A stretch of DNA of 64,000 nt from Vicinamibacterales bacterium (GTDB lineage: Bacteria > Acidobacteriota > Vicinamibacteria > Vicinamibacterales > 2-12-FULL-66-21): positions 91,775 through 155,774 of the forward strand of contig DATHTE010000123.1 in the NCBI GenBank assembly GCA_035463475.1, written 5' to 3'. A program made the translations under genes and the position numbers. The notes beneath the pieces are model-generated. The model had not been told where the DNA came from, searched no databases, and saw only the letters and a program-made list of their open reading frames with translations. Shown here piece by piece: positions 1 to 64,000 of this stretch; the first letter of the stretch is position 1, and the number at the start of each line of letters is the position of its first letter.

Positions 1-1600
1 CGGAGTGGAACAGATCGCCGGCGAGGCTGTGCCGCCCGGGATCGCCCGCGCGCCCGACGACCGCACCGAGCGCCCACAGGGCCCGCGCGTGGCTGTCCTC
101 CGACCCCGTCGGTTCGACCCACTGCCTCGAGTACGACAGGAAGTTCCGGAAGCGACCGGAGGTCCGATCGAACGCGTGGCCGACGAACGCCAGATATCGC
201 GATGCCAGCGCGCGGACCACCGCCGGGTCCTCGCTGCCCGCATCGTCCAGGAGCGTCATGAGCAGCAGCGCCCGCGCGTTGTCGTCAAGACAGTAACCGT
301 CCTCGTACCGCGGAATGCTGAACGCCGCGTGCTGGAGCATCCCGGTATCGTCGGTCATGGCGCGGACGTGTCTCAGGTCCATCTCGGGCAGGCCCGCAGG
401 GCGAGTGGCCAGCGTCTGCGCGCGGAACGACGTCCGGCGCCGACGCGTGTCCTCCGCCCGCGCCCGCGCGAAGGTCTCGACGTACCTGCGGGCGACCGCC
501 GGCCATGTCATGTCCACGCCGTAGGCGGCTGCCCGAGCGCAAATCGCCCGGCGCCCCTCCTCATCGCCTGCCAGTGCGAGGACTTCCCGCGCAATTGCCG
601 CTGAATCCCTCCACGGGACGAGCGCGCCCCGGCCATCGGCCAGGAGTTCGCGCGCGTAGATGTATGGCGTGGAGATCACCGCCTTGCCGGCGCCGACGGC
701 ATAGGCGAGCGTCCCGGACGTGATCTGTTCCGGCTGGAGGTACGGTGTGATGTAGATGTCGGTCGCCGACAGGTATTCCGTGAGCTCGTGCTGGCTGACG
801 AACCGGTTGTGGAAGATCATGCTCCCGGCCACGCCGAGCTGCTGGCCCCGCGCCTCGAGCATGATCCGGTAGGCCTCCCCATCCCGTTCGATCACATGCG
901 GATGCGTCGCGCCGAGGACGACGTAGACGGTCTCCGGATGAACGGCCAGTATCGCCGGCAGCGCGTCGATGACGTATTCGATGCCCTTGTCGGGGGAGAG
1001 CAGCCCGAAGGTCAGGATCACGGTCTTGCCCTGCACGCCGAGCCGATCCTTGCTGCCGTTTTCCACCGGCACCCGGGGAATTCCGTGCGGGATGAGATCG
1101 ATTCGATCATCGGCGATGCCGTGGACGCGCCGGAGGAGTTCCGCGCCCGACGCGCTCATGACGACGAGCCGCTCCGAGAGCCGCGCCAGCTCCTCGAGCA
1201 CCATGCGCTGCGCGGAGTTTGGCTCGCTGAGAATCGTGTGAAGCGTCGTCACGATCGGCATGCGCAGCGCCCGCAGCAGCGCGAAGAGATGGGCGCCGGC
1301 CTTGCCGCCGAAGATCCCGTACTCGTGTTGAACCGAGAGCAGGTCGACCTGGTTGACGTTCAGGAAGTCGGCCGCGCGTCGATACGAGGCCAGGTCCCCT
1401 TCCTGTATTTCGAACCGGACGCGGGACGGGTATGCGTGGTGCCTGCCGGCGTCGTTCATCGCGACCACGAAACCATCTACGCCGGGCATCTCCTCGACCA
1501 GCGCATCGGAGAGGTGCGTCGTGAACGTGGCGATGCCGCACTGGCGCGGCAGGTGATTGCCGAGCATCGCGAATCGCCGGATTGTGCCCGGACTACTCAT
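1..1600 (-). CDS. Glycosyltransferase family 4 (group 1) protein with a roughly 200-aa C-terminal extension; partial, runs off the left edge
   Basis: Own translation of the minus strand from ATG (1600-1598): MSSPGTIRRFAMLGNHLPRQCGIATFTTHLSDAL...VILTFGLLSPDKGIEY...YITPYLQPEQITSGTLAYAVGAGKAVISTP... The frame stays open to position 1. It has GT-B/GT4-like motifs and high GC3. It is absent from the ORF track because no stop lies inside the window. Confidence 0.85.
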   Translation of the reverse strand, partial: MSSPGTIRRFAMLGNHLPRQCGIATFTTHLSDALVEEMPGVDGFVVAMNDAGRHHAYPSRVRFEIQEGDLASYRRAADFLNVNQVDLLSVQHEYGIFGGKAGAHLFALLRALRMPIVTTLHTILSEPNSAQRMVLEELARLSERLVVMSASGAELLRRVHGIADDRIDLIPHGIPRVPVENGSKDRLGVQGKTVILTFGLLSPDKGIEYVIDALPAILAVHPETVYVVLGATHPHVIERDGEAYRIMLEARGQQLGVAGSMIFHNRFVSQHELTEYLSATDIYITPYLQPEQITSGTLAYAVGAGKAVISTPYIYARELLADGRGALVPWRDSAAIAREVLALAGDEEGRRAICARAAAYGVDMTWPAVARRYVETFARARAEDTRRRRTSFRAQTLATRPAGLPEMDLRHVRAMTDDTGMLQHAAFSIPRYEDGYCLDDNARALLLMTLLDDAGSEDPAVVRALASRYLAFVGHAFDRTSGRFRNFLSYSRQWVEPTGSEDSHARALWALGAVVGRAGDPGRHSLAGDLFHS

Positions 1601-1805
1601 CGACGCCAGCCATCCCGAGCTCGGCGATTCGCTGCAGCGCCTCTTCTCTCAGCGCTGAGGCGTCGCGGGCGATGTCGACTTCGCCGGCGCGCTCGAGGCG
1701 CGGCACCCGCGCGTCGAGCGCTGCGATCAGTTCCCGCAGGTTCTGGATCGCACGCTGGTACACTTCGGGCTCTGGCGGTCGCCCGGCTCGCGTCTGGTGC
1801 TCCAT
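1593..1805 (-). CDS. Small hypothetical protein (70 aa)
   Basis: ORF track entry with ATG at 1805. Its 3' end overlaps the glycosyltransferase start by 8 nt, and it begins 3 nt after the upstream gene's stop, so it is packed into the operon. No family recognised. Confidence 0.5.
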   Translation of the reverse strand: MEHQTRAGRPPEPEVYQRAIQNLRELIAALDARVPRLERAGEVDIARDASALREEALQRIAELGMAGVDE

Positions 1806-1808
1806 GCC

Positions 1809-1976
1809 CTAGAACAGACCCACGACAAGCCAAGTGACCAGACTGACGGCGATCAGAACCGTCAAAGTGGCCATCCTGACGTCCGTCCGTCGGTCAGCCT
1901 CGGCTCCTCGGGCCTGCCACGCCCGCCACCGGACGTCGGCTTCAGTGTTCAGCGCCGCCGCGGCGCGGTCGGTCAT
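1809..1976 (-). CDS. Small membrane protein (55 aa, one C-terminal TM helix)
   Basis: Internal ATG at 1976 of ORF 1809..2120: MTDRAAAALNTEADVRWRAWQARG...MATLTVLIAVSLVTWLVVGLF. ATGA start/stop overlap with the upstream gene (1973-1976). Confidence 0.45.
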   Translation of the reverse strand: MTDRAAAALNTEADVRWRAWQARGAEADRRTDVRMATLTVLIAVSLVTWLVVGLF

Positions 1977-2173
1977 CGGAGCGCCTCGTGGATGCTCTCC
2001 GAGATGGTGGGGTCGTCCTTCCACAACCGCGCGATGGCGAGCGGTGGAAGCACGGCCAGCCCGGCCAGGACGATCCAGCCGGTGAGGGATGCGACGCCGA
2101 TGACGAAGCCCACCGCGCACACGGCCAGAACCCAGAGGGTGGCGGCGGTCGTTTTGGTGTAGTTGAGTGGCAT
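1973..2173 (-). CDS. Small membrane protein (66 aa, two TM helices)
   Basis: Internal ATG at 2173 of ORF 1973..2257: MPLNYTKTTAATLWVLAVCAVGFVIGVASLTGWIVLAGLAVLPPLAIARLW... The Arg-rich N-terminal extension in the track looks non-coding. Confidence 0.5.
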   Translation of the reverse strand: MPLNYTKTTAATLWVLAVCAVGFVIGVASLTGWIVLAGLAVLPPLAIARLWKDDPTISESIHEALR

Positions 2174-2281
2174 GAGACGAGCGTACACACGGCCGCCGGG
2201 GCGCGCTGTACCCGATTGCACAGCGCGGATTAACGCCCGCCGGCGCGGTCGGCGCACGGCGAGCGGAGCGCGGCCGGGTGC

Positions 2282-2974
2282 TTACGGACGGAACGCGGCT
2301 TTGTTGATGATGCGTGCCTTCTGGCTCGCGACGCGCGCGTCCGTGATGTTCTTCTCGCGCCGATCCAGCTCGCGTTGCGGCGCCTCCTGCGCATCCAGCC
2401 GGACCGCTTCCTTGATGGCCGCACTGGCGAGCGCATTCAACCTCTTCGAGATCAGCACGAGCTGATAGTGCGGCGGGTAGGTGCCCTTGGTCAGGGTCAG
2501 GAGCGCTGTGGCATCTTCCCAGCGCGCCACCAGTGCCATCTCGGCCACGGGCACGTCCGCGGGCACGGGACCGCGGACGGCTCCGCTCGACGACAACAGC
2601 GGCGTCCCGTAGGTCTTCGAGAGCGATTCGATCACGTCCTCGTGCGTCAGGCCTTCGGTGCGGTTACGATCGTACGTGATGAGGATCTGGTACAGCTTGT
2701 CGTCGTAGAAGCTGAAACGCACGTCGCGCACCGGGTCGGCCGGACCGCCTCCCGATGGCGCGTAGGGGGCGCGCCACTCGACCTCCTGGATCCGGGCGGG
2801 CCGCTCGTGCAGCGTCCTGGTCTCGTAGTCGCGTGCGCCGCTGATCTTGACGACCGAGGCGACGCTGCTCTCGAGCGCATATTCGCGATAGCGGAGGGGC
2901 GCCTGCGCGACGAGGGACTGGCCCCAAAGTACGAAGCCGAGCGACGCAAGAGCGACGACACGCACACCTGTCAT
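2282..2974 (-). CDS. Secreted hypothetical protein (230 aa) with N-terminal signal peptide
   Basis: Internal ATG at 2974, preceded by GGAGG (revcomp of ...cctcc at 2980-2984). MTGVRVVALASLGFVLWGQSLVAQAP is a Sec-type signal. The rest is non-repetitive with high GC3. No family recognised. Confidence 0.7.
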   Translation of the reverse strand: MTGVRVVALASLGFVLWGQSLVAQAPLRYREYALESSVASVVKISGARDYETRTLHERPARIQEVEWRAPYAPSGGGPADPVRDVRFSFYDDKLYQILITYDRNRTEGLTHEDVIESLSKTYGTPLLSSSGAVRGPVPADVPVAEMALVARWEDATALLTLTKGTYPPHYQLVLISKRLNALASAAIKEAVRLDAQEAPQRELDRREKNITDARVASQKARIINKAAFRP

Positions 2975-3221
2975 GGAGACCTCCCGGGTCTTCTGCCGAT
3001 GATGGTGGCAGGCCCTCGACGTCATGTCTGTCCTGCATTGCACACCGGTCACGATCGCGCGTCCGTCGGCCCGGACGGACGGGCTAGCCGGCGGCGCCAC
3101 GAATCGCGGAGTGTGCCCAACTGCACAGACACGCATCGCCAACGGCGGCATTCTGTGCTGGGGCGCGCCGTCCAGTGACGGATCGACGAAGGATGCGCCA
3201 CCAGAAGACAAGGAGTCTTCA

Positions 3222-3374
3222 ATGCTGTACACCATCGCCCTCGTCCTGCTGGTCGCGTGGTTGCTGGGACTCACCGGGACCTACGCGGTCGGCGCCTTCG
3301 TGCACCTACTGCTCGTGCTCGCGGTTGTCCTCGTTCTCGTCGGGATGCTCCGCGGGCGTCGCGTGCTCGGCTAA
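3222..3374 (+). CDS. lmo0937-family small membrane protein (50 aa)
   Basis: ATG at 3222 with AAGGAG 7 nt upstream. MLYTIALVLLVAWLLGLTGTYAVGAFVHLLLVLAVVLVLVGMLRGRRVLG matches the characteristic lmo0937/DUF5670 pattern (two TM helices, C-terminal GRR). Confidence 0.7.
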   Translation: MLYTIALVLLVAWLLGLTGTYAVGAFVHLLLVLAVVLVLVGMLRGRRVLG

Positions 3375-3405
3375 CTGACCGAGGAGATCTGTTGATGTTG
3401 ATGTC

Positions 3406-3777
3406 ATGCGTACCTTGAGGGAATGGCTTCTGAGAGCCTGGATGAATGGGCCGGGCGCGAAGAGGCCTACCCGGCCCATGCCGGATGCGGAAGCGCCGGC
3501 CGCGCCGCGGCGGCTCCCCGTGCCTCGCGAGTTCCTGTCTCTTCACAAGTACCTGGACAACCGGTTCGCCGACAAGGTGGTCCTCACGTTCGCCCAGATG
3601 GAAGACCTTCTCGGCTTCGCGCTACCGGACGTCGCACGCCGTCATCGGGAGTGGTGGGCGAACGCGGATGGGAGCAACACGCCATCGGCCCACGCGCGGT
3701 CCTGGACCCAGGCGAGCAGGCTCGCGACGCCGAACCTGCTGGCGCAGACCGTTGCTTTCGATCGCGCCCCCAGGTAG
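3406..3777 (+). CDS. Hypothetical protein (123 aa)
   Basis: ORF track entry. The C-terminal two thirds (REFLSLHKYLDNRFADKVVLTFAQMEDLLGFALPDVARRHREWWAN...) look like a globular protein. Start uncertain. No family recognised. Confidence 0.5.
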   Translation: MRTLREWLLRAWMNGPGAKRPTRPMPDAEAPAAPRRLPVPREFLSLHKYLDNRFADKVVLTFAQMEDLLGFALPDVARRHREWWANADGSNTPSAHARSWTQASRLATPNLLAQTVAFDRAPR

Positions 3778-3828
3778 GCGCCATCCATCTCTCCCGGGTC
3801 CGCGGCGGGACGATTCGTCGAGGGCCGG

Positions 3829-4500
3829 TCAGTCGTGCAGGACGATGCTGAGAAGGGAGCTCTTGATTCTGAGGCCGCCGTTGTACTCGATGAACCCGAG
3901 TTTCCGGAACTTGTTCATGAAGAAATTGACGCGCGACCGCGTCGTGCCGATCATCTCGGCGAGCGTTTCCTGCGACAGCTTCGGCAGCACCCGCTGCGTC
4001 GCGTCTTCCTTGCCGTAACGCGCCAGGAGGAGGAGCGTCCGCGCGAGCCGCTTTTCGCTGGAGTTGAAGAGCTGATCGACCAGGTCCTCCTCGATGCGGA
4101 TGTTCCGAACGAGCATGTGCGCGATGAACCGGTCGGCGAATTCCCGTTGGTCGTGCAGCGTGCGCATCATCTCCCGTTTCTGGATGCGCAATACACTCGT
4201 GGGCACAACGGTCGTGGCGGTGCCCATGCGCAGGGGCTGCCCGGCGAGGCAGCCCTCGCCGAAGAAGTCCCCCGGGCCGAGCATGGCGACCACCGCCTCT
4301 TTCCCCGCGGCGGAGAGCACCGAGAGCTTCACGCCGCCATTCTGGATATAGAAAACGCTGTTCGCCTGCGCTCCCTGGGCGAACACGACGGCGCCGCGGG
4401 CGAAGCGAACGATACGACGGGCCACGCCCGCCGAGTCGAGGAAGGCCTGGACGTCGAACGGCTCCGGGGGCGTGCCGGCCTGAGAGGATTTTGATGCCAT
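3829..4500 (-). CDS. Crp/Fnr-family transcriptional regulator (cNMP-binding domain + HTH)
   Basis: FYIQNGGVKLSVLSAAGKEAVVAMLGPGDFFGE (cNMP-binding beta-roll) and SQETLAEMIGTTRSRVNFFMNKFRKLGFI (Crp-type HTH). Start chosen at ATG 4500 (MASKSS...); ATG 4515 is also possible. Confidence 0.9.
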   Translation of the reverse strand: MASKSSQAGTPPEPFDVQAFLDSAGVARRIVRFARGAVVFAQGAQANSVFYIQNGGVKLSVLSAAGKEAVVAMLGPGDFFGEGCLAGQPLRMGTATTVVPTSVLRIQKREMMRTLHDQREFADRFIAHMLVRNIRIEEDLVDQLFNSSEKRLARTLLLLARYGKEDATQRVLPKLSQETLAEMIGTTRSRVNFFMNKFRKLGFIEYNGGLRIKSSLLSIVLHD

Positions 4501-4620
4501 GCTCAACGAGATCATCGCACGAGTTGCGGCCGGAAGGCGCAGATTTCCCCCCGGGAACAACGAGCCCAGCGCGGGCATTTGCGGCGCTGATGTTGCGTTC
4601 CGTTGCGCCAGGAGCGAGTC

Positions 4621-5718
4621 ATGAAAGCGTTTCGCCTCACCGCCCCGAACACGACGGAGTTGACCGACGTGCCGCAACCGGAGCCCGGCCCGGGCGAGGT
4701 ACTAGTCAGGGTGGGCGCGGCCGGTGTCTGCCATTCCGATCTGCACGTCATTGAAGCCCCCGAGGGATTCCCTCTGCCGCTCACGCTCGGCCACGAGAAC
4801 GCGGGATGGGTCGAGGCGCTCGGAGCCGGCGTGGCGGGCTGGCGCGAAGGGGAGGCCGTGGCCGTGTACGGCATCGTGGGGTGCGGCTCGTGCGTGGCCT
4901 GCCTGCGGGGAATGGACAACGAGTGCCGGACCGTGTTTCCGGGCGGCATTGGCCTGAGCCGCGATGGAGGGATGGCCGAGTACGTCAAGGTCCCCGCATC
5001 GCATCTGCTGCCGATCGGCGACCTCGACGTGGCTCAGGCGGCGCCGCTCACCGACGCCGGGCTGACCCCGTACCACGCCATCCAGCTCTTTCGCGATGTG
5101 CTTCGCCCGGGCGCGGCCTGTGTCGTCATTGGCGTCGGCGGTCTCGGCCACATGGCCGTGCAGATTCTCGCGGAGACCACCTCGGTGCGCGTGATCGCCG
5201 TGGACGTGAGCGACGATGCTCTCAACCTTGCCGGGCGGATGGGCGCGCACCACACGGTGAAGTCGGACGCGGACGCGGGAAGGGCCATCCGGGAGCTGCT
5301 CGGGCCGCCGCCGGGCGGCGCGGACGCCGTGCTCGATTTCGTCGGCGTGACCGAGACGCTCGCGCTGGCGGCCTCGGTGGTCTCGACGGGTGGACGGCTG
5401 GCGCTCGTCGGGCTGGGCGGCGGAACGTTGAGCCTTCGTCCAGGCGTCGGACCGATCGGCGTGCCGATGGAGACACAGGTGGTCGTTCCATTCTGGGGCA
5501 CGCGCGCGGAGCTGGCGGAAGTGATCGCGCTCGCGCGTGCCGGGCGCATTCGCGCGCAAGTCGAGCCGTTTCCACTCGATCGCGTCGCGGAGGCGTACGA
5601 CAAACTGCGAGCGCGCGCGCTGACCGGGCGGGCGGTCGTCCTGCCCGGGCGCAGCCGACAGAGCGCGAGCGACGGTGCCGCGCGCGACGCGTCCGGCCGC
5701 TATCGGCGCGAGAGATAG
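4621..5718 (+). CDS. Zinc-dependent (MDR-family) alcohol dehydrogenase
   Basis: MKAFRL...GVCHSDLHV...GHENAGWV (catalytic Zn ligands), GCGSCVACLRGMDNEC (structural Zn), and GVGGLGHMAVQ (Rossmann). ATG at 4621. Confidence 0.9.
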   Translation: MKAFRLTAPNTTELTDVPQPEPGPGEVLVRVGAAGVCHSDLHVIEAPEGFPLPLTLGHENAGWVEALGAGVAGWREGEAVAVYGIVGCGSCVACLRGMDNECRTVFPGGIGLSRDGGMAEYVKVPASHLLPIGDLDVAQAAPLTDAGLTPYHAIQLFRDVLRPGAACVVIGVGGLGHMAVQILAETTSVRVIAVDVSDDALNLAGRMGAHHTVKSDADAGRAIRELLGPPPGGADAVLDFVGVTETLALAASVVSTGGRLALVGLGGGTLSLRPGVGPIGVPMETQVVVPFWGTRAELAEVIALARAGRIRAQVEPFPLDRVAEAYDKLRARALTGRAVVLPGRSRQSASDGAARDASGRYRRER

Positions 5719-5972
5719 CGCGCGAGCAGAAGCGCCAGGGTGAGCGCGACGACGGCCGGGGCGGCCGTCGTGAGCAGCCCGAGGAAGACGCCGCCGGCGA
5801 GATAAAGCACCATGACGCCGAGCGACACGAGGAGCAGCGCGATCAGCCCGCCCGTGATCTCGGACGCCATCGCCCAGCCCGACGGCGGCGGCTCGATCGG
5901 TTCGTCGTCGTCCTGGCCATCGCCGGGCCACTCGGGCTCGTGCGCGTTCGGTTCTTCCTCGTCCGGGCTCAC
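5700..5972 (-). CDS. Small membrane protein (acidic N-terminus, two TM helices)
   Basis: GTG at 5972 forms a GTGA overlap with the stop of the upstream methyltransferase. VSPDEEEPNAHEPEWPGDGQDDDEPIEPPPSGWAMASEITGGLIALLLVSLGVMVLYLAGGVFLGLL... Alternative ATG start at 5870. The 3' end overlaps the convergent ADH by 19 nt. Confidence 0.45.
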   Translation of the reverse strand: MSPDEEEPNAHEPEWPGDGQDDDEPIEPPPSGWAMASEITGGLIALLLVSLGVMVLYLAGGVFLGLLTTAAPAVVALTLALLLARYLSRR

Positions 5973-6736
5973 GACGCGAGTATACGAGGCGCCTGCTTCG
6001 ACGCGTGAAAGGCTACGCGGTCCTGCCTGAACGCGCACGCCAGGCGGTTCTGCCCGCGCAGCCGGTGCACCACGGCCCGCGCGGCGCGGTACGGAAGCGA
6101 CGGCAGCGGCGTGACTCTCCGCACTTGGTCGAAGCCGACCGTGTGCAGCATGCCTTCGACAGCCGGCACGTTGGGCCCCCACCAGTTCGTCGGATCGTTG
6201 TTCAACTCGCGATCCGGGTAGAACGCCATGGCGGGTCTGCCGAAGCCGACCATGTCCACGACGGTCTCGAGGATGAGGAGATCGCGCGCGACCGACGCGA
6301 CGCGCTCCAGCGCGAGCAGCGGGTGCCGCAGGTGATACAACACGCCCAGGAACAGGACGACGTCGAAGGTGCCGACCCGCTCGGGCGACAGATCCATGAC
6401 GTCGATGTCGGCGTCTTCGACGCGCGATCCGAGCGCGGTCCGGGCCAGCTCGAAGCCGGCCTTTCCCTTTCCTGTCCCCCAACCGAGACCGTGCCACGCG
6501 TAGTAGTCCGCCGCCACAACGCGCGCCGCGCCGCGGCGCTCGGCCTCGAACGAAAAGTAGCCGTCCCAGGCGCCGATGTCGAGAACGGTGCGCCCCGCGA
6601 GGGTCGAAGGCAGGTCGATGCGCGCCAGCCGAAACGCGGTGTTGTCCGTCCCTCTCGTGACTACGCCCTGACCGAGATCGATCGTGTGGTACCAGCGGAT
6701 GGCTTCGGCTTTCTCCCTCAGGGTCGCCGCATCCAT
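5969..6736 (-). CDS. Class I SAM-dependent methyltransferase (DUF1698/CmoB-like)
   Basis: VLDIGAWDGYFSFEAERRGAARVVAAD (motif I, GxG-type), FDVVLFLGVLYHLRHPLLALERV (motif II/III), and WYHTIDLG at the N-terminus. Confidence 0.85.
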   Translation of the reverse strand: MDAATLREKAEAIRWYHTIDLGQGVVTRGTDNTAFRLARIDLPSTLAGRTVLDIGAWDGYFSFEAERRGAARVVAADYYAWHGLGWGTGKGKAGFELARTALGSRVEDADIDVMDLSPERVGTFDVVLFLGVLYHLRHPLLALERVASVARDLLILETVVDMVGFGRPAMAFYPDRELNNDPTNWWGPNVPAVEGMLHTVGFDQVRRVTPLPSLPYRAARAVVHRLRGQNRLACAFRQDRVAFHASKQAPRILAS

Positions 6737-7097
6737 CCCGCTATTGTGTGCCGGAGTGGCGCGACTCGGTCGCGGGCCGTTGGGCGACGGTTCCCGGGCG
6801 CGCCACGAAATCCCCGCCGCGAGCGCACGCGCGGTCCGGCGGATTGAAGCCCGGATCCGGCGCCCCGGAAGCGGTCGGGCGCAAGACGCGTGGAATCGCC
6901 GCGGGAACGCGCCCGGTTGCGAGGCATGTGTTTTGCCCTTCTTCGAGTGTGGTCGAGTTCTACCCGTCGGCCAGCACGGTTGCGCGCTTCGAGGCGGGCG
7001 ATACAGTGATTCGCCACCGCAGCAGCGCGCCCCCGTGCTGGTCCTCGGGATGCACGAGCCACAACCTGTCGTCGAGGCTCGGCTTCGGGTTCCGCTT

Positions 7098-7580
7098 CTA
7101 GCCCTTCGTGGGCTGCGCCATCTGTTTGAAGAATTCGTCGGCTCGCTGATGGAGTTCCGCCGTCGTCAGGTCTTCCTTGCGCGTCGCGATCCACCAGGTG
7201 TAGCCCGACGGATCCGCGACGGCGCCGGCCCGGTCGCCCCAGAACTGGTCCTCCATCGGCATCTGGACCGTGGCGCCCGCGCCGACCGCGCGATTGAAAA
7301 GCGCGTCGCTGTTCTCGACGTAGAGCCACAGCGACGCCGGGGATCCGCCGAACTCGCGTGGCCCTTTGCACCCCGGCATCACGTCGTTGACCATGACGCG
7401 CGAGTTGCCGATCTTGATCTCGGCGTGCATGATCTTGCCATCCGGCCCAAGACTCCGCCCGATCTCTTCGGCGCCGAGCGCCCTCTTGTACCAGTCGATG
7501 GTCTCGGCCGCGTTGTCCAGGCTCAGCTGCGGCGTGATGGTGTGATACCCGTCGGGCAAGGCTTTCGCTGCTTTGGCCAT
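7098..7580 (-). CDS. VOC/glyoxalase-fold protein (PhnB-like)
   Basis: ATG at 7580 preceded by GGAGG. MAKAAKALPDGYHTITPQLSLDNAAETIDWYKRALGAEE...IMHAEIKIGNSRVMVND...QFWGDRAGAVADPSGYTWWIAT is the typical PhnB/VOC pattern. Confidence 0.85.
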   Translation of the reverse strand: MAKAAKALPDGYHTITPQLSLDNAAETIDWYKRALGAEEIGRSLGPDGKIMHAEIKIGNSRVMVNDVMPGCKGPREFGGSPASLWLYVENSDALFNRAVGAGATVQMPMEDQFWGDRAGAVADPSGYTWWIATRKEDLTTAELHQRADEFFKQMAQPTKG

Positions 7581-7686
7581 ATGCACCTCCTCGCGCCACG
7601 CGAGTGGCGCACCCCTCTGCAGGAAACGAGCACGATGCTTGGAATAGACGGCGGATGCAAGTTGAAGGTTCGGCTGAGCCGCGACA

Positions 7687-9318
7687 CTACGCACGGTACG
7701 CGTCGCCGCGCGCGAAACGTGCGATGAGCGGCGCGGGATCGGGCCCGCGACCGAGCGCGTGCGCTTCGCACGCGGTGTAGATCGGGACGAGCGCCTCGTA
7801 CACCGCGTGGCGTTCCGGATCGGCGCGCACGCGCGAGGCCGGGGCTGGCTCGGCGAGCCCGCGGACGATCGCGTCCCAGCCGGCGCGATCGCCCTGCGAG
7901 CAGAGGTCGGCGTGCGCGGCCCTCAGCGCGGCGCCCAGCGCGGCGGAATTGGTGACGTCCAGCCGGTACACGTCCGCGCCGAACACGTCTGCCATGACCT
8001 GCAGGATCTGTGTGTTCGCGGAGGCCCCTCCGGTCGCGTGAATCCGGTCCACCTGGACGCCCATCCAGCGCGAGTACCGCATCAGCGACATCTGCTGCGC
8101 CTCGACGATTGCCCGCACCGCCGAGGCTGGACTGTCGAGCGGCGGACCGTACCGGTGAGCGCCTGGCGTGAGCACCGCGGGTGTGATCTCCGGTTCGAAC
8201 CACGGCAGGAGGACGCGCGCGTCGTTGCCGGCGGGACTCCGTTCGAGCGCCCGCGAAAATCCGCTCCAGCTCAGTCCGTGCTCTGCCCGCACCCGCTCGC
8301 GCGCGAGCGACCCGTTGCGGAAGCAGGTGAGTCCCATGAACTCACCGGTCGGCGCGCCGAACACGTGCCCCGTTCCGGAGCGGTCCACGCGAGGCTCGCG
8401 CATCAGGCCGAACACCGTGTCGCTCGTCCCGAGCGAGACGGCCAGCGTCCCCTCGTGCACGAGGCCGAGCCCCACCAGGCTCGACGGATTGTCGCCTGAC
8501 CACGCGATCACCTTCGCCGCGGGCATCCGGCAGCGCTCACGCCAGTACGGCCCCAGCGTTCCGATCGTCGTCCACGGGGGGACGATCGGTGGCAGCTTCG
8601 CCGCTAGCCCTGGCGCCGTCGCCTCCAGGGCCGCGGGCCACCACCGCCGCGTCGTCAGGTCCATCAGGTTCATGCCCGAGGCGTCTCCGGGGTCGAGCGG
8701 CGCGTGGCGCCCTGCGAGCAGCGACGCCAGGAACGAGCTCACGAGATGGATCCTGTCGGTCGCCGCGTACGCATCGGGCGCTTGCAGGAAGAACTTGCGG
8801 ATCTGCGGACCCGTGAAGCGCTCGAAGGCGCGCGACCCCGTGCGCCGGGCGAGCGCGTCGCCGCCACCGACCGCCCTCGCGATCTCGGCGCACTGCGCGG
8901 ACGTGCTCGAATCCATCCAGATGGGAGCGGTTTCGCGCGACAGCGTCGCGCGGATCTGGCCGCCGAGCGGACGCGCGGGATCGAGCGCGCCGAGCACGGC
9001 TTCCGCGCGACGATTCAGGTACACGCTGCCGTGCTGCTGCGCCGACCCGCAGATCGCGGCGACGCGGCGCAGATCGAGTCCGCTCTGCGCGAGTCGCTGC
9101 ATCATCAGCTCGAGCGCGTCCGCCCAGAGGAGCGGAGAGGAATGGGCTACCGCAGGATCCGGCTGGAGGAGCACGCCGTGCGTCGTCCCGTATTGCGGCA
9201 GCGCTTCGTCGAACGAGAGCGACGTCTCGAGCAGCACCCCTCGCCGGCTTGTCTCGATCTCGATGACCATCGCCGTGAGGCTTTGCGTGCTCGAGTCGAA
9301 GCCGATGTAGAGCGGCAT
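7687..9318 (-). CDS. xylB: FGGY-family carbohydrate kinase, xylulokinase-like
   Basis: MPLYIGFDSSTQSLTAMV (FGGY N-terminal phosphate-1 motif), GSAQQHGSVYL, GTSDTVFG, HATGGASAN (FGGY C-terminal). Confidence 0.85.
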   Translation of the reverse strand: MPLYIGFDSSTQSLTAMVIEIETSRRGVLLETSLSFDEALPQYGTTHGVLLQPDPAVAHSSPLLWADALELMMQRLAQSGLDLRRVAAICGSAQQHGSVYLNRRAEAVLGALDPARPLGGQIRATLSRETAPIWMDSSTSAQCAEIARAVGGGDALARRTGSRAFERFTGPQIRKFFLQAPDAYAATDRIHLVSSFLASLLAGRHAPLDPGDASGMNLMDLTTRRWWPAALEATAPGLAAKLPPIVPPWTTIGTLGPYWRERCRMPAAKVIAWSGDNPSSLVGLGLVHEGTLAVSLGTSDTVFGLMREPRVDRSGTGHVFGAPTGEFMGLTCFRNGSLARERVRAEHGLSWSGFSRALERSPAGNDARVLLPWFEPEITPAVLTPGAHRYGPPLDSPASAVRAIVEAQQMSLMRYSRWMGVQVDRIHATGGASANTQILQVMADVFGADVYRLDVTNSAALGAALRAAHADLCSQGDRAGWDAIVRGLAEPAPASRVRADPERHAVYEALVPIYTACEAHALGRGPDPAPLIARFARGDAYRA

Positions 9319-9480
9319 GCGGATCGGGCTGGCGTCTCGCGGCGGCCCGGGATGTCCGCGACTGACGCGAGCGCAGGCGCGGCCGATGATATGCGATATG
9401 AGCGCGCGGCGCGGTCAGCCCTGCCGATCGCGCTGACGGCACGTCGGTTGCTGTGGTCTCTTGAGGAGGCAGGAACACCG

Positions 9481-10242
9481 ATGAGTAACGACAGAGACAA
9501 CGTCGGAGGGAACCGAAGCTCGACATCGCGGCTCGTCGACTCCGTCGACGCAATGGTCCGCTTGCCGCTCGAGATGACGGGCGCCACATGGGACCTCATG
9601 GTGCGCGGCATGCAGTCGATGACCGGCGGAATGCAGAGTAGGACGGGGCAGCGGAACTGGGATCAGAGCCGGAGCGGCAGCACAGTCCAGAGGACGACAG
9701 TAAGGGCGAACGGCGATCGGACGAGCTCGAGCTCTGGATCCAGCTGGACCTCAGGCTCGACCGGACAGGACGATCAGGACCTCAGCGGTGACGATCTCAA
9801 GTACGTCATCTGGTCCATCGCGTTCACCAAGCCGGGGTTCGAATGCGTGCTCCAGCCGCAGCACGAGGAAATCGTGAACTACGACGCCGACGGCGCGTCG
9901 TTCGCGGCGCTGAAGATCGCGAAGTTCCTCGAACGCGCGCGCCACGGCCGCGTGGACAAACCGGAGGCGTGGGGTGACATGTACCCGCCTGTCGTCTCGA
10001 GGACGAGCGGCCGGAGAACTGAAAGGACAACCGTAGTGACCTCTCCCGAGGGCACGACGGTGGACACCAACGCGGGCACGACGTCGGCATCCTCGAGCGA
10101 GCGCGGCTGGCGTATTCCGGCGGAGGACCAGAAGTACATCACGTTCCTCTACCGCGTGGATCGGCGGTTGCCCAAGGAGACCGAGGTGACGCGCGTGGAG
10201 CGCGTGACGGTCGAGCGCGGCACCTCGACGAAGATCGTCTGA
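9481..10242 (+). CDS. Hypothetical protein (253 aa) with Ser/Thr-rich linkers
   Basis: ATG at 9481 with GAGGAGG upstream. It lies inside the longer track ORF 8704..10242, whose upstream part is antisense to xylB. The N-terminal helix SRLVDSVDAMVRLPLEMTGATWDLMVRGM loosely resembles the N-module of the 21784/24044/33420 proteins. Confidence 0.65.
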   Translation: MSNDRDNVGGNRSSTSRLVDSVDAMVRLPLEMTGATWDLMVRGMQSMTGGMQSRTGQRNWDQSRSGSTVQRTTVRANGDRTSSSSGSSWTSGSTGQDDQDLSGDDLKYVIWSIAFTKPGFECVLQPQHEEIVNYDADGASFAALKIAKFLERARHGRVDKPEAWGDMYPPVVSRTSGRRTERTTVVTSPEGTTVDTNAGTTSASSSERGWRIPAEDQKYITFLYRVDRRLPKETEVTRVERVTVERGTSTKIV

Positions 10243-10266
10243 CGCCGCGCTTCCGGACGAAGCGAA

Positions 10267-10292
10267 GCGCCTCGGGCCATCGCCCGAGGCGC
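10267..10292. terminator. Putative bidirectional hairpin terminator between convergent genes
   Basis: Perfect 10-bp stem GCGCCTCGGG (10267-10276) / CCCGAGGCGC (10283-10292) with a 6-nt loop. It sits in the 90-bp gap between convergent CDSs. There is no clean U-tract. Confidence 0.5.
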
Positions 10293-10332
10293 CTCGATTC
10301 GCGAGGCAGCCACGAGCGCGCATGAACGTGGG

Positions 10333-12024
10333 CTAGAAATGGCCGAGCCGCGTGATGCCCTCGCCTTCGACGCAATCGTACGCGCTCCCGGAGCGAAGCG
10401 ACTTGTACTCCTCCGTCCTGCCGCTCGGCCAGATGAGATGCACGCGGTCCACGACGTCCTGCCGGCCGAGGCCGAAGGTGACCGGCAACTCTGACTGCGA
10501 CAGGTAACTCGATCCGCACTTCACCATCCGCGTCTGCGTCGTCCCACCGTGCTCAATCCTCACCGTCGCGCCGATGCCGTCCCGGTTGGACCGTGTTCCT
10601 CGCAGCCGGAACCGGATCGAACGTCGCGCTGACGGGTGATCCGCGCGGAACAGCTGCGCCGGTCCGTTGTTGGCGGTCAGCAGCAGGTCGAGGTCGCCGT
10701 CGCGATCGAAATCGCCGCACGCCAGGCCGCGGCCGACCTTCGGCGTGACGAAGGAGGCGCCGGCCGCTGCGGCGACGTCCTCGAAATGGCCGCCGCGGTT
10801 GAGGAACAGCTGCGGCGGCTGCGCGTAGCCGACCGGGCCGCGCATTTCGCGCAGCGGCTCGTCGATGTGCCCGTTCGCCACCACGAGGTCGAGCCTGCCG
10901 TCCAGGTCCATGTCGGCGAAGACGCACCCGAAGCCGAGCGTGTGTCGCGACGCCGTCCCGACGCCGGCCCGGATCGCGACATCTTCGAACCGGCCCGGCC
11001 GGACCTCACGGTACAGCCCCATCATCTCGTTCTCGAAATTCGTGATCGCCAGGCCGAAACGGCCGGAGTTGTCGAAGTCCCCAACGTCAACGCCCATTCC
11101 GGCCCGCGCCTTGCCGTCGGCGCTGAAGGCCACGCCCGCGTCGAGCGCCACGTCGCGGAAGGTCCCGTTGCGCAGGTTGCGATACAGCTTGTTCGGCTGC
11201 GTGTCGTTCGCGACCAGGAGGTCGGGCCAGCCGTCGACGTCGTAGTCGAACATCGCGACGCCGAGCGACTTCGAGCTGGTGTCGAAGATCCCGCTCGTCG
11301 CGGTGACGTCCTCGAACGTGCCGTCGCCGCGGTTGCGGAACAGCCAGCACGTATCGCCGCGGTACGCTTCGGGTGTGCAGTAGGACTTGCGCTGGCCGTT
11401 CGCGCTGCAGAAGACGTCGTGCTCGGGCGACCACTTCACGTAATTACAGACGAAGAGGTCGAGCCGCCCGTCACGGTCGTAGTCGAACCACAGCGCCGAC
11501 GTGCTGAGGGCGTGCCGTCCGCCGAGCCCGCTCCGCTCGGTCACCTCCACGAAGGTGCCACGTCCGGTGTTGCGGAAGAGGCGGTTCTGGCCGACGCACG
11601 TGATCAGCAGATCGGGAAAACCGTCGTTGTCGTAGTCGGCTGCGGCGACGCCGAGCCCGTACGTTTCCACGTCGAGGCCGGCGCGCCGTGTCACGTCCGT
11701 GAACGTGCCGTTGCGATTGTTGTGAAACAGCCGCGGGGTCGATCGTCGCCGCTTGTGCCCCGGCCAGTCGCATCCGTTCACGAGGAGGATGTCCGTCCAG
11801 CCGTCGGCGTCGTAATCGATGAACGCGCATCCGGAGCCGAGCGTTTCGGGCAGCAGCTTTCCGCCGTATGCCCCGTTGTTGTGGCGGAACGGCACGTGGG
11901 CTCTCGCCGTGACATCGACGAGGCGCACGCCCGGCTCGGCGGGCTGCGAAGCGGCCGCGGGAGGGCGGATCGCGCCGGCAAGGCCCGCCGCCCCCATCGC
12001 CCGGATGAACTCGCGCCGGTTCAT
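10333..12024 (-). CDS. CRTAC1-family protein (FG-GAP/VCBS repeats + ASPIC/UnbV C-terminal domain), Tat signal
   Basis: MNRREFIRAMGAAGLAGA (twin-arginine signal). Repeated DYDxDGxxDL..xN.....L[FY]RN.G.GTFxDV units. C-terminal NRDGIGATVRIEHGG...SSYLSQSELPVTFGLG...IWPSG. Confidence 0.9.
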   Translation of the reverse strand: MNRREFIRAMGAAGLAGAIRPPAAASQPAEPGVRLVDVTARAHVPFRHNNGAYGGKLLPETLGSGCAFIDYDADGWTDILLVNGCDWPGHKRRRSTPRLFHNNRNGTFTDVTRRAGLDVETYGLGVAAADYDNDGFPDLLITCVGQNRLFRNTGRGTFVEVTERSGLGGRHALSTSALWFDYDRDGRLDLFVCNYVKWSPEHDVFCSANGQRKSYCTPEAYRGDTCWLFRNRGDGTFEDVTATSGIFDTSSKSLGVAMFDYDVDGWPDLLVANDTQPNKLYRNLRNGTFRDVALDAGVAFSADGKARAGMGVDVGDFDNSGRFGLAITNFENEMMGLYREVRPGRFEDVAIRAGVGTASRHTLGFGCVFADMDLDGRLDLVVANGHIDEPLREMRGPVGYAQPPQLFLNRGGHFEDVAAAAGASFVTPKVGRGLACGDFDRDGDLDLLLTANNGPAQLFRADHPSARRSIRFRLRGTRSNRDGIGATVRIEHGGTTQTRMVKCGSSYLSQSELPVTFGLGRQDVVDRVHLIWPSGRTEEYKSLRSGSAYDCVEGEGITRLGHF

Positions 12025-12653
12025 CGGAGGTGGACGAGCCCGGACTGGATCGCGTACACCACCAGTTCAGCAGTCTTGTGGACGTCGAGCGCGTTCATGA
12101 TGTTGGCGCGGTGGACGGCGATTGTGTTCACGCTCAACGACAGGCGCGCGCCGATCTCCCGGTTGGAGAGCCCCTGGCAGATCAGCTCCAGCACCTGGAG
12201 CTCGCGCGCGGTCAGGGTGCGGGATCGGTCCCCCTTCCTGGGCGTGTCGGGGACGCTGAGTCCCGGGTCGAGAACCTGCTCCCCCGAGGCGACCTTCCGC
12301 ACCGCCGCGGGCAGATCCAGGTCGAGCGCGCTCTTCAGGATGTACCCGCGGGCGCCCGCGTCGAGCGCCTGCCGGACGAGCGTGCTCTCCGCGTGCATGC
12401 TCAGGATCAGGACGGCGATCCCGGGTGAGGCCGCGAGAATCTGGCGCATCGCCACCAGCCCGTTCACGCCGGGCATCGCGCAATCCATCACCACGACGCG
12501 GGGGGCGAGGCTGGCGGCCAGCGGCACCGCCTCGTCGCCGGTGCTCGCCTCGCCAACGACGACGATCCCGGGGTCATCTTCCAGGAGGCGGCGAAACCCG
12601 CGGCGGACGAGAACGTGATCGTCAACGAGAAGAACGGTAATCGCTTCGGTCAT
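12021..12653 (-). CDS. NarL/FixJ-family response regulator (REC + LuxR-type HTH)
   Basis: ATG at 12653. VLLVDDHVLVRRG...VVVMDCAMPGVNG (phospho-acceptor Asp region) and LTARELQVLELICQGLSNREIGARLSLSVNTIAVHRANIM (LuxR HTH). ATGA overlaps at both ends (12650-12653 and 12021-12024). Confidence 0.95.
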   Translation of the reverse strand: MTEAITVLLVDDHVLVRRGFRRLLEDDPGIVVVGEASTGDEAVPLAASLAPRVVVMDCAMPGVNGLVAMRQILAASPGIAVLILSMHAESTLVRQALDAGARGYILKSALDLDLPAAVRKVASGEQVLDPGLSVPDTPRKGDRSRTLTARELQVLELICQGLSNREIGARLSLSVNTIAVHRANIMNALDVHKTAELVVYAIQSGLVHLR

Positions 12654-13987
12654 ACCCCTTGTGCGTTGGCCGGGACGCGTAGCCGGACCAGCGTGCCGCC
12701 CCCGGGCGGTGTCGCGAACTCGATTGTGCCGCCGACCAGCTCGGCGCGCTCGCGCATCGACACCATGCCGAGGCCGCGCCGATCGGGCGAACCGTTCAGA
12801 CCGGCCCCGTGGTCCTCGACGTCCAGCTCGAGGGTGCCGTTGACGGCGCGGAGGCGCACCGCCGCCTCTGCCGCGCCAGAGTGGTGCGCCACGTTGCGCA
12901 ACGCCTCCTGGAGGATGCGGTACACGTGGATGCCGGTTTCCTTCTGGACGCGCACGGGAGGTCCCGACCTCTCGAACGAGACCGTGATGCCAAGCTGGCG
13001 CTTCACGTTCGACATATACCACTCGACCGCCTCGTCCAGCCCCGCGTCGTCGAGAATCGAGGGGTGCAGGGCCTGCGAGAGACTGCGCACGTGGTCCAGC
13101 GTGGTCTGCGCGATCTCGGAGACCTCCCGCAGCTCGGCGCGCAAAGGGGACGCCTCGGGCGCGTGATTGCCGGCACGCCGCAGCATTGAACCCATCGCGG
13201 TGAGCATCTGCCCGAACTCGTCGTGCAGCTCGCGCGCGAGGGCGCGCAAGGTGGCTTCCCGGGCCGCAATGAGCTGCTGCGCGAGCTCGCGCCGCCGCTC
13301 CGACAGCGTTCCGATCTCCGCGAACAGTCGGCGGTTGGCGCGAATGACCGAGGCACTGGCCAGGATGATCGCCACCAGCGTGGCGCCCAGGAATAGGTAC
13401 ACCTGTCGCTGGACGTCGCTGTAGATGCCCTGCACCTGGAGCGCCATCTGCTGCTCGCTCTCGTTGTTCTCGACGAGAAGGCGGGCCACGGTGGTGGCAA
13501 GCGCCGCCTGTCGCGCAACGAGGGACAGCCGGATCTGCGCGCGAGCCTCGTCCTCTTGGCCGTCTCGCGCCATCGCGAACATGCGATCCACGGCGTCCCA
13601 GAACTGCGTCACCGAGTTGCCCAGGAACTCGCGCTGGCCGGGGCTTCGGCGGTGCATCGCCAGCGCTTCCTCGCGTCGCAGCGCGTCAGCCAGGTCCAGC
13701 CGGATGCGGTCGAGCTGCGAGCTCCACGCCGTGAGCGGGTATCGCCCCTCGGTGTCGATCATGTCGCGCATCGCAAGCGCAAGGAGGTTCAGGTTGTTCT
13801 GGATGCGCAGCAACTGGAGCGAGTCCTTGCGGCTTCGCTCGGCGAAATCGGTCTGGAGCGCCCGCAGCCGGGCGATCTGCTCCGTGATGTACCACGAGTA
13901 GGCCAACACGGCAGCAAGCGTGATGAGTAGCCCGATGACGAGCCCGATTGTCGGCGAGCGGCCATGCCCGCGCGATGGTGCCTCCAT
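12650..13987 (-). CDS. Sensor histidine kinase (periplasmic helical sensor, HisKA_3 + HATPase_c; NarX/DegS type)
   Basis: Two TM helices flank a roughly 160-aa helical sensor. ELHDEFGQMLTAM is the H-box of HisKA_3. LQEALRNVAHHSGA (N box), DHGAGL and GLGMVSMRERAELVGG (G boxes). Confidence 0.9.
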   Translation of the reverse strand: MEAPSRGHGRSPTIGLVIGLLITLAAVLAYSWYITEQIARLRALQTDFAERSRKDSLQLLRIQNNLNLLALAMRDMIDTEGRYPLTAWSSQLDRIRLDLADALRREEALAMHRRSPGQREFLGNSVTQFWDAVDRMFAMARDGQEDEARAQIRLSLVARQAALATTVARLLVENNESEQQMALQVQGIYSDVQRQVYLFLGATLVAIILASASVIRANRRLFAEIGTLSERRRELAQQLIAAREATLRALARELHDEFGQMLTAMGSMLRRAGNHAPEASPLRAELREVSEIAQTTLDHVRSLSQALHPSILDDAGLDEAVEWYMSNVKRQLGITVSFERSGPPVRVQKETGIHVYRILQEALRNVAHHSGAAEAAVRLRAVNGTLELDVEDHGAGLNGSPDRRGLGMVSMRERAELVGGTIEFATPPGGGTLVRLRVPANAQGV

Positions 13988-13989
13988 AA

Positions 13990-14031
13990 TTGATCGCCCG
14001 CAGGTTGATCGCCCGCAGGGGCACCTATACT
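13990..14031. promoter_or_regulatory. Perfect 15-bp tandem direct repeat (TTGATCGCCCGCAGG x2) plus a TATACT box, in a 54-bp divergent intergenic region
   Basis: 13990-14004 and 14005-14019 are identical. TATACT lies at 14026-14031, 10 nt before the KS ATG (14042). The region lies between the kinase start (13987, minus) and the KS operon start. Confidence 0.6.
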
Positions 14032-14041
14032 ATTCCGGCTC

Positions 14042-15262
14042 ATGGATGCACGTCCACGCGTCGTGATCACGGGAATCGGGGTCGTCACCTCGATTGGCAC
14101 CGGCGTCGGGCCGTTCTGGCAGGCGCTTCTCGCCGGCTCGTGCGGCATCGGCCCGGTCGCTTCGTTCGACACGACCCGGCACGCCGCGCACATCGGCGGG
14201 GAGGTGAAGGGCTTCGATCCCTCGAAGTTCCTTCGGCGCCTCGCGCCCACGTCAATGGGGCGTGCGTCCCAGATGGCAATCGCGGCGGCGCGGCTTGCCC
14301 TCGAGGACGCCGGCTTCGCCAATGGGGGCCCGTATCCCGCGGGAATCGGGGTCTCGCTCGGGACGACGTCGGGCGAGCCCACCCTGATCGAGCGGTTCAA
14401 CGAACTGGAGGTCGCCGGGACACGCGAGGCGATCGGCGCGGAGTTCATCGAAAAATATCCGTGTCATACGATCGCGGCGCACGTGGCGTCCGAACTCAGC
14501 TTCACCGGACCCAACCTCGTCATTCCCACGGCCTGTGCCGCGGGAAACTACGCCCTCGCCTTCGCCTCCGACGCCATCCGCGCCGGAACGGTGGACGTGA
14601 TGCTTGCCGGCGGCTCCGACTGCTTCTCCCGGATCACATACACTGGCTTCTCGCGACTGGGCGCGATCGCGCCGGAACGCTGCCAGCCGTTCGACCGGAA
14701 CCGGAAGGGGATGGTGCCCGGCGAGGGGGCGGCGGTGCTGGTGCTGGAGCGGTTCGACCGGGCCGTCGCGCGAGGGGCGCGGATCTATGCGGAGCTGGCC
14801 GGCTACGGGCTGACGTGCGACGCGAACCACATGACCGCGCCGCAGGGGGACGGCGCCGTCCGCGCGATGCAGCTGGCGATGGCGGATGCGGGCGTCGAGC
14901 CTCACGAGGTCAGCTACATCAGCGCTCACGGGACCGGAACGGCCGTGAACGACCGCGTCGAGACGGCGGCGGTCAAGCAGGCGTTCGGTGGCGCGGCGCC
15001 GCACGTGCCAATAAGCTCCATCAAGTCCATGCTCGGGCACACGATGGGGGCCGCGTCGGCCATCGAAGCGGCGGCGTGCGTCCTCGCGGTGTACGATGGG
15101 ATGTTGCCGCCGACGATCAACTACGAAACGCCGGATCCCCAGTGTGACCTCGACTACGTTCCCAACGAGGCGCGGCGTCAACCGGTGGACGTCGCCATGA
15201 ACAACGCCTACGCGTTCGGGGGGAACAACGCCTCGGTGATTGTGCGAGCGTGCCGGCCGTGA
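14042..15262 (+). CDS. Beta-ketoacyl-ACP synthase (KAS II / FabF-like) with intact Cys-His-His triad
   Basis: VVITGIGVVTSIG; GPNLVIPTACAAGNYA (active-site Cys); YISAHGTGTAVND (His); SIKSMLGHTMGAAS (His); NAYAFGGNNASVIV. Confidence 0.95.
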   Translation: MDARPRVVITGIGVVTSIGTGVGPFWQALLAGSCGIGPVASFDTTRHAAHIGGEVKGFDPSKFLRRLAPTSMGRASQMAIAAARLALEDAGFANGGPYPAGIGVSLGTTSGEPTLIERFNELEVAGTREAIGAEFIEKYPCHTIAAHVASELSFTGPNLVIPTACAAGNYALAFASDAIRAGTVDVMLAGGSDCFSRITYTGFSRLGAIAPERCQPFDRNRKGMVPGEGAAVLVLERFDRAVARGARIYAELAGYGLTCDANHMTAPQGDGAVRAMQLAMADAGVEPHEVSYISAHGTGTAVNDRVETAAVKQAFGGAAPHVPISSIKSMLGHTMGAASAIEAAACVLAVYDGMLPPTINYETPDPQCDLDYVPNEARRQPVDVAMNNAYAFGGNNASVIVRACRP

Positions 15263-16485
15263 ACGCGTGCAGGAGCGTCGTGATCACCGGCATGGGGGCC
15301 ATCTGCGCCCTCGGCGACCGGCTCGACCAGGTTTTTGCCGCGCTTTGCGAAGGAGCGCGGCCGTTCGCGTCTCCGACCCTGTTCCCGCCCGACGCGGCGC
15401 CGGGACATCTTGCCGCGGAAGTGCGCGAGTTCACGCCCGAGCGCTATCTGCGCCCGGGCAACATCCGGCCGCTCGATCGGACCGGGCGTCTCGCGCTCGT
15501 CGGCGTGGAGCTCGCGCTGGCGGACAGCGGCTGGTCGATCGAGCTCCGCAAGACGCGCGACGTCGGCCTCGTCTGGGGCACGATGCTCTCCGGCGTGCAC
15601 ACGATCGGCGAGTTCGACCGCCGCGCCCTGCAGGCCGGCCCCGAATACGCGAGCGCGCTCGACTTTTCGAACACCGTGCTGAACGCGGCCGGCGGCCAGG
15701 TCGCGATCTGGCAGCAGCTTCGCGGCATCAACTCGACCACGGCCGGCGGCGCCGCGTCCGGCGTGCTGGCGCTCGGCTACGCGGCGCAGCTGATTCGGAC
15801 CGGCCGGGCGGACGTGCTGCTGGCGGGCGGCGCCGAGGAGCTTTCGTTCGAGTCGTTCCTCGGCTTCGCGCGCGCCGGCTGGCTCGCGTGCCAGCATGAC
15901 GGCGTCGAGGCATGCGCCGTCCCGTTCGACGCCACCCGCAACGGCGCGGTGCTCGGCGAAGGGGCGGCCTTCCTCGTGCTCGAAGCGGAGCAGACGGCCG
16001 TGGAACGCGGGGCGCGGATCATCGGGCGGGTCCTCGGCAGCGCCAACGGTTACGATCCCGGCGCCCGGACGCGCGGCGCCGAACAGGGGAAGCCCCTCGC
16101 CGACACGATTGCGCGGGCGCTCCGCGACAGCGACACCGAGGCGCGCGCCATCGGCGTCGTCTCCGCGTCGGCGCATGGCAGTCCGGTGCTCGACCGGCGC
16201 GAAGCTGCCGGCATCGAAGCGGCGCTCGGCGCAAGGACGCCGGTGACGGCGATCAAAGCGATGACCGGTGAAACGCTCGGCGCCTCCGGTCCGCTGCAGG
16301 CGATCGTGGCGATCGAGGCGATGCGCGCGGGACGGCTGCCGGGAATCGCGGGCCTCGTCACGCCGGATCCCGCGGTCCGTCTCGACATCGCCGCCGCCAC
16401 GCGGCCGCTCGATGCCTCGCGCGCGCTCGTGACCGCGCTCACGCCAGAGGGCAACTGCGCGGCCCTGGTGCTTCAGGTCGGCTGA
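15250..16485 (+). CDS. Ketosynthase-fold partner lacking the catalytic Cys and second His (chain-length-factor-like)
   Basis: It has the KS fold (VVITGMGAICALG, LLAGGAEE, VLGEGAAFLVLE). The Cys position reads INSTTAGGAASG (Gly) and the GHT motif reads AIKAMTGETLGASG (Glu). It overlaps the upstream KS by 13 nt. Confidence 0.85.
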   Translation: MPAVNACRSVVITGMGAICALGDRLDQVFAALCEGARPFASPTLFPPDAAPGHLAAEVREFTPERYLRPGNIRPLDRTGRLALVGVELALADSGWSIELRKTRDVGLVWGTMLSGVHTIGEFDRRALQAGPEYASALDFSNTVLNAAGGQVAIWQQLRGINSTTAGGAASGVLALGYAAQLIRTGRADVLLAGGAEELSFESFLGFARAGWLACQHDGVEACAVPFDATRNGAVLGEGAAFLVLEAEQTAVERGARIIGRVLGSANGYDPGARTRGAEQGKPLADTIARALRDSDTEARAIGVVSASAHGSPVLDRREAAGIEAALGARTPVTAIKAMTGETLGASGPLQAIVAIEAMRAGRLPGIAGLVTPDPAVRLDIAAATRPLDASRALVTALTPEGNCAALVLQVG

Positions 16486-17723
16486 TGGCGCACAACCCCA
16501 AGGTCGAGGGCCCGCATCCCACCGCCCCGCCTGCGGCCGGACTTCCTCTCGTGCCGCGGTTCAGCGCCCAGGGCTACAGCCAGGAAGAGGTGCGGCAGCG
16601 GCGAGCGTGGGTCCAGGACCAGGCCGGAGTGGAGCTTCCGCTCGTCGCATCGTGCGCGATTCCGACCGAGCAGATGCGCGGCAACATCGAGAACCCGATC
16701 GGCGCGGTGCAGATGCCGCTCGGCATCGCGGGGCCGCTGCTCGTGCACGGCGAGCACGCGCGCGGCATGTTTTACGTGCCGATGGCGACCACCGAAGGAG
16801 CGCTCGTCCGGTCCTACGAGCGCGGCATGGTCATGCTCACGCGCGCCGGCGGTGTCACGGTCCGCGTGTTCGCGGACGAGAACCTCGTCTCGCCGATCTT
16901 CACGTTCGAGTCGGTCGCGGAGGCGCACCGCTTCGTCGCGGAGCTGCCGCGGCACTTCGATTCGCTCCGCGCCGAGGCCGAGTCCACGACCCGGCACGGC
17001 CGCCTCCTGCGCGTCGAGCCGCGCCCCTCCGGCCGGGCGGTCATCGTCAACTTCTACTACCACACCGCCGACGCCCAGGGCATGAACATGATCGTCAAGG
17101 CCACCGAGCACGCGGCCGCATGGCTCGTGGCGCGCGGCGTGGCGCCGCGCTTCAGGGTGTTCAGCGGTCTCAGCAGCGAGAAGCGGGCGAGCGGGTTCCT
17201 GCTAGGCGGCGGGAAGGGGAAGCGCGTCGTCGCGGGGGCCCGCATTCCGGCGGGCGTGCTGCAGGCGTACATGCGCGTCGCGCCGCAGGAGATGGCGGCC
17301 GTCTGGCACGACACGGTCATCGGCCATCTGCAGGCCGGCGCGATCGGTTACAACGGGCACTATGCCAACGGCCTCGCTGCCATCTTCATCGCGTGCGGCC
17401 AGGACGTGGCCAACGTCGCGAACGCGGCGGTCGGCATCACCGACTACGAAGTGACGGCCGAGGGGGACCTGCACGCGAGCGTCACGTTGCCGTCGCTGAC
17501 GGTCGCCACCGTGGGAGGGGGGACCGCGCTGGGCACCAGCCGGGAGTGCCTCGGCATCCTGGGCTGCGCAGGCGCGGGGCACGCGCGGAAATTTGCCGAG
17601 ATCGTCGCGGCCGCCTTGCTCGGCGGCGAGCTGTCGATGGCCGGCGCGATCGCGTCCGGTGAGTTCGTCGCCGCGCACGAAACGTACGGACGCAATCGCC
17701 CTCCAGGCGATGGCCGGCCCTGA
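16485..17723 (+). CDS. HMG-CoA reductase-fold enzyme (class I-like catalytic domain)
   Basis: ENPIGAVQMPLGIAGPLLVHG, PMATTEGALVRS, DAQGMNM, TVATVGGGT, and LGGELSMAGAIASGEFVAAHE, which aligns to the ...GELSLMAALAAGHLVKSH C-terminal catalytic-His segment. The start shares a base with the upstream stop (TGATG). Confidence 0.9.
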   Translation: MAHNPKVEGPHPTAPPAAGLPLVPRFSAQGYSQEEVRQRRAWVQDQAGVELPLVASCAIPTEQMRGNIENPIGAVQMPLGIAGPLLVHGEHARGMFYVPMATTEGALVRSYERGMVMLTRAGGVTVRVFADENLVSPIFTFESVAEAHRFVAELPRHFDSLRAEAESTTRHGRLLRVEPRPSGRAVIVNFYYHTADAQGMNMIVKATEHAAAWLVARGVAPRFRVFSGLSSEKRASGFLLGGGKGKRVVAGARIPAGVLQAYMRVAPQEMAAVWHDTVIGHLQAGAIGYNGHYANGLAAIFIACGQDVANVANAAVGITDYEVTAEGDLHASVTLPSLTVATVGGGTALGTSRECLGILGCAGAGHARKFAEIVAAALLGGELSMAGAIASGEFVAAHETYGRNRPPGDGRP

Positions 17724-17744
17724 CCCGGGCGCACGCAGTCGTAG

Positions 17745-19247
17745 ATGAGAGCGTTCACGGCCCTTCGCGACGATCCACGTCCCGAGTACGACGTCGTGGT
17801 GATCGGCGCGGGAATCGGCGGCCTGATTTGCGCGGCGCTCCTCGCGCGCGGCGGCGCGCGCGTGCTGCTCGTGGAGCAGCACTACATGGTCGGCGGGTAC
17901 TGCAGCACGTTCCGCCGCGGCCAGTTCATCTTCGACGCGGCGACGCATTTCTACCCGCTCCTCGGCAACCCCATCACCATCACGGGCTCGCTGCTCGAAC
18001 GCCTCGGGTCGCGGACGCGCTGGGTGAAGATGGATCCCGTCGATCATTTCCATTTCCCGGACGGCAGCCGCTTCTCGGTGTCCGCCGACTTCGACGAGTA
18101 CGCCGACGAGCTGAAGGCGATGTTCCCCCACGAGGCGGAGGCGCTCGATCGCTTCTTCGCCGTCGCGCGAGACGGGTACCTCTACGGGCTCCTGCACTAC
18201 TTCCGCAGGCGGCAGCACGAACGTTTCGAGCGGCTGCGGCGCCTGACGCTGCGCGACGTCCTCAATCGCGAGTTTCACGACCGGAAGCTCAAACTCCTCC
18301 TCGCGGCCGACTGCGCGCACTGGGGGTCCCCGCCGTCGCGGACGTCGTTCGTGTTCGACTCGATGCTGCGCCTGTCCTACTTCCTCGGCAACTACTACCC
18401 GGAAGGTGGATCGCAGGTGTTTGCCGACGATCTCGCGCGGATCGTCCAGGAGCACGGCGGCGACATCCTCATGCGCTCGATGGTCGAACGGATCGTCGTC
18501 GAGCGTGGCGCGGCGGTGGGCGTGGATGTGGCCACCGGGCTCGGGCCGCGCCGCCACACCGTCCGCGTGCGCGCGGGCCACGTGGTGTCGAACGGTGACC
18601 TCGTGCGGACCCTCGAGCAGCTTCTGGGCCCCGAGACCATCGGTGAAGAGCCGATCCGCGCGGCACGGCGCCTTCGCCCGACCAGCCCGTGCTTCCTCGT
18701 GCATCTCGGCCTTCGCGACATCTCTCTCGACGCGGTCCGCGCGGCGTGCGGCTATCACTGGCGCTCGTGGGAGCCTGACGAGGTCGTGCGGGAGGCGTTC
18801 AAGGTGTTCGTGCCGACCATGTACGAACCGGCAATGGCCCCGACAGGCGGCCAGGTCGTGATCCTGCAGCGCATCATGGAACTGCGATACGACGAAGTCC
18901 CCGACTGGGCCGAGCACAAGGCCCGCATCGAGGAGGACCTGATGGGGCGCCTGGAGTCCGTCATGCCGGGCGTGTCGGAGCACATCGTCTTACGGCACAG
19001 CGCTTCCGCGCTGACGTCGTGGCGTTTCACGCTCAACCATCACGGGGCGATGCTTGGGTGGGAGATGTCGCCGGACCAGTTGGGGGAGGGGCGTCCCTCC
19101 ACGGAAGGCCCGGTGCGCAACCTTTTCTTCACAGGGCACTGGACCCGACCGGGTGGGGGCATTACCCCGGTTATTGTCTCGGCAATGGATGTGGCGGAGG
19201 CCATTCTGGGCACTACGGCTCAGCTTAGACCGGCGATTTTCGACTAG
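17745..19247 (+). CDS. Phytoene-desaturase-family (CrtI / RetSat-like) FAD-dependent oxidoreductase
   Basis: YDVVVIGAGIGGLICAALLARGGARVLLVEQHYMVGGYCSTF (dinucleotide fold + GG motif) and a C-terminal NLFFTGHWTRPGGGI motif typical of the CrtI family. Confidence 0.9.
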   Translation: MRAFTALRDDPRPEYDVVVIGAGIGGLICAALLARGGARVLLVEQHYMVGGYCSTFRRGQFIFDAATHFYPLLGNPITITGSLLERLGSRTRWVKMDPVDHFHFPDGSRFSVSADFDEYADELKAMFPHEAEALDRFFAVARDGYLYGLLHYFRRRQHERFERLRRLTLRDVLNREFHDRKLKLLLAADCAHWGSPPSRTSFVFDSMLRLSYFLGNYYPEGGSQVFADDLARIVQEHGGDILMRSMVERIVVERGAAVGVDVATGLGPRRHTVRVRAGHVVSNGDLVRTLEQLLGPETIGEEPIRAARRLRPTSPCFLVHLGLRDISLDAVRAACGYHWRSWEPDEVVREAFKVFVPTMYEPAMAPTGGQVVILQRIMELRYDEVPDWAEHKARIEEDLMGRLESVMPGVSEHIVLRHSASALTSWRFTLNHHGAMLGWEMSPDQLGEGRPSTEGPVRNLFFTGHWTRPGGGITPVIVSAMDVAEAILGTTAQLRPAIFD

Positions 19248-19312
19248 TCTTTTTCGACTAGCTGTGTAAGAATCCGCAAACTTTTTCGCCGGTCGCCGGC
19301 ACGGGAGCATCC

Positions 19313-19576
19313 ATGATCGAGGAGAATCAGATTCGCGAGACGATACGTGAGAGCGTCCACCGCATCACCGGGATTGCGCCGGCCGAGATCCACGAGACCT
19401 CGAGCTACCGCGAGGATCTCGGGCTCGACTCTCTCTCGGCGCTCGAAGTGGTGATCGACCTGGAGTACGCATTCAAGATCAAGGTTCCGGAAGAGCGAAT
19501 CCAGACGATCAGGAACGTGCAGGATACGATCGACGTGGTGCAGGAATACCTTTCGGCACCCGCTCGGACGGCGTAG
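19313..19576 (+). CDS. Acyl carrier protein
   Basis: 87 aa with EDLGLDSLSALEVVIDLE, containing the DSL phosphopantetheine attachment motif. Confidence 0.9.
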   Translation: MIEENQIRETIRESVHRITGIAPAEIHETSSYREDLGLDSLSALEVVIDLEYAFKIKVPEERIQTIRNVQDTIDVVQEYLSAPARTA

Positions 19577-19634
19577 CCGGGGGTTGGGTGTTGGTCGCGC
19601 GCGCGTGCCCGGCACCTGCTGTTTCGCATCGAAC

Positions 19635-19895
19635 ATTCCGCCGGGGTCTTTAGGGGGAATTCCGGCGAGCTTCGCCTTCAGTCATCCGCCGGGAAAGGTA
19701 TCCGCGAGCACTGGTTTCGCCTTACCGCCGGGTTGGTACGGGCGAGGACTTGGCTTCGCCGTTCCGCAAGGGGTGGGCATCGCCGAGGAATGGCGCCGGC
19801 TTCGGGTATTCCGCGGGTCAGGTCCCGGCGAGTCTGGCGTCGCCTCCGGCATTCCCAGGGGTTCGGAATTTGTTTCGGCATTCGGCATTCGGCAT
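19635..19895. repeat. Array of about 5 degenerate 39-48-bp tandem repeats ending in (TCGGCAT)x3, in an intra-operon spacer
   Basis: Units start at 19638, 19686, 19725, 19764 and 19811. Each has the pattern CCGCCGGG - N6-15 - (C/T)CGGCGAG - N1-12 - TTCGCC(T/G). A tandem TCGGCAT heptamer x3 lies at about 19875-19895. GC3 of the overlapping ORF is poor. Confidence 0.55.
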
Positions 19896-19913
19896 TAACA
19901 AGGAGTCAGTAGT

Positions 19914-21599
19914 GTGCCGGCACGAGTAGCCGTCGTCGCGTACCGCGACGGCATCGCGGAGCCCATCCTGGACGCGCTGCGACGCTCCGCCGGTGTCGAG
20001 CTTTGCGAGCGCGTGCCGATCGATCCGCAGGGAATCGATGCGGTCGCGTTCAGCCGGTACAACACGATCGTGTACTCGGCGCTCCCTGCCGCGGGTCCCT
20101 CAACGGGACCGGACTTGGGGACTGCCCGCGCGGTGTGCCAGCGGCTCGCGTCGTTGCCTCTCCGGCACGTGGTCACCATCTCCAGTGCGGCAGTCTATTC
20201 GCCGAGCCACCAGAACCTCGGTCTGCTCGAGGAGCGCGCGTTCATCCCGTCGCGCAGGAGCGCGATCGCCGATGGGTGGCGCGACGTCGAACAGATGAGC
20301 GCCCTCATCAGCCAGCGTTCGGGCGCGGCGCCGCCGGTCCGCTCGATTCTCCGTCCGGCCGCGGTGCTCGACGGCGTCGATTACTTCAGCCGCCTGCTCG
20401 GCGGACGCGTGGCTGTGACCTATCCCGGTCACGACCCGACGATCCAGCTCCTCAGCCCGTGCGACCTGGCCGACGCGATCGCGGCGGTGATTGCCGCGGG
20501 TCGCGGCGGCACGTTCAACGTGGTGCCGACGGCCGGCGTGCCGTTGCGCGCGGCGCTTCGAATCGCCGGTGTAAAGCGGCTGCCGATCGGCAGGGTGGCC
20601 CAGAACGCCGTCAGGGCGATCACCTCGCAGGCGGGCCTGGCCGTCTCGGCGGACCAGCTGAAATACATCCAGTACTCGTGGACCGTGTCGGGGGAGAAGA
20701 TTAGGCGCGAGCTCGGGTTCGTCCCCTCCCGGTCGAGCGTCCAGGCGATCGTGGAATGCATCGGCCGCGGCACTCCGGCCGATGCGGCGAAGCAGTTCGA
20801 CGACTTCGGCATGGATCCGGATTACATCCGGCGCTACTGCGGCCACCTGTTCCGGTTTCTCCACGACTACTACTGGCGTGTCGAGATCGACGGAATCTCC
20901 GAGGTGCCGCGGAAGGGGCGCGGCGTGCTCGTTGGGATGCACCGCGGGTTCATGCCTTTCGACGGCGTGATGGCGCTGCACGCGCTCGTAACGCGGCGCG
21001 GCCGCATTCCGCGGTTCCTGATTCACCCCAGCCTGACCAAGTTCCCGTTCCTGGCGGACTTCATGGCCAAGCTCGGGGGCATCATGGCCTGCCAGGAGCA
21101 CGGCGACTACGTGCTGCAGCACGACGAGCTGCTCGGCGTGTTCCCCGAGGGCATCCGGGGAACATTCACGATGTACAAGCGGGCCTACATGCTCGGCAAG
21201 TTCGGTCGCGACGAGTTCGTGCGGATGGCGCTGAGGAACCGCGCCCCCATCCTGCCCTTCGTCACCGTCGGAAGCGCGGAGATCTACCCAATCCTGCGGC
21301 GCGTGGACTGGCGGTGGTTCAAGCGCTACACGGAATGGCCGTTCCTGCCGATCACGCCAGCGCCGTTCCCGCTGCCGTCGAAGTGGCACACGCGGTATCT
21401 GCCCGCCATGCACGTCGAGGAGCAGTATCCGCCGGAGGCGGCCGAGGACCCCGCGCTGGTGCATCGCATCAGCCTCGAGGTGCGGCAGCGGATGCAGGCG
21501 GCGATTGACGACATGCTGCTGCGCCGACGCTCGATCTTCTTCGGATCGATCTTCGAGCAGGCGCGCCCGCCGGAAGGCGAGGAGGCCGCGAGCATCTGA
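19914..21599 (+). CDS. Fusion protein: degenerate NAD-epimerase/SDR-like N-domain + lysophospholipid/glycerolipid acyltransferase (PlsC/LPLAT) C-domain
   Basis: GTG at 19914 with AAGGAG 10 nt upstream. The N-half resembles extended SDRs (VVTISSAAVYSP, TFNVVP), but the Gly-rich motif reads VAVVAYRDGIAEP. The C-half has GVLVGMHRGFMPFDG, GVFPEGIRGT (FPEGTR-type motif) and PILPFVTVGSAEIYP. Confidence 0.8.
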   Translation: MPARVAVVAYRDGIAEPILDALRRSAGVELCERVPIDPQGIDAVAFSRYNTIVYSALPAAGPSTGPDLGTARAVCQRLASLPLRHVVTISSAAVYSPSHQNLGLLEERAFIPSRRSAIADGWRDVEQMSALISQRSGAAPPVRSILRPAAVLDGVDYFSRLLGGRVAVTYPGHDPTIQLLSPCDLADAIAAVIAAGRGGTFNVVPTAGVPLRAALRIAGVKRLPIGRVAQNAVRAITSQAGLAVSADQLKYIQYSWTVSGEKIRRELGFVPSRSSVQAIVECIGRGTPADAAKQFDDFGMDPDYIRRYCGHLFRFLHDYYWRVEIDGISEVPRKGRGVLVGMHRGFMPFDGVMALHALVTRRGRIPRFLIHPSLTKFPFLADFMAKLGGIMACQEHGDYVLQHDELLGVFPEGIRGTFTMYKRAYMLGKFGRDEFVRMALRNRAPILPFVTVGSAEIYPILRRVDWRWFKRYTEWPFLPITPAPFPLPSKWHTRYLPAMHVEEQYPPEAAEDPALVHRISLEVRQRMQAAIDDMLLRRRSIFFGSIFEQARPPEGEEAASI

Positions 21600-21783
21600 G
21601 GCGGCGCGCGGCGCCGCTCTGTTCGCGCGCGGACCGACGGAACGTCACGCCGCGCGCCGCCATCGCTTCCGCCGCCCGAGCACCGCGGCCGAAATCCGGC
21701 CGCAGTACTCGACGGAAGATGTGATTAAATAAGGTCCGTTCCCAACACCAGTTGCCGATCGCGAGCTCGGCAGAAAGGCTACC

Positions 21784-22242
21784 GTGGAGATGCGCGAAGT
21801 GGCCAAGTCGATCCTCGGGCTCTCGTGGGCAGTGTCGCTGTTTGGCTTTCAGCAGCTGTCGAAGGCGATGACACCGGCGACGACCCAGCCGTGTGACGTG
21901 ACCGCGACGGAGGTCGATGAAGTGTCGCGCGCGGTGCAGAGTCGGCTCTCCGACTCCGCCGCGCAGCAGTTCCGCGCCGGCGACGAGTGGCAGCGCCGCA
22001 TGGTGGACATCATGTTCGACATGGCGTCGCTGCGGGCGGTCGAGCCGCGCAAGATGGTCGAGGTTCTCGACCCGCGGACGCTGATTGAGACTGCCGATCC
22101 GCGCGCGATGATCGAAACGAGCGTGACCGTGATCCAGAAGAGCATCGACACCGCCGTGAACGCCATGCGGCAGACCGCCGACACGGCCATGGACCTGACC
22201 AAGCGGGCCGTCGATTCGGTCAGGCCATCGGCGACAGCGTAG
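21784..22242 (+). CDS. Hypothetical protein (152 aa); stand-alone copy of the N-terminal module of the 24044 and 33420 proteins
   Basis: GTG at 21784 (AAAGG upstream). EVAKSILGLSWAVSLFGFQQLSKAMTP aligns with DLLKSTLTLPWAISMFGVQQLTNLVTP (24044 protein). ...WQRRMVDIMFDM aligns with ...MQRAMVDLMMF. Confidence 0.6.
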   Translation: MEMREVAKSILGLSWAVSLFGFQQLSKAMTPATTQPCDVTATEVDEVSRAVQSRLSDSAAQQFRAGDEWQRRMVDIMFDMASLRAVEPRKMVEVLDPRTLIETADPRAMIETSVTVIQKSIDTAVNAMRQTADTAMDLTKRAVDSVRPSATA

Positions 22243-22299
22243 TACGACCCTGCGGCGCCGCACGGCGCATGGTCGCACGGGGGGCCGTGCGGAGATCGG

Positions 22300-24021
22300 A
22301 TGGAGACTGCGGTTCACCACGGCGGCTACGTGACGCGGCACCGTGCCGCGCTGGCTGCCGCGCGGCCGATTCTGCGGCGGCTGCCCCACATCCTCCGGGT
22401 GGTGATCGCTCACGGGATCGCGAATGTCGTCGCGTCCCGCCCCCGCCTGCGATGGCTCGCGCGCTGGGCGCCGCTCGCCCGGCTCACCGGTCCGGAGCGC
22501 TTCCGGCGCCTGTTCGAGGACCTCGGCGGGAGCTTCGTCAAGTTCGGGCAGATGCTCGCGCTCCAGCCCGACATCGTCTCCCTCGAGTACTGCGACGAGC
22601 TGTTCAACCTACTCGATCGCATGGCGCCGTTCCCCTACGAGTTCGTCGAGCAGGTCTTCCGGGAGGAGCTGGGCCAGTCACCCTCCGACCTCTTCGATCA
22701 CTTCGATCCCGTGCCGCTGGCGACCGCGTCAATCGGGCAGGTTCATGCCGCGGTCCTGCACGGGCGCAAGGTCGCCGTGAAGGTGCAGCGCCCGGGCGTC
22801 GAGGCCGACTTCGACGGCGACCTCCGCCTGCTCGTGCTCGCCATGCGGTTCATCCGGCGCCTGCAGGTGAGGTCGCTCTACTGGGTGCTCGATCCCGGCG
22901 GTGAGTTCATCTCCTGGACGCGCGAGGAGCTCGACTACCGACGCGAGGCGCGGTACGCCGAGCGGCTGCGGCGCAACGCGGAGTTCAACCCCCAGGAGCG
23001 TGTGCCGGCCATCGTATGGGAGCTGACGACCCGCCGCACGCTGGTGATGGAGTTCATGTCGGGGATGACCGTCCTCGACTACCTGCGCGCCCTCACGACC
23101 GGCGACGAGTGGACGACGTACCGGCTGCGAGCCGACGGGTTCGACCCGAACCTCTTCGCGCGGCACATCATCGACAACTTTCTCGGCGATGCATTTCAGT
23201 ACGGCGTCTTTCATGCCGACCTGCATCCTGCGAACCTTCTCGTGCTGCCGCAGAACGTGGTCGGGTACGTGGACTTCGGCATCACCGGCGTGCTGAGCCG
23301 CTACTCGCGGCGCCACCTGGTCGAGATGACGCTCGCCTACACGCGCGCGGACGTCCGCGGCATGGCCGACGCGTACTTCAAGCTCGTGACGTATCGATCC
23401 GATGCCGACCCCGATCTGTTCCGGCGGCTGCTGGCCGAGACGTCGCAGGACTGGTATGAAGAGGGCGAGGCGGAGACGGTCTTCAGGAAGAACTTCACGC
23501 TGGTGATGCTGGACTTCCTGACGCTGTCGCGCAAGGCGGGTATCGGGCCCGAGCGGGATGTGGTTAAATACATCCGCTCGACCATCGCGGCAGACGGGCT
23601 CATCACGCGGTTTGCGCCCGGGTTCAGCGTGGGACGCCACCTCGAGGACGTCTGCCAGCAATGGATCGCTCGCGAAGCGCGCCGAGTCGCGTTCAGCTAC
23701 AACACGTTGACGGCCCTCGTCGCCTCCGGCGGCCGGCTGATCGAAGACGGGCCCGCGCGCGCCGCCTCCGTGCTGCGGCGGGTCGCCGAGGGCGAAGCCC
23801 TCGGTCGCGTCGACATCACGACAATCGCCCGGCGTGACGAACGCGTGCGCAAGCGCACGATTCGGCTCGCGGGAATCGCCGTGGCGTTCACGGCGTTGCT
23901 CGAGCTCACGGGCGCGGCGCCGGAGCTGGGGCTGAATCTCTTTACCGTCGAAGCGGCACTCGTGGCGGGTGCGTTGCTCCTGCTCGCAGACTCTCTGAGA
24001 GAACTTGCTTTTGCCGGCTGA
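22300..24021 (+). CDS. ABC1/UbiB-family atypical protein kinase (canonical motifs), two C-terminal TM helices
   Basis: GGSFVKFGQMLALQPDIV (KxGQ motif), ASIGQVHAAVL.GRKVAVKVQRPG (catalytic Lys), FHADLHPANLLV, and YVDFGITG (DFG). GGAG lies upstream of ATG 22300. Confidence 0.9.
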   Translation: METAVHHGGYVTRHRAALAAARPILRRLPHILRVVIAHGIANVVASRPRLRWLARWAPLARLTGPERFRRLFEDLGGSFVKFGQMLALQPDIVSLEYCDELFNLLDRMAPFPYEFVEQVFREELGQSPSDLFDHFDPVPLATASIGQVHAAVLHGRKVAVKVQRPGVEADFDGDLRLLVLAMRFIRRLQVRSLYWVLDPGGEFISWTREELDYRREARYAERLRRNAEFNPQERVPAIVWELTTRRTLVMEFMSGMTVLDYLRALTTGDEWTTYRLRADGFDPNLFARHIIDNFLGDAFQYGVFHADLHPANLLVLPQNVVGYVDFGITGVLSRYSRRHLVEMTLAYTRADVRGMADAYFKLVTYRSDADPDLFRRLLAETSQDWYEEGEAETVFRKNFTLVMLDFLTLSRKAGIGPERDVVKYIRSTIAADGLITRFAPGFSVGRHLEDVCQQWIAREARRVAFSYNTLTALVASGGRLIEDGPARAASVLRRVAEGEALGRVDITTIARRDERVRKRTIRLAGIAVAFTALLELTGAAPELGLNLFTVEAALVAGALLLLADSLRELAFAG

Positions 24022-24043
24022 CCCTCGGCAGAAAGGCCCGGTC

Positions 24044-25429
24044 ATGGAAACCACGACGCAATCATCGACGTTTCGCGACCTCCTGAAGTCGACGTTGACC
24101 CTGCCCTGGGCGATTTCGATGTTTGGCGTCCAGCAGCTCACCAACCTCGTGACGCCGCCGCCGGCCGGGCGCGTGGCGGGCGCGACCTCCGCGCTCGACA
24201 CCGTCAGCGACGTGACCGCGAAACAGCTCGACGGCTGGCTGAAACAGACCTACCAGCTCGGCACCGGCATGCAGCGTGCGATGGTGGACCTCATGATGTT
24301 CCGCACGCCCGACATCGATCAGAGTACGCTCATGCGCATCGCCGCCGAGATGCAGGATGGCCCACTGTTCGAGGCGGTCGTGAAGTACGGGCTCCCGCCG
24401 GTCGGCTGGCTCGACTCGTGGCTCGTGTCGCGGCGCGACGCGCCGGCCGTCACGCAGGAGTTCACGAACAAGCTCTACATCATCTCCCTCGTGACCCACG
24501 TGCATTCCGAGCTCGGGCTCAGCTCGAAGACCGTCGACCCGCTCGGCGTGCTGGTCGACAAGGTGGCGGAAATGCCGACGTTTCCCCGCGTGTGGGCCAC
24601 CGAAGGGCTTGGCAACTGGTTTGGCGATCTGGCGATGGAGCGGGCGGCCGACGGCCCGGATCCCACTGGTCTGCTCACCGACCCGCAATACGACTCGCTC
24701 CCGGCGTGGAGCATGACGATGCTGCACGCAGGCATCGGCATGTCGTTCGGCAAGGCGATCCTCAAGAAGCTCGAGCCGACGAGCTCGCCGGAAACCATCC
24801 GGGGAGAGCTGGCCCGCTTCCTGAGGTTGTGTCGTGAATCGTCGCGTCCGGGATACGCCGGCGCCGCGCTCGAGTCGCTTGGCCTCGCGACCCGGTCGCT
24901 GTATCCAAACCTGCTGCCGGTCCTCGACCGCGAGATGCCGTACGTCGATCCCGATCTGCAAAGCTACTACTGGCACGGCGCTGGCCGCGCGATGTACTTC
25001 GAGCCGGCGGGCTGGCTGCCCTCGGTCAACGCGCCGTGGCGCGTCATCAGGCGGCTCGACGCGGAGACGCCGCACGACCTCGGTCGCAAGAACATCCTCT
25101 CTGGCATCGGGTGGGCGCTCTCGGTCGTCAACATGCGTCATCCGGTGGTGATGGAGACGTTCCTGCGCCATCACGCGGCGCTGGCGAGGACCGAGGACGC
25201 GTTCACCAACGGCGTCGTCTCGTCGCTGATGATGCGGTTCGACACGACGCGCGACGACGCGCACATCTCCCCCTACATTCGCTACGAACCGTCTGATCCG
25301 GAGGTCGCGTCGGCGTGGCGGACGCTGATTACCGAGCCGTGCGAGCACGCCCTGCGCGACACGTACGGCAACCTGCTGCGGACCAACTCGCTCGAGCAGC
25401 TGTTCCACTACCGCCCGGCGGGAAGCTAG
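24044..25429 (+). CDS. Hypothetical protein: shared N-module + DUF1702-like (enediyne UnbL-type) C-terminal domain
   Basis: ATG at 24044. The C-domain has MLHAGIGMSFG, GYAGAALESLGLA, SYYWHGAGRAMYF and GIGWALSVVN. This is the periodic HxGxG / aromatic-EGxG pattern I associate with DUF1702. It is paralogous to the 33420 protein. Confidence 0.65.
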   Translation: METTTQSSTFRDLLKSTLTLPWAISMFGVQQLTNLVTPPPAGRVAGATSALDTVSDVTAKQLDGWLKQTYQLGTGMQRAMVDLMMFRTPDIDQSTLMRIAAEMQDGPLFEAVVKYGLPPVGWLDSWLVSRRDAPAVTQEFTNKLYIISLVTHVHSELGLSSKTVDPLGVLVDKVAEMPTFPRVWATEGLGNWFGDLAMERAADGPDPTGLLTDPQYDSLPAWSMTMLHAGIGMSFGKAILKKLEPTSSPETIRGELARFLRLCRESSRPGYAGAALESLGLATRSLYPNLLPVLDREMPYVDPDLQSYYWHGAGRAMYFEPAGWLPSVNAPWRVIRRLDAETPHDLGRKNILSGIGWALSVVNMRHPVVMETFLRHHAALARTEDAFTNGVVSSLMMRFDTTRDDAHISPYIRYEPSDPEVASAWRTLITEPCEHALRDTYGNLLRTNSLEQLFHYRPAGS

Positions 25430-25445
25430 AGCCGGCCGCGGAGCG

Positions 25446-27029
25446 ATGGCCACGTCACTGGTAGCGCGCAGCCCCGCGTCCGGCCGCGACGGCCGGCGGA
25501 AGCAGGTCGAGACGGTACTCAACGCGCTCGGTCTCCCCGTTCCCGAGCGCCGCTCGCCGCCACCCGAGGGGCGCCTCGGGGCGGACGAGGACTACGGGCG
25601 CCGGCTGCGCGAGGCGCTCACCGATCTCGGCCCGGTCTTCGCCGGCTTCGGCCGGTACCTCGGGTCGCGCGCCGATCTGGCGCCGCGGCGCACGCGCGCC
25701 GAACTGGCGACGATCCCGGACGAGGGGCAGGCGCTGCCGTTCGCCTCGGTCGCGGCACTGGTGCGCGCGCAGCTCGGGGCGCGGCCCGAGCGGCTGTTCT
25801 TCGAGTTCCATCGGGATCCCGTCGCGGTCGGCTCGTGGACGCAGTCGCATCTGGCGTGGCTCGCCCCAGGGGTGCCGGCGCTGGTGACCATCGTCCGTCC
25901 CGATGCCGCCGACGAGCTCGATATCGACATCCCGCTGCTGCCTCTTCTCGCGCCGTGGATCGACGTGCCTGCCGGCCTTCTTGCCGCCGCGGTCGCGGAC
26001 TACGAGTTGACGGTGCGGCGACGCCTGGATCAGAAGCACCAGGCTGCCTCGCTGACCAGTCTCGCGGCCGACGCCCGCAGCGGCGGAGGATTCGACGCGC
26101 CTGCCTGCTACCGCGATCACTGCGCGCCGAACGTCCTGACGGTCGAGCGGCTCGTCGGAGAGCCCCTCGACGCGCAGCCGCGTGGGGCTGAGGCGCTGGC
26201 GCGCCGGGTAACGGCCGCCTGGCTGCGACAGGCCTTCGCCGGCAACGTGGTGCCCTATGACTTCGGGCCGCGCGACCTCGTCGTGATCGACGAGCGCCTT
26301 GTGCTCACGGGGGGCGCTCTCGAGCCCCACTCGTCGGTCGAACGTGCGCGCTTCGCGGCGTACCTGAGCGCCGTCGCCTCCGACGATCCCGACGCGGCCG
26401 CCAACTGGATTGTCGAGGGGGCCAGTCCATCTCCCGCCGTCGAGTCGAGGCTTCGGCGCCTGTTGCGGCAGGCGGTCCCGTTCCGCGAAGGCGAGTGGAG
26501 CGGCGATGATCGCCTCGTGCAGCACGTGCTCGTGCAGTGGCGTGTCGCGCGCAACGCGGGGTGGCCCGTCTCACCCCATCATCTCCACCTGTACCGCGGC
26601 CTCCAGGCGGTGGCGCAGATTGCGCATGACCTCGCGCCTGACGTGGACACGCTGCTCCGGGCGCTCGAGGACGAACGCCTGCGAATCGGCCTGTCGCAGG
26701 CGGGCGAGTTGCTCAGCCCGCGCTACGCCGTGGCGACCCTCGACCGCGCGATCCAGGAACTCGCCGATCTTCCACAGAAGTTCGATGACGTGCTGACGAT
26801 GGCGTCCCAGGGGCGATTGCGGATGAACCTGCAGGTACCCGAGGCGGAAGAGAACGAGCGCGTCCGCAACCGCACCGTGCTGCTCGTGACCACGCTGGTC
26901 GCCTTCGCGGCGGTCGCCACCATCGCGCGCCACCTTGCGCCCGCATTCGGCGTCGGCATCGAGCGCGCCGGCGCGATCATCCTGCTGCTGGTGGGCGGGT
27001 GGCTGCTGTTCGCCGCGTCCCGGTTGTGA
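25446..27029 (+). CDS. ABC1/UbiB-like pseudokinase (catalytic motifs degenerate), two C-terminal TM helices
   Basis: LGPVFAGFGRYLGSRADLAP replaces the KxGQ motif. ALVTIVRPD replaces VAVKVQRPG. PYDFGPRDLVV replaces HADLHPANLLV. No DFG is present. It has the same length and architecture as the 45925..47505 paralog. Confidence 0.75.
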   Translation: MATSLVARSPASGRDGRRKQVETVLNALGLPVPERRSPPPEGRLGADEDYGRRLREALTDLGPVFAGFGRYLGSRADLAPRRTRAELATIPDEGQALPFASVAALVRAQLGARPERLFFEFHRDPVAVGSWTQSHLAWLAPGVPALVTIVRPDAADELDIDIPLLPLLAPWIDVPAGLLAAAVADYELTVRRRLDQKHQAASLTSLAADARSGGGFDAPACYRDHCAPNVLTVERLVGEPLDAQPRGAEALARRVTAAWLRQAFAGNVVPYDFGPRDLVVIDERLVLTGGALEPHSSVERARFAAYLSAVASDDPDAAANWIVEGASPSPAVESRLRRLLRQAVPFREGEWSGDDRLVQHVLVQWRVARNAGWPVSPHHLHLYRGLQAVAQIAHDLAPDVDTLLRALEDERLRIGLSQAGELLSPRYAVATLDRAIQELADLPQKFDDVLTMASQGRLRMNLQVPEAEENERVRNRTVLLVTTLVAFAAVATIARHLAPAFGVGIERAGAIILLLVGGWLLFAASRL

Positions 27030-27031
27030 TC

Positions 27032-29515
27032 ATGATGCCCGGCGGGCCGCAGGCAGCCAGATCCGCGTACTTGTCGCTCGCGACGGGGGGCGGTGGAGAG
27101 TCGTCGCCCATTCTCTTCGCATCCAATCCGGTGGGGGACGCGCTGCTGGCGACCGGCATGATGGCGGTGGCCGGCGCGGCGACGATGGTCCCCGTCCTGC
27201 CCGTCCGCATTTCCGGGATCGCGGTCCGCGAGACGCTGCACCGCCTCGGCACCGAGGCGCTTCCGCCGACCCCGGAGCGCGGCGTGACCGCCGCCAACCG
27301 GCTGGGCGAAGCGCTCGGCACAATCGCGATGCGCTGGCTGGTCGCTCCCGAGGGGTTCGAGGCCACGCCGTCGGTGCCTCCACCCCACACCGAGCTGGAT
27401 TCGTCGCGGTCGCAGCGGTTCGTGATGCAGGACGGCGCCCTGCGCTTCCAGGACCGCACGCAGAGCGGCCTGCGCTTCTTCGGCGCCGGACGTACCTATC
27501 CCTCGAAGGGGAACGGAAACGGCCACCTCCTGTTCGCCGGCGCCGCGGTGGTCGTCGAGGGCCTCGGCCGGTTGAGGGGACTACGCGGCAGTCTCAGCGT
27601 CGCCGGCGAGATCTCCGGGCGATCGCTGGTGTCCCTGGTCGTCACGGGTCGCTTCGACGACGACGGGCCGCTCGAGATGGTCGAGCGGGTCGGCCTCATG
27701 ATCGACAGCGCGCCGGGCTGTCCGAACGCGACGGTGCTGGTGCTGGCGGGTGAGTCGAACGGCGGCTCGGCGATGGGCCAGATCGAGGAGCGCCTCCGCA
27801 TGGCGCGCATCGAAAACGACCTGGCGAACGCCACACAGCCACGCAGCGCCTTCCATGCCGGCGAGAACGTTGGGAGCGCGACCGGACCGTTGCGGTTCGA
27901 TCCGTCCGACCGCCGCTGCGCGATTCGCCTGATCGACGGCCGGCGCGAACTGACGTTCGGCGACGCCGCGGGGCAGCCGGTCGCGACGATCGTCGCAGAT
28001 GCCCTCGAGGGCACCACCTTTCGAGATCAGCACGCGGGCGAGCACGTGTCGCGCGTGATCGCGTACGGCCAGTTATCGGAGGGCACCGGCGCGCTGGCGG
28101 GCGCGGGGGGAATCCTGGCCATCGACACGGCGGTCTCGATCGACGCATCTGCCTCCAGCGTGTATACGCTGTGGCTGATCGACGAGCGAGGCCGGTTTCG
28201 CGCGCCGGCACCGGCGCCCGCCGCTGCGATCTCGCGCGCGAGCACGGCGCCCGGGCCGGCAGAGGAGCTCCAGTTCGTCGAGACGAGCGCCGCGTCGATC
28301 CTGCCCGCCGACGTCGCGATTCTCGCCCATGCCCAGCGGACGCTCGCGGACGGGGGCGATCTGAACCAGTGGCTCCAGGAGAAGAGTCGATCCGCCGACT
28401 ACCGAGAGCGGTTCGACGTCGTTCGGGAGCACACCTCCGACGACGACAGCTTCGGCTTCTTCGACGTGGCGCCGGTCGGCGGCACCCAGATGCCGGTGAT
28501 GGGCATCGTCCAGGAGATGTTCTACGACCGTCAGAAGCTGGGAAGCCCGGAGCCGATACGCGAGCAGCTCGCGGAGTTCGTCCTGCGCTATTTCATGCGT
28601 GTGTGTCACGCGGGCGAACCCGAAGCCGTCCCGGCCAGGCCCGGGGCGCCCGACACGGCGCTGCAGCGCGCCATGAGCTGGCTGCCCGGAGAGGCGCAGC
28701 GCAGCGCCGGAGCGGGGTACCAGCAGCTGTATTACGGGCTCGCCGAGTCGGGACAGACCGGGAAGTTCACGCACGACGAGCGTCCGGCGATCGTCGACCT
28801 GCGGGAGATCGGATCGAAGTACGAGTGGATCCTGCTCAAGGGAGACACGCTCTCCTTCGATCTTCCGTTCGTGCCGTTCGGGGCGGAGGTCACCACGCCG
28901 CAGGCGCCGGCAAAGCAATCCACGTATCTGCTGATGGCGCCCGCCTTCGTGGTCAACGCCCACGACCCTGAGCCGGGTGTGCTCGGCCACTACGGCTTCG
29001 GTTACGCGTTCGTGCCGTACGCCTCCGGCGGCCCGGGCCTGCTCGCCTACGGCCCCGGCCGGTTCCGCGCGGCGGTCCAGGCGGTGAGCTTCAAGCTGAT
29101 GGCGAACGGCGAGATCCGCGCCCGCACGATGTTCGTGGTCGCCCGGCCGGATAAAATCGCGGCGGTCGACGTGGATCCAATCGGGTGGAGCGTGCAGCTG
29201 GCGGACCTCGTGACGTTCCGGATGGCGTCGCGGCTCATGGGGCCCGTGCTCGCGATGGCCGACCGCCTTCCGCTGCACGCCCGGGATTTCGATCCGGTTG
29301 CGGCCTACATCTGGATGGCCAATACAATGACCGCCGGCATGGCCGAGAACTACCTCGGCATTTCGAAGGCCGCGCTCGAGAAGCGTATGCTGTTCCAGCA
29401 CCTGCGGTCGCACCAGGAGATGTTGCATCGATCACTGCGGATCTGGCGCATGGTGCCGGACTGGACCGCGCACGCGAAACTGCCGGACTTCTGCCATCGG
29501 GGCATGGGATGTTGA
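27032..29515 (+). CDS. Large hypothetical protein (827 aa); the C-terminal roughly 330 aa are homologous to the 52265..53284 protein
   Basis: ATG at 27032, 2 nt after the upstream stop. High GC3 throughout. C-terminal REIGSKYEWILL, GFGYAFVPYA and YGPGRFRAAVQAVSFKLMANGEIRARTMFVVARPDKI align with REIGTKYQWSLL, AIGYPFIDYA and FGPGKFDWAVKTYSFLLRDNNEVRCDMEFVAGARAKKV. Confidence 0.7.
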   Translation: MMPGGPQAARSAYLSLATGGGGESSPILFASNPVGDALLATGMMAVAGAATMVPVLPVRISGIAVRETLHRLGTEALPPTPERGVTAANRLGEALGTIAMRWLVAPEGFEATPSVPPPHTELDSSRSQRFVMQDGALRFQDRTQSGLRFFGAGRTYPSKGNGNGHLLFAGAAVVVEGLGRLRGLRGSLSVAGEISGRSLVSLVVTGRFDDDGPLEMVERVGLMIDSAPGCPNATVLVLAGESNGGSAMGQIEERLRMARIENDLANATQPRSAFHAGENVGSATGPLRFDPSDRRCAIRLIDGRRELTFGDAAGQPVATIVADALEGTTFRDQHAGEHVSRVIAYGQLSEGTGALAGAGGILAIDTAVSIDASASSVYTLWLIDERGRFRAPAPAPAAAISRASTAPGPAEELQFVETSAASILPADVAILAHAQRTLADGGDLNQWLQEKSRSADYRERFDVVREHTSDDDSFGFFDVAPVGGTQMPVMGIVQEMFYDRQKLGSPEPIREQLAEFVLRYFMRVCHAGEPEAVPARPGAPDTALQRAMSWLPGEAQRSAGAGYQQLYYGLAESGQTGKFTHDERPAIVDLREIGSKYEWILLKGDTLSFDLPFVPFGAEVTTPQAPAKQSTYLLMAPAFVVNAHDPEPGVLGHYGFGYAFVPYASGGPGLLAYGPGRFRAAVQAVSFKLMANGEIRARTMFVVARPDKIAAVDVDPIGWSVQLADLVTFRMASRLMGPVLAMADRLPLHARDFDPVAAYIWMANTMTAGMAENYLGISKAALEKRMLFQHLRSHQEMLHRSLRIWRMVPDWTAHAKLPDFCHRGMGC

Positions 29516-31308
29516 CGAGCAAGCCGTACGACGTGGACGTGGTGATCGTGGGCGCGGGGCTTGCTGGCCTCTCGCTCGCGCGCCAGCTGCTGATGGCCGA
29601 CGACGCCGTCACGATTCTTCAACTCGACAAGCGGCAGCAGGTTCCGCCCACCGGACAGAAGGTGGGCGAGGCCACGGTCCAGGTGAGCGGCTACTACTGG
29701 TCGAAAGTGCTCGATCTGGAGGAGCACCTGCTCCGCGAGCACTACATGAAGTACAACCTGCGATTCATCTGGAAGACCGCCGGACTCGATCCCTCGCGGA
29801 TCGAGAGCTACAGCCAGTCGTACATCCGGCGCATCTCCAACGTCGCGAGCTACCAGCTGAATCGCAACAAGCTCGAGGCGGAGCTGCTGCGGCGCAATCT
29901 CGAAGCCGCCGATCGGTACGAGTTCCACAATCACGCGCTGGAGCTGAAGATCGATCTCGATCGTGACGGCGGCCCGCACCGGGTGTCGTACATCCGCGAA
30001 GGTGAGCGGCGTTCCCTCACCGCGCGGTGGGTGGTGGACTGCGCGGGACGCGCCCACGTGCTGCAGAAGCAGCTCGGGCTCCAGAAGTCGAACAGCATCC
30101 GCCACGGCGCGTCGTTCCTGTGGGTGGACGGCCTGCTCAACTACGAGGCCCTGACCGATTCGACACCCCGTCAGATCCGGCTGAACCCGCAGCGCGCGTA
30201 CACCGGCCACCTGCCCTTCTGGCTGGCGACGAACCACTTTCTCGAGGAAGGGCTGTGGTTCTGGGTGATTCCGCTGCAGGGCATCACGAGCCTGGGCCTC
30301 GTCTACGACCGGCGCGTCATTGCTCCCGAGGTGGTGAACCACCCGAAGCGCCTGGTGGAGTGGATCTGCGAGCACTTCCCGGCGTTCGAACGGGACCTGC
30401 CTCGCCGGAAGATCCTCCACGCGGCCAGCTATCGCGACATCTCGTTCGACGCGGTGCAGACGATCGATCGCCATCGCTGGGCGATGGCGGGCGAGGCGGG
30501 GCGCTGGTCGGACCCGCTGTACAGCCCCGGCGGCGACGTGATAGCCATCTACAACACGCTGGTGTGCGATTCGATCCTGACACGCGACCAGGCCGAGCTC
30601 GACGCGAAGGTGCCGCTGTACGAGGAACTGGAGCGCGCCGTCTACGCGGCCTATCTGCCCAGCTTCCAGATCGGCTACGACTGCCTCGGAGACCAGGAAG
30701 CGCACTCGCTGAAGTACGTCTGGGAGCTGACCATCTACTTCGCGTTCTACGTCTTCCCGTTCATCAACGATCTCTTCACCGATCGGCGGTTCCTGGCGGC
30801 GTACCTGCGGACGTTCACGAGGCTGGGCCGTGTGAACCTCGCGGTGCAGGGCTTGCTGAACCGCTACTATCACTGGAAGAAGGAGAACCGCGAGCCGGTC
30901 ACGTCGCCGATCTTCTTCGAGCTCTTTGACGTGCCGGGGATCGCGGTTGCCGAAGGGACGTTTTACAGGGTGGGCGTGTCGGTCGAAGAAGCGCGGCCGA
31001 TCCTGGAGGACCAGCTGGCCAACGCGATGATGCTCGCGCGCTACCTTGCCGCGCACGTGTATGCGATGGTGCTCGACGAGCCTGCGCTGGTGTGGAACCG
31101 ATCGTTCGTTTCGAGCCTCGACCTCGAAACGCTCTCCTTTGATCCGGTCAGGATGGCCGCCGACTACGCGCCGCACGCCGGCTGCGGCGAGAGGTACGCC
31201 TGGCCGGCCGGCTGGGACCCTGAGGTCGCGTTCTGCTTCAAGACGCCGCGGCGCGTCCCGGTTGTGGCTCTCGCGAGCTCGGCCACCGCGGTCTCGGAGG
31301 GGTTGTGA
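29509..31308 (+). CDS. Flavin-dependent halogenase-like FAD enzyme (tryptophan-halogenase family)
   Basis: ATG at 29509 within ATGTTGA, overlapping the upstream stop. VVIVGAGLAGLSLA (GxGxxG), TGQKVGEATV (K-x-GE[AS] with candidate catalytic Lys), EEGLWFWVIPLQG (WxWxIP), GRWSDPLYSPGGD (DPxxSxG). Confidence 0.75.
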   Translation: MLTSKPYDVDVVIVGAGLAGLSLARQLLMADDAVTILQLDKRQQVPPTGQKVGEATVQVSGYYWSKVLDLEEHLLREHYMKYNLRFIWKTAGLDPSRIESYSQSYIRRISNVASYQLNRNKLEAELLRRNLEAADRYEFHNHALELKIDLDRDGGPHRVSYIREGERRSLTARWVVDCAGRAHVLQKQLGLQKSNSIRHGASFLWVDGLLNYEALTDSTPRQIRLNPQRAYTGHLPFWLATNHFLEEGLWFWVIPLQGITSLGLVYDRRVIAPEVVNHPKRLVEWICEHFPAFERDLPRRKILHAASYRDISFDAVQTIDRHRWAMAGEAGRWSDPLYSPGGDVIAIYNTLVCDSILTRDQAELDAKVPLYEELERAVYAAYLPSFQIGYDCLGDQEAHSLKYVWELTIYFAFYVFPFINDLFTDRRFLAAYLRTFTRLGRVNLAVQGLLNRYYHWKKENREPVTSPIFFELFDVPGIAVAEGTFYRVGVSVEEARPILEDQLANAMMLARYLAAHVYAMVLDEPALVWNRSFVSSLDLETLSFDPVRMAADYAPHAGCGERYAWPAGWDPEVAFCFKTPRRVPVVALASSATAVSEGL

Positions 31309-32738
31309 TCAGCAGCCTGCTGGAAGATCTCTCGCCGCTCATCGAGCGCGCGTTTTCGATCGACGTCGTCGAGCACGCGGACGTGCCGGTGCCGATCGAC
31401 GGCAGCGTCCCGGCCCACGTGCGTGGTTCCTGCTATTTCAACGGCCCGGCGCGGTTCGAGCGCGCGGGTCTGCGGTACCGGCACTGGCTCGACGGCGACG
31501 GGATGGTGTGCGCGCTCAGGGTCGGGCGCGAAGGCGCGCGACTGAGCAACCGATTCGTCCGCAGCGAAAAATTCCTCCGCGAGCAGGCCGCCGGCCGGCC
31601 GATCTTCCGGACGTTCGGCACGGCGTTCACGGGGGACACGCTCAAGCGCGGCGTGGGCCTTGAATCGCCCGTCAACGTCAGCGCGTACCCGTTCGGCGGC
31701 GCGCTGCTCGCGTTTGGCGAGCAGGGGCTGCCGTGGGAGCTCGACCGGGGGACGCTCGAGACGCGCGGCCTGTACACGTTCGGCCGGCAGATCAACGAGC
31801 TCACGCCGTTCAGCGCGCATCCGAAGATCGACTACCAGACCGGCGAGCTGTTCAACTTCGGCGTGTCGTTTTCCGCGTCGGCGCCGCTCATCAACCTGTT
31901 CCGCTTCCGCGCCGACGGCCGGCTGGTGTACCGCAAGCGTCTGCCGCTGCCGTACCCGGCCTCGACGCACGACTTCGCGATCAGCGGCCGTCACATCGTC
32001 GTCTACGTGAGCCCGCTCGTCCTCCGGATGGAGGCCCTGCTCCAGGAGGGGGCGACCGTGATGGACGCGCTCTCGTGGAAGCCCGAGCTGGGCAGCCAGC
32101 TGATCGTCGCCGACCGCGAAACCGGCGACGAGGTGGCGCGCCTCAACGTCGGGCATCAGTACTGTCTCCACATGGTCAATGCCTTCGAGCGGGACGGCCT
32201 CCTCGTCGTGGACGTGGTCGAGTACGAGAAGCCGCTGTATCCCGAGTACCAGGTGATCCCGAACCTGTTCTCGGATTCGTTCCGCGGGCGTCCGGTGCGA
32301 CTCGTCGTTGACGTCCACAAGCGGACGGTGGCGTCGCGAACCGAGCTCGAGTACGCGAACTCGCCCGACTTCCCGGCGCACGATCCGGCGCTGACGGGGC
32401 GTCCGTACGATCACTTCTGGATGCTCGGCATCAGCCGCGCGGGGCGCCCCGGACGCAAGTTCTTCGACGAGATCGTCCGCATCGACTGGCCGACCTCGTC
32501 GGTCGAGGTCTCGCAGGCGCCGCCGCTCCACTATTTCGGCGGCGAGCCGCTGTTCGTGCCGGATCGCTCGCGGCCCGGGACCGGAGCGGTGATCTGCCAG
32601 ATGTTCGACGCGGAGCGCAGCGCTTCGTCGTTCGTCGTCTTCGACGCGTTTCGCCTCGCGGCCGGACCGGTGGCCACCCTGCGGCTGCCGTCGCCGGTTC
32701 CGTTGCTGTTCCACTCGTCCTTCCTGGCGCAGGCGTGA
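31305..32738 (+). CDS. Carotenoid/stilbene-cleavage oxygenase family protein (RPE65/CCD fold)
   Basis: GTG at 31305 (GTGA overlap). YRHWLDGDGMV, FSAHPKIDYQTGELFNF, STHDFAISGRHIV, CLHMVNAFE and LLFHSSF give the four-His iron ligand pattern of CCDs. Confidence 0.9.
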   Translation: MISSLLEDLSPLIERAFSIDVVEHADVPVPIDGSVPAHVRGSCYFNGPARFERAGLRYRHWLDGDGMVCALRVGREGARLSNRFVRSEKFLREQAAGRPIFRTFGTAFTGDTLKRGVGLESPVNVSAYPFGGALLAFGEQGLPWELDRGTLETRGLYTFGRQINELTPFSAHPKIDYQTGELFNFGVSFSASAPLINLFRFRADGRLVYRKRLPLPYPASTHDFAISGRHIVVYVSPLVLRMEALLQEGATVMDALSWKPELGSQLIVADRETGDEVARLNVGHQYCLHMVNAFERDGLLVVDVVEYEKPLYPEYQVIPNLFSDSFRGRPVRLVVDVHKRTVASRTELEYANSPDFPAHDPALTGRPYDHFWMLGISRAGRPGRKFFDEIVRIDWPTSSVEVSQAPPLHYFGGEPLFVPDRSRPGTGAVICQMFDAERSASSFVVFDAFRLAAGPVATLRLPSPVPLLFHSSFLAQA

Positions 32739-33385
32739 ACGTGGAGGGGAGCCGACGTCACGGTGCCGCCTTCGACCGCCTGGCTGACCTCGCGGCGGTC
32801 CGGACGGCGACGATTGCGAAGGTCACGCCGCTGTCGCAGGCGCAGCTGGATTTCTCTCCGCGCCCGGGCCGATGGTCGATTGGCGAGATTGCCGATCACC
32901 TGCGGCTGTCCGAGCTGCTCTGGCGCGGCGAGATCAGCCGTCTCGTCGATCTGGCGCGCGAGGGCAAGCCCACGTACCTCAAGCGCTCTTTCGCGGACAT
33001 CAACGTGTCGCCGGCGCTGGTCCCCGACGCGGTCCTCTCGATGCTGGAGGTGCCGCTCGGGATCATGTCCCGGTTCATGCCCGACGCCATCGTCGGCATG
33101 ATGACCGAGCTGCCAATCCTGCCGATGCGCAACCCGGACGCGGCCACGCCGCGGGCCCGGCGTCCCGCCGCCGAGCTGATCGCTGAGCTGAACGCCGCGA
33201 TCGCTCAGACCGAACGGCTGATCGAGGCCAATGCCGGCCTCGACTTCGATCGGATGATCTCCGCGCATCCGCTGATGGGGTCCAACAATGTTCCGCAGAT
33301 GCTGACGATTGTCGCGCGGCACGAGCGGCGCCACCACGTGCAGATGGATCGCGTTCGAGCGGATTCGGGTTTCCCCCGCCTGTAG
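32735..33385 (+). CDS. DinB-fold (DinB_2) metal-dependent protein
   Basis: GTG at 32735 (GTGA overlap). RWSIGEIADHLRLSE (His 1), then HPLMG...MLTIVARHERRHHVQM (C-terminal His cluster), in a four-helix-bundle-sized protein. Confidence 0.8.
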   Translation: MNVEGSRRHGAAFDRLADLAAVRTATIAKVTPLSQAQLDFSPRPGRWSIGEIADHLRLSELLWRGEISRLVDLAREGKPTYLKRSFADINVSPALVPDAVLSMLEVPLGIMSRFMPDAIVGMMTELPILPMRNPDAATPRARRPAAELIAELNAAIAQTERLIEANAGLDFDRMISAHPLMGSNNVPQMLTIVARHERRHHVQMDRVRADSGFPRL

Positions 33386-33419
33386 GGGCCCTTATAATTC
33401 GAGTCATACACCCGGAGCT

Positions 33420-34670
33420 ATGACAGTGACCCAGGCTACCGAACGGACCAATCCCCTCACGGACATGATGCACACCACCGGCGACCTGATGAAATCGGTC
33501 GGCCGGTTCTCCCTCGCCATGTCGCTGCTCGCGGCGCGTCAGGCCATGGCGATCGTGTCGCGCCCGAAAGCGGCGTCCGGCGAGCTCGACGACGTGACGC
33601 GGGCCGCGGGCGGTCACCTGTCGGGCGCCGTCCGCACCGCGTTCGCGATTGGCGCGAACGTGCAGAGCGGCCTCGTCGACGCCGCGTTCGACGCCGTCGG
33701 CATGCGCCCGAAGGGGCAGCAGCCGTCGGGCGACACGACCGCGCTCTCGGTGCCGATGACGACCGGCGTGCCGCGTCGCGTCGCCGGCGTGCGGACGGTC
33801 GCGTCGGGCGCCGTGGATCGCGGGGTGCCGCAGTCCGAGCTCGTGCAGCGGCTGACCGAGTACCAGACGGAGTCGACCGGCCGCCCGGTGGAGCGCGCCA
33901 AGGCGGTCACCGGCCTGTGGAAGTCGGAAGGGCTGTCCACGTCGGTCGGCAAGCACCTTCTTCCCGAGAACTCGCTGGCAGACCCGAACTTCCCGCGCGA
34001 GGTCGTGCCGATCGCGCACGTGGGGTTCGGCTCCGGATCGACCGAGGATCTGGTGTTCGACGTCGCGAAGCTGAACGGGCTGTTCGCGGCGCGCTGCGCC
34101 CCCGCGTACATCGGTTTCGCGTACGAAGGGATCGGCGCCATCCTGCGCATCTATGAGCGCGGCTTCTTCAAGCTGATGAGCGGCGCGCTCGGTCTCATTC
34201 GCCTCGACGCGCCCGACGGGCCGAACGCGGAGGGGCTGTTCGCCGACTATCTCAGTCAGTACCCTGAAGACCGGCAGTGGCTGATCGTTCACGGGTACGG
34301 TCGCCTCGTCGCCTTCAGCAACATGAACATCTACAAGGCGATCGAAGAGATCACGACGTATCCCGCCGATCGCGTGGACCCCGCCGTGCGCGGCGCCGCG
34401 TTTGCGTTCGCCATGATGAACAGCGCCGACCTGCCCAGGGTCCTCGACGAGAGCGCCATTCCGTTCGACCGATCCATCCGCGTGTCGTTCCAGAACGGCC
34501 TGGTGAACAGTGTGGTGTTCTTCGACTGGTTCCTGCCGGGACTGCTCGAAGACTGGCGGCCGCAGGGCGCGCTCGAAGGGGAATTGATCGATCACGCGCG
34601 CCTCGAGGCGGCCGCCGCGCGCGAACGCGGGTATCCGCTCGCGATGCAGCTCGAACACCCGCGCACGTAG
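33420..34670 (+). CDS. Hypothetical protein: shared N-module + DUF1702-like domain (second paralog)
   Basis: ATG at 33420 with GGAG upstream. N-terminal GDLMKSVGRFSLAMSLLAARQAM...VQSGLVDAAFD. C-domain IAHVGFGSG, GFAYEGIGAILRIYE, WLIVHGYGRLVAF, GAAFAFAMMN. Confidence 0.65.
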   Translation: MTVTQATERTNPLTDMMHTTGDLMKSVGRFSLAMSLLAARQAMAIVSRPKAASGELDDVTRAAGGHLSGAVRTAFAIGANVQSGLVDAAFDAVGMRPKGQQPSGDTTALSVPMTTGVPRRVAGVRTVASGAVDRGVPQSELVQRLTEYQTESTGRPVERAKAVTGLWKSEGLSTSVGKHLLPENSLADPNFPREVVPIAHVGFGSGSTEDLVFDVAKLNGLFAARCAPAYIGFAYEGIGAILRIYERGFFKLMSGALGLIRLDAPDGPNAEGLFADYLSQYPEDRQWLIVHGYGRLVAFSNMNIYKAIEEITTYPADRVDPAVRGAAFAFAMMNSADLPRVLDESAIPFDRSIRVSFQNGLVNSVVFFDWFLPGLLEDWRPQGALEGELIDHARLEAAAARERGYPLAMQLEHPRT

Positions 34671-34888
34671 CGCGCGATCCCGTTTCACCCACCGCCGCTC
34701 ACGCCGGGCGACGCGGCGCGCCAGCGTCCGCGAGCCCGGCCGTCTCCGCGCAGGTTCAAGGCCGAGACGGTAATCCAGAAGCATTACCGGCAGGACCCGA
34801 ACAACTTTTCTTGCGCGCGCCGCTTTTCTTGTGCGATCGCGCTGACATAGAATGCGTGGGCGTTTTTGGAGCATCGAGTGGAGGACTC

Positions 34889-35767
34889 GTGTTTCTTTCG
34901 ACGGACCTGCTCGTCGCGCTGGTCAGGGCGCGCGCGCAGCGGGGTACTGGGGACCGCGAACCCGTTCGATCGGTCCCGCGCGTGCGGGCACTACAGCGCC
35001 TGCGATCTGCCCTGACGCCGACGCGGCTCGGGGCGGTTGCATTCATCGCGATCCTGCTGGTCGCGTGGCACGTCGCGATCCAGTTCCAGGCGAGCCCGTT
35101 GCTGCCCGGTCCGCTGGCGGTCGCGGCGGCCATCCTGGAGCTCCTGGCGCGCGGACTGCTGCTGAAGTACGTCGTGGCGTCGCTGTTCCGCGTGACGTGG
35201 GGGTTCGTGACCGCGGCGCTGCTGGCGATCCCGTTCGGCCTGGCAGTCGGGTGGTACGGCCGCGCGGAGCGCGCGTTCAACCCGTTCATCCAGATTCTCC
35301 GGCCGATCTCGCCGCTTGCGTGGATCCCCATTGCGATCCTCTGGTTCGGCGTCGGTGATCTCGCGGCGATCTTCCTGATCTTCCTCGCGTCCTTCCTGCC
35401 GCTGACGGTCACAGCCATGAATGCGGTGGCGAGCATTCCCGATGTCTTCGTGAACGCCGGCCGCAACTTCGGGCTGCGCCACTCACAGGTCGTGTACCGG
35501 GTCCTGTACCCCGCGGTGATGCCGCAGCTGATCATCGGCCTCCGGATCTCGCTCGGCATCGCGTGGCTGGTCGTGGTCGCCGCGGAAATGATCGCCGTCA
35601 ACTCCGGGCTCGGGTTTCTGATCATCGACGCGCGGAACGCCGGCAACCGGTACGACCTGGTCGTCGCCGGCATGGTCATGATCGGTGTCATCGGGCTGCT
35701 GCTCGACGTCGGAATCCGCTCGCTCGAGCGGATTCCCTCCATCAGTTGGGGATACTCGGATGACTAA
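34889..35767 (+). CDS. ABC transporter permease (NitT/TauT/SsuC-type)
   Basis: GTG at 34889 with GGAGGA upstream. RPISPLAWIPIAILWFGVGD and GIAWLVVVAAEMIAVNSGLGFLIIDA (EAA-loop region typical of aliphatic sulfonate/nitrate/taurine-type permeases). Confidence 0.85.
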   Translation: MFLSTDLLVALVRARAQRGTGDREPVRSVPRVRALQRLRSALTPTRLGAVAFIAILLVAWHVAIQFQASPLLPGPLAVAAAILELLARGLLLKYVVASLFRVTWGFVTAALLAIPFGLAVGWYGRAERAFNPFIQILRPISPLAWIPIAILWFGVGDLAAIFLIFLASFLPLTVTAMNAVASIPDVFVNAGRNFGLRHSQVVYRVLYPAVMPQLIIGLRISLGIAWLVVVAAEMIAVNSGLGFLIIDARNAGNRYDLVVAGMVMIGVIGLLLDVGIRSLERIPSISWGYSDD

Positions 35768-36566
35768 TGCGCTGCCAGTGGTTCAGCAGGTCTCGACCCT
35801 GGAACCCACTGCCGTCAAGGCCAAGCTGCGCGCCGATCACGTGACGATGGTGTTCGGGCGCGGCGCCGAGCAGGTCAACGTGCTCAACGACATCAGCATC
35901 GAGGTGGGCGACGGCGAGTTCGTCTGCCTCCTCGGCCCGTCGGGGTGCGGCAAGTCCACGATGCTCAACATCCTTGCCGGGTTCCTGACGCCGACGAGCG
36001 GCCAGGTGCGGATCGACGGCGAGCTGGTGAAGGGGCCCGATCGCCGGCGCGTCTTCGTGTTCCAGGAGCGGGGCGTGTTCCCGTGGCTCACGGTCGAAGG
36101 GAACATCGGCTTCGGGCTCTTCGACCTTGCCGAAGCGGAACGGAGACGACGGATCGCGCATTACGTCGAACTCGTCGGGCTGAGCGGTTTCAACAAGTCC
36201 TACCCGAGGGAGCTGTCGGGCGGAATGAAGCAGCGCGTCGAGGTGGCGCGGGCGCTGGCCGTCAATCCCGACATGCTCTTCCTCGACGAGCCGTTCGGCG
36301 CGCTCGACTCCATCACCAGGCACATCATGCGCGGCGAGCTGCTGCGCCTGTGGGAAGCGGAGCGCAAGACGATCACCTTCGTGACCCACGACATCGACGA
36401 GGCGGTGCAGCTGGCCGACCGCGTGATCGTCATGAGCGCGCGCCCGGCCAGGATCCAGAAGGTTGTCGAGATCGACATTCCGCACCCGCGCGACATCAGC
36501 TCGCCCAGGTACCTTGCGCTGCGCGACGGCATCCTCGCGGCGATCGGCCTTGCGCACCGCGTATGA
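35760..36566 (+). CDS. ABC transporter ATP-binding protein (NitT/TauT family)
   Basis: GPSGCGKST (Walker A), LSGGMKQRVEVARAL (signature), MLFLDEPFGALD (Walker B), VTHDIDEA (H-loop). 8-nt overlap with the upstream permease. Confidence 0.95.
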   Translation: MTNALPVVQQVSTLEPTAVKAKLRADHVTMVFGRGAEQVNVLNDISIEVGDGEFVCLLGPSGCGKSTMLNILAGFLTPTSGQVRIDGELVKGPDRRRVFVFQERGVFPWLTVEGNIGFGLFDLAEAERRRRIAHYVELVGLSGFNKSYPRELSGGMKQRVEVARALAVNPDMLFLDEPFGALDSITRHIMRGELLRLWEAERKTITFVTHDIDEAVQLADRVIVMSARPARIQKVVEIDIPHPRDISSPRYLALRDGILAAIGLAHRV

Positions 36567-37345
36567 CGGGGCTTGCCTACACCCGCAGGTGGGAGCCGCT
36601 CTTCTGGCCCCTGGTCACGGGGGCGCTCGTCCTGTGGGTCTGGAACCTGTCGGTCACGTGGAGCGGCACGAACGTGTTCCCGACGCCGCTCGCCGTCCAG
36701 CGGGGCGCGGCCGAACTCGTCGAAAAAGGGGTGCTGTGGGCCTACGTCACGGACTCGCTCCGGCGCGTGGCGCTCGGGTATGCCGCGGCCGTCGCCTGCG
36801 CGATTCCCTCCGGCCTGCTGCTCGGGTGGTACCCCGCCTCGGCGCAGGTGGTGAACCCGGTTATCCAGATCCTGCGGCCGATCAGCCCGATTGCGTGGAT
36901 CCCGGTGTCGATCATCCTGTTCGGCGTCGGCGACCGCGCTTCCGTGTTCCTGATCTTCCTCGCGTCGTTCTTCCCGATCGTCGTGTCAACGATGGACGGA
37001 GTGCGGAACGTCCCGGCGATGTATCGGCGTGCGGGGCGCAACTTCGGACTGTCGCCCGTGAAGCTGCTCGCGCGGGTCGTGTTCCCCGCCGCGCTCCCGC
37101 AGATGCTCGTCGGGCTCCGCATCGCGCTCGGCATCGCCTGGCTGGTCGTGGTCGCCGCGGAGATGATCGCGGCCGAGTCGGGGCTTGGCTACCTCGTCAT
37201 CGACGCCCGCAACTCGGGTAAGCGGTACGACTTGGTGGTCGCGGCGATGATCATGATCGGGCTGATCGGGCTCGCGCTGGACCTCGGGATCCGCCGGGCG
37301 GAGCGGTTCAAGTCGATTCGATGGGGGTTCCGCGATGGCCGCTAG
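36563..37345 (+). CDS. ABC transporter permease (second, paralogous to 34889..35767)
   Basis: ATGA overlap at 36563-36566. RPISPIAWIPVSIILFGVGD and GIAWLVVVAAEMIAAESGLGYLVIDA. Confidence 0.9.
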   Translation: MTGLAYTRRWEPLFWPLVTGALVLWVWNLSVTWSGTNVFPTPLAVQRGAAELVEKGVLWAYVTDSLRRVALGYAAAVACAIPSGLLLGWYPASAQVVNPVIQILRPISPIAWIPVSIILFGVGDRASVFLIFLASFFPIVVSTMDGVRNVPAMYRRAGRNFGLSPVKLLARVVFPAALPQMLVGLRIALGIAWLVVVAAEMIAAESGLGYLVIDARNSGKRYDLVVAAMIMIGLIGLALDLGIRRAERFKSIRWGFRDGR

Positions 37346-37358
37346 CAGGCGGGAATCT

Positions 37359-37659
37359 GCAATTGATAGTCGGGTGATCGGGTAATCGCACGATCGGCAA
37401 TTGGAAATCGGGGAATCGGGTAGTTGGATCGGGTCATCGGGTCATCGGGTCATCGGGTCATCGGTCATCGGTCATCGGGCCATCGGGGGCCATCGGGTCA
37501 TCGGGCAGCGGAGAATCCTGCGTCGGGCGAATCGGCCAAGAGCGGCGCGCGTCCACGATTACGTGCTTACTCGATCACCAGATTACCAATCCAACCACCC
37601 GATTCCCCGATTGCCGATTGCCGATCGTGCCATTACCCGATTTCCCGATTGTCAATTCG
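37359..37659. repeat. Roughly 300-bp imperfect palindrome: roughly 80-bp inverted arms made of 7-8-nt ATCGG(G) units, flanking a (GGTCATC)n microsatellite
   Basis: The left arm (about 37359-37437) and the revcomp of the right arm (about 37577-37659) match at about 85% by eye, e.g. ATCGGGTAAT.GCACGATCGGCAAT.GG.AATCGGGGAATCGGGT.GTTGGAT. The centre (37431-37505) is tandem TCATCGG(G) repeated about 9 times. It lies between convergent genes. Confidence 0.7.
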
Positions 37660-37670
37660 CGATGAAGAGG

Positions 37671-38972
37671 CTAGCCGCCCGCCAGCGCGGCCGGCGCGGG
37701 CCGGGCGGCCGGATCGATCGCCAGCCCGAAGATCGATCGGTCGTGCATCTGCCAGCTGCTCAGGAACGAGAGCCCGCCGGCGATGACGCCGGGCAGGAGC
37801 AGCTGGTGATAGCAGCCACTCATGTCGGCGACCAGCAACAGCCCGCTCCAGTAGCCCTTCACGATCGAACCGAACATGACCACCATCCCGAGCAGCACGA
37901 ACAGCTCGGGCTGTGGCGCGACGGCCGGCGCGACCGCGTGGATACCGTAGCCAAAGGCGCCGCCGTAGAGCGCGCCCATGACGAGCGTCGGCGCGAAGAG
38001 CCCGCCGACCGCGCCCGAGCCAAACGTGATCGACGTCGCGACCATTTTCAGCAGCAGCAGGATCAGCAGCAGGTGGACCGGCATTCCCTCGCGGATGACG
38101 TGATCGATCACCGGATAGCCCGCCGACAGCACCTGTGGGAACGCCACGGCGATCAGACCGACCAGGCTGCCGCCAAACGCGACCTTCAGCGGCAGCGGCC
38201 ATCGCCGGGGGAACAGCGTGGCGCACCGCTCGAACATGCGGATGAACAGGTGCCCGGTCGGCGCGCCGATCAGGCCCATGATCGGGACGACGACCAGCAA
38301 CGCGGCGAGTGGCAGCGGCTCCATCGTCGCGGTCGGCTGGAACGGGTACGCATCGCCGAGCAACGCGGTGCGCGTGACGTACCCGAGACACGCGGCGATG
38401 GCGATGGCGGGGAGGTCCTTGTCGAAGCGTGCGCCGAACATCTCGAGCGCCAGGAGGACACCGCCGGCTGGCGATCTGAACGCCGCCGCGACGCCCGCGG
38501 CGACGCCCGCGCGCACGACCGTCCGAAGCTGCTCGCGCGTCAGCCCGAACGTCCGGCCGACCGAGCTTCCGGCGACCGCGCCGAGCTGCACCATCGGCCC
38601 TTCGGGGCCGACCGAACCGCCGAACGCCAGCACGAGGCCGCTCAGCACGACGTTCATGAGACGGATCAGCGGGACGAAGCCGCCGTGATGGTCGATCGCC
38701 TCGATCACCTCGCGCACGCCGCCGAGGCGCGACGCCGGGACGCGCTGGAGCACGATGCCGACGAGCAGAAGACCGATCGTCGGGACCACCAGCACGATGG
38801 GGAGGCGGTCTATCCAGGTCCGGCTCTCCGCCCAGAGGATCAACGTGTCGCCGAACCTGTTCGCGAGCGCGTGAAACGCAATCGCGCCGATGCCGGACAG
38901 GAGTCCGGCGAGAATCGCGGCGCTGGTGAGACGCCCGAACCCCGAGATACGCGGCATCAGGGGCCGCATCAT
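37671..38972 (-). CDS. ClC-family voltage-gated chloride channel/antiporter homologue
   Basis: GGSVGPEGPMVQLG (GxEGP selectivity motif), FRSPAGGVLLALE, GAVGGLFAPTLVMG, about 10-11 TM segments. Confidence 0.9.
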   Translation of the reverse strand: MMRPLMPRISGFGRLTSAAILAGLLSGIGAIAFHALANRFGDTLILWAESRTWIDRLPIVLVVPTIGLLLVGIVLQRVPASRLGGVREVIEAIDHHGGFVPLIRLMNVVLSGLVLAFGGSVGPEGPMVQLGAVAGSSVGRTFGLTREQLRTVVRAGVAAGVAAAFRSPAGGVLLALEMFGARFDKDLPAIAIAACLGYVTRTALLGDAYPFQPTATMEPLPLAALLVVVPIMGLIGAPTGHLFIRMFERCATLFPRRWPLPLKVAFGGSLVGLIAVAFPQVLSAGYPVIDHVIREGMPVHLLLILLLLKMVATSITFGSGAVGGLFAPTLVMGALYGGAFGYGIHAVAPAVAPQPELFVLLGMVVMFGSIVKGYWSGLLLVADMSGCYHQLLLPGVIAGGLSFLSSWQMHDRSIFGLAIDPAARPAPAALAGG

Positions 38973-39055
38973 ACCGTGGGTCGTGAAACGACAATCAGAA
39001 AGATTGTTAGCTCTGGTGGCATTAACCTGTTCGCATTACCGCGCTGGGGGACTCG

Positions 39056-40525
39056 ATGCGTCGCTCGCTGTTGTTCTCGCCGTTGATGCTCGCCGCGAGC
39101 GTCATTCCGGCAGGGGCGCAGGCCACCGCCCCGGCTCCGCTCATCATTGGCGGCGGGGTAGTCCTCTCGGCCTCGATCCGCAGCCGCACGTACGGCTGGA
39201 ACTGGTTCGGAGACAGCCCGGCCGGCGACTACGTGCACCAGGGGACGCAGGTACGTTTCGGCCTCGCGCGATCCAGGGCGCGCTACGACTGGCAGGTCGA
39301 GTTCGAGGTGCCTTTCATGCTCGGCCTGCCGGCGGATGCCGTCGCGCCGCCACCGCAGGGGCAACTGGGCCTCGGCGCGTCGTACTTCGCGGCGAACGAC
39401 AACAGCAGGAACCCCGCTGCGCTCTTCCTGAAACAGGCCTTCGTCCGCTTCAAGGGCCTCGGCGGCATCGCCGGACAGTCGCTCAAGATCGGGCGGCAGG
39501 AGTTCAACGAAGGCCTCGAGGTGACGCCGAAGAACGCCGCGCTCGCCACGCTCAACCGCGATCGCATCAGCCAGCGCGTGCTCGGCAATTTCGGGTTCTC
39601 GGACGTTCTTCGCAGCCTGGACGCCGCGCAGTACGTGCTCAGCACGCCCACGCTCAACGTCACGGCGCTCGCCGGCAGACCGACCGAAGGCGTGTTTCAG
39701 GTCAGCGGATGGTCCGAGCTGGACATCAACGTCTTTTACGGATCCGTCACCGGCCAGTCGGGCGGCGACCGCCATCCCGCTCACTGGCGCGTGTTCGGTT
39801 TCGGGTATCACGATTATCGCGACGGCGTCCTCAAGACCGACAACCGCTCCGCCGCGGCCAGGGCGGCTGACACCGACACGATTGCGATCGGCACCTTCGG
39901 GGGGAACTTCCTGCAGGTGGCATCGACGCCGGTCGGGCCTGTCGACCTGCTGTTCTGGGGCGTCGTGCAGACCGGTTCGTGGGGGACGCTTTCACATCGC
40001 GCCGGCGCGTTCGCGGCGGAAGCGGGCTGGCAGCCGGCGGCGCTCCCGAGGCTGCGCCCGTGGGTTCGCGCGGGCTACAACTACAGCTCCGGCGACGGCA
40101 ATCCGGATGACGACGAGCACGGCACGTTCTTCCAGGGACTTCCGACGGCGCGCATCTACGCGCGGATGCCCTTCTTCAACCTGATGAACAACGTGGACGC
40201 GTTCGGCGGGCTGGTCCTCAGGCCCTCCACCCGCGTGACGCTGCGTGGCGACGTGCACGCGCTCAGCCTGGCGGACGAGAGCGACCTTTGGTACGCGGGT
40301 GGAGGCGCATTCCAGGACACGACCTTTGGCTTCAGCGGTCGGCCGTCGAACGGGCGCACGGGCCTCGCGACGTTGTACGACGTGAGCAGCGACGTCACGC
40401 TGCACGCGCGCGTGGCGCTCACTTTGTACTATGCGTACGCGCGAAGCGGCGGCGTGACGCGCGCGATTTTTCCCACGAGCCGCAGCGCACGGCTCGCTTA
40501 CATGGAGTGGCTGGTTCGCTTTTGA
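39056..40525 (+). CDS. Outer-membrane beta-barrel porin (alginate-export-like)
   Basis: Signal peptide MRRSLLFSPLMLAASVIPAGAQA, alternating beta-strand pattern, and C-terminal ...AYMEWLVRF (terminal Phe). The family assignment is tentative. Confidence 0.65.
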   Translation: MRRSLLFSPLMLAASVIPAGAQATAPAPLIIGGGVVLSASIRSRTYGWNWFGDSPAGDYVHQGTQVRFGLARSRARYDWQVEFEVPFMLGLPADAVAPPPQGQLGLGASYFAANDNSRNPAALFLKQAFVRFKGLGGIAGQSLKIGRQEFNEGLEVTPKNAALATLNRDRISQRVLGNFGFSDVLRSLDAAQYVLSTPTLNVTALAGRPTEGVFQVSGWSELDINVFYGSVTGQSGGDRHPAHWRVFGFGYHDYRDGVLKTDNRSAAARAADTDTIAIGTFGGNFLQVASTPVGPVDLLFWGVVQTGSWGTLSHRAGAFAAEAGWQPAALPRLRPWVRAGYNYSSGDGNPDDDEHGTFFQGLPTARIYARMPFFNLMNNVDAFGGLVLRPSTRVTLRGDVHALSLADESDLWYAGGGAFQDTTFGFSGRPSNGRTGLATLYDVSSDVTLHARVALTLYYAYARSGGVTRAIFPTSRSARLAYMEWLVRF

Positions 40526-40573
40526 GATGGAACCGCGGAGAACGCGGAGGACGCAGGGCTCGGGCCCCGGCTT

Positions 40574-41962
40574 TCAGGAGATCACTCGCGGCCGGATGTT
40601 CTTGTTGCCCGAGAAGAGATTCTCCGGGTCCCACGCGGTCTTGACGTCCACCAGCCGCGCATAGTTCGCGCCGTAGGCGGCCCGGATGCGGTCGTCCCCC
40701 TCTTCTTCCGTGAGGAAATTGACGTACGTGCCACCGGTCGACAGCGGGCGGATATCCTGCCACGCGCGCCGCGCCCACTCGATGTTCGCGGCGTCGTCCG
40801 CGGCGCGCTCCCAGGATCCCATGATGTTGACCACGGCTGTTGCGTCGCGGTTGCCCGCGGGCGAATGGTCCGCGGGCAGCCGGTTCAGCGCGCCGTCAAC
40901 CGGAAAGACGAGGACCCCGGAGTGCGGCGAAACCGCCCGGAGCGCGGAGTCCCGCAGGTTCTGCAGCGCGTCCGTCGTCAACGCCGGCAGATACTCGGAC
41001 TTCCAGTAGTACCGGCGTCCTTTCGGCTGCGTGGCGTCGAGCACGCTCTGCTGCGAGAGGTAGCTGCGGCGCTGGATGATGTCCCCCACCGGCGACCCGG
41101 TCGCCCTCCACGGTGCGATGAGTTTCTCGCCGTCCGAGGGGGATCCGGAGTAGCACACGAAGAGCGCGACGATCGGTTTCCCGTGAATCATCGTGCTCAG
41201 CCACGGCGCCGGCGGCGCGCGGCGCACCACCGGCACGCATGAGAGTTCGGGAGGCGCGTCGCGAAACACGCGCTGAAACGCCGCGAACACCGCGTCCGCC
41301 TGATCGGCCGGCCACGCGATGGCGCCGCCGTAGATGTCGGGCCCGACCGGATGCAGCCGGTACTCGAACCCGGTGACGACGCCGAAGTTGCCGCCGCCGC
41401 CGCGAAGGCCCCAGAACAGATCGGGGTTCTCCCGATCGCTGGCGCGGACGACCCGCCCATCGGCGGTCACGACCTCGAAGGCGGAGACGTTGTCGCCCGC
41501 CCAGCCAAAGCGACGGGTGAGGTACCCGAAGCCGCCGCCGAGGGTCAGGCCGGCGATGCCCGTGGTCGAGACGAACCCCGCCACGGCGGCGAGGCCGTGG
41601 ATCTGCGTTTCCCGATCGAGGTCGCCGAGGAGGCAACCGGGCTGCGCCCGGGCGACGCGGGCCGCCGGATCGACCCAGACCCCTCGCATCAGCGAGAGGT
41701 CGATCATCAGCGCCTCGTCGCGGACCGCGAGCCCGGCGATGTTGTGGCCGCCGCCCTTGATCGAGAGCGGCAGGCGGAGCTCACGCGCGAAGTTGACGCA
41801 CGAGACCACGTCGCCCACGCCGACGCAGCGCGCGACGAGCGCCGGGCGCCGGTCGATCATGCCGTTCCAGATCGAACGGGCGTCGTCGTAGCCGGCGTCG
41901 CCGGGACCGAGCACGGTGCCGCGCAGCTGCGCCTGCAGGTCGCCCGCGACGGCGGGACTCAC
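40574..41962 (-). CDS. FAD-linked oxidase (FAD_binding_4 + berberine-bridge-enzyme-like C-terminus)
   Basis: GTG at 41962 (GTGA overlap with the upstream stop). PLSIKGGGHNIAG, DLFWGLRGGGGNFGVVTGFEYRLHP, C-terminal NYARLVDVKTAWDPENLF. Confidence 0.9.
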   Translation of the reverse strand: MSPAVAGDLQAQLRGTVLGPGDAGYDDARSIWNGMIDRRPALVARCVGVGDVVSCVNFARELRLPLSIKGGGHNIAGLAVRDEALMIDLSLMRGVWVDPAARVARAQPGCLLGDLDRETQIHGLAAVAGFVSTTGIAGLTLGGGFGYLTRRFGWAGDNVSAFEVVTADGRVVRASDRENPDLFWGLRGGGGNFGVVTGFEYRLHPVGPDIYGGAIAWPADQADAVFAAFQRVFRDAPPELSCVPVVRRAPPAPWLSTMIHGKPIVALFVCYSGSPSDGEKLIAPWRATGSPVGDIIQRRSYLSQQSVLDATQPKGRRYYWKSEYLPALTTDALQNLRDSALRAVSPHSGVLVFPVDGALNRLPADHSPAGNRDATAVVNIMGSWERAADDAANIEWARRAWQDIRPLSTGGTYVNFLTEEEGDDRIRAAYGANYARLVDVKTAWDPENLFSGNKNIRPRVIS

Positions 41963-44319
41963 GCGGTGTTCACCAGAGAACGCCCGGCGATCGCCCGTCG
42001 GCGTCTCGGGTACACGTCCCTCGCGGTCGCGTCCCCTTCGGTGATGCTGACCGTGTTGTCCGCGGGAATCGGGCCCTCCAGCCGCTGCCGCAGGCCGCTC
42101 GGCCACCAGATCTCGATTGCGTCCACCTGCGTAGAGGTGCCGAGCCCAAAGTGCTGCTCGAACGGAAGGCAGCCGAACTGCGATCCGCCGGAGACCAGCC
42201 GGTGCTGCTCGCGCCCGCCAGCCTCGATCTTCACCCGCGCGCCGATCGCGCTTCGATTGCTCTTCGTCCCGACCAGCCGCACGTTCAGGTAGTGGCCCAG
42301 CCGCTCCTTCGGGCAGAACGCGCCGACCGTCAGGAGGTCCCCCGGATAGGCGCCGCCGCTCGCCACGATCAGCGTCATCCGGCCGTCGCCGAACAGGTCG
42401 GCGATATTGACGCCGTGCGACTTGCCGGTGATCGGCAGGCCGGCGGTGAAGGTGACGTCACGAAACCGATCGGCGCTGCCTTCGAGGAGCGTGAGCGGCT
42501 CCACGCGTTCCATGCGAGGGCTGCCGTTCCCCAGGATGATCTCCGAGTAGCCGTCATTGTTGAGGTCGGCGGCATTGCCGCTCATGCTGCCCCAGCAGCC
42601 CGTGATGCCGAGCTCGCGGCTGCGCAGCGTGAACGTTCCGTCGCGATTGTTGCGCCAGACGCGTACGGGTTCGCCGTCGGGCGGCCCCTCGCCGTACTCG
42701 AGCGTGTGGATGACGTCTTCGGAATCCGACCAGACGTTCTGCACCAGGTCGAGCCAGCCGTCGTTGTCGTAATCGATCCAGTAACAGATGCTGCCCAGGC
42801 CGTAGGCGTCCAGGCCCGACTCGCGGCTGACGTCGGTGAACGTGCCGTCGCCGTTGTTGTGGAACAACTGCGAGCGGCCGATCGAGTTGCTGACGAAGAG
42901 GTCCGGGCGGCCGTCGTTGTCGTAGTCACCCCAGGCGGACCCGATCGTCGGCCACTCGGTGATGAGCCCCGCGCGGTCGGTGACGTCGGTGAACGTGCCG
43001 TCGCCGTTGTTGTGGAACAGGCGGTTCCTCGTCTTCCGCTCGAAGAGGGAGCCGAGGTTGAAGGCGACGTAGAGATCGAGGCGGCCGTCCAGGTCGTAAT
43101 CGACCCAGTGCGCGGTGAAGGCTGGTCCCCATCCGGACAGGCCGGAACCCTGGGTGACGTCGGTGAAGGTGCCGTCGCCGTTGTTGTGGTACAGCGAGCA
43201 GTCCCCGCTGAAGAACCCGTTCCTCGTGACGAAGACGTCCGGGTGGCCGTCGTTGTCGTAGTCGCCGATGGTCGTGATGAACGCCGTCAGGCAGGTGTCC
43301 ATTCGCGACGGAATCGACACGTCGGTGAAGGTGCCGTCGCCGTTGTTCCGGTACAGCGTGCAGCCGCCGTGCGCCGCGGCCACGAGCACGTCGAGCCAGC
43401 CGTCCCCGTCGTAGTCGAACACCGCGGTGCCGCGGCCGCCGCTCGTCTTGTCGAGGCCGGCTCGCGACGCGATGTCCTCGAGCCTCAGCATCGATGGTTG
43501 ACGCCCGGAATGCACCTGCATCCGCATGTCGGCCGGCACATCCGGGGCGTAGCCGCCGCTCTTCTCGGCCGCCAACCACAGGAGCAGGCGTGTCCTGGGA
43601 CTCGACCCGTTGAGGCGCATGGCATCCATCGCGTACCGCCCGGCGTCGGCGAAGCGCCCCGCGCGGAATGCCGCCACCGACAGTTCGTGAAGCGCCTGCG
43701 GCCGGACTCGAGCGTCGGCTTCGGCAATCAGCAGCTCGTGAATCGCCTCGTGGTGCAGACCGCACTTGATATAGGTCCGCCCCAGCTCGAGCCGCGCGAC
43801 CGCGTCGCCGGGCGATCGCTCGAGCCGCCGGCGGTATCGCTCGATGAGTTCGCGATACTGCAGCGTCACGTAGACGTGGGCATCGTCGAAGACCTCGCGC
43901 ACGTTGGCGAGGAACGTGCCGAATGCCCCGTCCGGCGACGTGTGATGGCTCGCGAACGCGCGCAACGCCTGCTGAACGGCCAGCGATCCGGAGGACAGGA
44001 ACACGTCGAGCCCGCGGAGCGCGCCGCGCGGCCCGTTCACCCCGGTGAACGACTCGCGAACGTCCTGCACGGCCTCGCTCAACACGACCGGCGTGTCCTC
44101 GGGCGTCGCCATCGACACGAGCCGCGTCACGCGGTTGCTCACCTCTGACACGGCGCCGTCGACGTTGCGCGGGCCGGAGGCGTCTACCGCGATGCGGTCC
44201 TCGACGTCGCCAGGCCGCAGCGCGGAGCGGACCTGCCGGATCGCGCCGTCGAGGAGCCAGAGTCCCGTCTCGATGAGATCCGTGGACTCGCGGACGGTCG
44301 CCAGGAATCGGTTGGCCAT
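41959..44319 (-). CDS. Signal-less TPR + FG-GAP/VCBS + ASPIC/UnbV (CRTAC1-type) protein, 786 aa
   Basis: The N-terminal roughly 300 aa are helical/TPR-like (LELGRTYIKCGLHHEAIHEL) with no signal peptide. Then repeated DYDGDGWLD...LYRNNGDGTFTDV units and C-terminal NRSAIGARVKIEAGG...FGLG...IWWPSG. Paralog of 49914..52268. Confidence 0.85.
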   Translation of the reverse strand: MANRFLATVRESTDLIETGLWLLDGAIRQVRSALRPGDVEDRIAVDASGPRNVDGAVSEVSNRVTRLVSMATPEDTPVVLSEAVQDVRESFTGVNGPRGALRGLDVFLSSGSLAVQQALRAFASHHTSPDGAFGTFLANVREVFDDAHVYVTLQYRELIERYRRRLERSPGDAVARLELGRTYIKCGLHHEAIHELLIAEADARVRPQALHELSVAAFRAGRFADAGRYAMDAMRLNGSSPRTRLLLWLAAEKSGGYAPDVPADMRMQVHSGRQPSMLRLEDIASRAGLDKTSGGRGTAVFDYDGDGWLDVLVAAAHGGCTLYRNNGDGTFTDVSIPSRMDTCLTAFITTIGDYDNDGHPDVFVTRNGFFSGDCSLYHNNGDGTFTDVTQGSGLSGWGPAFTAHWVDYDLDGRLDLYVAFNLGSLFERKTRNRLFHNNGDGTFTDVTDRAGLITEWPTIGSAWGDYDNDGRPDLFVSNSIGRSQLFHNNGDGTFTDVSRESGLDAYGLGSICYWIDYDNDGWLDLVQNVWSDSEDVIHTLEYGEGPPDGEPVRVWRNNRDGTFTLRSRELGITGCWGSMSGNAADLNNDGYSEIILGNGSPRMERVEPLTLLEGSADRFRDVTFTAGLPITGKSHGVNIADLFGDGRMTLIVASGGAYPGDLLTVGAFCPKERLGHYLNVRLVGTKSNRSAIGARVKIEAGGREQHRLVSGGSQFGCLPFEQHFGLGTSTQVDAIEIWWPSGLRQRLEGPIPADNTVSITEGDATARDVYPRRRRAIAGRSLVNTA

Positions 44320-44326
44320 GGGCGGT

Positions 44327-44896
44327 TCAGACCCTCTTCAGCGGGCGCGGGATCGTGTAGTAAACGGAGGCGATGGCGCAGCCGAAGCTCGGCGTGTCCG
44401 CCCTTGGAATGGGACGGCCCGCCAGCAGGCATACGACCGCCGGTTCGAGGTACGCCTCGTACTCGTTGTCTTCGGGGTACTTGAAATTGTCGATGGCCCC
44501 CCGGTAGACGAGGCGGCTTTCGGCGTCCACGAGAAAGGCGCGCGGCGTCTGCTGCGTGAACAGTTGGCGGGCGACCGCCGTTCCGGTGTCGTAGAGCGTC
44601 GGGAACACCAGCCCGCGCGCGGCGAGCGCCGCGCGCACGTCATCGGCCGTTTCGTCCTGTCGCGACGCAATCGCCGCGAACGCCAGCTCGGGATGCTGCT
44701 CGGAGAACTCGTTCAGGTACCGGTCGTACCGCGCGCAATGCGAGCACACGCTCGACCAGAACACCAGGACGGCGCCGCGGCCGCGCGCGGCCATCTCGTG
44801 CAGCCGCCAGGGTCCGTGCGGCGGCGTGACGAACGAGAGCGCGAAGTCGGGCAGGATGGTTCCGATTGCTTGCTCGGTGCGTTGCTCCGGCGACAT
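44327..44896 (-). CDS. Thioredoxin-fold (redoxin/TlpA-like) protein with CxxC and a conserved C-terminal GC motif, no signal peptide
   Basis: GGAGG upstream of ATG 44896. VLVFWSSVCSHCARY (CxxC), TPRAFLVD, C-terminal TPSFGCAIASVYY. About half of the residues are identical to the 49349..49921 protein by eye. Confidence 0.8.
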   Translation of the reverse strand: MSPEQRTEQAIGTILPDFALSFVTPPHGPWRLHEMAARGRGAVLVFWSSVCSHCARYDRYLNEFSEQHPELAFAAIASRQDETADDVRAALAARGLVFPTLYDTGTAVARQLFTQQTPRAFLVDAESRLVYRGAIDNFKYPEDNEYEAYLEPAVVCLLAGRPIPRADTPSFGCAIASVYYTIPRPLKRV

Positions 44897-44914
44897 TCGA
44901 TCAGCCCTCCTCGA

Positions 44915-45928
44915 TCACACCTGTCGCTCCGTCACGCCAGACGCCACCGCGACGGCCCGCCCCGAGGGTGCGAGCAGCCAGAGCCCGACCGCGCTCACGA
45001 CACCCATCGCGGCGATGCCGGCCCACTGCGCGGGAGACGGCCGGACCTGGGCCACCGTGGCGGCGAATTGTATCAGGCAGAGCGCGCCGATGATCCGCAG
45101 GAGCAGGACGCGCGAGATGCGGGCCGCGATGTACGCGCCGGCCGGTGCGCCGAAGATCACGATCGGCATGGCCGCGAGCCATTCCGGGAACACCGCCGGA
45201 TCGACGCCGGCCGTGACCGCGCGAAGCAGGAGCCCGACGGGAGCCATCAGCGCTGTGGCGCACACCGCCGTCGGGACCGCGGCCTTCGGATGCCAGCCGA
45301 AGCGCAGCACGAGCGTCGCGTACACGACCATCTCAGGTCCGACGCCGATGAGCGACATCACCGCGCCGCCCACGATGCCGACCGCGATCCCGATGGGCAC
45401 GACCTCGCGACCAGGGGCCGGCATCGACGGACCCGCGACGTCCTGCGCTGCTGCGCCGGTGGCGAGCCAGGCGCCGAACGTGATCCAGAGCGTGGCGAAC
45501 AGGAGCTTCACCCAGTCGGCGGGCACGCGGCCGGCGAGCGCGAAGGTGCCGAACGTCAGGCCGGCAGCGGCGCCCACGCAGGCCCAGGTGAGCAGGCGAT
45601 GCTCGACCGGAATGCGGCGCACGAGGATGAACAGCAGCGCCGACGACATGCCGACCGACTGGATCGCCAGGCCGAAATCGCGGGCCATCGCCGGCGAATA
45701 CTGGAACCCGAGGACGAGCGCGGGAAACGAGACCGTGCCGCCGCCCATCGGCGTCGATCCGGCGACGAGCGACCCGCCGATCATGATGAGCGCCATCGGC
45801 CAGTGGAGAAGCGCCACCAGCCACGCGCCGGGCCGCGTGACGAGCAGGATCCAGACGACCAGCCAGAAGGCGACGTAGGCGTGCCACACGCGCGCGCGCG
45901 CCAGTGCATCGTGCACGCGCGAGTTCAC
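44915..45928 (-). CDS. TauE/SafE-family anion (sulfite/sulfonate-type) permease
   Basis: GTG at 45928 (GTGA overlap). Multi-TM protein with GGSLVAGSTPMGGGTVSFPALVLG and IVGGAVMSLIGVGPEM, the duplicated Gly-rich TauE motifs. Start uncertain (GTG 45916 is also possible). Confidence 0.75.
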   Translation of the reverse strand: MNSRVHDALARARVWHAYVAFWLVVWILLVTRPGAWLVALLHWPMALIMIGGSLVAGSTPMGGGTVSFPALVLGFQYSPAMARDFGLAIQSVGMSSALLFILVRRIPVEHRLLTWACVGAAAGLTFGTFALAGRVPADWVKLLFATLWITFGAWLATGAAAQDVAGPSMPAPGREVVPIGIAVGIVGGAVMSLIGVGPEMVVYATLVLRFGWHPKAAVPTAVCATALMAPVGLLLRAVTAGVDPAVFPEWLAAMPIVIFGAPAGAYIAARISRVLLLRIIGALCLIQFAATVAQVRPSPAQWAGIAAMGVVSAVGLWLLAPSGRAVAVASGVTERQV

Positions 45929-47505
45929 GGAGCGTGCCTCCGGTAGAGGATCAGGAACAGGATCAGGGCGCCGATTGCGGCGAACAGGCCCGCGCCGACC
46001 GGGTCCGCCCATGTCACGCCCGACGCGATGAGCGCCGGCGTGGCGAGCCCGATTGCCGCCAGCGCCAGCAGCAGGGAGCCGACGACCGACATCCGCGGCC
46101 CCGCCGCGTCCGCGCGCCGCTCGGCCGCCAACGGGCCGGACGCGAGCGCGGTGATCAGCCGCCACCCGGCTTCGCGGACCGATCTCGCGGTGGTTGGCGA
46201 CACGCCGGTGAGCGTCTCAACCTGCGAGGCGATCAGTCGGATCTGCAGGGTCTCGAGCGTGTTGCGGAGAACGTCGGCTTCGGCGCCCATTGCGGTGGCC
46301 GCGCTGACCGCCGCGAGGCAGCCCCGGTAGAACGACACGAGGCGTGGCTTCGGCTGGTAGCCGTGCTCGACCGCGATGCGCCAGTGCAGCAGAAGCTGCG
46401 CCAGCAGCTCGCTGCCCCCCGCCGCATCCGAGTCGACGCTCCATGCGTGGCGGATTCGCCGCTCGAAGCCCGCCCCGTCCACGCCGCGCTGCGGCACCAG
46501 CTCGCGTTTCAGGTAGCGGATGGCCAGGTCCGGGTCGCCGGCCGCCACGGCGACGAGGTACGTCTGCAGCGTCATCTGCGCGTCGGTCGGCAGGCTCGTG
46601 AACAACCGCCCGCCGAGCGCGACCTGGCGGCGCCCGGCGATGATGAAGTCGGCCGGCGACGGCTCTTCCGGGAACGCGCGTCCGAGCAGCGCCTGGCGGA
46701 CCCAGGCGCGGCACGCGCTCGCCGCGGTCTCAGGGACATCGAGGCCAGGCGTGTCCCACGGCACGGCCGCGACCTCGTCCCAGACCGCGACACGGCGCGA
46801 CGACAACCGGGGGTGCGGCCGGCGCGCGCGCAGCGGCGGAAACCGCCGCGCATCGGCCACGAGCGCGTCGCTGGCGGTGACGTCGGCGGAGAGATCCAGC
46901 AAGCGGCGCGCGTGAGCGCGGTACTCCTCGACGGCGAGATCGAACACGTGCCGGCCGCCGAGCGCCGGCGCCAGGGCCGTCGACAGCCTGGGCAGCAGGT
47001 GCAGCTCGCGGTCGAGGCGTGCCTCGAACGAGCGCGGGATGCACGTCACCACCACCGCGTCGGTCGGCGACAGCCACGCGCGGTGCGACTGGGTCGGAAA
47101 CCGCGTCTCGAACGGCTTCTCGTCGAAGGCGACGCACACCCGCTCGATCCGCCGGCGCCAGCCGGCTTCCACGACTTCCTGGATTTCCGGCCAGGGCGCG
47201 GGGGCGACCCGGTCGGCCACGCGCGCGAAATCCGCGCGCAGGCCAGCCGGCGTCACGTCCGCACGCGTGGCAAGAAAACGCGCGAACCCGGCGAAGACCG
47301 GCCCGAGCTCCGTCAGGAGCCGCAGGAGTTCATCCGCCGCCCCTTCGGCGCTCGCCAGCTCGCGCACGTCCCTCGCCACGGCCTCGAGCCGCCGCTTCGT
47401 TTCCTCGGGGCTCTCGACCCAGTGCGCGGCTACGGGCGCGGGGAGGACTTCGAGCGTCTCACCCATCGCCGTGGACGCGGGAAGGACTTCGACCGTCTCA
47501 CTCAT
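45925..47505 (-). CDS. ABC1/UbiB-like pseudokinase (second copy), two C-terminal TM helices
   Basis: ATGA overlap at 47502-47505. LGPVFAGFARFLATRADVTP in place of KxGQ. VVVTCIPRS in place of VAVKVQRPG. No HxDxHPxN or DFG motif. Same length class as the 25446 protein. Confidence 0.7.
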   Translation of the reverse strand: MSETVEVLPASTAMGETLEVLPAPVAAHWVESPEETKRRLEAVARDVRELASAEGAADELLRLLTELGPVFAGFARFLATRADVTPAGLRADFARVADRVAPAPWPEIQEVVEAGWRRRIERVCVAFDEKPFETRFPTQSHRAWLSPTDAVVVTCIPRSFEARLDRELHLLPRLSTALAPALGGRHVFDLAVEEYRAHARRLLDLSADVTASDALVADARRFPPLRARRPHPRLSSRRVAVWDEVAAVPWDTPGLDVPETAASACRAWVRQALLGRAFPEEPSPADFIIAGRRQVALGGRLFTSLPTDAQMTLQTYLVAVAAGDPDLAIRYLKRELVPQRGVDGAGFERRIRHAWSVDSDAAGGSELLAQLLLHWRIAVEHGYQPKPRLVSFYRGCLAAVSAATAMGAEADVLRNTLETLQIRLIASQVETLTGVSPTTARSVREAGWRLITALASGPLAAERRADAAGPRMSVVGSLLLALAAIGLATPALIASGVTWADPVGAGLFAAIGALILFLILYRRHAP

Positions 47506-49193
47506 CTCGTTTGTCGCGCGAGCTCTATTGCGAGGGCCACCAGAGCGACCGATCCGACGGCCAGTTCCGCGGTGCCCAGGTTCAAGCCGGCGTGGAGCGG
47601 GGTCGGCGCGTTCGACACGCTCACCGCGCAGGCGAGCGCCGCCGCGCCGAGCTGCAGGGCCGCCGCCGCGGCCCGGGACCGCAGGCGCCGCAGCGTCGCC
47701 ACGGTGCCAAGCCCGCGGCTCGCCAGCGAACGCCCCGATTCGACGGCCCGCAGCGCGGCCGCCCACCCGGCGAAAAGAAGCTGCCGGCTCGACTCGGCCT
47801 CCAGCGTCGCCAGGGAGGCCTGCTCGATCTCGTGACCGAGCTCCAGGTCCGGCGCGAACCGGTGGATCACGCCGTCCAGCGTCATCACCGATCGAATGTA
47901 TTTGACGACTTCGCGCTCGGGCAGCATCGCCGTCTGCCGCGACAACCCGAGCATCTCGACCATCACCAGCGCCGCGGGCTTGCGAAGCCGCGTGCCCCCC
48001 GGCCCGCCGTACCATCCGTCCGCCATCGCCTCGAGACCGGTCCGAAACGCAACCGGATCGGCGTCCGGGCGCGGCACGACCAGCTTCAGGAAACTCCGGT
48101 GAAGGTCGTCGACGTCGCGCCGCACGAGGGCGAGCGTCATCGCGGCGAGCCAGCTTCGCGCGTAGGGACCGATGCTGCCTGCGATGCCGAAGTCCACGTA
48201 GCCGACCACGTTGCCCGGCAGGATGAGCAGGTTGGCCGGGTGCAGGTCGGCATGGAACAGCCCGTGGTGAAACGAGTCTGTCGTGAAGTTGAAGATAATC
48301 TGGCGCCCGAAATTGCCCGGGTCGAAGCCCTGCTCCTTGAGCCGATCGACCAGCTCGCGGTCGTTCGACTCGACGGCCCGCATGTAGGTGGCCATCGGCA
48401 CGCCGTCGAGATATTCGGTGACGAGCACGCGCCGCGTGGTCAGCCCCATGAAAACTTCGGGTATCCGCACGCCTGTCCGGCCAGCTGACTGGCGGCGCAC
48501 GAGCGAGATGTGCCGCGCCTCGCGACGGAAGTCGAGTTCCTCGTCGGTCCAGGCGGCGAACTCCCGGATCGGTTCGTCGAGCCAGTACAGCGGCCGGACG
48601 CGGAGTGCCCTGATGACACGAAGCAGGATCAGCATCATCCTGACGTCCGCCCGGAATTGCCGCTCGACCCCCGGTCGCTGGACTTTGACGGCGACCAGGC
48701 GCCCGTTCAGACGCGCCACGTGCACCTGCGCAATCGACGCGGTTGCGAGCGGTTGGGGGTCCATCGCCTCGAGCCGGCTGGCGGCGGGACCGAGCTCATC
48801 CGCAATGGTCTGCCGCACGACGTCGACCGGTACCGGCGCGACGCGGTCCAGCAGATCGAGCAACTGCGTGGCGTACCCGAGGGGCAGCAGATCCGGTTGG
48901 ACGGCGAGCACCTGGCCGAACTTCACGAAGCTGCCGCCGAGATCTTCGAGGAGCACGCGAAACCGCATCGGGCCGGCGAGGTGCGGGGTCCCGAAGCGGG
49001 ATGAGAGCCACCGCCATCCCAGTCGGTCGGCGGCGGCGGCCATCAGGTGGCGGCCGAGCACACCGGCGACGTGGCGCATCCGGCCGATCCAGACGAGAAT
49101 CCCGGCTGCCTGCGCCGCCGCGGAAGGCGCAGGAGCAGGGCGGGCCATCTCGTCGGTCGCAACGATTTGTGACTGTTCGGTCGTGTCAACCAT
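47502..49193 (-). CDS. ABC1/UbiB-family atypical protein kinase (second canonical copy)
   Basis: GGSFVKFGQVLAVQPDLLP, ASIAQVHVARLNGRLVAVKVQRPG, FHADLHPANLLI, YVDFGIAG. ATG at 49193 is preferred over TTG at 49220. Confidence 0.9.
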   Translation of the reverse strand: MVDTTEQSQIVATDEMARPAPAPSAAAQAAGILVWIGRMRHVAGVLGRHLMAAAADRLGWRWLSSRFGTPHLAGPMRFRVLLEDLGGSFVKFGQVLAVQPDLLPLGYATQLLDLLDRVAPVPVDVVRQTIADELGPAASRLEAMDPQPLATASIAQVHVARLNGRLVAVKVQRPGVERQFRADVRMMLILLRVIRALRVRPLYWLDEPIREFAAWTDEELDFRREARHISLVRRQSAGRTGVRIPEVFMGLTTRRVLVTEYLDGVPMATYMRAVESNDRELVDRLKEQGFDPGNFGRQIIFNFTTDSFHHGLFHADLHPANLLILPGNVVGYVDFGIAGSIGPYARSWLAAMTLALVRRDVDDLHRSFLKLVVPRPDADPVAFRTGLEAMADGWYGGPGGTRLRKPAALVMVEMLGLSRQTAMLPEREVVKYIRSVMTLDGVIHRFAPDLELGHEIEQASLATLEAESSRQLLFAGWAAALRAVESGRSLASRGLGTVATLRRLRSRAAAAALQLGAAALACAVSVSNAPTPLHAGLNLGTAELAVGSVALVALAIELARQTR

Positions 49194-49223
49194 CGTTGTT
49201 TGTGCACCGCTCCCGCGCAAGGA

Positions 49224-49239
49224 GTGGTAACCTTACCAC
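49224..49239. promoter_or_regulatory. Perfect 16-bp palindrome GTGGTAACCTTACCAC in a 155-bp divergent promoter region
   Basis: The 7-2-7 inverted repeat was read directly: GTGGTAA (49224-49230) / TTACCAC (49233-49239). It is locally AT-richer than the surroundings. It lies between the divergent operon starts at 49193 (minus) and 49349 (plus). Confidence 0.5.
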
Positions 49240-49348
49240 AGACACAGACGGCATCTGTAGATCGTGATCCGCCCATCCTCCATCGATGGGTATTCGTGTG
49301 GTCACCGGCGTTGGCCACGCTCCACTTACGACAATCTGGCGGACCGAT

Positions 49349-49921
49349 ATGGACACGTCCACTGGACAGGCGATCGGGAGTATCGTCCCGGAGTTGAACC
49401 TGCCGGCCGTCTACACCGGCGTCGCGCGCTCGCTCGACGTGTGCCTGGCCGGGCGTCGCGGCGGTGTGGTCCTGTTCTGGTCGAGCGTCTGCACGCACTG
49501 CGTCCGTTACGACGCGTATTTCAACGGGCTCGAGGCGGCGCATCCGGAGCTGGCGTTCTACGCGGTCGCGACGCGGCACAGCGAAACCCTCGACGAGATC
49601 CGCAAGGCCCTGTCGGATCGCGGCCTGCGGTTTCCGCTCTATCACAGTCCCGACGGCGCGGCCGCCCGGGCGTACTTCGCGCAGCAGACGCCGCGCGTCT
49701 ACCTCGTCGATCCGCTCCGGACATTGCGGTATCGAGGCGCGGTGGACAACTTCAAGTATCCCGACGACCCTGAGTACGAGCCGTACCTGGAACGGGCGAT
49801 TGCGAGCTTCCTGGCGGGCGAAGCAATCGAGCGTCCCGAGACCAGCAGCTTCGGCTGCGCGGTCCGGTCGGTGTACTACGATCTGCCGAAGATGATCGAG
49901 CGCCCATCCACCCATGGCTGA
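49349..49921 (+). CDS. Thioredoxin-fold (redoxin/TlpA-like) protein, paralog of 44327..44896
   Basis: ATG at 49349. VVLFWSSVCTHCVRY (CxxC), TPRVYLVD, TSSFGCAVRSVYY. Confidence 0.8.
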   Translation: MDTSTGQAIGSIVPELNLPAVYTGVARSLDVCLAGRRGGVVLFWSSVCTHCVRYDAYFNGLEAAHPELAFYAVATRHSETLDEIRKALSDRGLRFPLYHSPDGAAARAYFAQQTPRVYLVDPLRTLRYRGAVDNFKYPDDPEYEPYLERAIASFLAGEAIERPETSSFGCAVRSVYYDLPKMIERPSTHG

Positions 49922-52268
49922 TTCCCTGGCCGACCCGCGCAGCCTGCCGCCCCGCGTCTTCGAGCTGGGGCTGCACACGTTCAGCCGGGCGATTGCGGCA
50001 ACGCAGTCGTGGCTCGGCACGATCGACGGCGCTCCGCCGAGTCACGTCACGATCCGTCCGGCCGTGGACGGCCCGGACGACCTTGACCGCGCCACCTCGG
50101 ATTTCGCAAACCGGATGGCGAGAATCCTGCGGTACGCCACGCTGACCGGCGCCAGCGCGCCCGGCGTGGCCGACGAGGTCGCCGACGCCTTCCGCGCAAG
50201 CTTCGCCCGCGTCGCCCCGCAGGACCTTCGCGGCCTGATCACGTTTCCGATTCGCCTGCCGCTGTCGTTCGGGTCGCTGTTCGCGCAGGAACTGGTGCGC
50301 GGGCTGCACGCGGTCGAGATCGTCGGCGCCACGCGGGCGCCGTCGTTCCTGATCGAGCTGGTCGAGGCGTTTCTCGATTACCCGGTCTTCCAGGCGCTGC
50401 AGTACAAGGACGAGATCGATCGATACCGCGAGCGGCTGCGCCGGGTCCCGGGCGACGCGACCGCGCGCCTGCAGCTTGGCCGGACGTACATCAAGTGCGG
50501 GCTCTACGCGGAGGCGCTCGACGAGCTCGCGCTCGCGGTGGAGGACCCGCGCACGCACGCGCAGGCGCTCTACGAGCGGGCGGTCGCGGGGACGCGGTCG
50601 GGACGCTATCACCAGGCGATCCGGGACGGTGTACGGGCGATAGAGGCTGGGGCATCCGAGCTGCGCGCGCAGCACTGGGTCTGGCTCGCGTCGCAGAAGC
50701 TGGGCGGATACCCGGACGACACGCCCCCCGAACGCCGCGTCGCGATGAAGACAGGACTGGCGCCCACGCGGCTCCGGTACCGCGACGTCGCTCGAGAAAT
50801 CGGGCTCGACAAGACGTCGGGCGGCCGCGGCACGGCGATCTTCGACATCGACGGCGACGGTGAGCTCGACGTGATCATCTCCGCCGTCAGCGCCGGCTGC
50901 AGCGTGTACCGCAACAACGGCGACGGCACGTTCCGGGACGCATCGGTCGCGTCGGGCCTCGACGCGTGCGTCAACTCCTGGGGGATCAGCGCGGGGGACT
51001 ACGATAACGATGGCCGCATCGACCTGTTCGTGACCCGTCTCGGTTTCTTCGACGGCGAGGCGGCGCTGTACCGCAACAACGGCGACGGCACCTTCACCGA
51101 CGTCACGCGCGAGGCAGGCGTCCAGGGCTGGGCGCCGGGGTTCACGGCGGGCTGGGTGGACTTCGATCTCGACGGCCGCCTGGACCTCTTCGTTCCCAGC
51201 AACCTTGGAGGCGTGTTCCACCGGCCCAAGCGCCACCGGCTGTTCCACAACAACGGCGATGGAACGTTCACCGACGTCACGCTGGACGCGCGTTTGGCCC
51301 CGTGGGGGCCCACCGTGGGCGCAACGTGGGGAGACTACGACAACGACGGGTATCCCGACCTGTTTCTGAGCAGCGCGTTCGGCCGCTCGCAGCTGTTTCA
51401 CAACAACGGAGACGGGACCTTCACCGACGTCAGCGCCGCTGCGGGGATCAATCGGCCGTGTTTCGGCATGGTCGCGTTCTTCTGCGACTACGACAACGAC
51501 GGCTGGCTCGACCTCGTCCAGTACCTGTGGTGCAGCAACGAGGACATGATCCTGAGCCTGCGACATGGCGCGCCGTCATCCTCCGGGCAGCCGCTGCGCG
51601 TCTACCACAACAACCGTGACGGCACCTTCACGCTGGCGAACGACGAACTCGGCATCGTGGAGTGCTGGGGCTCGATGAGCGGCAACGCTGCCGACCTCGA
51701 CAACGACGGCCGCCTCGATCTACTGCTCGGCAACGGCGGCCCGCAGATGGACCGCAGCGATCCGCTCGTGGTGCTCGCGAACGACGGCGGGCGGTTCCGG
51801 AACATCACGTTCGCGGCCGGCCTGCCCGCGGCCGGCAAAGCGCACGGCGCGAACGCGGCCGACCTGCACGGCGACGGGCGGATGAGCCTCATCGCCGCCT
51901 CGGGCGGCATGTATCCCGGCGAACTGCTGACCACCTCTGTCTTCCGGCCCGAGGAACTGACGGGGAATTACCTGAACGTGCGGCTCACGGGTGTCACGTG
52001 CAACCGCGACGCGATCGGCGCGCGACTGAAGTTGACGACGGCCGGACGGGAGCAGCACCTCGTGATCAACGGCGGCAGCCAGTTTGGCTGCCTGCCATTC
52101 GAGCAGCATTTCGGGCTCGGATCGGAGCGCGGCGCCGGCCGGCTCGAAATCTGGTGGCCTGGAGGACCGCGCGAGGTTCTCGAGCGTCTTCCGGCCAACG
52201 CGACCGTGACGATCACACAGGGCGAAGGCCGCTGGACCGTCGTCAAAAGGGGACCGAATCCACTATGA
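49914..52268 (+). CDS. Signal-less TPR + FG-GAP/VCBS + ASPIC/UnbV (CRTAC1-type) protein, 784 aa (paralog of 41959..44319)
   Basis: 8-nt overlap with the upstream Trx-like gene. LQLGRTYIKCGLYAEALDEL (TPR), repeated DYDNDG..DL...LYRNNGDGTFTDV units, C-terminal NRDAIGARLKLTTAG...FGLG...IWWPGG. Confidence 0.85.
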   Translation: MADSLADPRSLPPRVFELGLHTFSRAIAATQSWLGTIDGAPPSHVTIRPAVDGPDDLDRATSDFANRMARILRYATLTGASAPGVADEVADAFRASFARVAPQDLRGLITFPIRLPLSFGSLFAQELVRGLHAVEIVGATRAPSFLIELVEAFLDYPVFQALQYKDEIDRYRERLRRVPGDATARLQLGRTYIKCGLYAEALDELALAVEDPRTHAQALYERAVAGTRSGRYHQAIRDGVRAIEAGASELRAQHWVWLASQKLGGYPDDTPPERRVAMKTGLAPTRLRYRDVAREIGLDKTSGGRGTAIFDIDGDGELDVIISAVSAGCSVYRNNGDGTFRDASVASGLDACVNSWGISAGDYDNDGRIDLFVTRLGFFDGEAALYRNNGDGTFTDVTREAGVQGWAPGFTAGWVDFDLDGRLDLFVPSNLGGVFHRPKRHRLFHNNGDGTFTDVTLDARLAPWGPTVGATWGDYDNDGYPDLFLSSAFGRSQLFHNNGDGTFTDVSAAAGINRPCFGMVAFFCDYDNDGWLDLVQYLWCSNEDMILSLRHGAPSSSGQPLRVYHNNRDGTFTLANDELGIVECWGSMSGNAADLDNDGRLDLLLGNGGPQMDRSDPLVVLANDGGRFRNITFAAGLPAAGKAHGANAADLHGDGRMSLIAASGGMYPGELLTTSVFRPEELTGNYLNVRLTGVTCNRDAIGARLKLTTAGREQHLVINGGSQFGCLPFEQHFGLGSERGAGRLEIWWPGGPREVLERLPANATVTITQGEGRWTVVKRGPNPL

Positions 52269-53284
52269 ACACCACAACATCTGCTCGTCCGATCATTCCC
52301 GACAACTTCACGGCCCTCGAGAAATCGCTCGTCGAGAAGAGCGAGCAGGCAATCGTGAAGGGTCGTGAACTGGAGCACTGGTCGCGCGATCCCCGCCGCC
52401 GCATCCGGCAGTTCCCGCTGTCGCTCAATCGTCCGTATGCGCTGCCGAACCGTGCCTGGGGATACTTCGCGGACGTCTGCATCGAAGGACGGACGCTGGC
52501 GGCCCTGGGCTGCCAGCAGCAGGTCGAGTTCGGCCGAATCACCGGTCCGAACCCCGAGGAGCGGCTGCTGGAGTACGTCCTGGGGCGTTTCCTGAGCACC
52601 TCGGCGTGGATGTATCCGGACGGCAACGCGGGCGGCTTCACGATTCAACAGATGCTGTACTGCGATGCCGAGCGGCGGTGCGGCCGCTATCCGGCCGACC
52701 AGCTGACCGTCGCGCGGGACTGGCGTGAGATCGGAACGAAATACCAGTGGTCGTTGCTCACCATCTTCCTGCACGACTTCGTCATTCATCTCGGTCCGAT
52801 GAAGACCATCCTCAAGGAAGCGGTGGCGGTGGTACAGCACCCGGATTTCGTCCACATCGTGCCGGGCCCGAAGCCAGGCTACAAACTCGAAGTGGCGATC
52901 GGGTACCCGTTCATTGATTACGCTCCGGTCCCGAACTATTTCGGCTTCGGTCCCGGCAAGTTCGACTGGGCGGTCAAGACCTACTCGTTCCTGCTGCGCG
53001 ACAACAACGAGGTCCGGTGCGACATGGAGTTCGTCGCCGGCGCCCGGGCGAAAAAGGTGTTCGATTTCGGCTCGTACATCCCGTGCCCGCTCTACGGGAC
53101 GTCGGACCTGATGGAGTTCCTCACACTCGGGGTGTACAAATCACAACCGTTCCGCGACTATATGGACCTGCAGATGGCGGTCGAGCACGCCCACGTCCAC
53201 CAGGCGTTGATGGAAGGCAGTTCGAAGATTTTCGCCGCGTGGGAGAAGACCGCGTCCCTCGAGCCGGCGATGGCAGGTGTGTAA
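52265..53284 (+). CDS. Hypothetical protein (339 aa) homologous to the C-terminal domain of the 827-aa protein
   Basis: ATGA overlap at 52265-52268. See the alignment blocks listed for 27032..29515. No family recognised. Confidence 0.7.
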   Translation: MNTTTSARPIIPDNFTALEKSLVEKSEQAIVKGRELEHWSRDPRRRIRQFPLSLNRPYALPNRAWGYFADVCIEGRTLAALGCQQQVEFGRITGPNPEERLLEYVLGRFLSTSAWMYPDGNAGGFTIQQMLYCDAERRCGRYPADQLTVARDWREIGTKYQWSLLTIFLHDFVIHLGPMKTILKEAVAVVQHPDFVHIVPGPKPGYKLEVAIGYPFIDYAPVPNYFGFGPGKFDWAVKTYSFLLRDNNEVRCDMEFVAGARAKKVFDFGSYIPCPLYGTSDLMEFLTLGVYKSQPFRDYMDLQMAVEHAHVHQALMEGSSKIFAAWEKTASLEPAMAGV

Positions 53285-53290
53285 CCGGCG

Positions 53291-53773
53291 TCAGCTGGAT
53301 TGATCGCCCGGCCCGGAAGGGCTTGGGGCGTCGCCGCCGCGGCGCTTCACCAGAAGCTTGTCGCGAAAGACGAGCACCAGTTCGCCGCGTTGGTTCAGCA
53401 CGCGGCTTTCGAACACGATCGTGCCTTGCGTCGCCCCGAGCGCCTGGCGCTCCACGACACGCTTGACGACGTGAATCGTGTCGCCGATGAACACCGGCGA
53501 GACAAACCGAAGCTTGTCGACGCCGGCGAAGGCCAGCAGCGTGTCCTCCAGCAAGTTCATGCGCGTCGTGAGACCGATCGAGATCCCGAACACGAGGGCG
53601 CCGTGCGCGATGCGGCGGCCGAACGTCGTCGTCTTTGCGTATTCCTCGTTCGTGTGCAGTTCCGTGAAGTCGCCGGTGAGCCCGGCGAACGCCATGACAT
53701 CCGCTTCCGTCACCGTCCGGCCGCGCGACGTCGCGTCTTCGGGTGACGCGAAGTCCTCGAAATACAGACCCAC
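53291..53773 (-). CDS. MaoC-like (R)-specific enoyl-CoA hydratase / hot-dog dehydratase
   Basis: GRTVTEADVMAFAGLTGDFTELHTNEEYA....FGRRIAHGALV is the classic MaoC dehydratase motif (D...H...GxRIAHG). Confidence 0.9.
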   Translation of the reverse strand: MGLYFEDFASPEDATSRGRTVTEADVMAFAGLTGDFTELHTNEEYAKTTTFGRRIAHGALVFGISIGLTTRMNLLEDTLLAFAGVDKLRFVSPVFIGDTIHVVKRVVERQALGATQGTIVFESRVLNQRGELVLVFRDKLLVKRRGGDAPSPSGPGDQSS

Positions 53774-53857
53774 GCTGAGCCTCCCCCCTGGGGACTCGAC
53801 TATAGCGCAGGCCCGCTATGCGCCGCGTCGCGGATTGATCTCCGTCGAACTAATGCG

Positions 53858-53886
53858 TTGACACTAGAAGCGCCCTACCCTACGAT
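53858..53886 (+). promoter_or_regulatory. Sigma70-like promoter candidate upstream of the FadL-type porin
   Basis: TTGACA (53858-53863), a 17-nt spacer, then TACGAT (53881-53886), about 115 nt upstream of ATG 54001. A 6-6-6 inverted repeat ATAGCG/CGCTAT lies at 53802-53819 in the same divergent region. Confidence 0.4.
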
Positions 53887-54000
53887 TCTCCTCGAACTCC
53901 GCATACCGCAAACAGATTGCGCCGACGGCCGGGTGAACCTCTGGGTGCGCGCGCCGTGCCAGCGCGCGCCGGCGGACGGCCCGGTGTGTACGAGGTGACG

Positions 54001-55290
54001 ATGACTCGTGGCTTGACCGCGGCATTCACGCTGGCAGCGCTGCTGCTTCTGATCTCCGCACCTGTGGCTGGCCAGGGACACATGCTCCACGGCGTCGGCC
54101 CGGTCAACTCCGCGATGGGGGGCGCCGGGACCGCTCTACCGGAGGAGTCGCTGGCGGCCTTGACGTTCAATCCTGCGCTGATCGCGTCGGTCGAAGGCAA
54201 CCAGATCACGTTCGCCACCGAGTTCTTCAAAGACGGCATCGAGGTCGAGACGACTGTCGGGAACCTGGTCGGACGCGCCAACCCGAGCAGCCAGGTCGTG
54301 GCCATTCCGGCTTTCGGGTGGATGCTGCGCGATCCGAAAGGGAAGCTGGCCCTCGGGTTTGGCCTGATCGGCCTCGCCGGGTTCGGTGTCGACTACCCGT
54401 CGGACGACGCAAGCATCCTGTTCGCGCAGCCGCCGCAGGGATTCGGCCGCATCTACACGGATTACCGCGAGACGAAGATCCCGGTGGCGTTCGCCTACCA
54501 GGTCACGCCGAAGCTCGCTCTGGGCGTGTCGCTGAACGTCTACATAGGCGAGTTTGCCGTGGCGCCACTCCCGTACAAGGTGTTCGACCTTGATCCGTCC
54601 GGCAACCGCTTCTATCCAGAGGCGGGCAGGCTCAATCGTTCGTGGGCGCTCGCGGGGCAGTTCGGGTTTCGATACCAGGCGAGTCCGCTGCTCAGCTTCG
54701 GCGCGTCGTTCACGACGCCGCAGGACTTCTCGACGTACGAGTGGAACTCGACGATCGCGGACCCCGGTTCGCCGGCATTTGGGCGTCCGCAGAAGCTCGA
54801 GTTCGACCTGGACGGCCCGATGATCGTGAGCTTCGGCGCCGGCGTGACGCCGGGGACGAAGACGCGAATCGCGATCGACGGGATGTTTACGAAATACAAG
54901 GGCGTGAACGGCTTCGGCAGCCCGGGCGGGATCATCGACCGCGTGGTGTATCCATTCGGTTGGCGGAACGTCTGGACCTTCAAGGCGGGCATGCAGCATC
55001 AGGCGACCGGCAAGCTCACCCTGCGCGCCGGCTACAACTACAGCCAGATGCCCCTTCGAGAGGCGGTGGTCCTCACCGCGACCGGCGCGCCGGCGACGTT
55101 CCAGCACCACTTCTGCGGCGGCATGGGCGTGAAGATGTTTCCTTTTCTCGAGGCGGTGGTCTCGGCGTACTTCGTGCCGCGCCAGCATGTCGTCGGGCCG
55201 TTCCCGGACTTGGACAACAACATCAGGGGCACGCTGGACGAATCGAATAAGCTTACCGGCGCCTTGATCGGCATGAGCTTCAGGTTCTAG
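54001..55290 (+). CDS. FadL/OmpP1/TodX-family outer-membrane hydrophobic-compound channel
   Basis: Signal peptide MTRGLTAAFTLAALLLLISAPVAGQG, N-terminal hatch motif GVGPVNSAMGGAGTALPEESLAALTFNPALIA, and a beta-barrel ending ...GMSFRF. Confidence 0.8.
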   Translation: MTRGLTAAFTLAALLLLISAPVAGQGHMLHGVGPVNSAMGGAGTALPEESLAALTFNPALIASVEGNQITFATEFFKDGIEVETTVGNLVGRANPSSQVVAIPAFGWMLRDPKGKLALGFGLIGLAGFGVDYPSDDASILFAQPPQGFGRIYTDYRETKIPVAFAYQVTPKLALGVSLNVYIGEFAVAPLPYKVFDLDPSGNRFYPEAGRLNRSWALAGQFGFRYQASPLLSFGASFTTPQDFSTYEWNSTIADPGSPAFGRPQKLEFDLDGPMIVSFGAGVTPGTKTRIAIDGMFTKYKGVNGFGSPGGIIDRVVYPFGWRNVWTFKAGMQHQATGKLTLRAGYNYSQMPLREAVVLTATGAPATFQHHFCGGMGVKMFPFLEAVVSAYFVPRQHVVGPFPDLDNNIRGTLDESNKLTGALIGMSFRF

Positions 55291-55340
55291 CGGTCTGAAC
55301 GCGATCCGGCTTCAGACCACCAGCGAAGGAGGAGACGAAG

Positions 55341-55517
55341 ATGGCCTACAAACTCGTCTGCGCCGAGACCGGCGCGAACTGCCCGTTCGAGGTGGTGGCG
55401 ACGACCCGCGAAGAGTTGATGGAGCACGTGCAGGTGCACGCAAAGCATTCCCATCCCGAGATGGCCAAGAACCCGCCAACGCCCGAGTCGATGGAGAAGC
55501 TGATTCACACGGTCTGA
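55341..55517 (+). CDS. DUF1059-family small protein (58 aa)
   Basis: Not in the ORF track (under 60 aa). AAGGAGGAG upstream of ATG 55341. MAYKLVCAETGANCPFEVVATTREELMEHVQVHAKHSHPEMAKNPPTPESMEKLIHTV matches the DUF1059 pattern (C..G.dCpF.....t.eEl......Ha...H). Confidence 0.8.
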   Translation: MAYKLVCAETGANCPFEVVATTREELMEHVQVHAKHSHPEMAKNPPTPESMEKLIHTV

Positions 55518-55574
55518 CGATGACGGCCGGCGGTCGCGGGCCGCCGGCCGCATCAGAAGCAAGGAGCGAAGGTC

Positions 55575-56273
55575 ATGGCCCACAGCACACGTCGTCTCCT
55601 GCGCCTCGGTGCGCAGGCTTTGGTCGTTGTCGCTATCGGGGCCGCTGGCGCGACAATCGGCTGGCCCGCCGGGTCAACGATCGATTCCGCCGCGTCAGCC
55701 GGGCAGCAACCGGTGCCGTCGGCGAAAGACTACGCCGGGCACGGCGCCGTCGGCTCGTGGTTCGGCAAGGCGATACAGGTCTGCGAGTCGGGTGTGGCGC
55801 CGGCCGCATGCTCGTTCGGCCGCCCTCCTGTCGTCCTCTTCATGACACCGACGCTGCTCCCCGACGGGCTGTTCGTGGCCGATGACTCGATGACGCTCGG
55901 TGCGGCGCCGTTCGGCCCGCACACCACGGCGCACGGCGAGTGGTTCCCGACGAGTCGCAGGGAATTCACCGCGGACTACGTGTTCATGCTCCGGTCCTTT
56001 CCTCCCGAACCAGAGAGCATTACGGCGGTCCGGTGCCGCTGGGTGGGGCAGGTCGTCAGCGCCGACACGCTAACCGGCTGGGTCAACGTGTACCAGCAGC
56101 CATTGCTACCCCTGAGCTGGCAGCGGCTCCTGGACGACGAGTATCCGACGTTCCCGAGGCAGGCCAACGGGATCGTTACGTCACCCACAGGGTTTCTCAA
56201 GGACCCCACCCGCTGTCGTACGGCCGGATGCCCACTCGTGTTCAAGTTCACGATCAAGCGCATCGCGCCGTAG
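55575..56273 (+). CDS. Hypothetical exported protein (232 aa)
   Basis: ORF track entry. The N-terminal RRLLRLGAQALVVVAIGAAGA looks like a Tat/Sec-like signal. The body is non-repetitive and Cys-containing. No family recognised. Confidence 0.6.
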   Translation: MAHSTRRLLRLGAQALVVVAIGAAGATIGWPAGSTIDSAASAGQQPVPSAKDYAGHGAVGSWFGKAIQVCESGVAPAACSFGRPPVVLFMTPTLLPDGLFVADDSMTLGAAPFGPHTTAHGEWFPTSRREFTADYVFMLRSFPPEPESITAVRCRWVGQVVSADTLTGWVNVYQQPLLPLSWQRLLDDEYPTFPRQANGIVTSPTGFLKDPTRCRTAGCPLVFKFTIKRIAP

Positions 56274-56464
56274 GTGTCCACGCCACGCTGAGCCGGTCGC
56301 GGTCTCCGGTCTGACGACATCCTCCGACATGTGGTAGCCTTTCGGCGCCGCGTTGACGCCGTGAGGACCATGCCTGCCGCCACCACATTCGAGTTGACCT
56401 CCTCCCCAATCGAAAAGCCGTATTCCCCACCGATCAGCTCGAAGAGCGGCCCAGTTGAAGAACG

Positions 56465-58843
56465 ATGCCGTTAGAGACCGTTGACAAATCCCCGGGCCGG
56501 ACCCGCGGGACCTTGCGGCGTCGGGTTCTTGTCGCGACGGTCATTGCGGTCGTCCTTCTCGTGGCCGCGGCCATCTGGATCGACCGGCGCGGCCTCGCGT
56601 TCTACGAGTCGGGACGCGCCATCGTGCAGACCCTGACGCCGTTCGCCGCGGCGATCGCCGCAAATGACGCGGACGCGATCGCACGGTTCTATTCCGCCGA
56701 GTACGCGGGGACGCGCCTCGGTCTTTCGACCCGGGTCCTGGCCGGCGAAAAAGACGGCGTCCGCCATTATCGACAGCGGTCGGACAACGCGCCCGCGGAT
56801 CGCGCCGCCGCGGTGGCGGAATGGCGCCAATATCGCGCGAGCTTCTCGGCGATCGAAGAAGTCGCCCTTCACATCGACGATCGCGTGGAGCAATGGGGTG
56901 GGTCGTCGCTGGTAGCGACGGTCCGGTTCGAAGCCATTGGCACGCCCCGGGGGGAGCCCCGGTCGGGCATCGACCGCGCCCGTTTCCGGCTCACGTTCGA
57001 TCGTACGCCCGAGGGGCTTCGGATCCGTTCGGCCTCGCTGCTCGAAGGGGATCGGCTGATTGCCGCGCGCCCCCAGTTCGAGGACGTCGCGCGCGCGGCG
57101 GGGGTCGATTTCGTCAACCAGTATTACCCGCCCTTCCTGAACGAACCGATGCGGTTCGGCATGATCCGGTACGGTCCGGGCGGCATCTCGGCCGCGGACG
57201 TGGACAACGACGGGTTCTACGACCTGTTCATCCCGGACGGCGTCGAGTCACGCCTGCTGCGCAACCGGGCCGACGGCACCTTTGAGGACGTGACCGCGCG
57301 GGCGGGCCTCTCGGGCCTCGACGGCGTGAGCGTCGGCGTGTTCGCCGATTACGACAACGACGGGCACAAGGACCTCTTCGTCAGCCGGACGTTCAGTCCC
57401 AACCAGCTGTTCCACAACGACGGCGACGGCACGTTCACGGACGTGACGGCGGGCTCCGGGCTCGGGGCCGACTGCTGCACGACCGTCGCGTCGTGGGGGG
57501 ATTACGACAACGACGGCGATCTCGATCTCTACGTCGGCCGCTACCTCGATCCGCGCACGAAGATCCCGACCACGTTCTACGCGCGCAACGGCGAACCGAA
57601 CCAGCTGTACCGCAACGAGGGGGGCGGCAAGTTCACGAACGTGACCGAGCAAGCCGGCGTCGGCGAGGTCGGCCTCTGCCTCGGCAGCGTTTTCGGCGAC
57701 ATCGACGAGGACGGGTACGTCGATCTTTACGTGGTCAACGACTTCGGCCGGAAGACGCTGTATCGCAACAACCGCGACGGCACGTTCGCCGACATCACCG
57801 TCCGGAGCGGAACCCTCAACTACGGCGCCGGCATGAGCGCCTCGATGGGGGACTACGACAATGACGGCCTGCTCGACCTCTACGTCGCGAACATCCGATC
57901 GGAGCATGCCTGGTTCGCCGATCCGCCGACCGTCTGGCGCTACATGCTCAACGTGTGGCGGCAGGGCGTCTGGTGGACGGACATGCCGCTGTACCTGCAG
58001 ATTCTCCGGCAGTCCGGGTTTCAGTTCCCTCACGTGTTCCGGCAGATGGCGTCGGGGAACGCCCTGCTGCGCAACCGGGGCGACGGCACGTTCGACGATG
58101 TCACGTGGGCGGCCGCCGCGAACCCGCATGGCTGGTTCTGGGGCTCGAGTTTCGCCGATTTCGACAACGACGGCTGGCTCGACATCTACTCGGCCAACGG
58201 GTGGGTCTATAACGATCGCGGCACCGAAATCGAGCTGGAGTTCCTCAACAACGTCGTCAGCGCGCAGAAGGAATACAAGACCGGGAAATTCTTCGACCCA
58301 AAATTCTTCGGGCGGCGGTCCTGGCACGGCTACGAGAGGAACCGGCACCTGCGCGCCAACGGCGACGGGACGTTCATCGAGGCCGGTCATGCGCTCGGAA
58401 CCGACCTGATCATGAACAGCCGCGGCATCGCGGTGGCCGACTTCTGGAACCGCGGCGTGCTCGACATCGCGGTCGCCGCGTCGACGGACCGGCACGCGCT
58501 ACTGAAGAACAACCTGGAAGGCACGCGCCACTGGCTGGCGGTGGAGCTCGTCGGAACCTCGTCGAACCGTGACGCGGTCGGCGCGCGGGTGCACGCGCGG
58601 ATCGGTCCGATGCGGCAGATGCGGGAGGTCGCGCTCGGCGACGGCTACGGCTCTCAGAACACGCTGCGGCAGTACTTCGGCCTCGGCGACCGCGCATCCG
58701 TTGACGAGCTCCTCGTGAAGTGGCCCAAGTCGGGCACCACGCAGAGGTTCCGCAACGTCGCCGCGGACCGGATCATCGAAATCACCGAGGGGCGTGACTC
58801 GCTGGTCGAGAAGCGGTATCCGGCGGGCGGGTCGGGGTCGTGA
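56465..58843 (+). CDS. Membrane-anchored CRTAC1-family protein (N-terminal TM + NTF2/SnoaL-like region + FG-GAP/VCBS + ASPIC/UnbV)
   Basis: RRRVLVATVIAVVLLVAAAIWI (signal anchor), repeated DVDNDGFYDLF...LLRNRADGTFEDVT units, C-terminal NRDAVGARVHARIG...YFGLG...VKWPKSG. Confidence 0.9.
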   Translation: MPLETVDKSPGRTRGTLRRRVLVATVIAVVLLVAAAIWIDRRGLAFYESGRAIVQTLTPFAAAIAANDADAIARFYSAEYAGTRLGLSTRVLAGEKDGVRHYRQRSDNAPADRAAAVAEWRQYRASFSAIEEVALHIDDRVEQWGGSSLVATVRFEAIGTPRGEPRSGIDRARFRLTFDRTPEGLRIRSASLLEGDRLIAARPQFEDVARAAGVDFVNQYYPPFLNEPMRFGMIRYGPGGISAADVDNDGFYDLFIPDGVESRLLRNRADGTFEDVTARAGLSGLDGVSVGVFADYDNDGHKDLFVSRTFSPNQLFHNDGDGTFTDVTAGSGLGADCCTTVASWGDYDNDGDLDLYVGRYLDPRTKIPTTFYARNGEPNQLYRNEGGGKFTNVTEQAGVGEVGLCLGSVFGDIDEDGYVDLYVVNDFGRKTLYRNNRDGTFADITVRSGTLNYGAGMSASMGDYDNDGLLDLYVANIRSEHAWFADPPTVWRYMLNVWRQGVWWTDMPLYLQILRQSGFQFPHVFRQMASGNALLRNRGDGTFDDVTWAAAANPHGWFWGSSFADFDNDGWLDIYSANGWVYNDRGTEIELEFLNNVVSAQKEYKTGKFFDPKFFGRRSWHGYERNRHLRANGDGTFIEAGHALGTDLIMNSRGIAVADFWNRGVLDIAVAASTDRHALLKNNLEGTRHWLAVELVGTSSNRDAVGARVHARIGPMRQMREVALGDGYGSQNTLRQYFGLGDRASVDELLVKWPKSGTTQRFRNVAADRIIEITEGRDSLVEKRYPAGGSGS

Positions 58844-60570
58844 AAGCCGCGGGCCTGATGATCGGGATGGCGCTCGTGGCGTTGTCGCCGCCGGTGGCCA
58901 CCAACGGCGAGCGGTGGTTCGAGGACATCACCGCGAGCGCCGGCGTGGTCACGCCGCATCGCAACCGTCAGTTCGACAACGAGTACGCGACGATCATGGC
59001 CGGCTACACCGCCCTTGGCGCGTCGGCCGCCGTCGCGGACTTCGACGGCGACGGCTTCGATGACCTCTTCGTCACCGATTCGGCCGCTGACGGCCGCAAC
59101 CATCTTTATCGCAACAACGGCAACCTCACGTTCACCGACGTCGCCGCGGAGGCGGGGCTCGGCACGGGGAACGACGCGGCGAACGCGTCGGCGGACTCAC
59201 TCTGGTTCGATTTCAACAACGACGGCCGGCCGGACCTGTTCGTCATCCGGTTCGGCCGGAGCCTCCTGTTCGAGAACGTCGGGGGTGGCCGGTTCACGGA
59301 CGTGACGCGCGCGGCGGGCCTCGAACGGTATCTGAACGCGATCACGGCGGTGGCCTTCGATTACGACCACGACGGCGACCTGGACCTGGTCGTCGGCGCG
59401 TATTTCCAGCCGACGAACCTGTTCAAGCCGGACACACCGCGGTTCTTTCCTGAGAGCTTCGAGACGGCGAACAACGGCGGCGGCCTCGTGGCATTCCGCA
59501 ACACCGGGGACGGCACGTTCGCCGACGTCACCGGCACGGCCGGGCTGAGGTTGAGCGGCTGGACGCTCGACATCGGGCATGGCGACGCGAACGGGGACGG
59601 GTGGGACGACCTGTACGTCGCGTGCGACTTCGGCACGGATCGCTTCTTCGTCAACAACGGCAACGGCACTTTCACGGACCGCACCGAGAAGGCGATCGGG
59701 ATCGACACGAAGAAGGGGATGAACGCCGAGTGGGGCGACTTCGACGGCGACGGGCTGCTCGACATCTACGTCACCAACATCACCGACGACTACATGCGGG
59801 AAGGGAACTTCCTGTGGAAGAACAACGGTGACCTGACGTTCACGGACGTCTCGCGCGAGACCGGGACGCACGACACCGGGTGGGGCTGGGGCGGCAAGTT
59901 CTTCGACTACGACAGCGACGGGTGGCTGGACCTGTACGTCACGAACGGCTGGGTGTCCGCCGGCCCGGAGAACTACGTGCCCGACATCTTCGAGATGATT
60001 GTGAGGCCGGGCGTCGACCTGACGGACGCGCGCAGCTGGCCGCCCATGGGGAACAAGACGCTGAGCGGGTATCAGAAGAAGAAGCTGTTCCACAACGAGC
60101 GCGGGCAGCTGTTCGTCGATCACGCGGCGCGCCACGGGGTGGATTCGACGCGAGACGGGCGGGGCGTCGCCGTCGCCGACTTCGACAACGACGGGCGGCT
60201 GGACATGTTCGTGGCCAACGCGAACGCGCCGCCGTTCCTCTATCGAAACGTGGCCCCGCGGGGGCCCCACTGGGCGGAGTTCGTGCTCGCCGGAAAACAG
60301 TCGAACCGGTTCGGCATCGGCTCGCAGTTGCGTGTGAAGGCGGGCGGCCGGACGCTCCTCCGGATGGTGGACGGTGGCAACAGCTTCGCGGCGCAGAGCA
60401 CGACGCGGGTGCACGTCGGCCTCGGGGCCGCGGCCGTGATCGAGGCGCTCGAAGTGCGCTGGCCCTCGGGCCAGCGTCAGACGTTCAAAGACGTCCCCGT
60501 GGATCGCATTCACCGCATCGCCGAAGGCGAAACGGCCCTCGGCGCTTTTGAGGCAAAGGTGCGCAAGTAG
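58840..60570 (+). CDS. Secreted CRTAC1-family protein (FG-GAP/VCBS + ASPIC/UnbV)
   Basis: GTGA overlap at 58840-58843. Signal MKAAGLMIGMALVALSPPVA, DFDGDGFDDLFVTDS...LYRNNGNLTFTDV repeats, NRFGIGSQLRVKAGG...HVGLG...VRWPSG. Confidence 0.9.
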   Translation: MKAAGLMIGMALVALSPPVATNGERWFEDITASAGVVTPHRNRQFDNEYATIMAGYTALGASAAVADFDGDGFDDLFVTDSAADGRNHLYRNNGNLTFTDVAAEAGLGTGNDAANASADSLWFDFNNDGRPDLFVIRFGRSLLFENVGGGRFTDVTRAAGLERYLNAITAVAFDYDHDGDLDLVVGAYFQPTNLFKPDTPRFFPESFETANNGGGLVAFRNTGDGTFADVTGTAGLRLSGWTLDIGHGDANGDGWDDLYVACDFGTDRFFVNNGNGTFTDRTEKAIGIDTKKGMNAEWGDFDGDGLLDIYVTNITDDYMREGNFLWKNNGDLTFTDVSRETGTHDTGWGWGGKFFDYDSDGWLDLYVTNGWVSAGPENYVPDIFEMIVRPGVDLTDARSWPPMGNKTLSGYQKKKLFHNERGQLFVDHAARHGVDSTRDGRGVAVADFDNDGRLDMFVANANAPPFLYRNVAPRGPHWAEFVLAGKQSNRFGIGSQLRVKAGGRTLLRMVDGGNSFAAQSTTRVHVGLGAAAVIEALEVRWPSGQRQTFKDVPVDRIHRIAEGETALGAFEAKVRK

Positions 60571-61272
60571 ATGTCCACGTCCGTTGCTCTTCCCCTGGTG
60601 CTGTTGCTGTTCCTGGCGCCGGCGCAGTCGCCGGCCGCGGCCGATCCCCTGGCGAGACTCGAGCAGGCGCTCGCGGCGAATCCGGACGACCTCCGCGCCG
60701 GCAACGACTACCGCATGGCGGTCATCAAGGCGGGGCAGTACGACCGCGCCCTCGAGTTCTTCAAGCAGCTCGTCGCGTCGCACCCGTCATCATCGAACGC
60801 GCGCCTGAACTTCGGCTTCGGGTACGTGGACAAGATCCCCGCGGCCGGCTCGATCACGCAGGTGATCCTGGCGAACAACGCGCTGACGGAGTTCAGCAAA
60901 TCGCTGGAGCTGAAGCCGTCCTGGATCGGCTATTACACCCGCGGCAACAGCTATCTCTACTGGCCGAGGATCTTCGGCCGGACGAAGCTCGGAATCGCCG
61001 ACCTCGAGGAGGCCTTGAAGATCCAGAAGGGGCAACCGAAGCGAAGCTACCACGTGCGCGTCTACATCGCCCTCGGCGATGGCTACTACAAGATGGACGA
61101 CTTCGAGAAAGCGACGGCGGTGTGGAAGGAGGGGCTCGCGGCGTTCCCCGACAATGCCGCGCTGAAGCAGCGCCTCTCCGCCCAAGGTGACGCGCTGAAG
61201 CCGATCATGGACGAGACCTACGACCCGAACAGGCGAGTCGACACGAACCTCCAGGAACTATGGACGAGATAG
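60571..61272 (+). CDS. Secreted TPR-like protein (233 aa)
   Basis: It starts 1 nt after the upstream stop. Signal MSTSVALPLVLLLFLAPAQSPAAA, then helical repeats (YDRALEFFKQLVASHP, FEKATAVWKEGLAAFPDN). Confidence 0.7.
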   Translation: MSTSVALPLVLLLFLAPAQSPAAADPLARLEQALAANPDDLRAGNDYRMAVIKAGQYDRALEFFKQLVASHPSSSNARLNFGFGYVDKIPAAGSITQVILANNALTEFSKSLELKPSWIGYYTRGNSYLYWPRIFGRTKLGIADLEEALKIQKGQPKRSYHVRVYIALGDGYYKMDDFEKATAVWKEGLAAFPDNAALKQRLSAQGDALKPIMDETYDPNRRVDTNLQELWTR

Positions 61273-62999
61273 CGCACAAATCCGGCGCGGCGCGCCGGCA
61301 GACGATTGCGGGGGCCGTCGTGCTGTTGGCAGGCACGTTCGTCCTCGCCGAGCCGGGGGCCATCCGCTTCGAGGACGTCACGGCGAAGGCGGGGGTCAAG
61401 CGCCCCCACCACACGCGCACCTACAAGGGGAAGGCGGCTGACGTTCTCGGCATGTTCACCTCGGGCGGGGCGTCCGCCGCGGCCGGCGACTTCGACAATG
61501 ACGGAGACGACGACCTCTTCGTCACCGACTCGGACGAAGGCAGGACGAACCTCCTCTATCGCAACGACGGCAACTTCACGTTCACGGACGTGACCGCGAA
61601 GGCCGGGGTCGGCGGCGGCAACGATCCGCTGTCGATCGTCGCCGACGCGCTCTGGTTCGACTACGACAACGACGGCTGGCGCGACCTGCTCGTGGCGCGC
61701 TTCGGCACGCCGCTGCTCTACCACAACGAGGGGAACGGCACGTTCAGGGACGTGTCGGCGGCCAGCGGCATGAACGCGTTCGGCAACACGATTGCGGCCC
61801 TCGCCTTCGACTTCGACCGCGACGGCCGCCTCGACGTGCTGCTGGGCAACTACTTCAAGCCGGAGAACCTGATCCTGCTCAAGAGCCCCAACGTGCTGCC
61901 GAACGACCTCGACAACGCCGTCAACGGCGGCGGCGTCACGCTGTGGCGGAACCTCGGCGGCGGCCGTTTCGAGGAGGTCACGAAGAAAGCCGGCCTGGCC
62001 AACGCCATGGGCTGGACGCTGGACGTCGGCCACGGCGACTTCGACAACGACGGCCTGCCCGACGTGTACGTCGCGGGGGATTACGGCACTGACCGCGTGT
62101 ACTTCAACAACGGCGACGGGACGTTCGCCGACACGACGGAGAAGTCGATCGGCTTCGACACGCGCAAGGGCATGAACGTGGACGTCGCCGATTACGACAA
62201 CGACGGCTGGCTCGACGTCTACGTGACGAACATCACCGACGAGTACATGAAAGAGTGCAACATGCTCTGGCACAACAACGGCGACAGGACGTTCACCGAC
62301 CTGTCCCGGGAAACGGGCACGTGTGACTCGCTCTGGGGGTGGGCCGCCAAGTTCGCCGACTTCGACAACGATCGCCTCCTCGACGTGTTCGCCGTCAACG
62401 GTCTCCGCTCGGCGGGGCCCGAAAACTACATTCCGGTCCTCGTGAACATGATCACCGCGCCGGGCGTTGACTTCAGCAACGTCCACAGCTGGCCGCCGAT
62501 AGGGAACATGACGTGGAGCGGCTATCAGAAGAAGAAGTTCTTCCGGAACCTCGACGGGCACTCGTTCAAGGAGATCGGCGCCGCCGCCGGCGTGGACAAC
62601 GACCGGGACGGCCGCGGCCTCGCGGTCGCCGATTTCGACCGGGACGGCCGCCTCGACTTCTTCCAGGCGAATGCGAACCAGGAGCCCATCCTCTACCGCA
62701 ACGTCACCGAAGCACCGGGCAACTGGATCCAGCTGGATCTCGCGGGGACGACGTCGAATCGTGACGCGATCGGCGCGCGCGTGACCCTCAAGACCGGGTC
62801 GGGAAAGACGCTGGTGCGCGAGGTGGACGGCGGCAACGGTTACGCCGGTCAGAGCGCGCGACGGGTCCATTTCGGACTCGGGCGCGACACCGTCGCCTCG
62901 ATTGAGATCCGCTGGCCGAGCGGCACCCGGCAACGAGCCGACGCGCCTGCCGGCACGATCACGACGATCCGGGAAGCGGCGTCGAAAGGATCCCGGTGA
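61260..62999 (+). CDS. Secreted/anchored CRTAC1-family protein (FG-GAP/VCBS + ASPIC/UnbV)
   Basis: 13-nt overlap with the upstream gene. IAGAVVLLAGTFVLA signal anchor, DFDNDGDDDLFVTDS...LYRNDGNFTFTDV repeats, NRDAIGARVTLKTGSG...HFGLG...IRWPSG. Confidence 0.9.
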   Translation: MDEIAHKSGAARRQTIAGAVVLLAGTFVLAEPGAIRFEDVTAKAGVKRPHHTRTYKGKAADVLGMFTSGGASAAAGDFDNDGDDDLFVTDSDEGRTNLLYRNDGNFTFTDVTAKAGVGGGNDPLSIVADALWFDYDNDGWRDLLVARFGTPLLYHNEGNGTFRDVSAASGMNAFGNTIAALAFDFDRDGRLDVLLGNYFKPENLILLKSPNVLPNDLDNAVNGGGVTLWRNLGGGRFEEVTKKAGLANAMGWTLDVGHGDFDNDGLPDVYVAGDYGTDRVYFNNGDGTFADTTEKSIGFDTRKGMNVDVADYDNDGWLDVYVTNITDEYMKECNMLWHNNGDRTFTDLSRETGTCDSLWGWAAKFADFDNDRLLDVFAVNGLRSAGPENYIPVLVNMITAPGVDFSNVHSWPPIGNMTWSGYQKKKFFRNLDGHSFKEIGAAAGVDNDRDGRGLAVADFDRDGRLDFFQANANQEPILYRNVTEAPGNWIQLDLAGTTSNRDAIGARVTLKTGSGKTLVREVDGGNGYAGQSARRVHFGLGRDTVASIEIRWPSGTRQRADAPAGTITTIREAASKGSR

Positions 63000-64000
63000 G
63001 GCGTTTCGGCGGTGTCCTCGCCCTCGTCGCAGTGGTCGGCGTCGCGCTCGTCTCCCGCTGGGAGAGGCCGGTGTCCGGCCAATCGGCCGAGGCGCTCTGG
63101 CATCACCGCAATCTCGGGAAAGCGTTCTACGAGAACCCCACCACGAGCCGCCAGGCGGTCGCCGAGTTCAAGCAGGCGCTCGACCTCGCGCCGGAGTCCG
63201 CGCGCGAGCGCGTGAACTACGGCCTCGCGCTGCTGCGCGCGGGGAATACGCAGGGAGGCATCGCGGAGCTCGAGCGCGCGCAGAAGCAGGACCCCACCAT
63301 TCCGCACACCTGGTTCAATCTCGGGATCGCGTTCAAGAAAGAATCGCAATACGAGAAGGCGATCACGCAGTTCGAGAAGATGGTCACGATCGTGCCCAAC
63401 GAGCCGGTGTCGCACTACAACCTGGGATACCTCTACAAGATCACCGACCGACCCGCCGACGCGTTGAAGGAGTTCGAACTCGCGGCGAAGCTCGATCCGA
63501 ACCTCGCGGGGCCGCACTTCCAGCTTTACAACCTCTACCGGGATGCGGGCCGCGCGGAGGACGCGGCGCGCGAGCAGGCGCTCTTCCAGGAAATCAGGAA
63601 GCGCCAGGCAGGCGCCGCGGTCCCCGAGGACCTCGACTGGAGCTTCTACGCCGAGATCCTCGACCCCGTCGATCCCGCCGACGCGAAAGACGACTCCCCG
63701 GCTGTGCCGCTGAAGTTCGGCGACACGCGCCTGCCGGGCACGTTCGCGGCGGCGGGGGCCGGCGTGCTCGTGTTCGACGCCAACGGCGACGGACGCCTGG
63801 ATCTCCTCGCGTGGTCCGCCGACACCGCGCGCCTGTTCAGGAACGGCGACGCGCCGGTCGAGGACGCGGGGCTCGCTGGCCTGAAGGCCATCCGCTCGAT
63901 CTCAGCGGGCGACTACAACAACGACGGCTCTCCGGATCTCGCGGTGGTCACCGATTCGGGCGCCGCGCTCTACGCCAACGCGAAGGGCGCGTTCACGAAG
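62996..64000 (+). CDS. TPR + FG-GAP repeat protein, partial (runs off the right edge)
   Basis: Own translation from GTG 62996 (GTGA overlap): VRRFGGVLALVAVVGVALVS (signal/anchor) ...HHRNLGKAFYENP...EFKQALDLAPES...HTWFNLGIAFKKESQYEKAI (TPRs) ...VFDANGDGRLDLLAW...GDYNNDGSPDLAVV (FG-GAP). The frame is open to 64000. It is absent from the track because there is no stop. Confidence 0.8.
   Translation, partial: MRRFGGVLALVAVVGVALVSRWERPVSGQSAEALWHHRNLGKAFYENPTTSRQAVAEFKQALDLAPESARERVNYGLALLRAGNTQGGIAELERAQKQDPTIPHTWFNLGIAFKKESQYEKAITQFEKMVTIVPNEPVSHYNLGYLYKITDRPADALKEFELAAKLDPNLAGPHFQLYNLYRDAGRAEDAAREQALFQEIRKRQAGAAVPEDLDWSFYAEILDPVDPADAKDDSPAVPLKFGDTRLPGTFAAAGAGVLVFDANGDGRLDLLAWSADTARLFRNGDAPVEDAGLAGLKAIRSISAGDYNNDGSPDLAVVTDSGAALYANAKGAFTK

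Follow-up and report, generated by a model that had tools for sequence, protein, structure and literature searches.

The window analysed here, 64,000 nt of DNA from a Vicinamibacterales bacterium (GCA_035463475.1, contig DATHTE010000123.1, positions 91,775-155,774 of the forward strand), contains two divergent operons, each of which carries a gene for a thioredoxin-fold redoxin followed by a gene for a CRTAC1-like protein. The genes of the two operons, in window coordinates, are the following.

47502-49193, minus strand: ABC1/UbiB-type atypical kinase, gene 1 of the minus operon (Pfam ABC1, 3.6e-52)
45925-47505, minus strand: degenerate ABC1-like protein (pABC1), probable pseudokinase (Pfam ABC1, 27.5 bits; KxGQ lost)
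44915-45928, minus strand: TauE/SafE-family anion permease (Pfam TauE, 3.6e-18)
44327-44896, minus strand: TrxA, signal-less thioredoxin-fold protein of 189 aa (Pfam Redoxin/AhpC-TSA)
41959-44319, minus strand: CRTAC1-A, signal-less protein of 786 aa (Pfam TPR, weak; FG-GAP_3, five times; UnbV_ASPIC)
40574-41962, minus strand: BBE-type FAD-linked oxidase, last gene of the minus operon (Pfam FAD_binding_4 and BBE)
49349-49921, plus strand: TrxB, 190 aa, paralogue of TrxA with C-T-H-C and SFGC (Pfam)
49914-52268, plus strand: CRTAC1-B, 784 aa, collinear paralogue of CRTAC1-A (Pfam)
52265-53284, plus strand: U339, 339 aa, predicted START/Bet v 1-like helix-grip fold (AF2 model and Foldseek)

The first-pass annotation had described two divergent operons with these genes and domains and with tight junctions, which was borne out by the Pfam/NCBIfam searches and the coordinates. 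In the minus operon, ABC1/pABC1, pABC1/TauE and CRTAC1-A/BBE overlap by 4 nt each, and gaps of 18 nt and 7 nt separate TauE from TrxA and TrxA from CRTAC1-A. The plus operon shows an 8-nt overlap of TrxB with CRTAC1-B and a 4-nt overlap of CRTAC1-B with U339. The kinase at 47502-49193 scored 177 bits against ABC1 and possesses the VKFGQ, FHADLHPAN and VDFG motifs; its NCBIfam UbiB score of 246 bits lies under the 487-bit cut-off. The second ABC1-like protein, at 27.5 bits against 177, has FAGFAR where the first has VKFGQ, and is probably catalytically inactive because of this weak match and the loss of KxGQ. These two features agree with its earlier designation as a pseudokinase. The BBE oxidase gene follows CRTAC1-A in Vicinamibacterales loci (L001-L004, L006, L062); among the remaining loci a full-length copy was found only in L040, where it does not adjoin the redoxin-CRTAC1 pair.

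An alignment of the intergenic region from five syntenic Vicinamibacterales loci revealed a conserved element between the operons.

49226-49243, no strand assigned: 18-nt motif GGTAACCTTACCACAGAC

The motif occurs once in the window, where no chance match is expected, and is a candidate for a shared promoter or operator. A scan of the divergent region for a sigma-70 consensus and for terminators found nothing, and an Rfam scan of the whole window gave no match. The inverted-repeat scan returned a single weak 14-nt pair, located inside the ABC1 start region.

TrxA matched Pfam Redoxin (2.8e-12) and AhpC-TSA (2e-10), exceeding the cut-offs of both models, and TrxB exceeded that of AhpC-TSA. The motifs WSSVC[ST]HC and SFGCA[IV].SVYY, quoted previously for both proteins, were found in each of them, the first as FWSSVC[ST]HC. 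In TrxA the key residues are C51-S-H-C54, a cis-proline loop at T117-P118, and C173 within SFGC. C51, C54 and C173 were retained in 61/61 sequences, with C51-x-H-C54 invariant, and the family alignment showed WSxxCxHC, YRGAIDNFKYP and SFGCA..SVYY to be invariant as well. The closest solved structures were 2ywi, 3u5r and 2cvb, which have the C-terminal GC motif in common with the redoxin. In the profile alignments, the invariant T117-P118-R119 lined up with the T-P of 2ywi and 3u5r, its cis geometry being predicted, and SFGCA[IV] lined up with sIGCSIK of the same two structures. The NCBIfam matches were all to thiol-disulfide oxidoreductase models, none at cut-off and none to a peroxiredoxin model; the best, ResA and DsbE, fell far under their cut-offs. 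On a reading of the sequence, S48-x-x-C51 together with the invariant R119/R132 could mimic the peroxidatic-Cys/Arg context of peroxiredoxins. The redoxin is a TlpA/ResA-like, PRX_like1-related thioredoxin fold with a CxxC active site. Membership among the deiodinase-like proteins received no support from the Pfam or PDB profile searches, and a search of a plasmid collection returned only three distant PRX_like1 relatives with ~30% identity.

The relationship to PRX_like1 proteins (2ywi from Geobacillus, 3u5r from Sinorhizobium, 2cvb/2ywo from Thermus) extends over the full-length profile (E 4e-17 to 2e-13) and includes the active-site region, the T-P cis-proline loop, YRG.D and the C-terminal G-C-x-I cysteine. 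These relatives are structural-genomics structures whose entries name them as hypothetical, uncharacterised or 'probable'. However, identity is only ~30%, and the redoxin has its own motifs and an obligate pairing with a CRTAC1-like protein. The PRX_like1 relative of S. meliloti precedes genes for a FAD protein, a ferredoxin and a sulfonate-type ABC transporter, not a CRTAC1 gene. The redoxin has the FWxxxCxxC layout in common with ResA/TlpA, whereas ResA/DsbE/TlpA carry an export signal that it does not possess.

CRTAC1-A consists of an N-terminal helical domain (~1-150), a TPR region (~155-265), an FG-GAP beta-propeller and an UnbV_ASPIC domain. In the two copies, FG-GAP_3 was matched at 2e-54 and 4e-52, with five stretches each, and UnbV_ASPIC (PF07593), for which the cut-off is 23.4 bits, at 53.1 and 41 bits. 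The Pfam TPR matches of CRTAC1-A lay under the gathering score, and the PDB consensus TPR was matched at 7e-23 over residues 151-257. An AF2 model of residues 1-295, built from 7 sequences, placed confident paired helices at 155-254 and gave pLDDT <50 for 1-150, so that the TPR part alone is trustworthy. As in other CRTAC1/ASPIC/UnbV proteins (human CRTAC1, 9etn; 1.6e-14 over residues 294-743), five FG-GAP_3 stretches that contain DxDxDG calcium motifs precede a C-terminal UnbV_ASPIC domain, and the D/N/G columns of these motifs were invariant in an alignment of 62 subfamily homologues. The paired proteins differ from other family members in having no signal peptide, an additional ~290-aa N-terminal helical and TPR part, and a redoxin partner. 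An exhaustive HMMER search with residues 1-172 yielded 37 representatives and no clearly different architecture; the match started at or near the protein's own N-terminus in all of them except one repetitive protein of 913 aa. With the first 307 aa, 8000 scored candidates gave 10 matches, mostly truncated or frameshifted and swamped by FG-GAP words.

Within this subfamily, the UnbV domain has the consensus GGSxFGCLPFEQHFGLG. Alignment with four of the window's five exported CRTAC1 paralogues gave 63 invariant positions common to both groups and 38 invariant residues specific to the subfamily, including C717, H635 and E721. A cluster of the latter lies at residues 577-721 (K633, H635, N638, Y658, Y677, N679, C717, E721), and C717 is missing from the window's exported paralogues. 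C186 and C717 are near-invariant, both being kept in 57/61 homologues; the other four partners are without one or both, with their redoxin intact, and a C186-C717 disulfide as universal redoxin substrate is thereby weakened. The redoxin partner is a distinct CRTAC1/UnbV subfamily with an N-terminal helical domain and TPR module of its own.

The description of the pair as signal-less held for both partners. No hydrophobic N-terminal segment, signal peptide, lipobox or membrane anchor was detected in 61/61 homologues of the CRTAC1 subfamily, and no signal peptide was seen at the redoxin N-termini in a 16-sequence alignment. In copy A, the open frames of TrxA and CRTAC1-A extend only 6 codons 5' of the start. 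The five other CRTAC1 paralogues of the window carry exported-type, Sec- or Tat-like N-termini. Both members of the pair are thus predicted to be cytoplasmic, neither having a signal peptide.

The distribution of the pair was surveyed in species-representative genomes; of the 68 loci, most belong to Acidobacteriota and two to Verrucomicrobiales. A full-length CRTAC1-like gene lay directly 3' of the redoxin gene in 70 of the 76 redoxin genes that had room downstream, with the redoxin first and on the same strand, at a spacing of -12 to +104 nt. Conversely, in metagenome contigs, a redoxin gene was located directly 5' of the CRTAC1-subfamily gene in 57/59 cases. The two tests together amount to >120 independent loci. 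The pair occurs in Vicinamibacterales, Bryobacterales, Terriglobia, Thermoanaerobaculia, Verrucomicrobiales and one Deltaproteobacteria MAG. The conserved couple that had been proposed from this one genome of a soil acidobacterium is therefore a recurrent arrangement, near-constant in more than a hundred other genomes of soil bacteria, not an adjacency unique to its source. Among the exceptions, three loci (L011, L036, L041) lack a CRTAC1 gene within 10 kb, and their redoxin gene has a 4-nt overlap with a halogenase-like gene; in two others (L016, L052) the redoxin follows other genes. Literature searches found no paper on the redoxin-CRTAC1 pairing, which, judging by them, is previously undescribed.

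The two copies in the window are related as had been anticipated: the redoxins, thought to be about half identical, share 52% identity over 186 aa, and the CRTAC1 proteins, taken for collinear paralogues, share 54% over 762 collinear aa. A phylogenetic tree analysis showed that the A and B copies form separate clades with 100% bootstrap each, in the Trx tree as well as in the CRTAC1 tree. In the four other scorable Vicinamibacterales genomes, the A redoxin always accompanied the A CRTAC1 and the B redoxin the B CRTAC1, in agreement with the proposed inverted duplication of a two-gene module, and a fifth, frameshifted Vicinamibacterales locus has the same A/B layout. Both copies occur in at least five other species. 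A joint clade of A plus B received no support (bootstrap 53% for Trx and 5% for CRTAC1). The full support of both clades in both trees shows that the two genes of the pair were inherited together. With copies that are only ~52% identical and a joint clade that lacks support, the duplication is old and not recent. A lineage-specific recent duplication is ruled out by the 52-54% identity and the phylogeny. Distance matrices of the two families correlated at r=0.82, a mirror-tree value inflated by shared phylogeny; the partial correlation was 0.68-0.91 when CLC, U339 or the ABC permease of matching loci was controlled for.

Further genes of the window recur near the pair elsewhere.

29515-31308, plus strand: flavin-dependent-halogenase-like gene (Pfam; PDB matches)
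31305-32738, plus strand: RPE65-like oxygenase (Pfam)
32735-33385, plus strand: DinB_2 (Pfam)
33309-34670, plus strand: unknown c18, part of the recurrent neighbour block 29515-34670
37671-39035, minus strand: CLC chloride channel (Pfam Voltage_CLC, 4e-67)

The block at 29515-34670 is in other genomes often found directly 3' of the redoxin-CRTAC1 pair. Its halogenase-like protein matched tetracycline 7-halogenase, ChlB4 and CndH in the PDB, and contains VGAGLAG (GxGxxG) and GLWFWVIPL (WxWxIP); one of its Lys residues lines up with a Lys in the tetracycline 7-halogenase. Within 10 kb of the redoxin, a halogenase-like gene was present in 11/43 long loci, as against 41/43 for the CRTAC1 gene. CLC was a neighbour in 16/43 long loci, often directly 5' of the redoxin, and in at least 8 further loci TauE was the gene called directly 5' of the redoxin. 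A FadL gene and a NitT/TauT-type ABC importer are further recurrent neighbours. The surroundings are nevertheless variable, with no single accessory family in more than ~40% of the 43 long loci. The pair marks a larger recurrent island, ~33 kb here, whose members include the halogenase-like flavoenzyme, the RPE65-like oxygenase, the START-fold U339, CLC, TauE, an ABC importer and the ABC1 kinases. This island had been missed in the earlier reading of the sequence.

U339, previously described as an unknown 339-aa protein, indeed matched nothing in Pfam, NCBIfam or PDB sequence searches, and all of its 244 homologues are annotated as hypothetical; its fold, in contrast, could be assigned by modelling. 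The AF2 model (mean pLDDT 86.7) gave as best Foldseek matches CERT START, STARD3 and the carotenoid-binding domain BmCBP (probability 1.0, E 2e-6), with which it has the helix-grip fold of START/Bet v 1-like proteins in common. TM-scores are, however, 0.25-0.5 and identities <=10%, and U339 is larger, with a long final helix and no sequence-family membership. The model therefore suggests an orphan-family protein of START fold with a predicted cavity and ligand. Homologues covering at least 50% of the query were present in 13/43 long genome loci.

Soil and aquatic bacteria have CRTAC1/ASPIC/UnbV proteins in abundance, and conservation of the family reaches as far as humans; to our knowledge, no molecular activity has been assigned to it, from its bacterial members to human CRTAC1 and the enediyne E4. 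The UnbV of enediyne polyketide cassettes (E4-type) presumably belongs to the same Pfam family, UnbV_ASPIC, a likeness by name only. Its pathway handles a hydrophobic polyene, and it too is a conserved partner there without an assigned function. Unlike such cassettes, the window contains no enediyne PKS, thioesterase or UnbU/UnbL genes. Literature searches found no open-access text linking UnbV to enediynes, and in one paper ASPIC/UnbV is mentioned solely among the expanded paralogue families of Solibacter. A small CxxC redoxin encoded beside one client, for which it is presumably specific, is exemplified by NrdH with class Ib ribonucleotide reductase and by ResA in cytochrome c maturation, whereas the client here would be a TPR-beta-propeller protein of unassigned activity.

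There is good support for the two genes being one functional unit, and we hold with about even confidence that the redoxin and the CRTAC1-like protein act as one cytoplasmic two-protein unit, present here in two old paralogous copies. The mechanism may be thiol-based. The redoxin would then serve the propeller protein as a dedicated thiol-disulfide partner, docked by the TPR/N-domain, and the C-x-H-C pair would cycle against Cys186/Cys717 or against a propeller-held ligand or intermediate. A His before the second Cys, as in PDI and DsbA, makes the first Cys a good nucleophile and the disulfide easily formed. The unit may act on or sense a hydrophobic small molecule, possibly halogenated or sulfur-bearing, because its neighbours include START-fold, RPE65-like (C=C-cleaving), halogenase-like and ABC1/UbiB proteins, FadL, CLC, TauE and a NitT/TauT ABC importer. 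An extension of this interpretation, for which we have low confidence, places the pair, in a catalytic or sensing role, at the core of a so far undescribed pathway in the cytoplasm. The propeller would be a thiol-dependent enzyme acting on a hydrophobic polyene- or isoprenoid-like, possibly halogenated metabolite, the redoxin would supply or accept reducing equivalents, and the ~33-kb island would provide uptake, halide/anion transport and tailoring.

It is also conceivable, though we judge it unlikely, that the genes are co-transcribed and their products biochemically independent, the redoxin being a general cytoplasmic antioxidant (for example a lipid or small-molecule hydroperoxide reductase, much like a peroxiredoxin) and the CRTAC1-like protein a scaffold or binder of the same stress or metabolic regulon. 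The Redoxin/AhpC-TSA assignment, the uncharacterised peroxiredoxin-like proteins as nearest solved relatives, the many lipid-handling and oxygenase genes nearby (START fold, RPE65, ABC1, FadL) and the dispensable CRTAC1 cysteines of 4/61 partners are all consistent with such independence. However, the redoxin has a CxxC dithiol and no single peroxidatic cysteine, the pair was duplicated and inherited as a unit, and its near-obligate two-way adjacency over class and phylum distances, despite extensively rearranged surroundings, would be difficult to account for if the two were not directly linked in function.

Somewhat less probable still is that the redoxin serves, as its real client, the halogenase-like/oxygenase branch or an intermediate of halogenated or electrophilic nature (for example by thiol-dependent reductive dehalogenation or reactive-halogen quenching), with the CRTAC1-like protein as an accessory. 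Thioredoxin/peroxiredoxin-fold deiodinases and the CxxC debrominases of marine bromopyrrole pathways provide precedent for such chemistry. The three loci without a CRTAC1 gene read CLC-TRX-HALO-RPE65 with the 4-nt TRX/HALO overlap, several others have TRX-CRT-HALO-RPE65 co-directionally, CLC often stands directly 5' of the redoxin, and the halogenase-like protein has WxWxIP and matches solved halogenases. Yet the halogenase-like gene is far less constant than CRTAC1 (11/43 against 41/43 long loci within 10 kb), and the redoxin profile matched neither deiodinase nor known dehalogenase structures, nor a Pfam deiodinase. An exported or periplasmic system, with a ResA/DsbE/TlpA-like redoxin making or reducing the disulfide bonds of a secreted calcium-binding propeller, as ordinary CRTAC1/ASPIC proteins would lead one to expect, would suit the subthreshold ResA and DsbE matches and the export of human CRTAC1 and of the window's other CRTAC1 paralogues. 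It is made very improbable by the missing signal peptide, lipobox and anchor in 61 partners, by the lack of a signal peptide in the 16 aligned redoxins, and by the copy A frames, which leave no space for a missed N-terminal extension. Least credible, to the point of being negligible, is a chance or genome-specific adjacency from a recent local duplication: both copies do lie within 10 kb in the window, but they are only 52-54% identical, occur in at least five other species and belong to a pairing seen in >120 loci.

The favoured two-protein unit ties one PRX_like1-type and one CRTAC1 subfamily into a near-obligate, co-inherited cytoplasmic pair. It offers a handle on both families: the partner and the cysteines are defined, and the residues specific to the subfamily are listed. 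If the pair is enzymatic, it would bear on the long-open role of UnbV-type proteins. The island occurs in Acidobacteriota, a soil phylum that is dominant and poorly understood, and a pathway with the pair as its core would have a wide distribution among soil Acidobacteriota and also occur in some Verrucomicrobiota.

Two divergent operons in the window, described in the first-pass annotation as carrying duplicated redoxin-CRTAC1 gene pairs, were found with the claimed gene content, domains and layout, on which Pfam and NCBIfam matches and coordinates agreed.

Genes of the two divergent operons (assigned by Pfam and NCBIfam; U339 has no match in either)
47502-49193, minus strand, ABC1 kinase
45925-47505, minus strand, degenerate ABC1-like protein
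44915-45928, minus strand, TauE
44327-44896, minus strand, TrxA, a Redoxin/AhpC-TSA protein
41959-44319, minus strand, CRTAC1-A, with TPR, FG-GAP and UnbV_ASPIC regions
40574-41962, minus strand, FAD_binding_4/BBE oxidase
49349-49921, plus strand, TrxB
49914-52268, plus strand, CRTAC1-B
52265-53284, plus strand, U339, a protein of 339 aa

In the minus operon, neighbouring genes overlapped by 4 nt at three junctions and lay 18 nt and 7 nt apart at the other two; the junctions of the plus operon were overlaps of 8 nt and 4 nt. The two redoxins, estimated earlier to be about half identical, shared 52% identity, and the CRTAC1-like proteins were indeed collinear paralogs (54% identity across 762 residues). 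The pseudokinase label given to the second ABC1-like protein of the minus operon is plausible because its ABC1 score was 27.5 bits versus 177 for the first and its KxGQ motif was lost (VKFGQ to FAGFAR). An 18-nt motif in the divergent intergenic region (GGTAACCTTACCACAGAC, 49226-49243) included a small palindrome (GGTAA-CC-TTACC) and was kept in five syntenic loci (L001, L002, L003, L006 and L062). Its distance to the start of ABC1 was 33 nt, and to that of TrxB 106 nt. The motif may represent a shared promoter or operator; a consensus promoter scan returned nothing at this site. Convergent with the U339 gene across a 6-nt gap lay a MaoC-like dehydratase gene, followed by a FadL-type outer-membrane channel gene (53291-55290), and FadL homologues also flanked the pair in L016, L064 and L067.

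True genes in the window (~68% G+C) were told apart from many spurious ORFs by codon-position G+C, and the nearest relatives of their products were found in Vicinamibacterales MAGs (Acidobacteriota). An Alginate_exp-type porin and a FadL protein, both of outer-membrane families, show that the cell is diderm. Rfam gave no match anywhere in the window.

The redoxin family comprised 866 members (E<=1e-5). A scan of species representatives (one genome per species) yielded 68 loci from Vicinamibacterales, Bryobacterales/Solibacteraceae, other Terriglobia, Thermoanaerobaculia (n=1), Verrucomicrobiales (n=2) and a Deltaproteobacteria MAG (n=1), a few of them with doubtful bin labels. These loci held 78 redoxin genes, of which 76 were scored after the exclusion of two at contig ends. 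A full-length, same-strand CRTAC1-subfamily gene, N-terminal region included, directly followed the redoxin in 70/76, with a spacing of -12 to +104 nt. As a reverse test, metagenome contigs were selected by the CRTAC1 N-terminal/TPR region alone, and a redoxin gene was directly upstream of 57 of the 59 CRTAC1-subfamily genes with upstream room. Because the pairing recurs in both directions, the adjacency is conserved; uniqueness to this genome, which had been named in advance as speaking against a functional couple, is ruled out. Chance local duplication as the source of the pair was refuted.

Six redoxin genes lacked a directly following co-directional partner. Three Terriglobia-type loci (L011 3241-7009, L036 9965-13750, L041 9989-13739) showed the order CLC, redoxin, halogenase-like, RPE65-like, without a nearby CRTAC1 gene; the redoxin and halogenase-like genes overlapped by 4 nt, indicating that the redoxin can couple to another partner. 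In L016 a full-length CRTAC1 gene was found ~7 kb downstream, in L052 none was present in the 3 kb available, and in both the redoxin was preceded by two large genes. In L060 the CRTAC1 gene was divergent from the redoxin.

The whole two-copy divergent arrangement was present in four other Vicinamibacterales species (L001, L002, L003, L006), and L062 had the same layout with genes split into frameshifted pieces. A-type redoxins (69-74% identical to TrxA) were partnered with A-type CRTAC1 proteins (78-79%), and B-type redoxins (75-78% identical to TrxB) with B-type CRTAC1 proteins (81%). Neighbour-joining trees of both proteins recovered the A and B clades at 100% bootstrap each, bearing out the proposed inverted duplication of a two-gene module and indicating that the duplication is older than these species. 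Bootstrap values for A+B monophyly were 53% (Trx) and 5% (CRTAC1); the duplication may date back to the split from Bryobacterales, or a separate acquisition may account for copy B. The Trx and CRTAC1 distance matrices correlated (r=0.82), also when controlled for the neighbouring CLC, U339 or ABC permease of the same loci (partial r 0.68-0.91), which shows co-inheritance and is no proof of contact. Four Bryobacteraceae loci (L055, L057, L058, L063) had a tandem form of their own, in the order TRX-CRT, Na+/H+ exchanger, one or two genes of the recurrent family U467, TRX-CRT, a layout unlike that of the window.

The redoxin has a TlpA/ResA-like thioredoxin fold. Invariant positions among 16 diverse members were W47, S48, C51, H53, C54, T117-P118-R119, Y131-R-G-A-x-D-N-F-K-Y140 and S170-F-G-C173, and all three cysteines occurred in 61/61 sequences. 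The nearest solved relatives (2ywi, 3u5r, 2cvb), deposited without established function, matched end to end, including the C-terminal G-C-x-I cysteine. The invariant His ahead of the second cysteine resembles those of PDI (CGHC) and DsbA (CPHC); a His at this place favours a thiolate that reacts readily and a disulfide that forms easily. A distant PRX_like1 relative in S. meliloti, a 'thioredoxin family protein' (L129, pSymB 2846133-2856672; 29% identity), stood in the order truncated haemoglobin, PRX_like1 protein, FAD-binding protein, ferredoxin, aliphatic-sulfonate-type ABC transporter. This arrangement echoes the ABC/TauE association around the window-type pair and hints that redoxin relatives are linked to sulfonate-type transport elsewhere.

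In the CRTAC1-like partner, residues 294-743 matched human CRTAC1 (9etn) and residues 151-257 consensus TPR proteins; the first ~150 residues, found only at the N-terminus of the paired subfamily, were modelled as helical with low confidence. Among 62 homologues, 190 columns were at least 95% conserved, and C186 (TPR, 'YIKCG') and C717 (UnbV domain, 'FGCLPFEQHFGLG') were each present in 59, occurring jointly in 57/61 partners. Seven CRTAC1-family genes were found in the window, the five unpaired ones having Sec- or Tat-like N-termini.

Exported CRTAC1-family paralogues (hydrophobic or twin-arginine N-terminus)
10333-12066, minus strand
56459-58843
58798-60570
61191-62999
62906-64000, running off the window, with its own TPR region

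A C717 equivalent was absent from all four with an alignable UnbV domain, and no redoxin gene was near the four genes at 56-64 kb. A separate exported TPR protein was encoded at 60571-61272. At 38 positions an invariant residue of the paired subfamily was replaced in the four aligned paralogues, and many of these positions cluster in residues 577-721 (M579, S580, K633, H635, N638, Y658, Y677, N679, C717, P719, E721). ResA and DsbE are exported, whereas the paired redoxin has no export signal, and an exported redoxin-CRTAC1 system is contradicted by the sequences.

Neighbour families were collected by ORF clustering of the 68 loci and by tblastn, the queries being proteins of the window plus members representing three non-window families, and were counted over the 43 loci that were 15 kb or longer. 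Both approaches agreed that the same families recur around the pair, heavy rearrangement notwithstanding: NitT/TauT-type ABC permease (17/43), CLC channel (16/43), TauE and U339 (13/43 each), halogenase-like flavoenzyme and RPE65-like oxygenase (11/43 each, beside the pair and often directly downstream), U467 (10/43), ABC1 and Alginate_exp-type porin (8/43 each), DinB_2 (7/43) and BBE (6/43). Nearly all also occurred within the window at 22-55 kb. A second module (22243-27029) paralleled the ABC1/degenerate-ABC1 pair of the minus operon, and the predicted products of a block upstream of the island (14009-21599) suggest lipid or polyene biosynthesis.

Second ABC1 module and upstream block
22243-24021, ABC1 kinase
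23999-25429, U467 homologue, 31% identity to Bryobacteraceae members
25329-27029, weaker ABC1-like protein
14009-16485, ketosynthase and second ketosynthase-like protein
16272-17723, HMG-CoA-reductase-family protein
17745-19247, flavin amine-oxidase/desaturase-like protein
19899-21599, acyltransferase

A co-directional block (29515-34670) encoded the halogenase-like flavoenzyme, the RPE65-like oxygenase, DinB_2 and a 453-aa protein. The halogenase-like protein (29515-31308) best matched tetracycline 7-halogenase, ChlB4 and CndH in the PDB and carried GLWFWVIPL at the WxWxIP motif. The orphan family U339 had 244 members (59-86% identity among the 120 listed); its AF2 model was confident (pLDDT 86.7), with START domains as its top fold matches, including lutein- and carotenoid-binding STARD3 and BmCBP, at modest TM-scores. 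A distant U339 paralogue (23-25% identity) was seen at 28289-29158, within a ~900-aa ORF (26789-29515) that is located just upstream of the halogenase-like gene and had no Pfam match.

The redoxin and its CRTAC1-like partner thus constitute a cytoplasmic, near-obligate, co-inherited two-gene unit, with two old copies in the window. The redoxin would be a thiol-disulfide partner dedicated to the propeller protein or to the ligand that this protein binds, and the unit may serve a hydrophobic-metabolite pathway, the metabolite being possibly halogenated or sulfur-bearing. Against the simplest thiol-partner idea, the CRTAC1 cysteines were dispensable in 4/61 partners and the redoxin was coupled to a halogenase-like gene instead at three loci; it might chiefly serve a halogenase/oxygenase branch, or the two proteins might have independent functions in one regulon.

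The pair would fall, as a variant, under a known kind of system, the dedicated operonic redoxin with its client protein. Both proteins belong to known superfamilies, each as a distinct subfamily, and the literature searched contained no description of the redoxin-CRTAC1 pairing, of a cytoplasmic CRTAC1/UnbV protein or of the surrounding island. By name, the Pfam family recalls UnbV of enediyne cassettes, another partner with no assigned function in a polyene pathway. The pair makes two families that lack a function testable.
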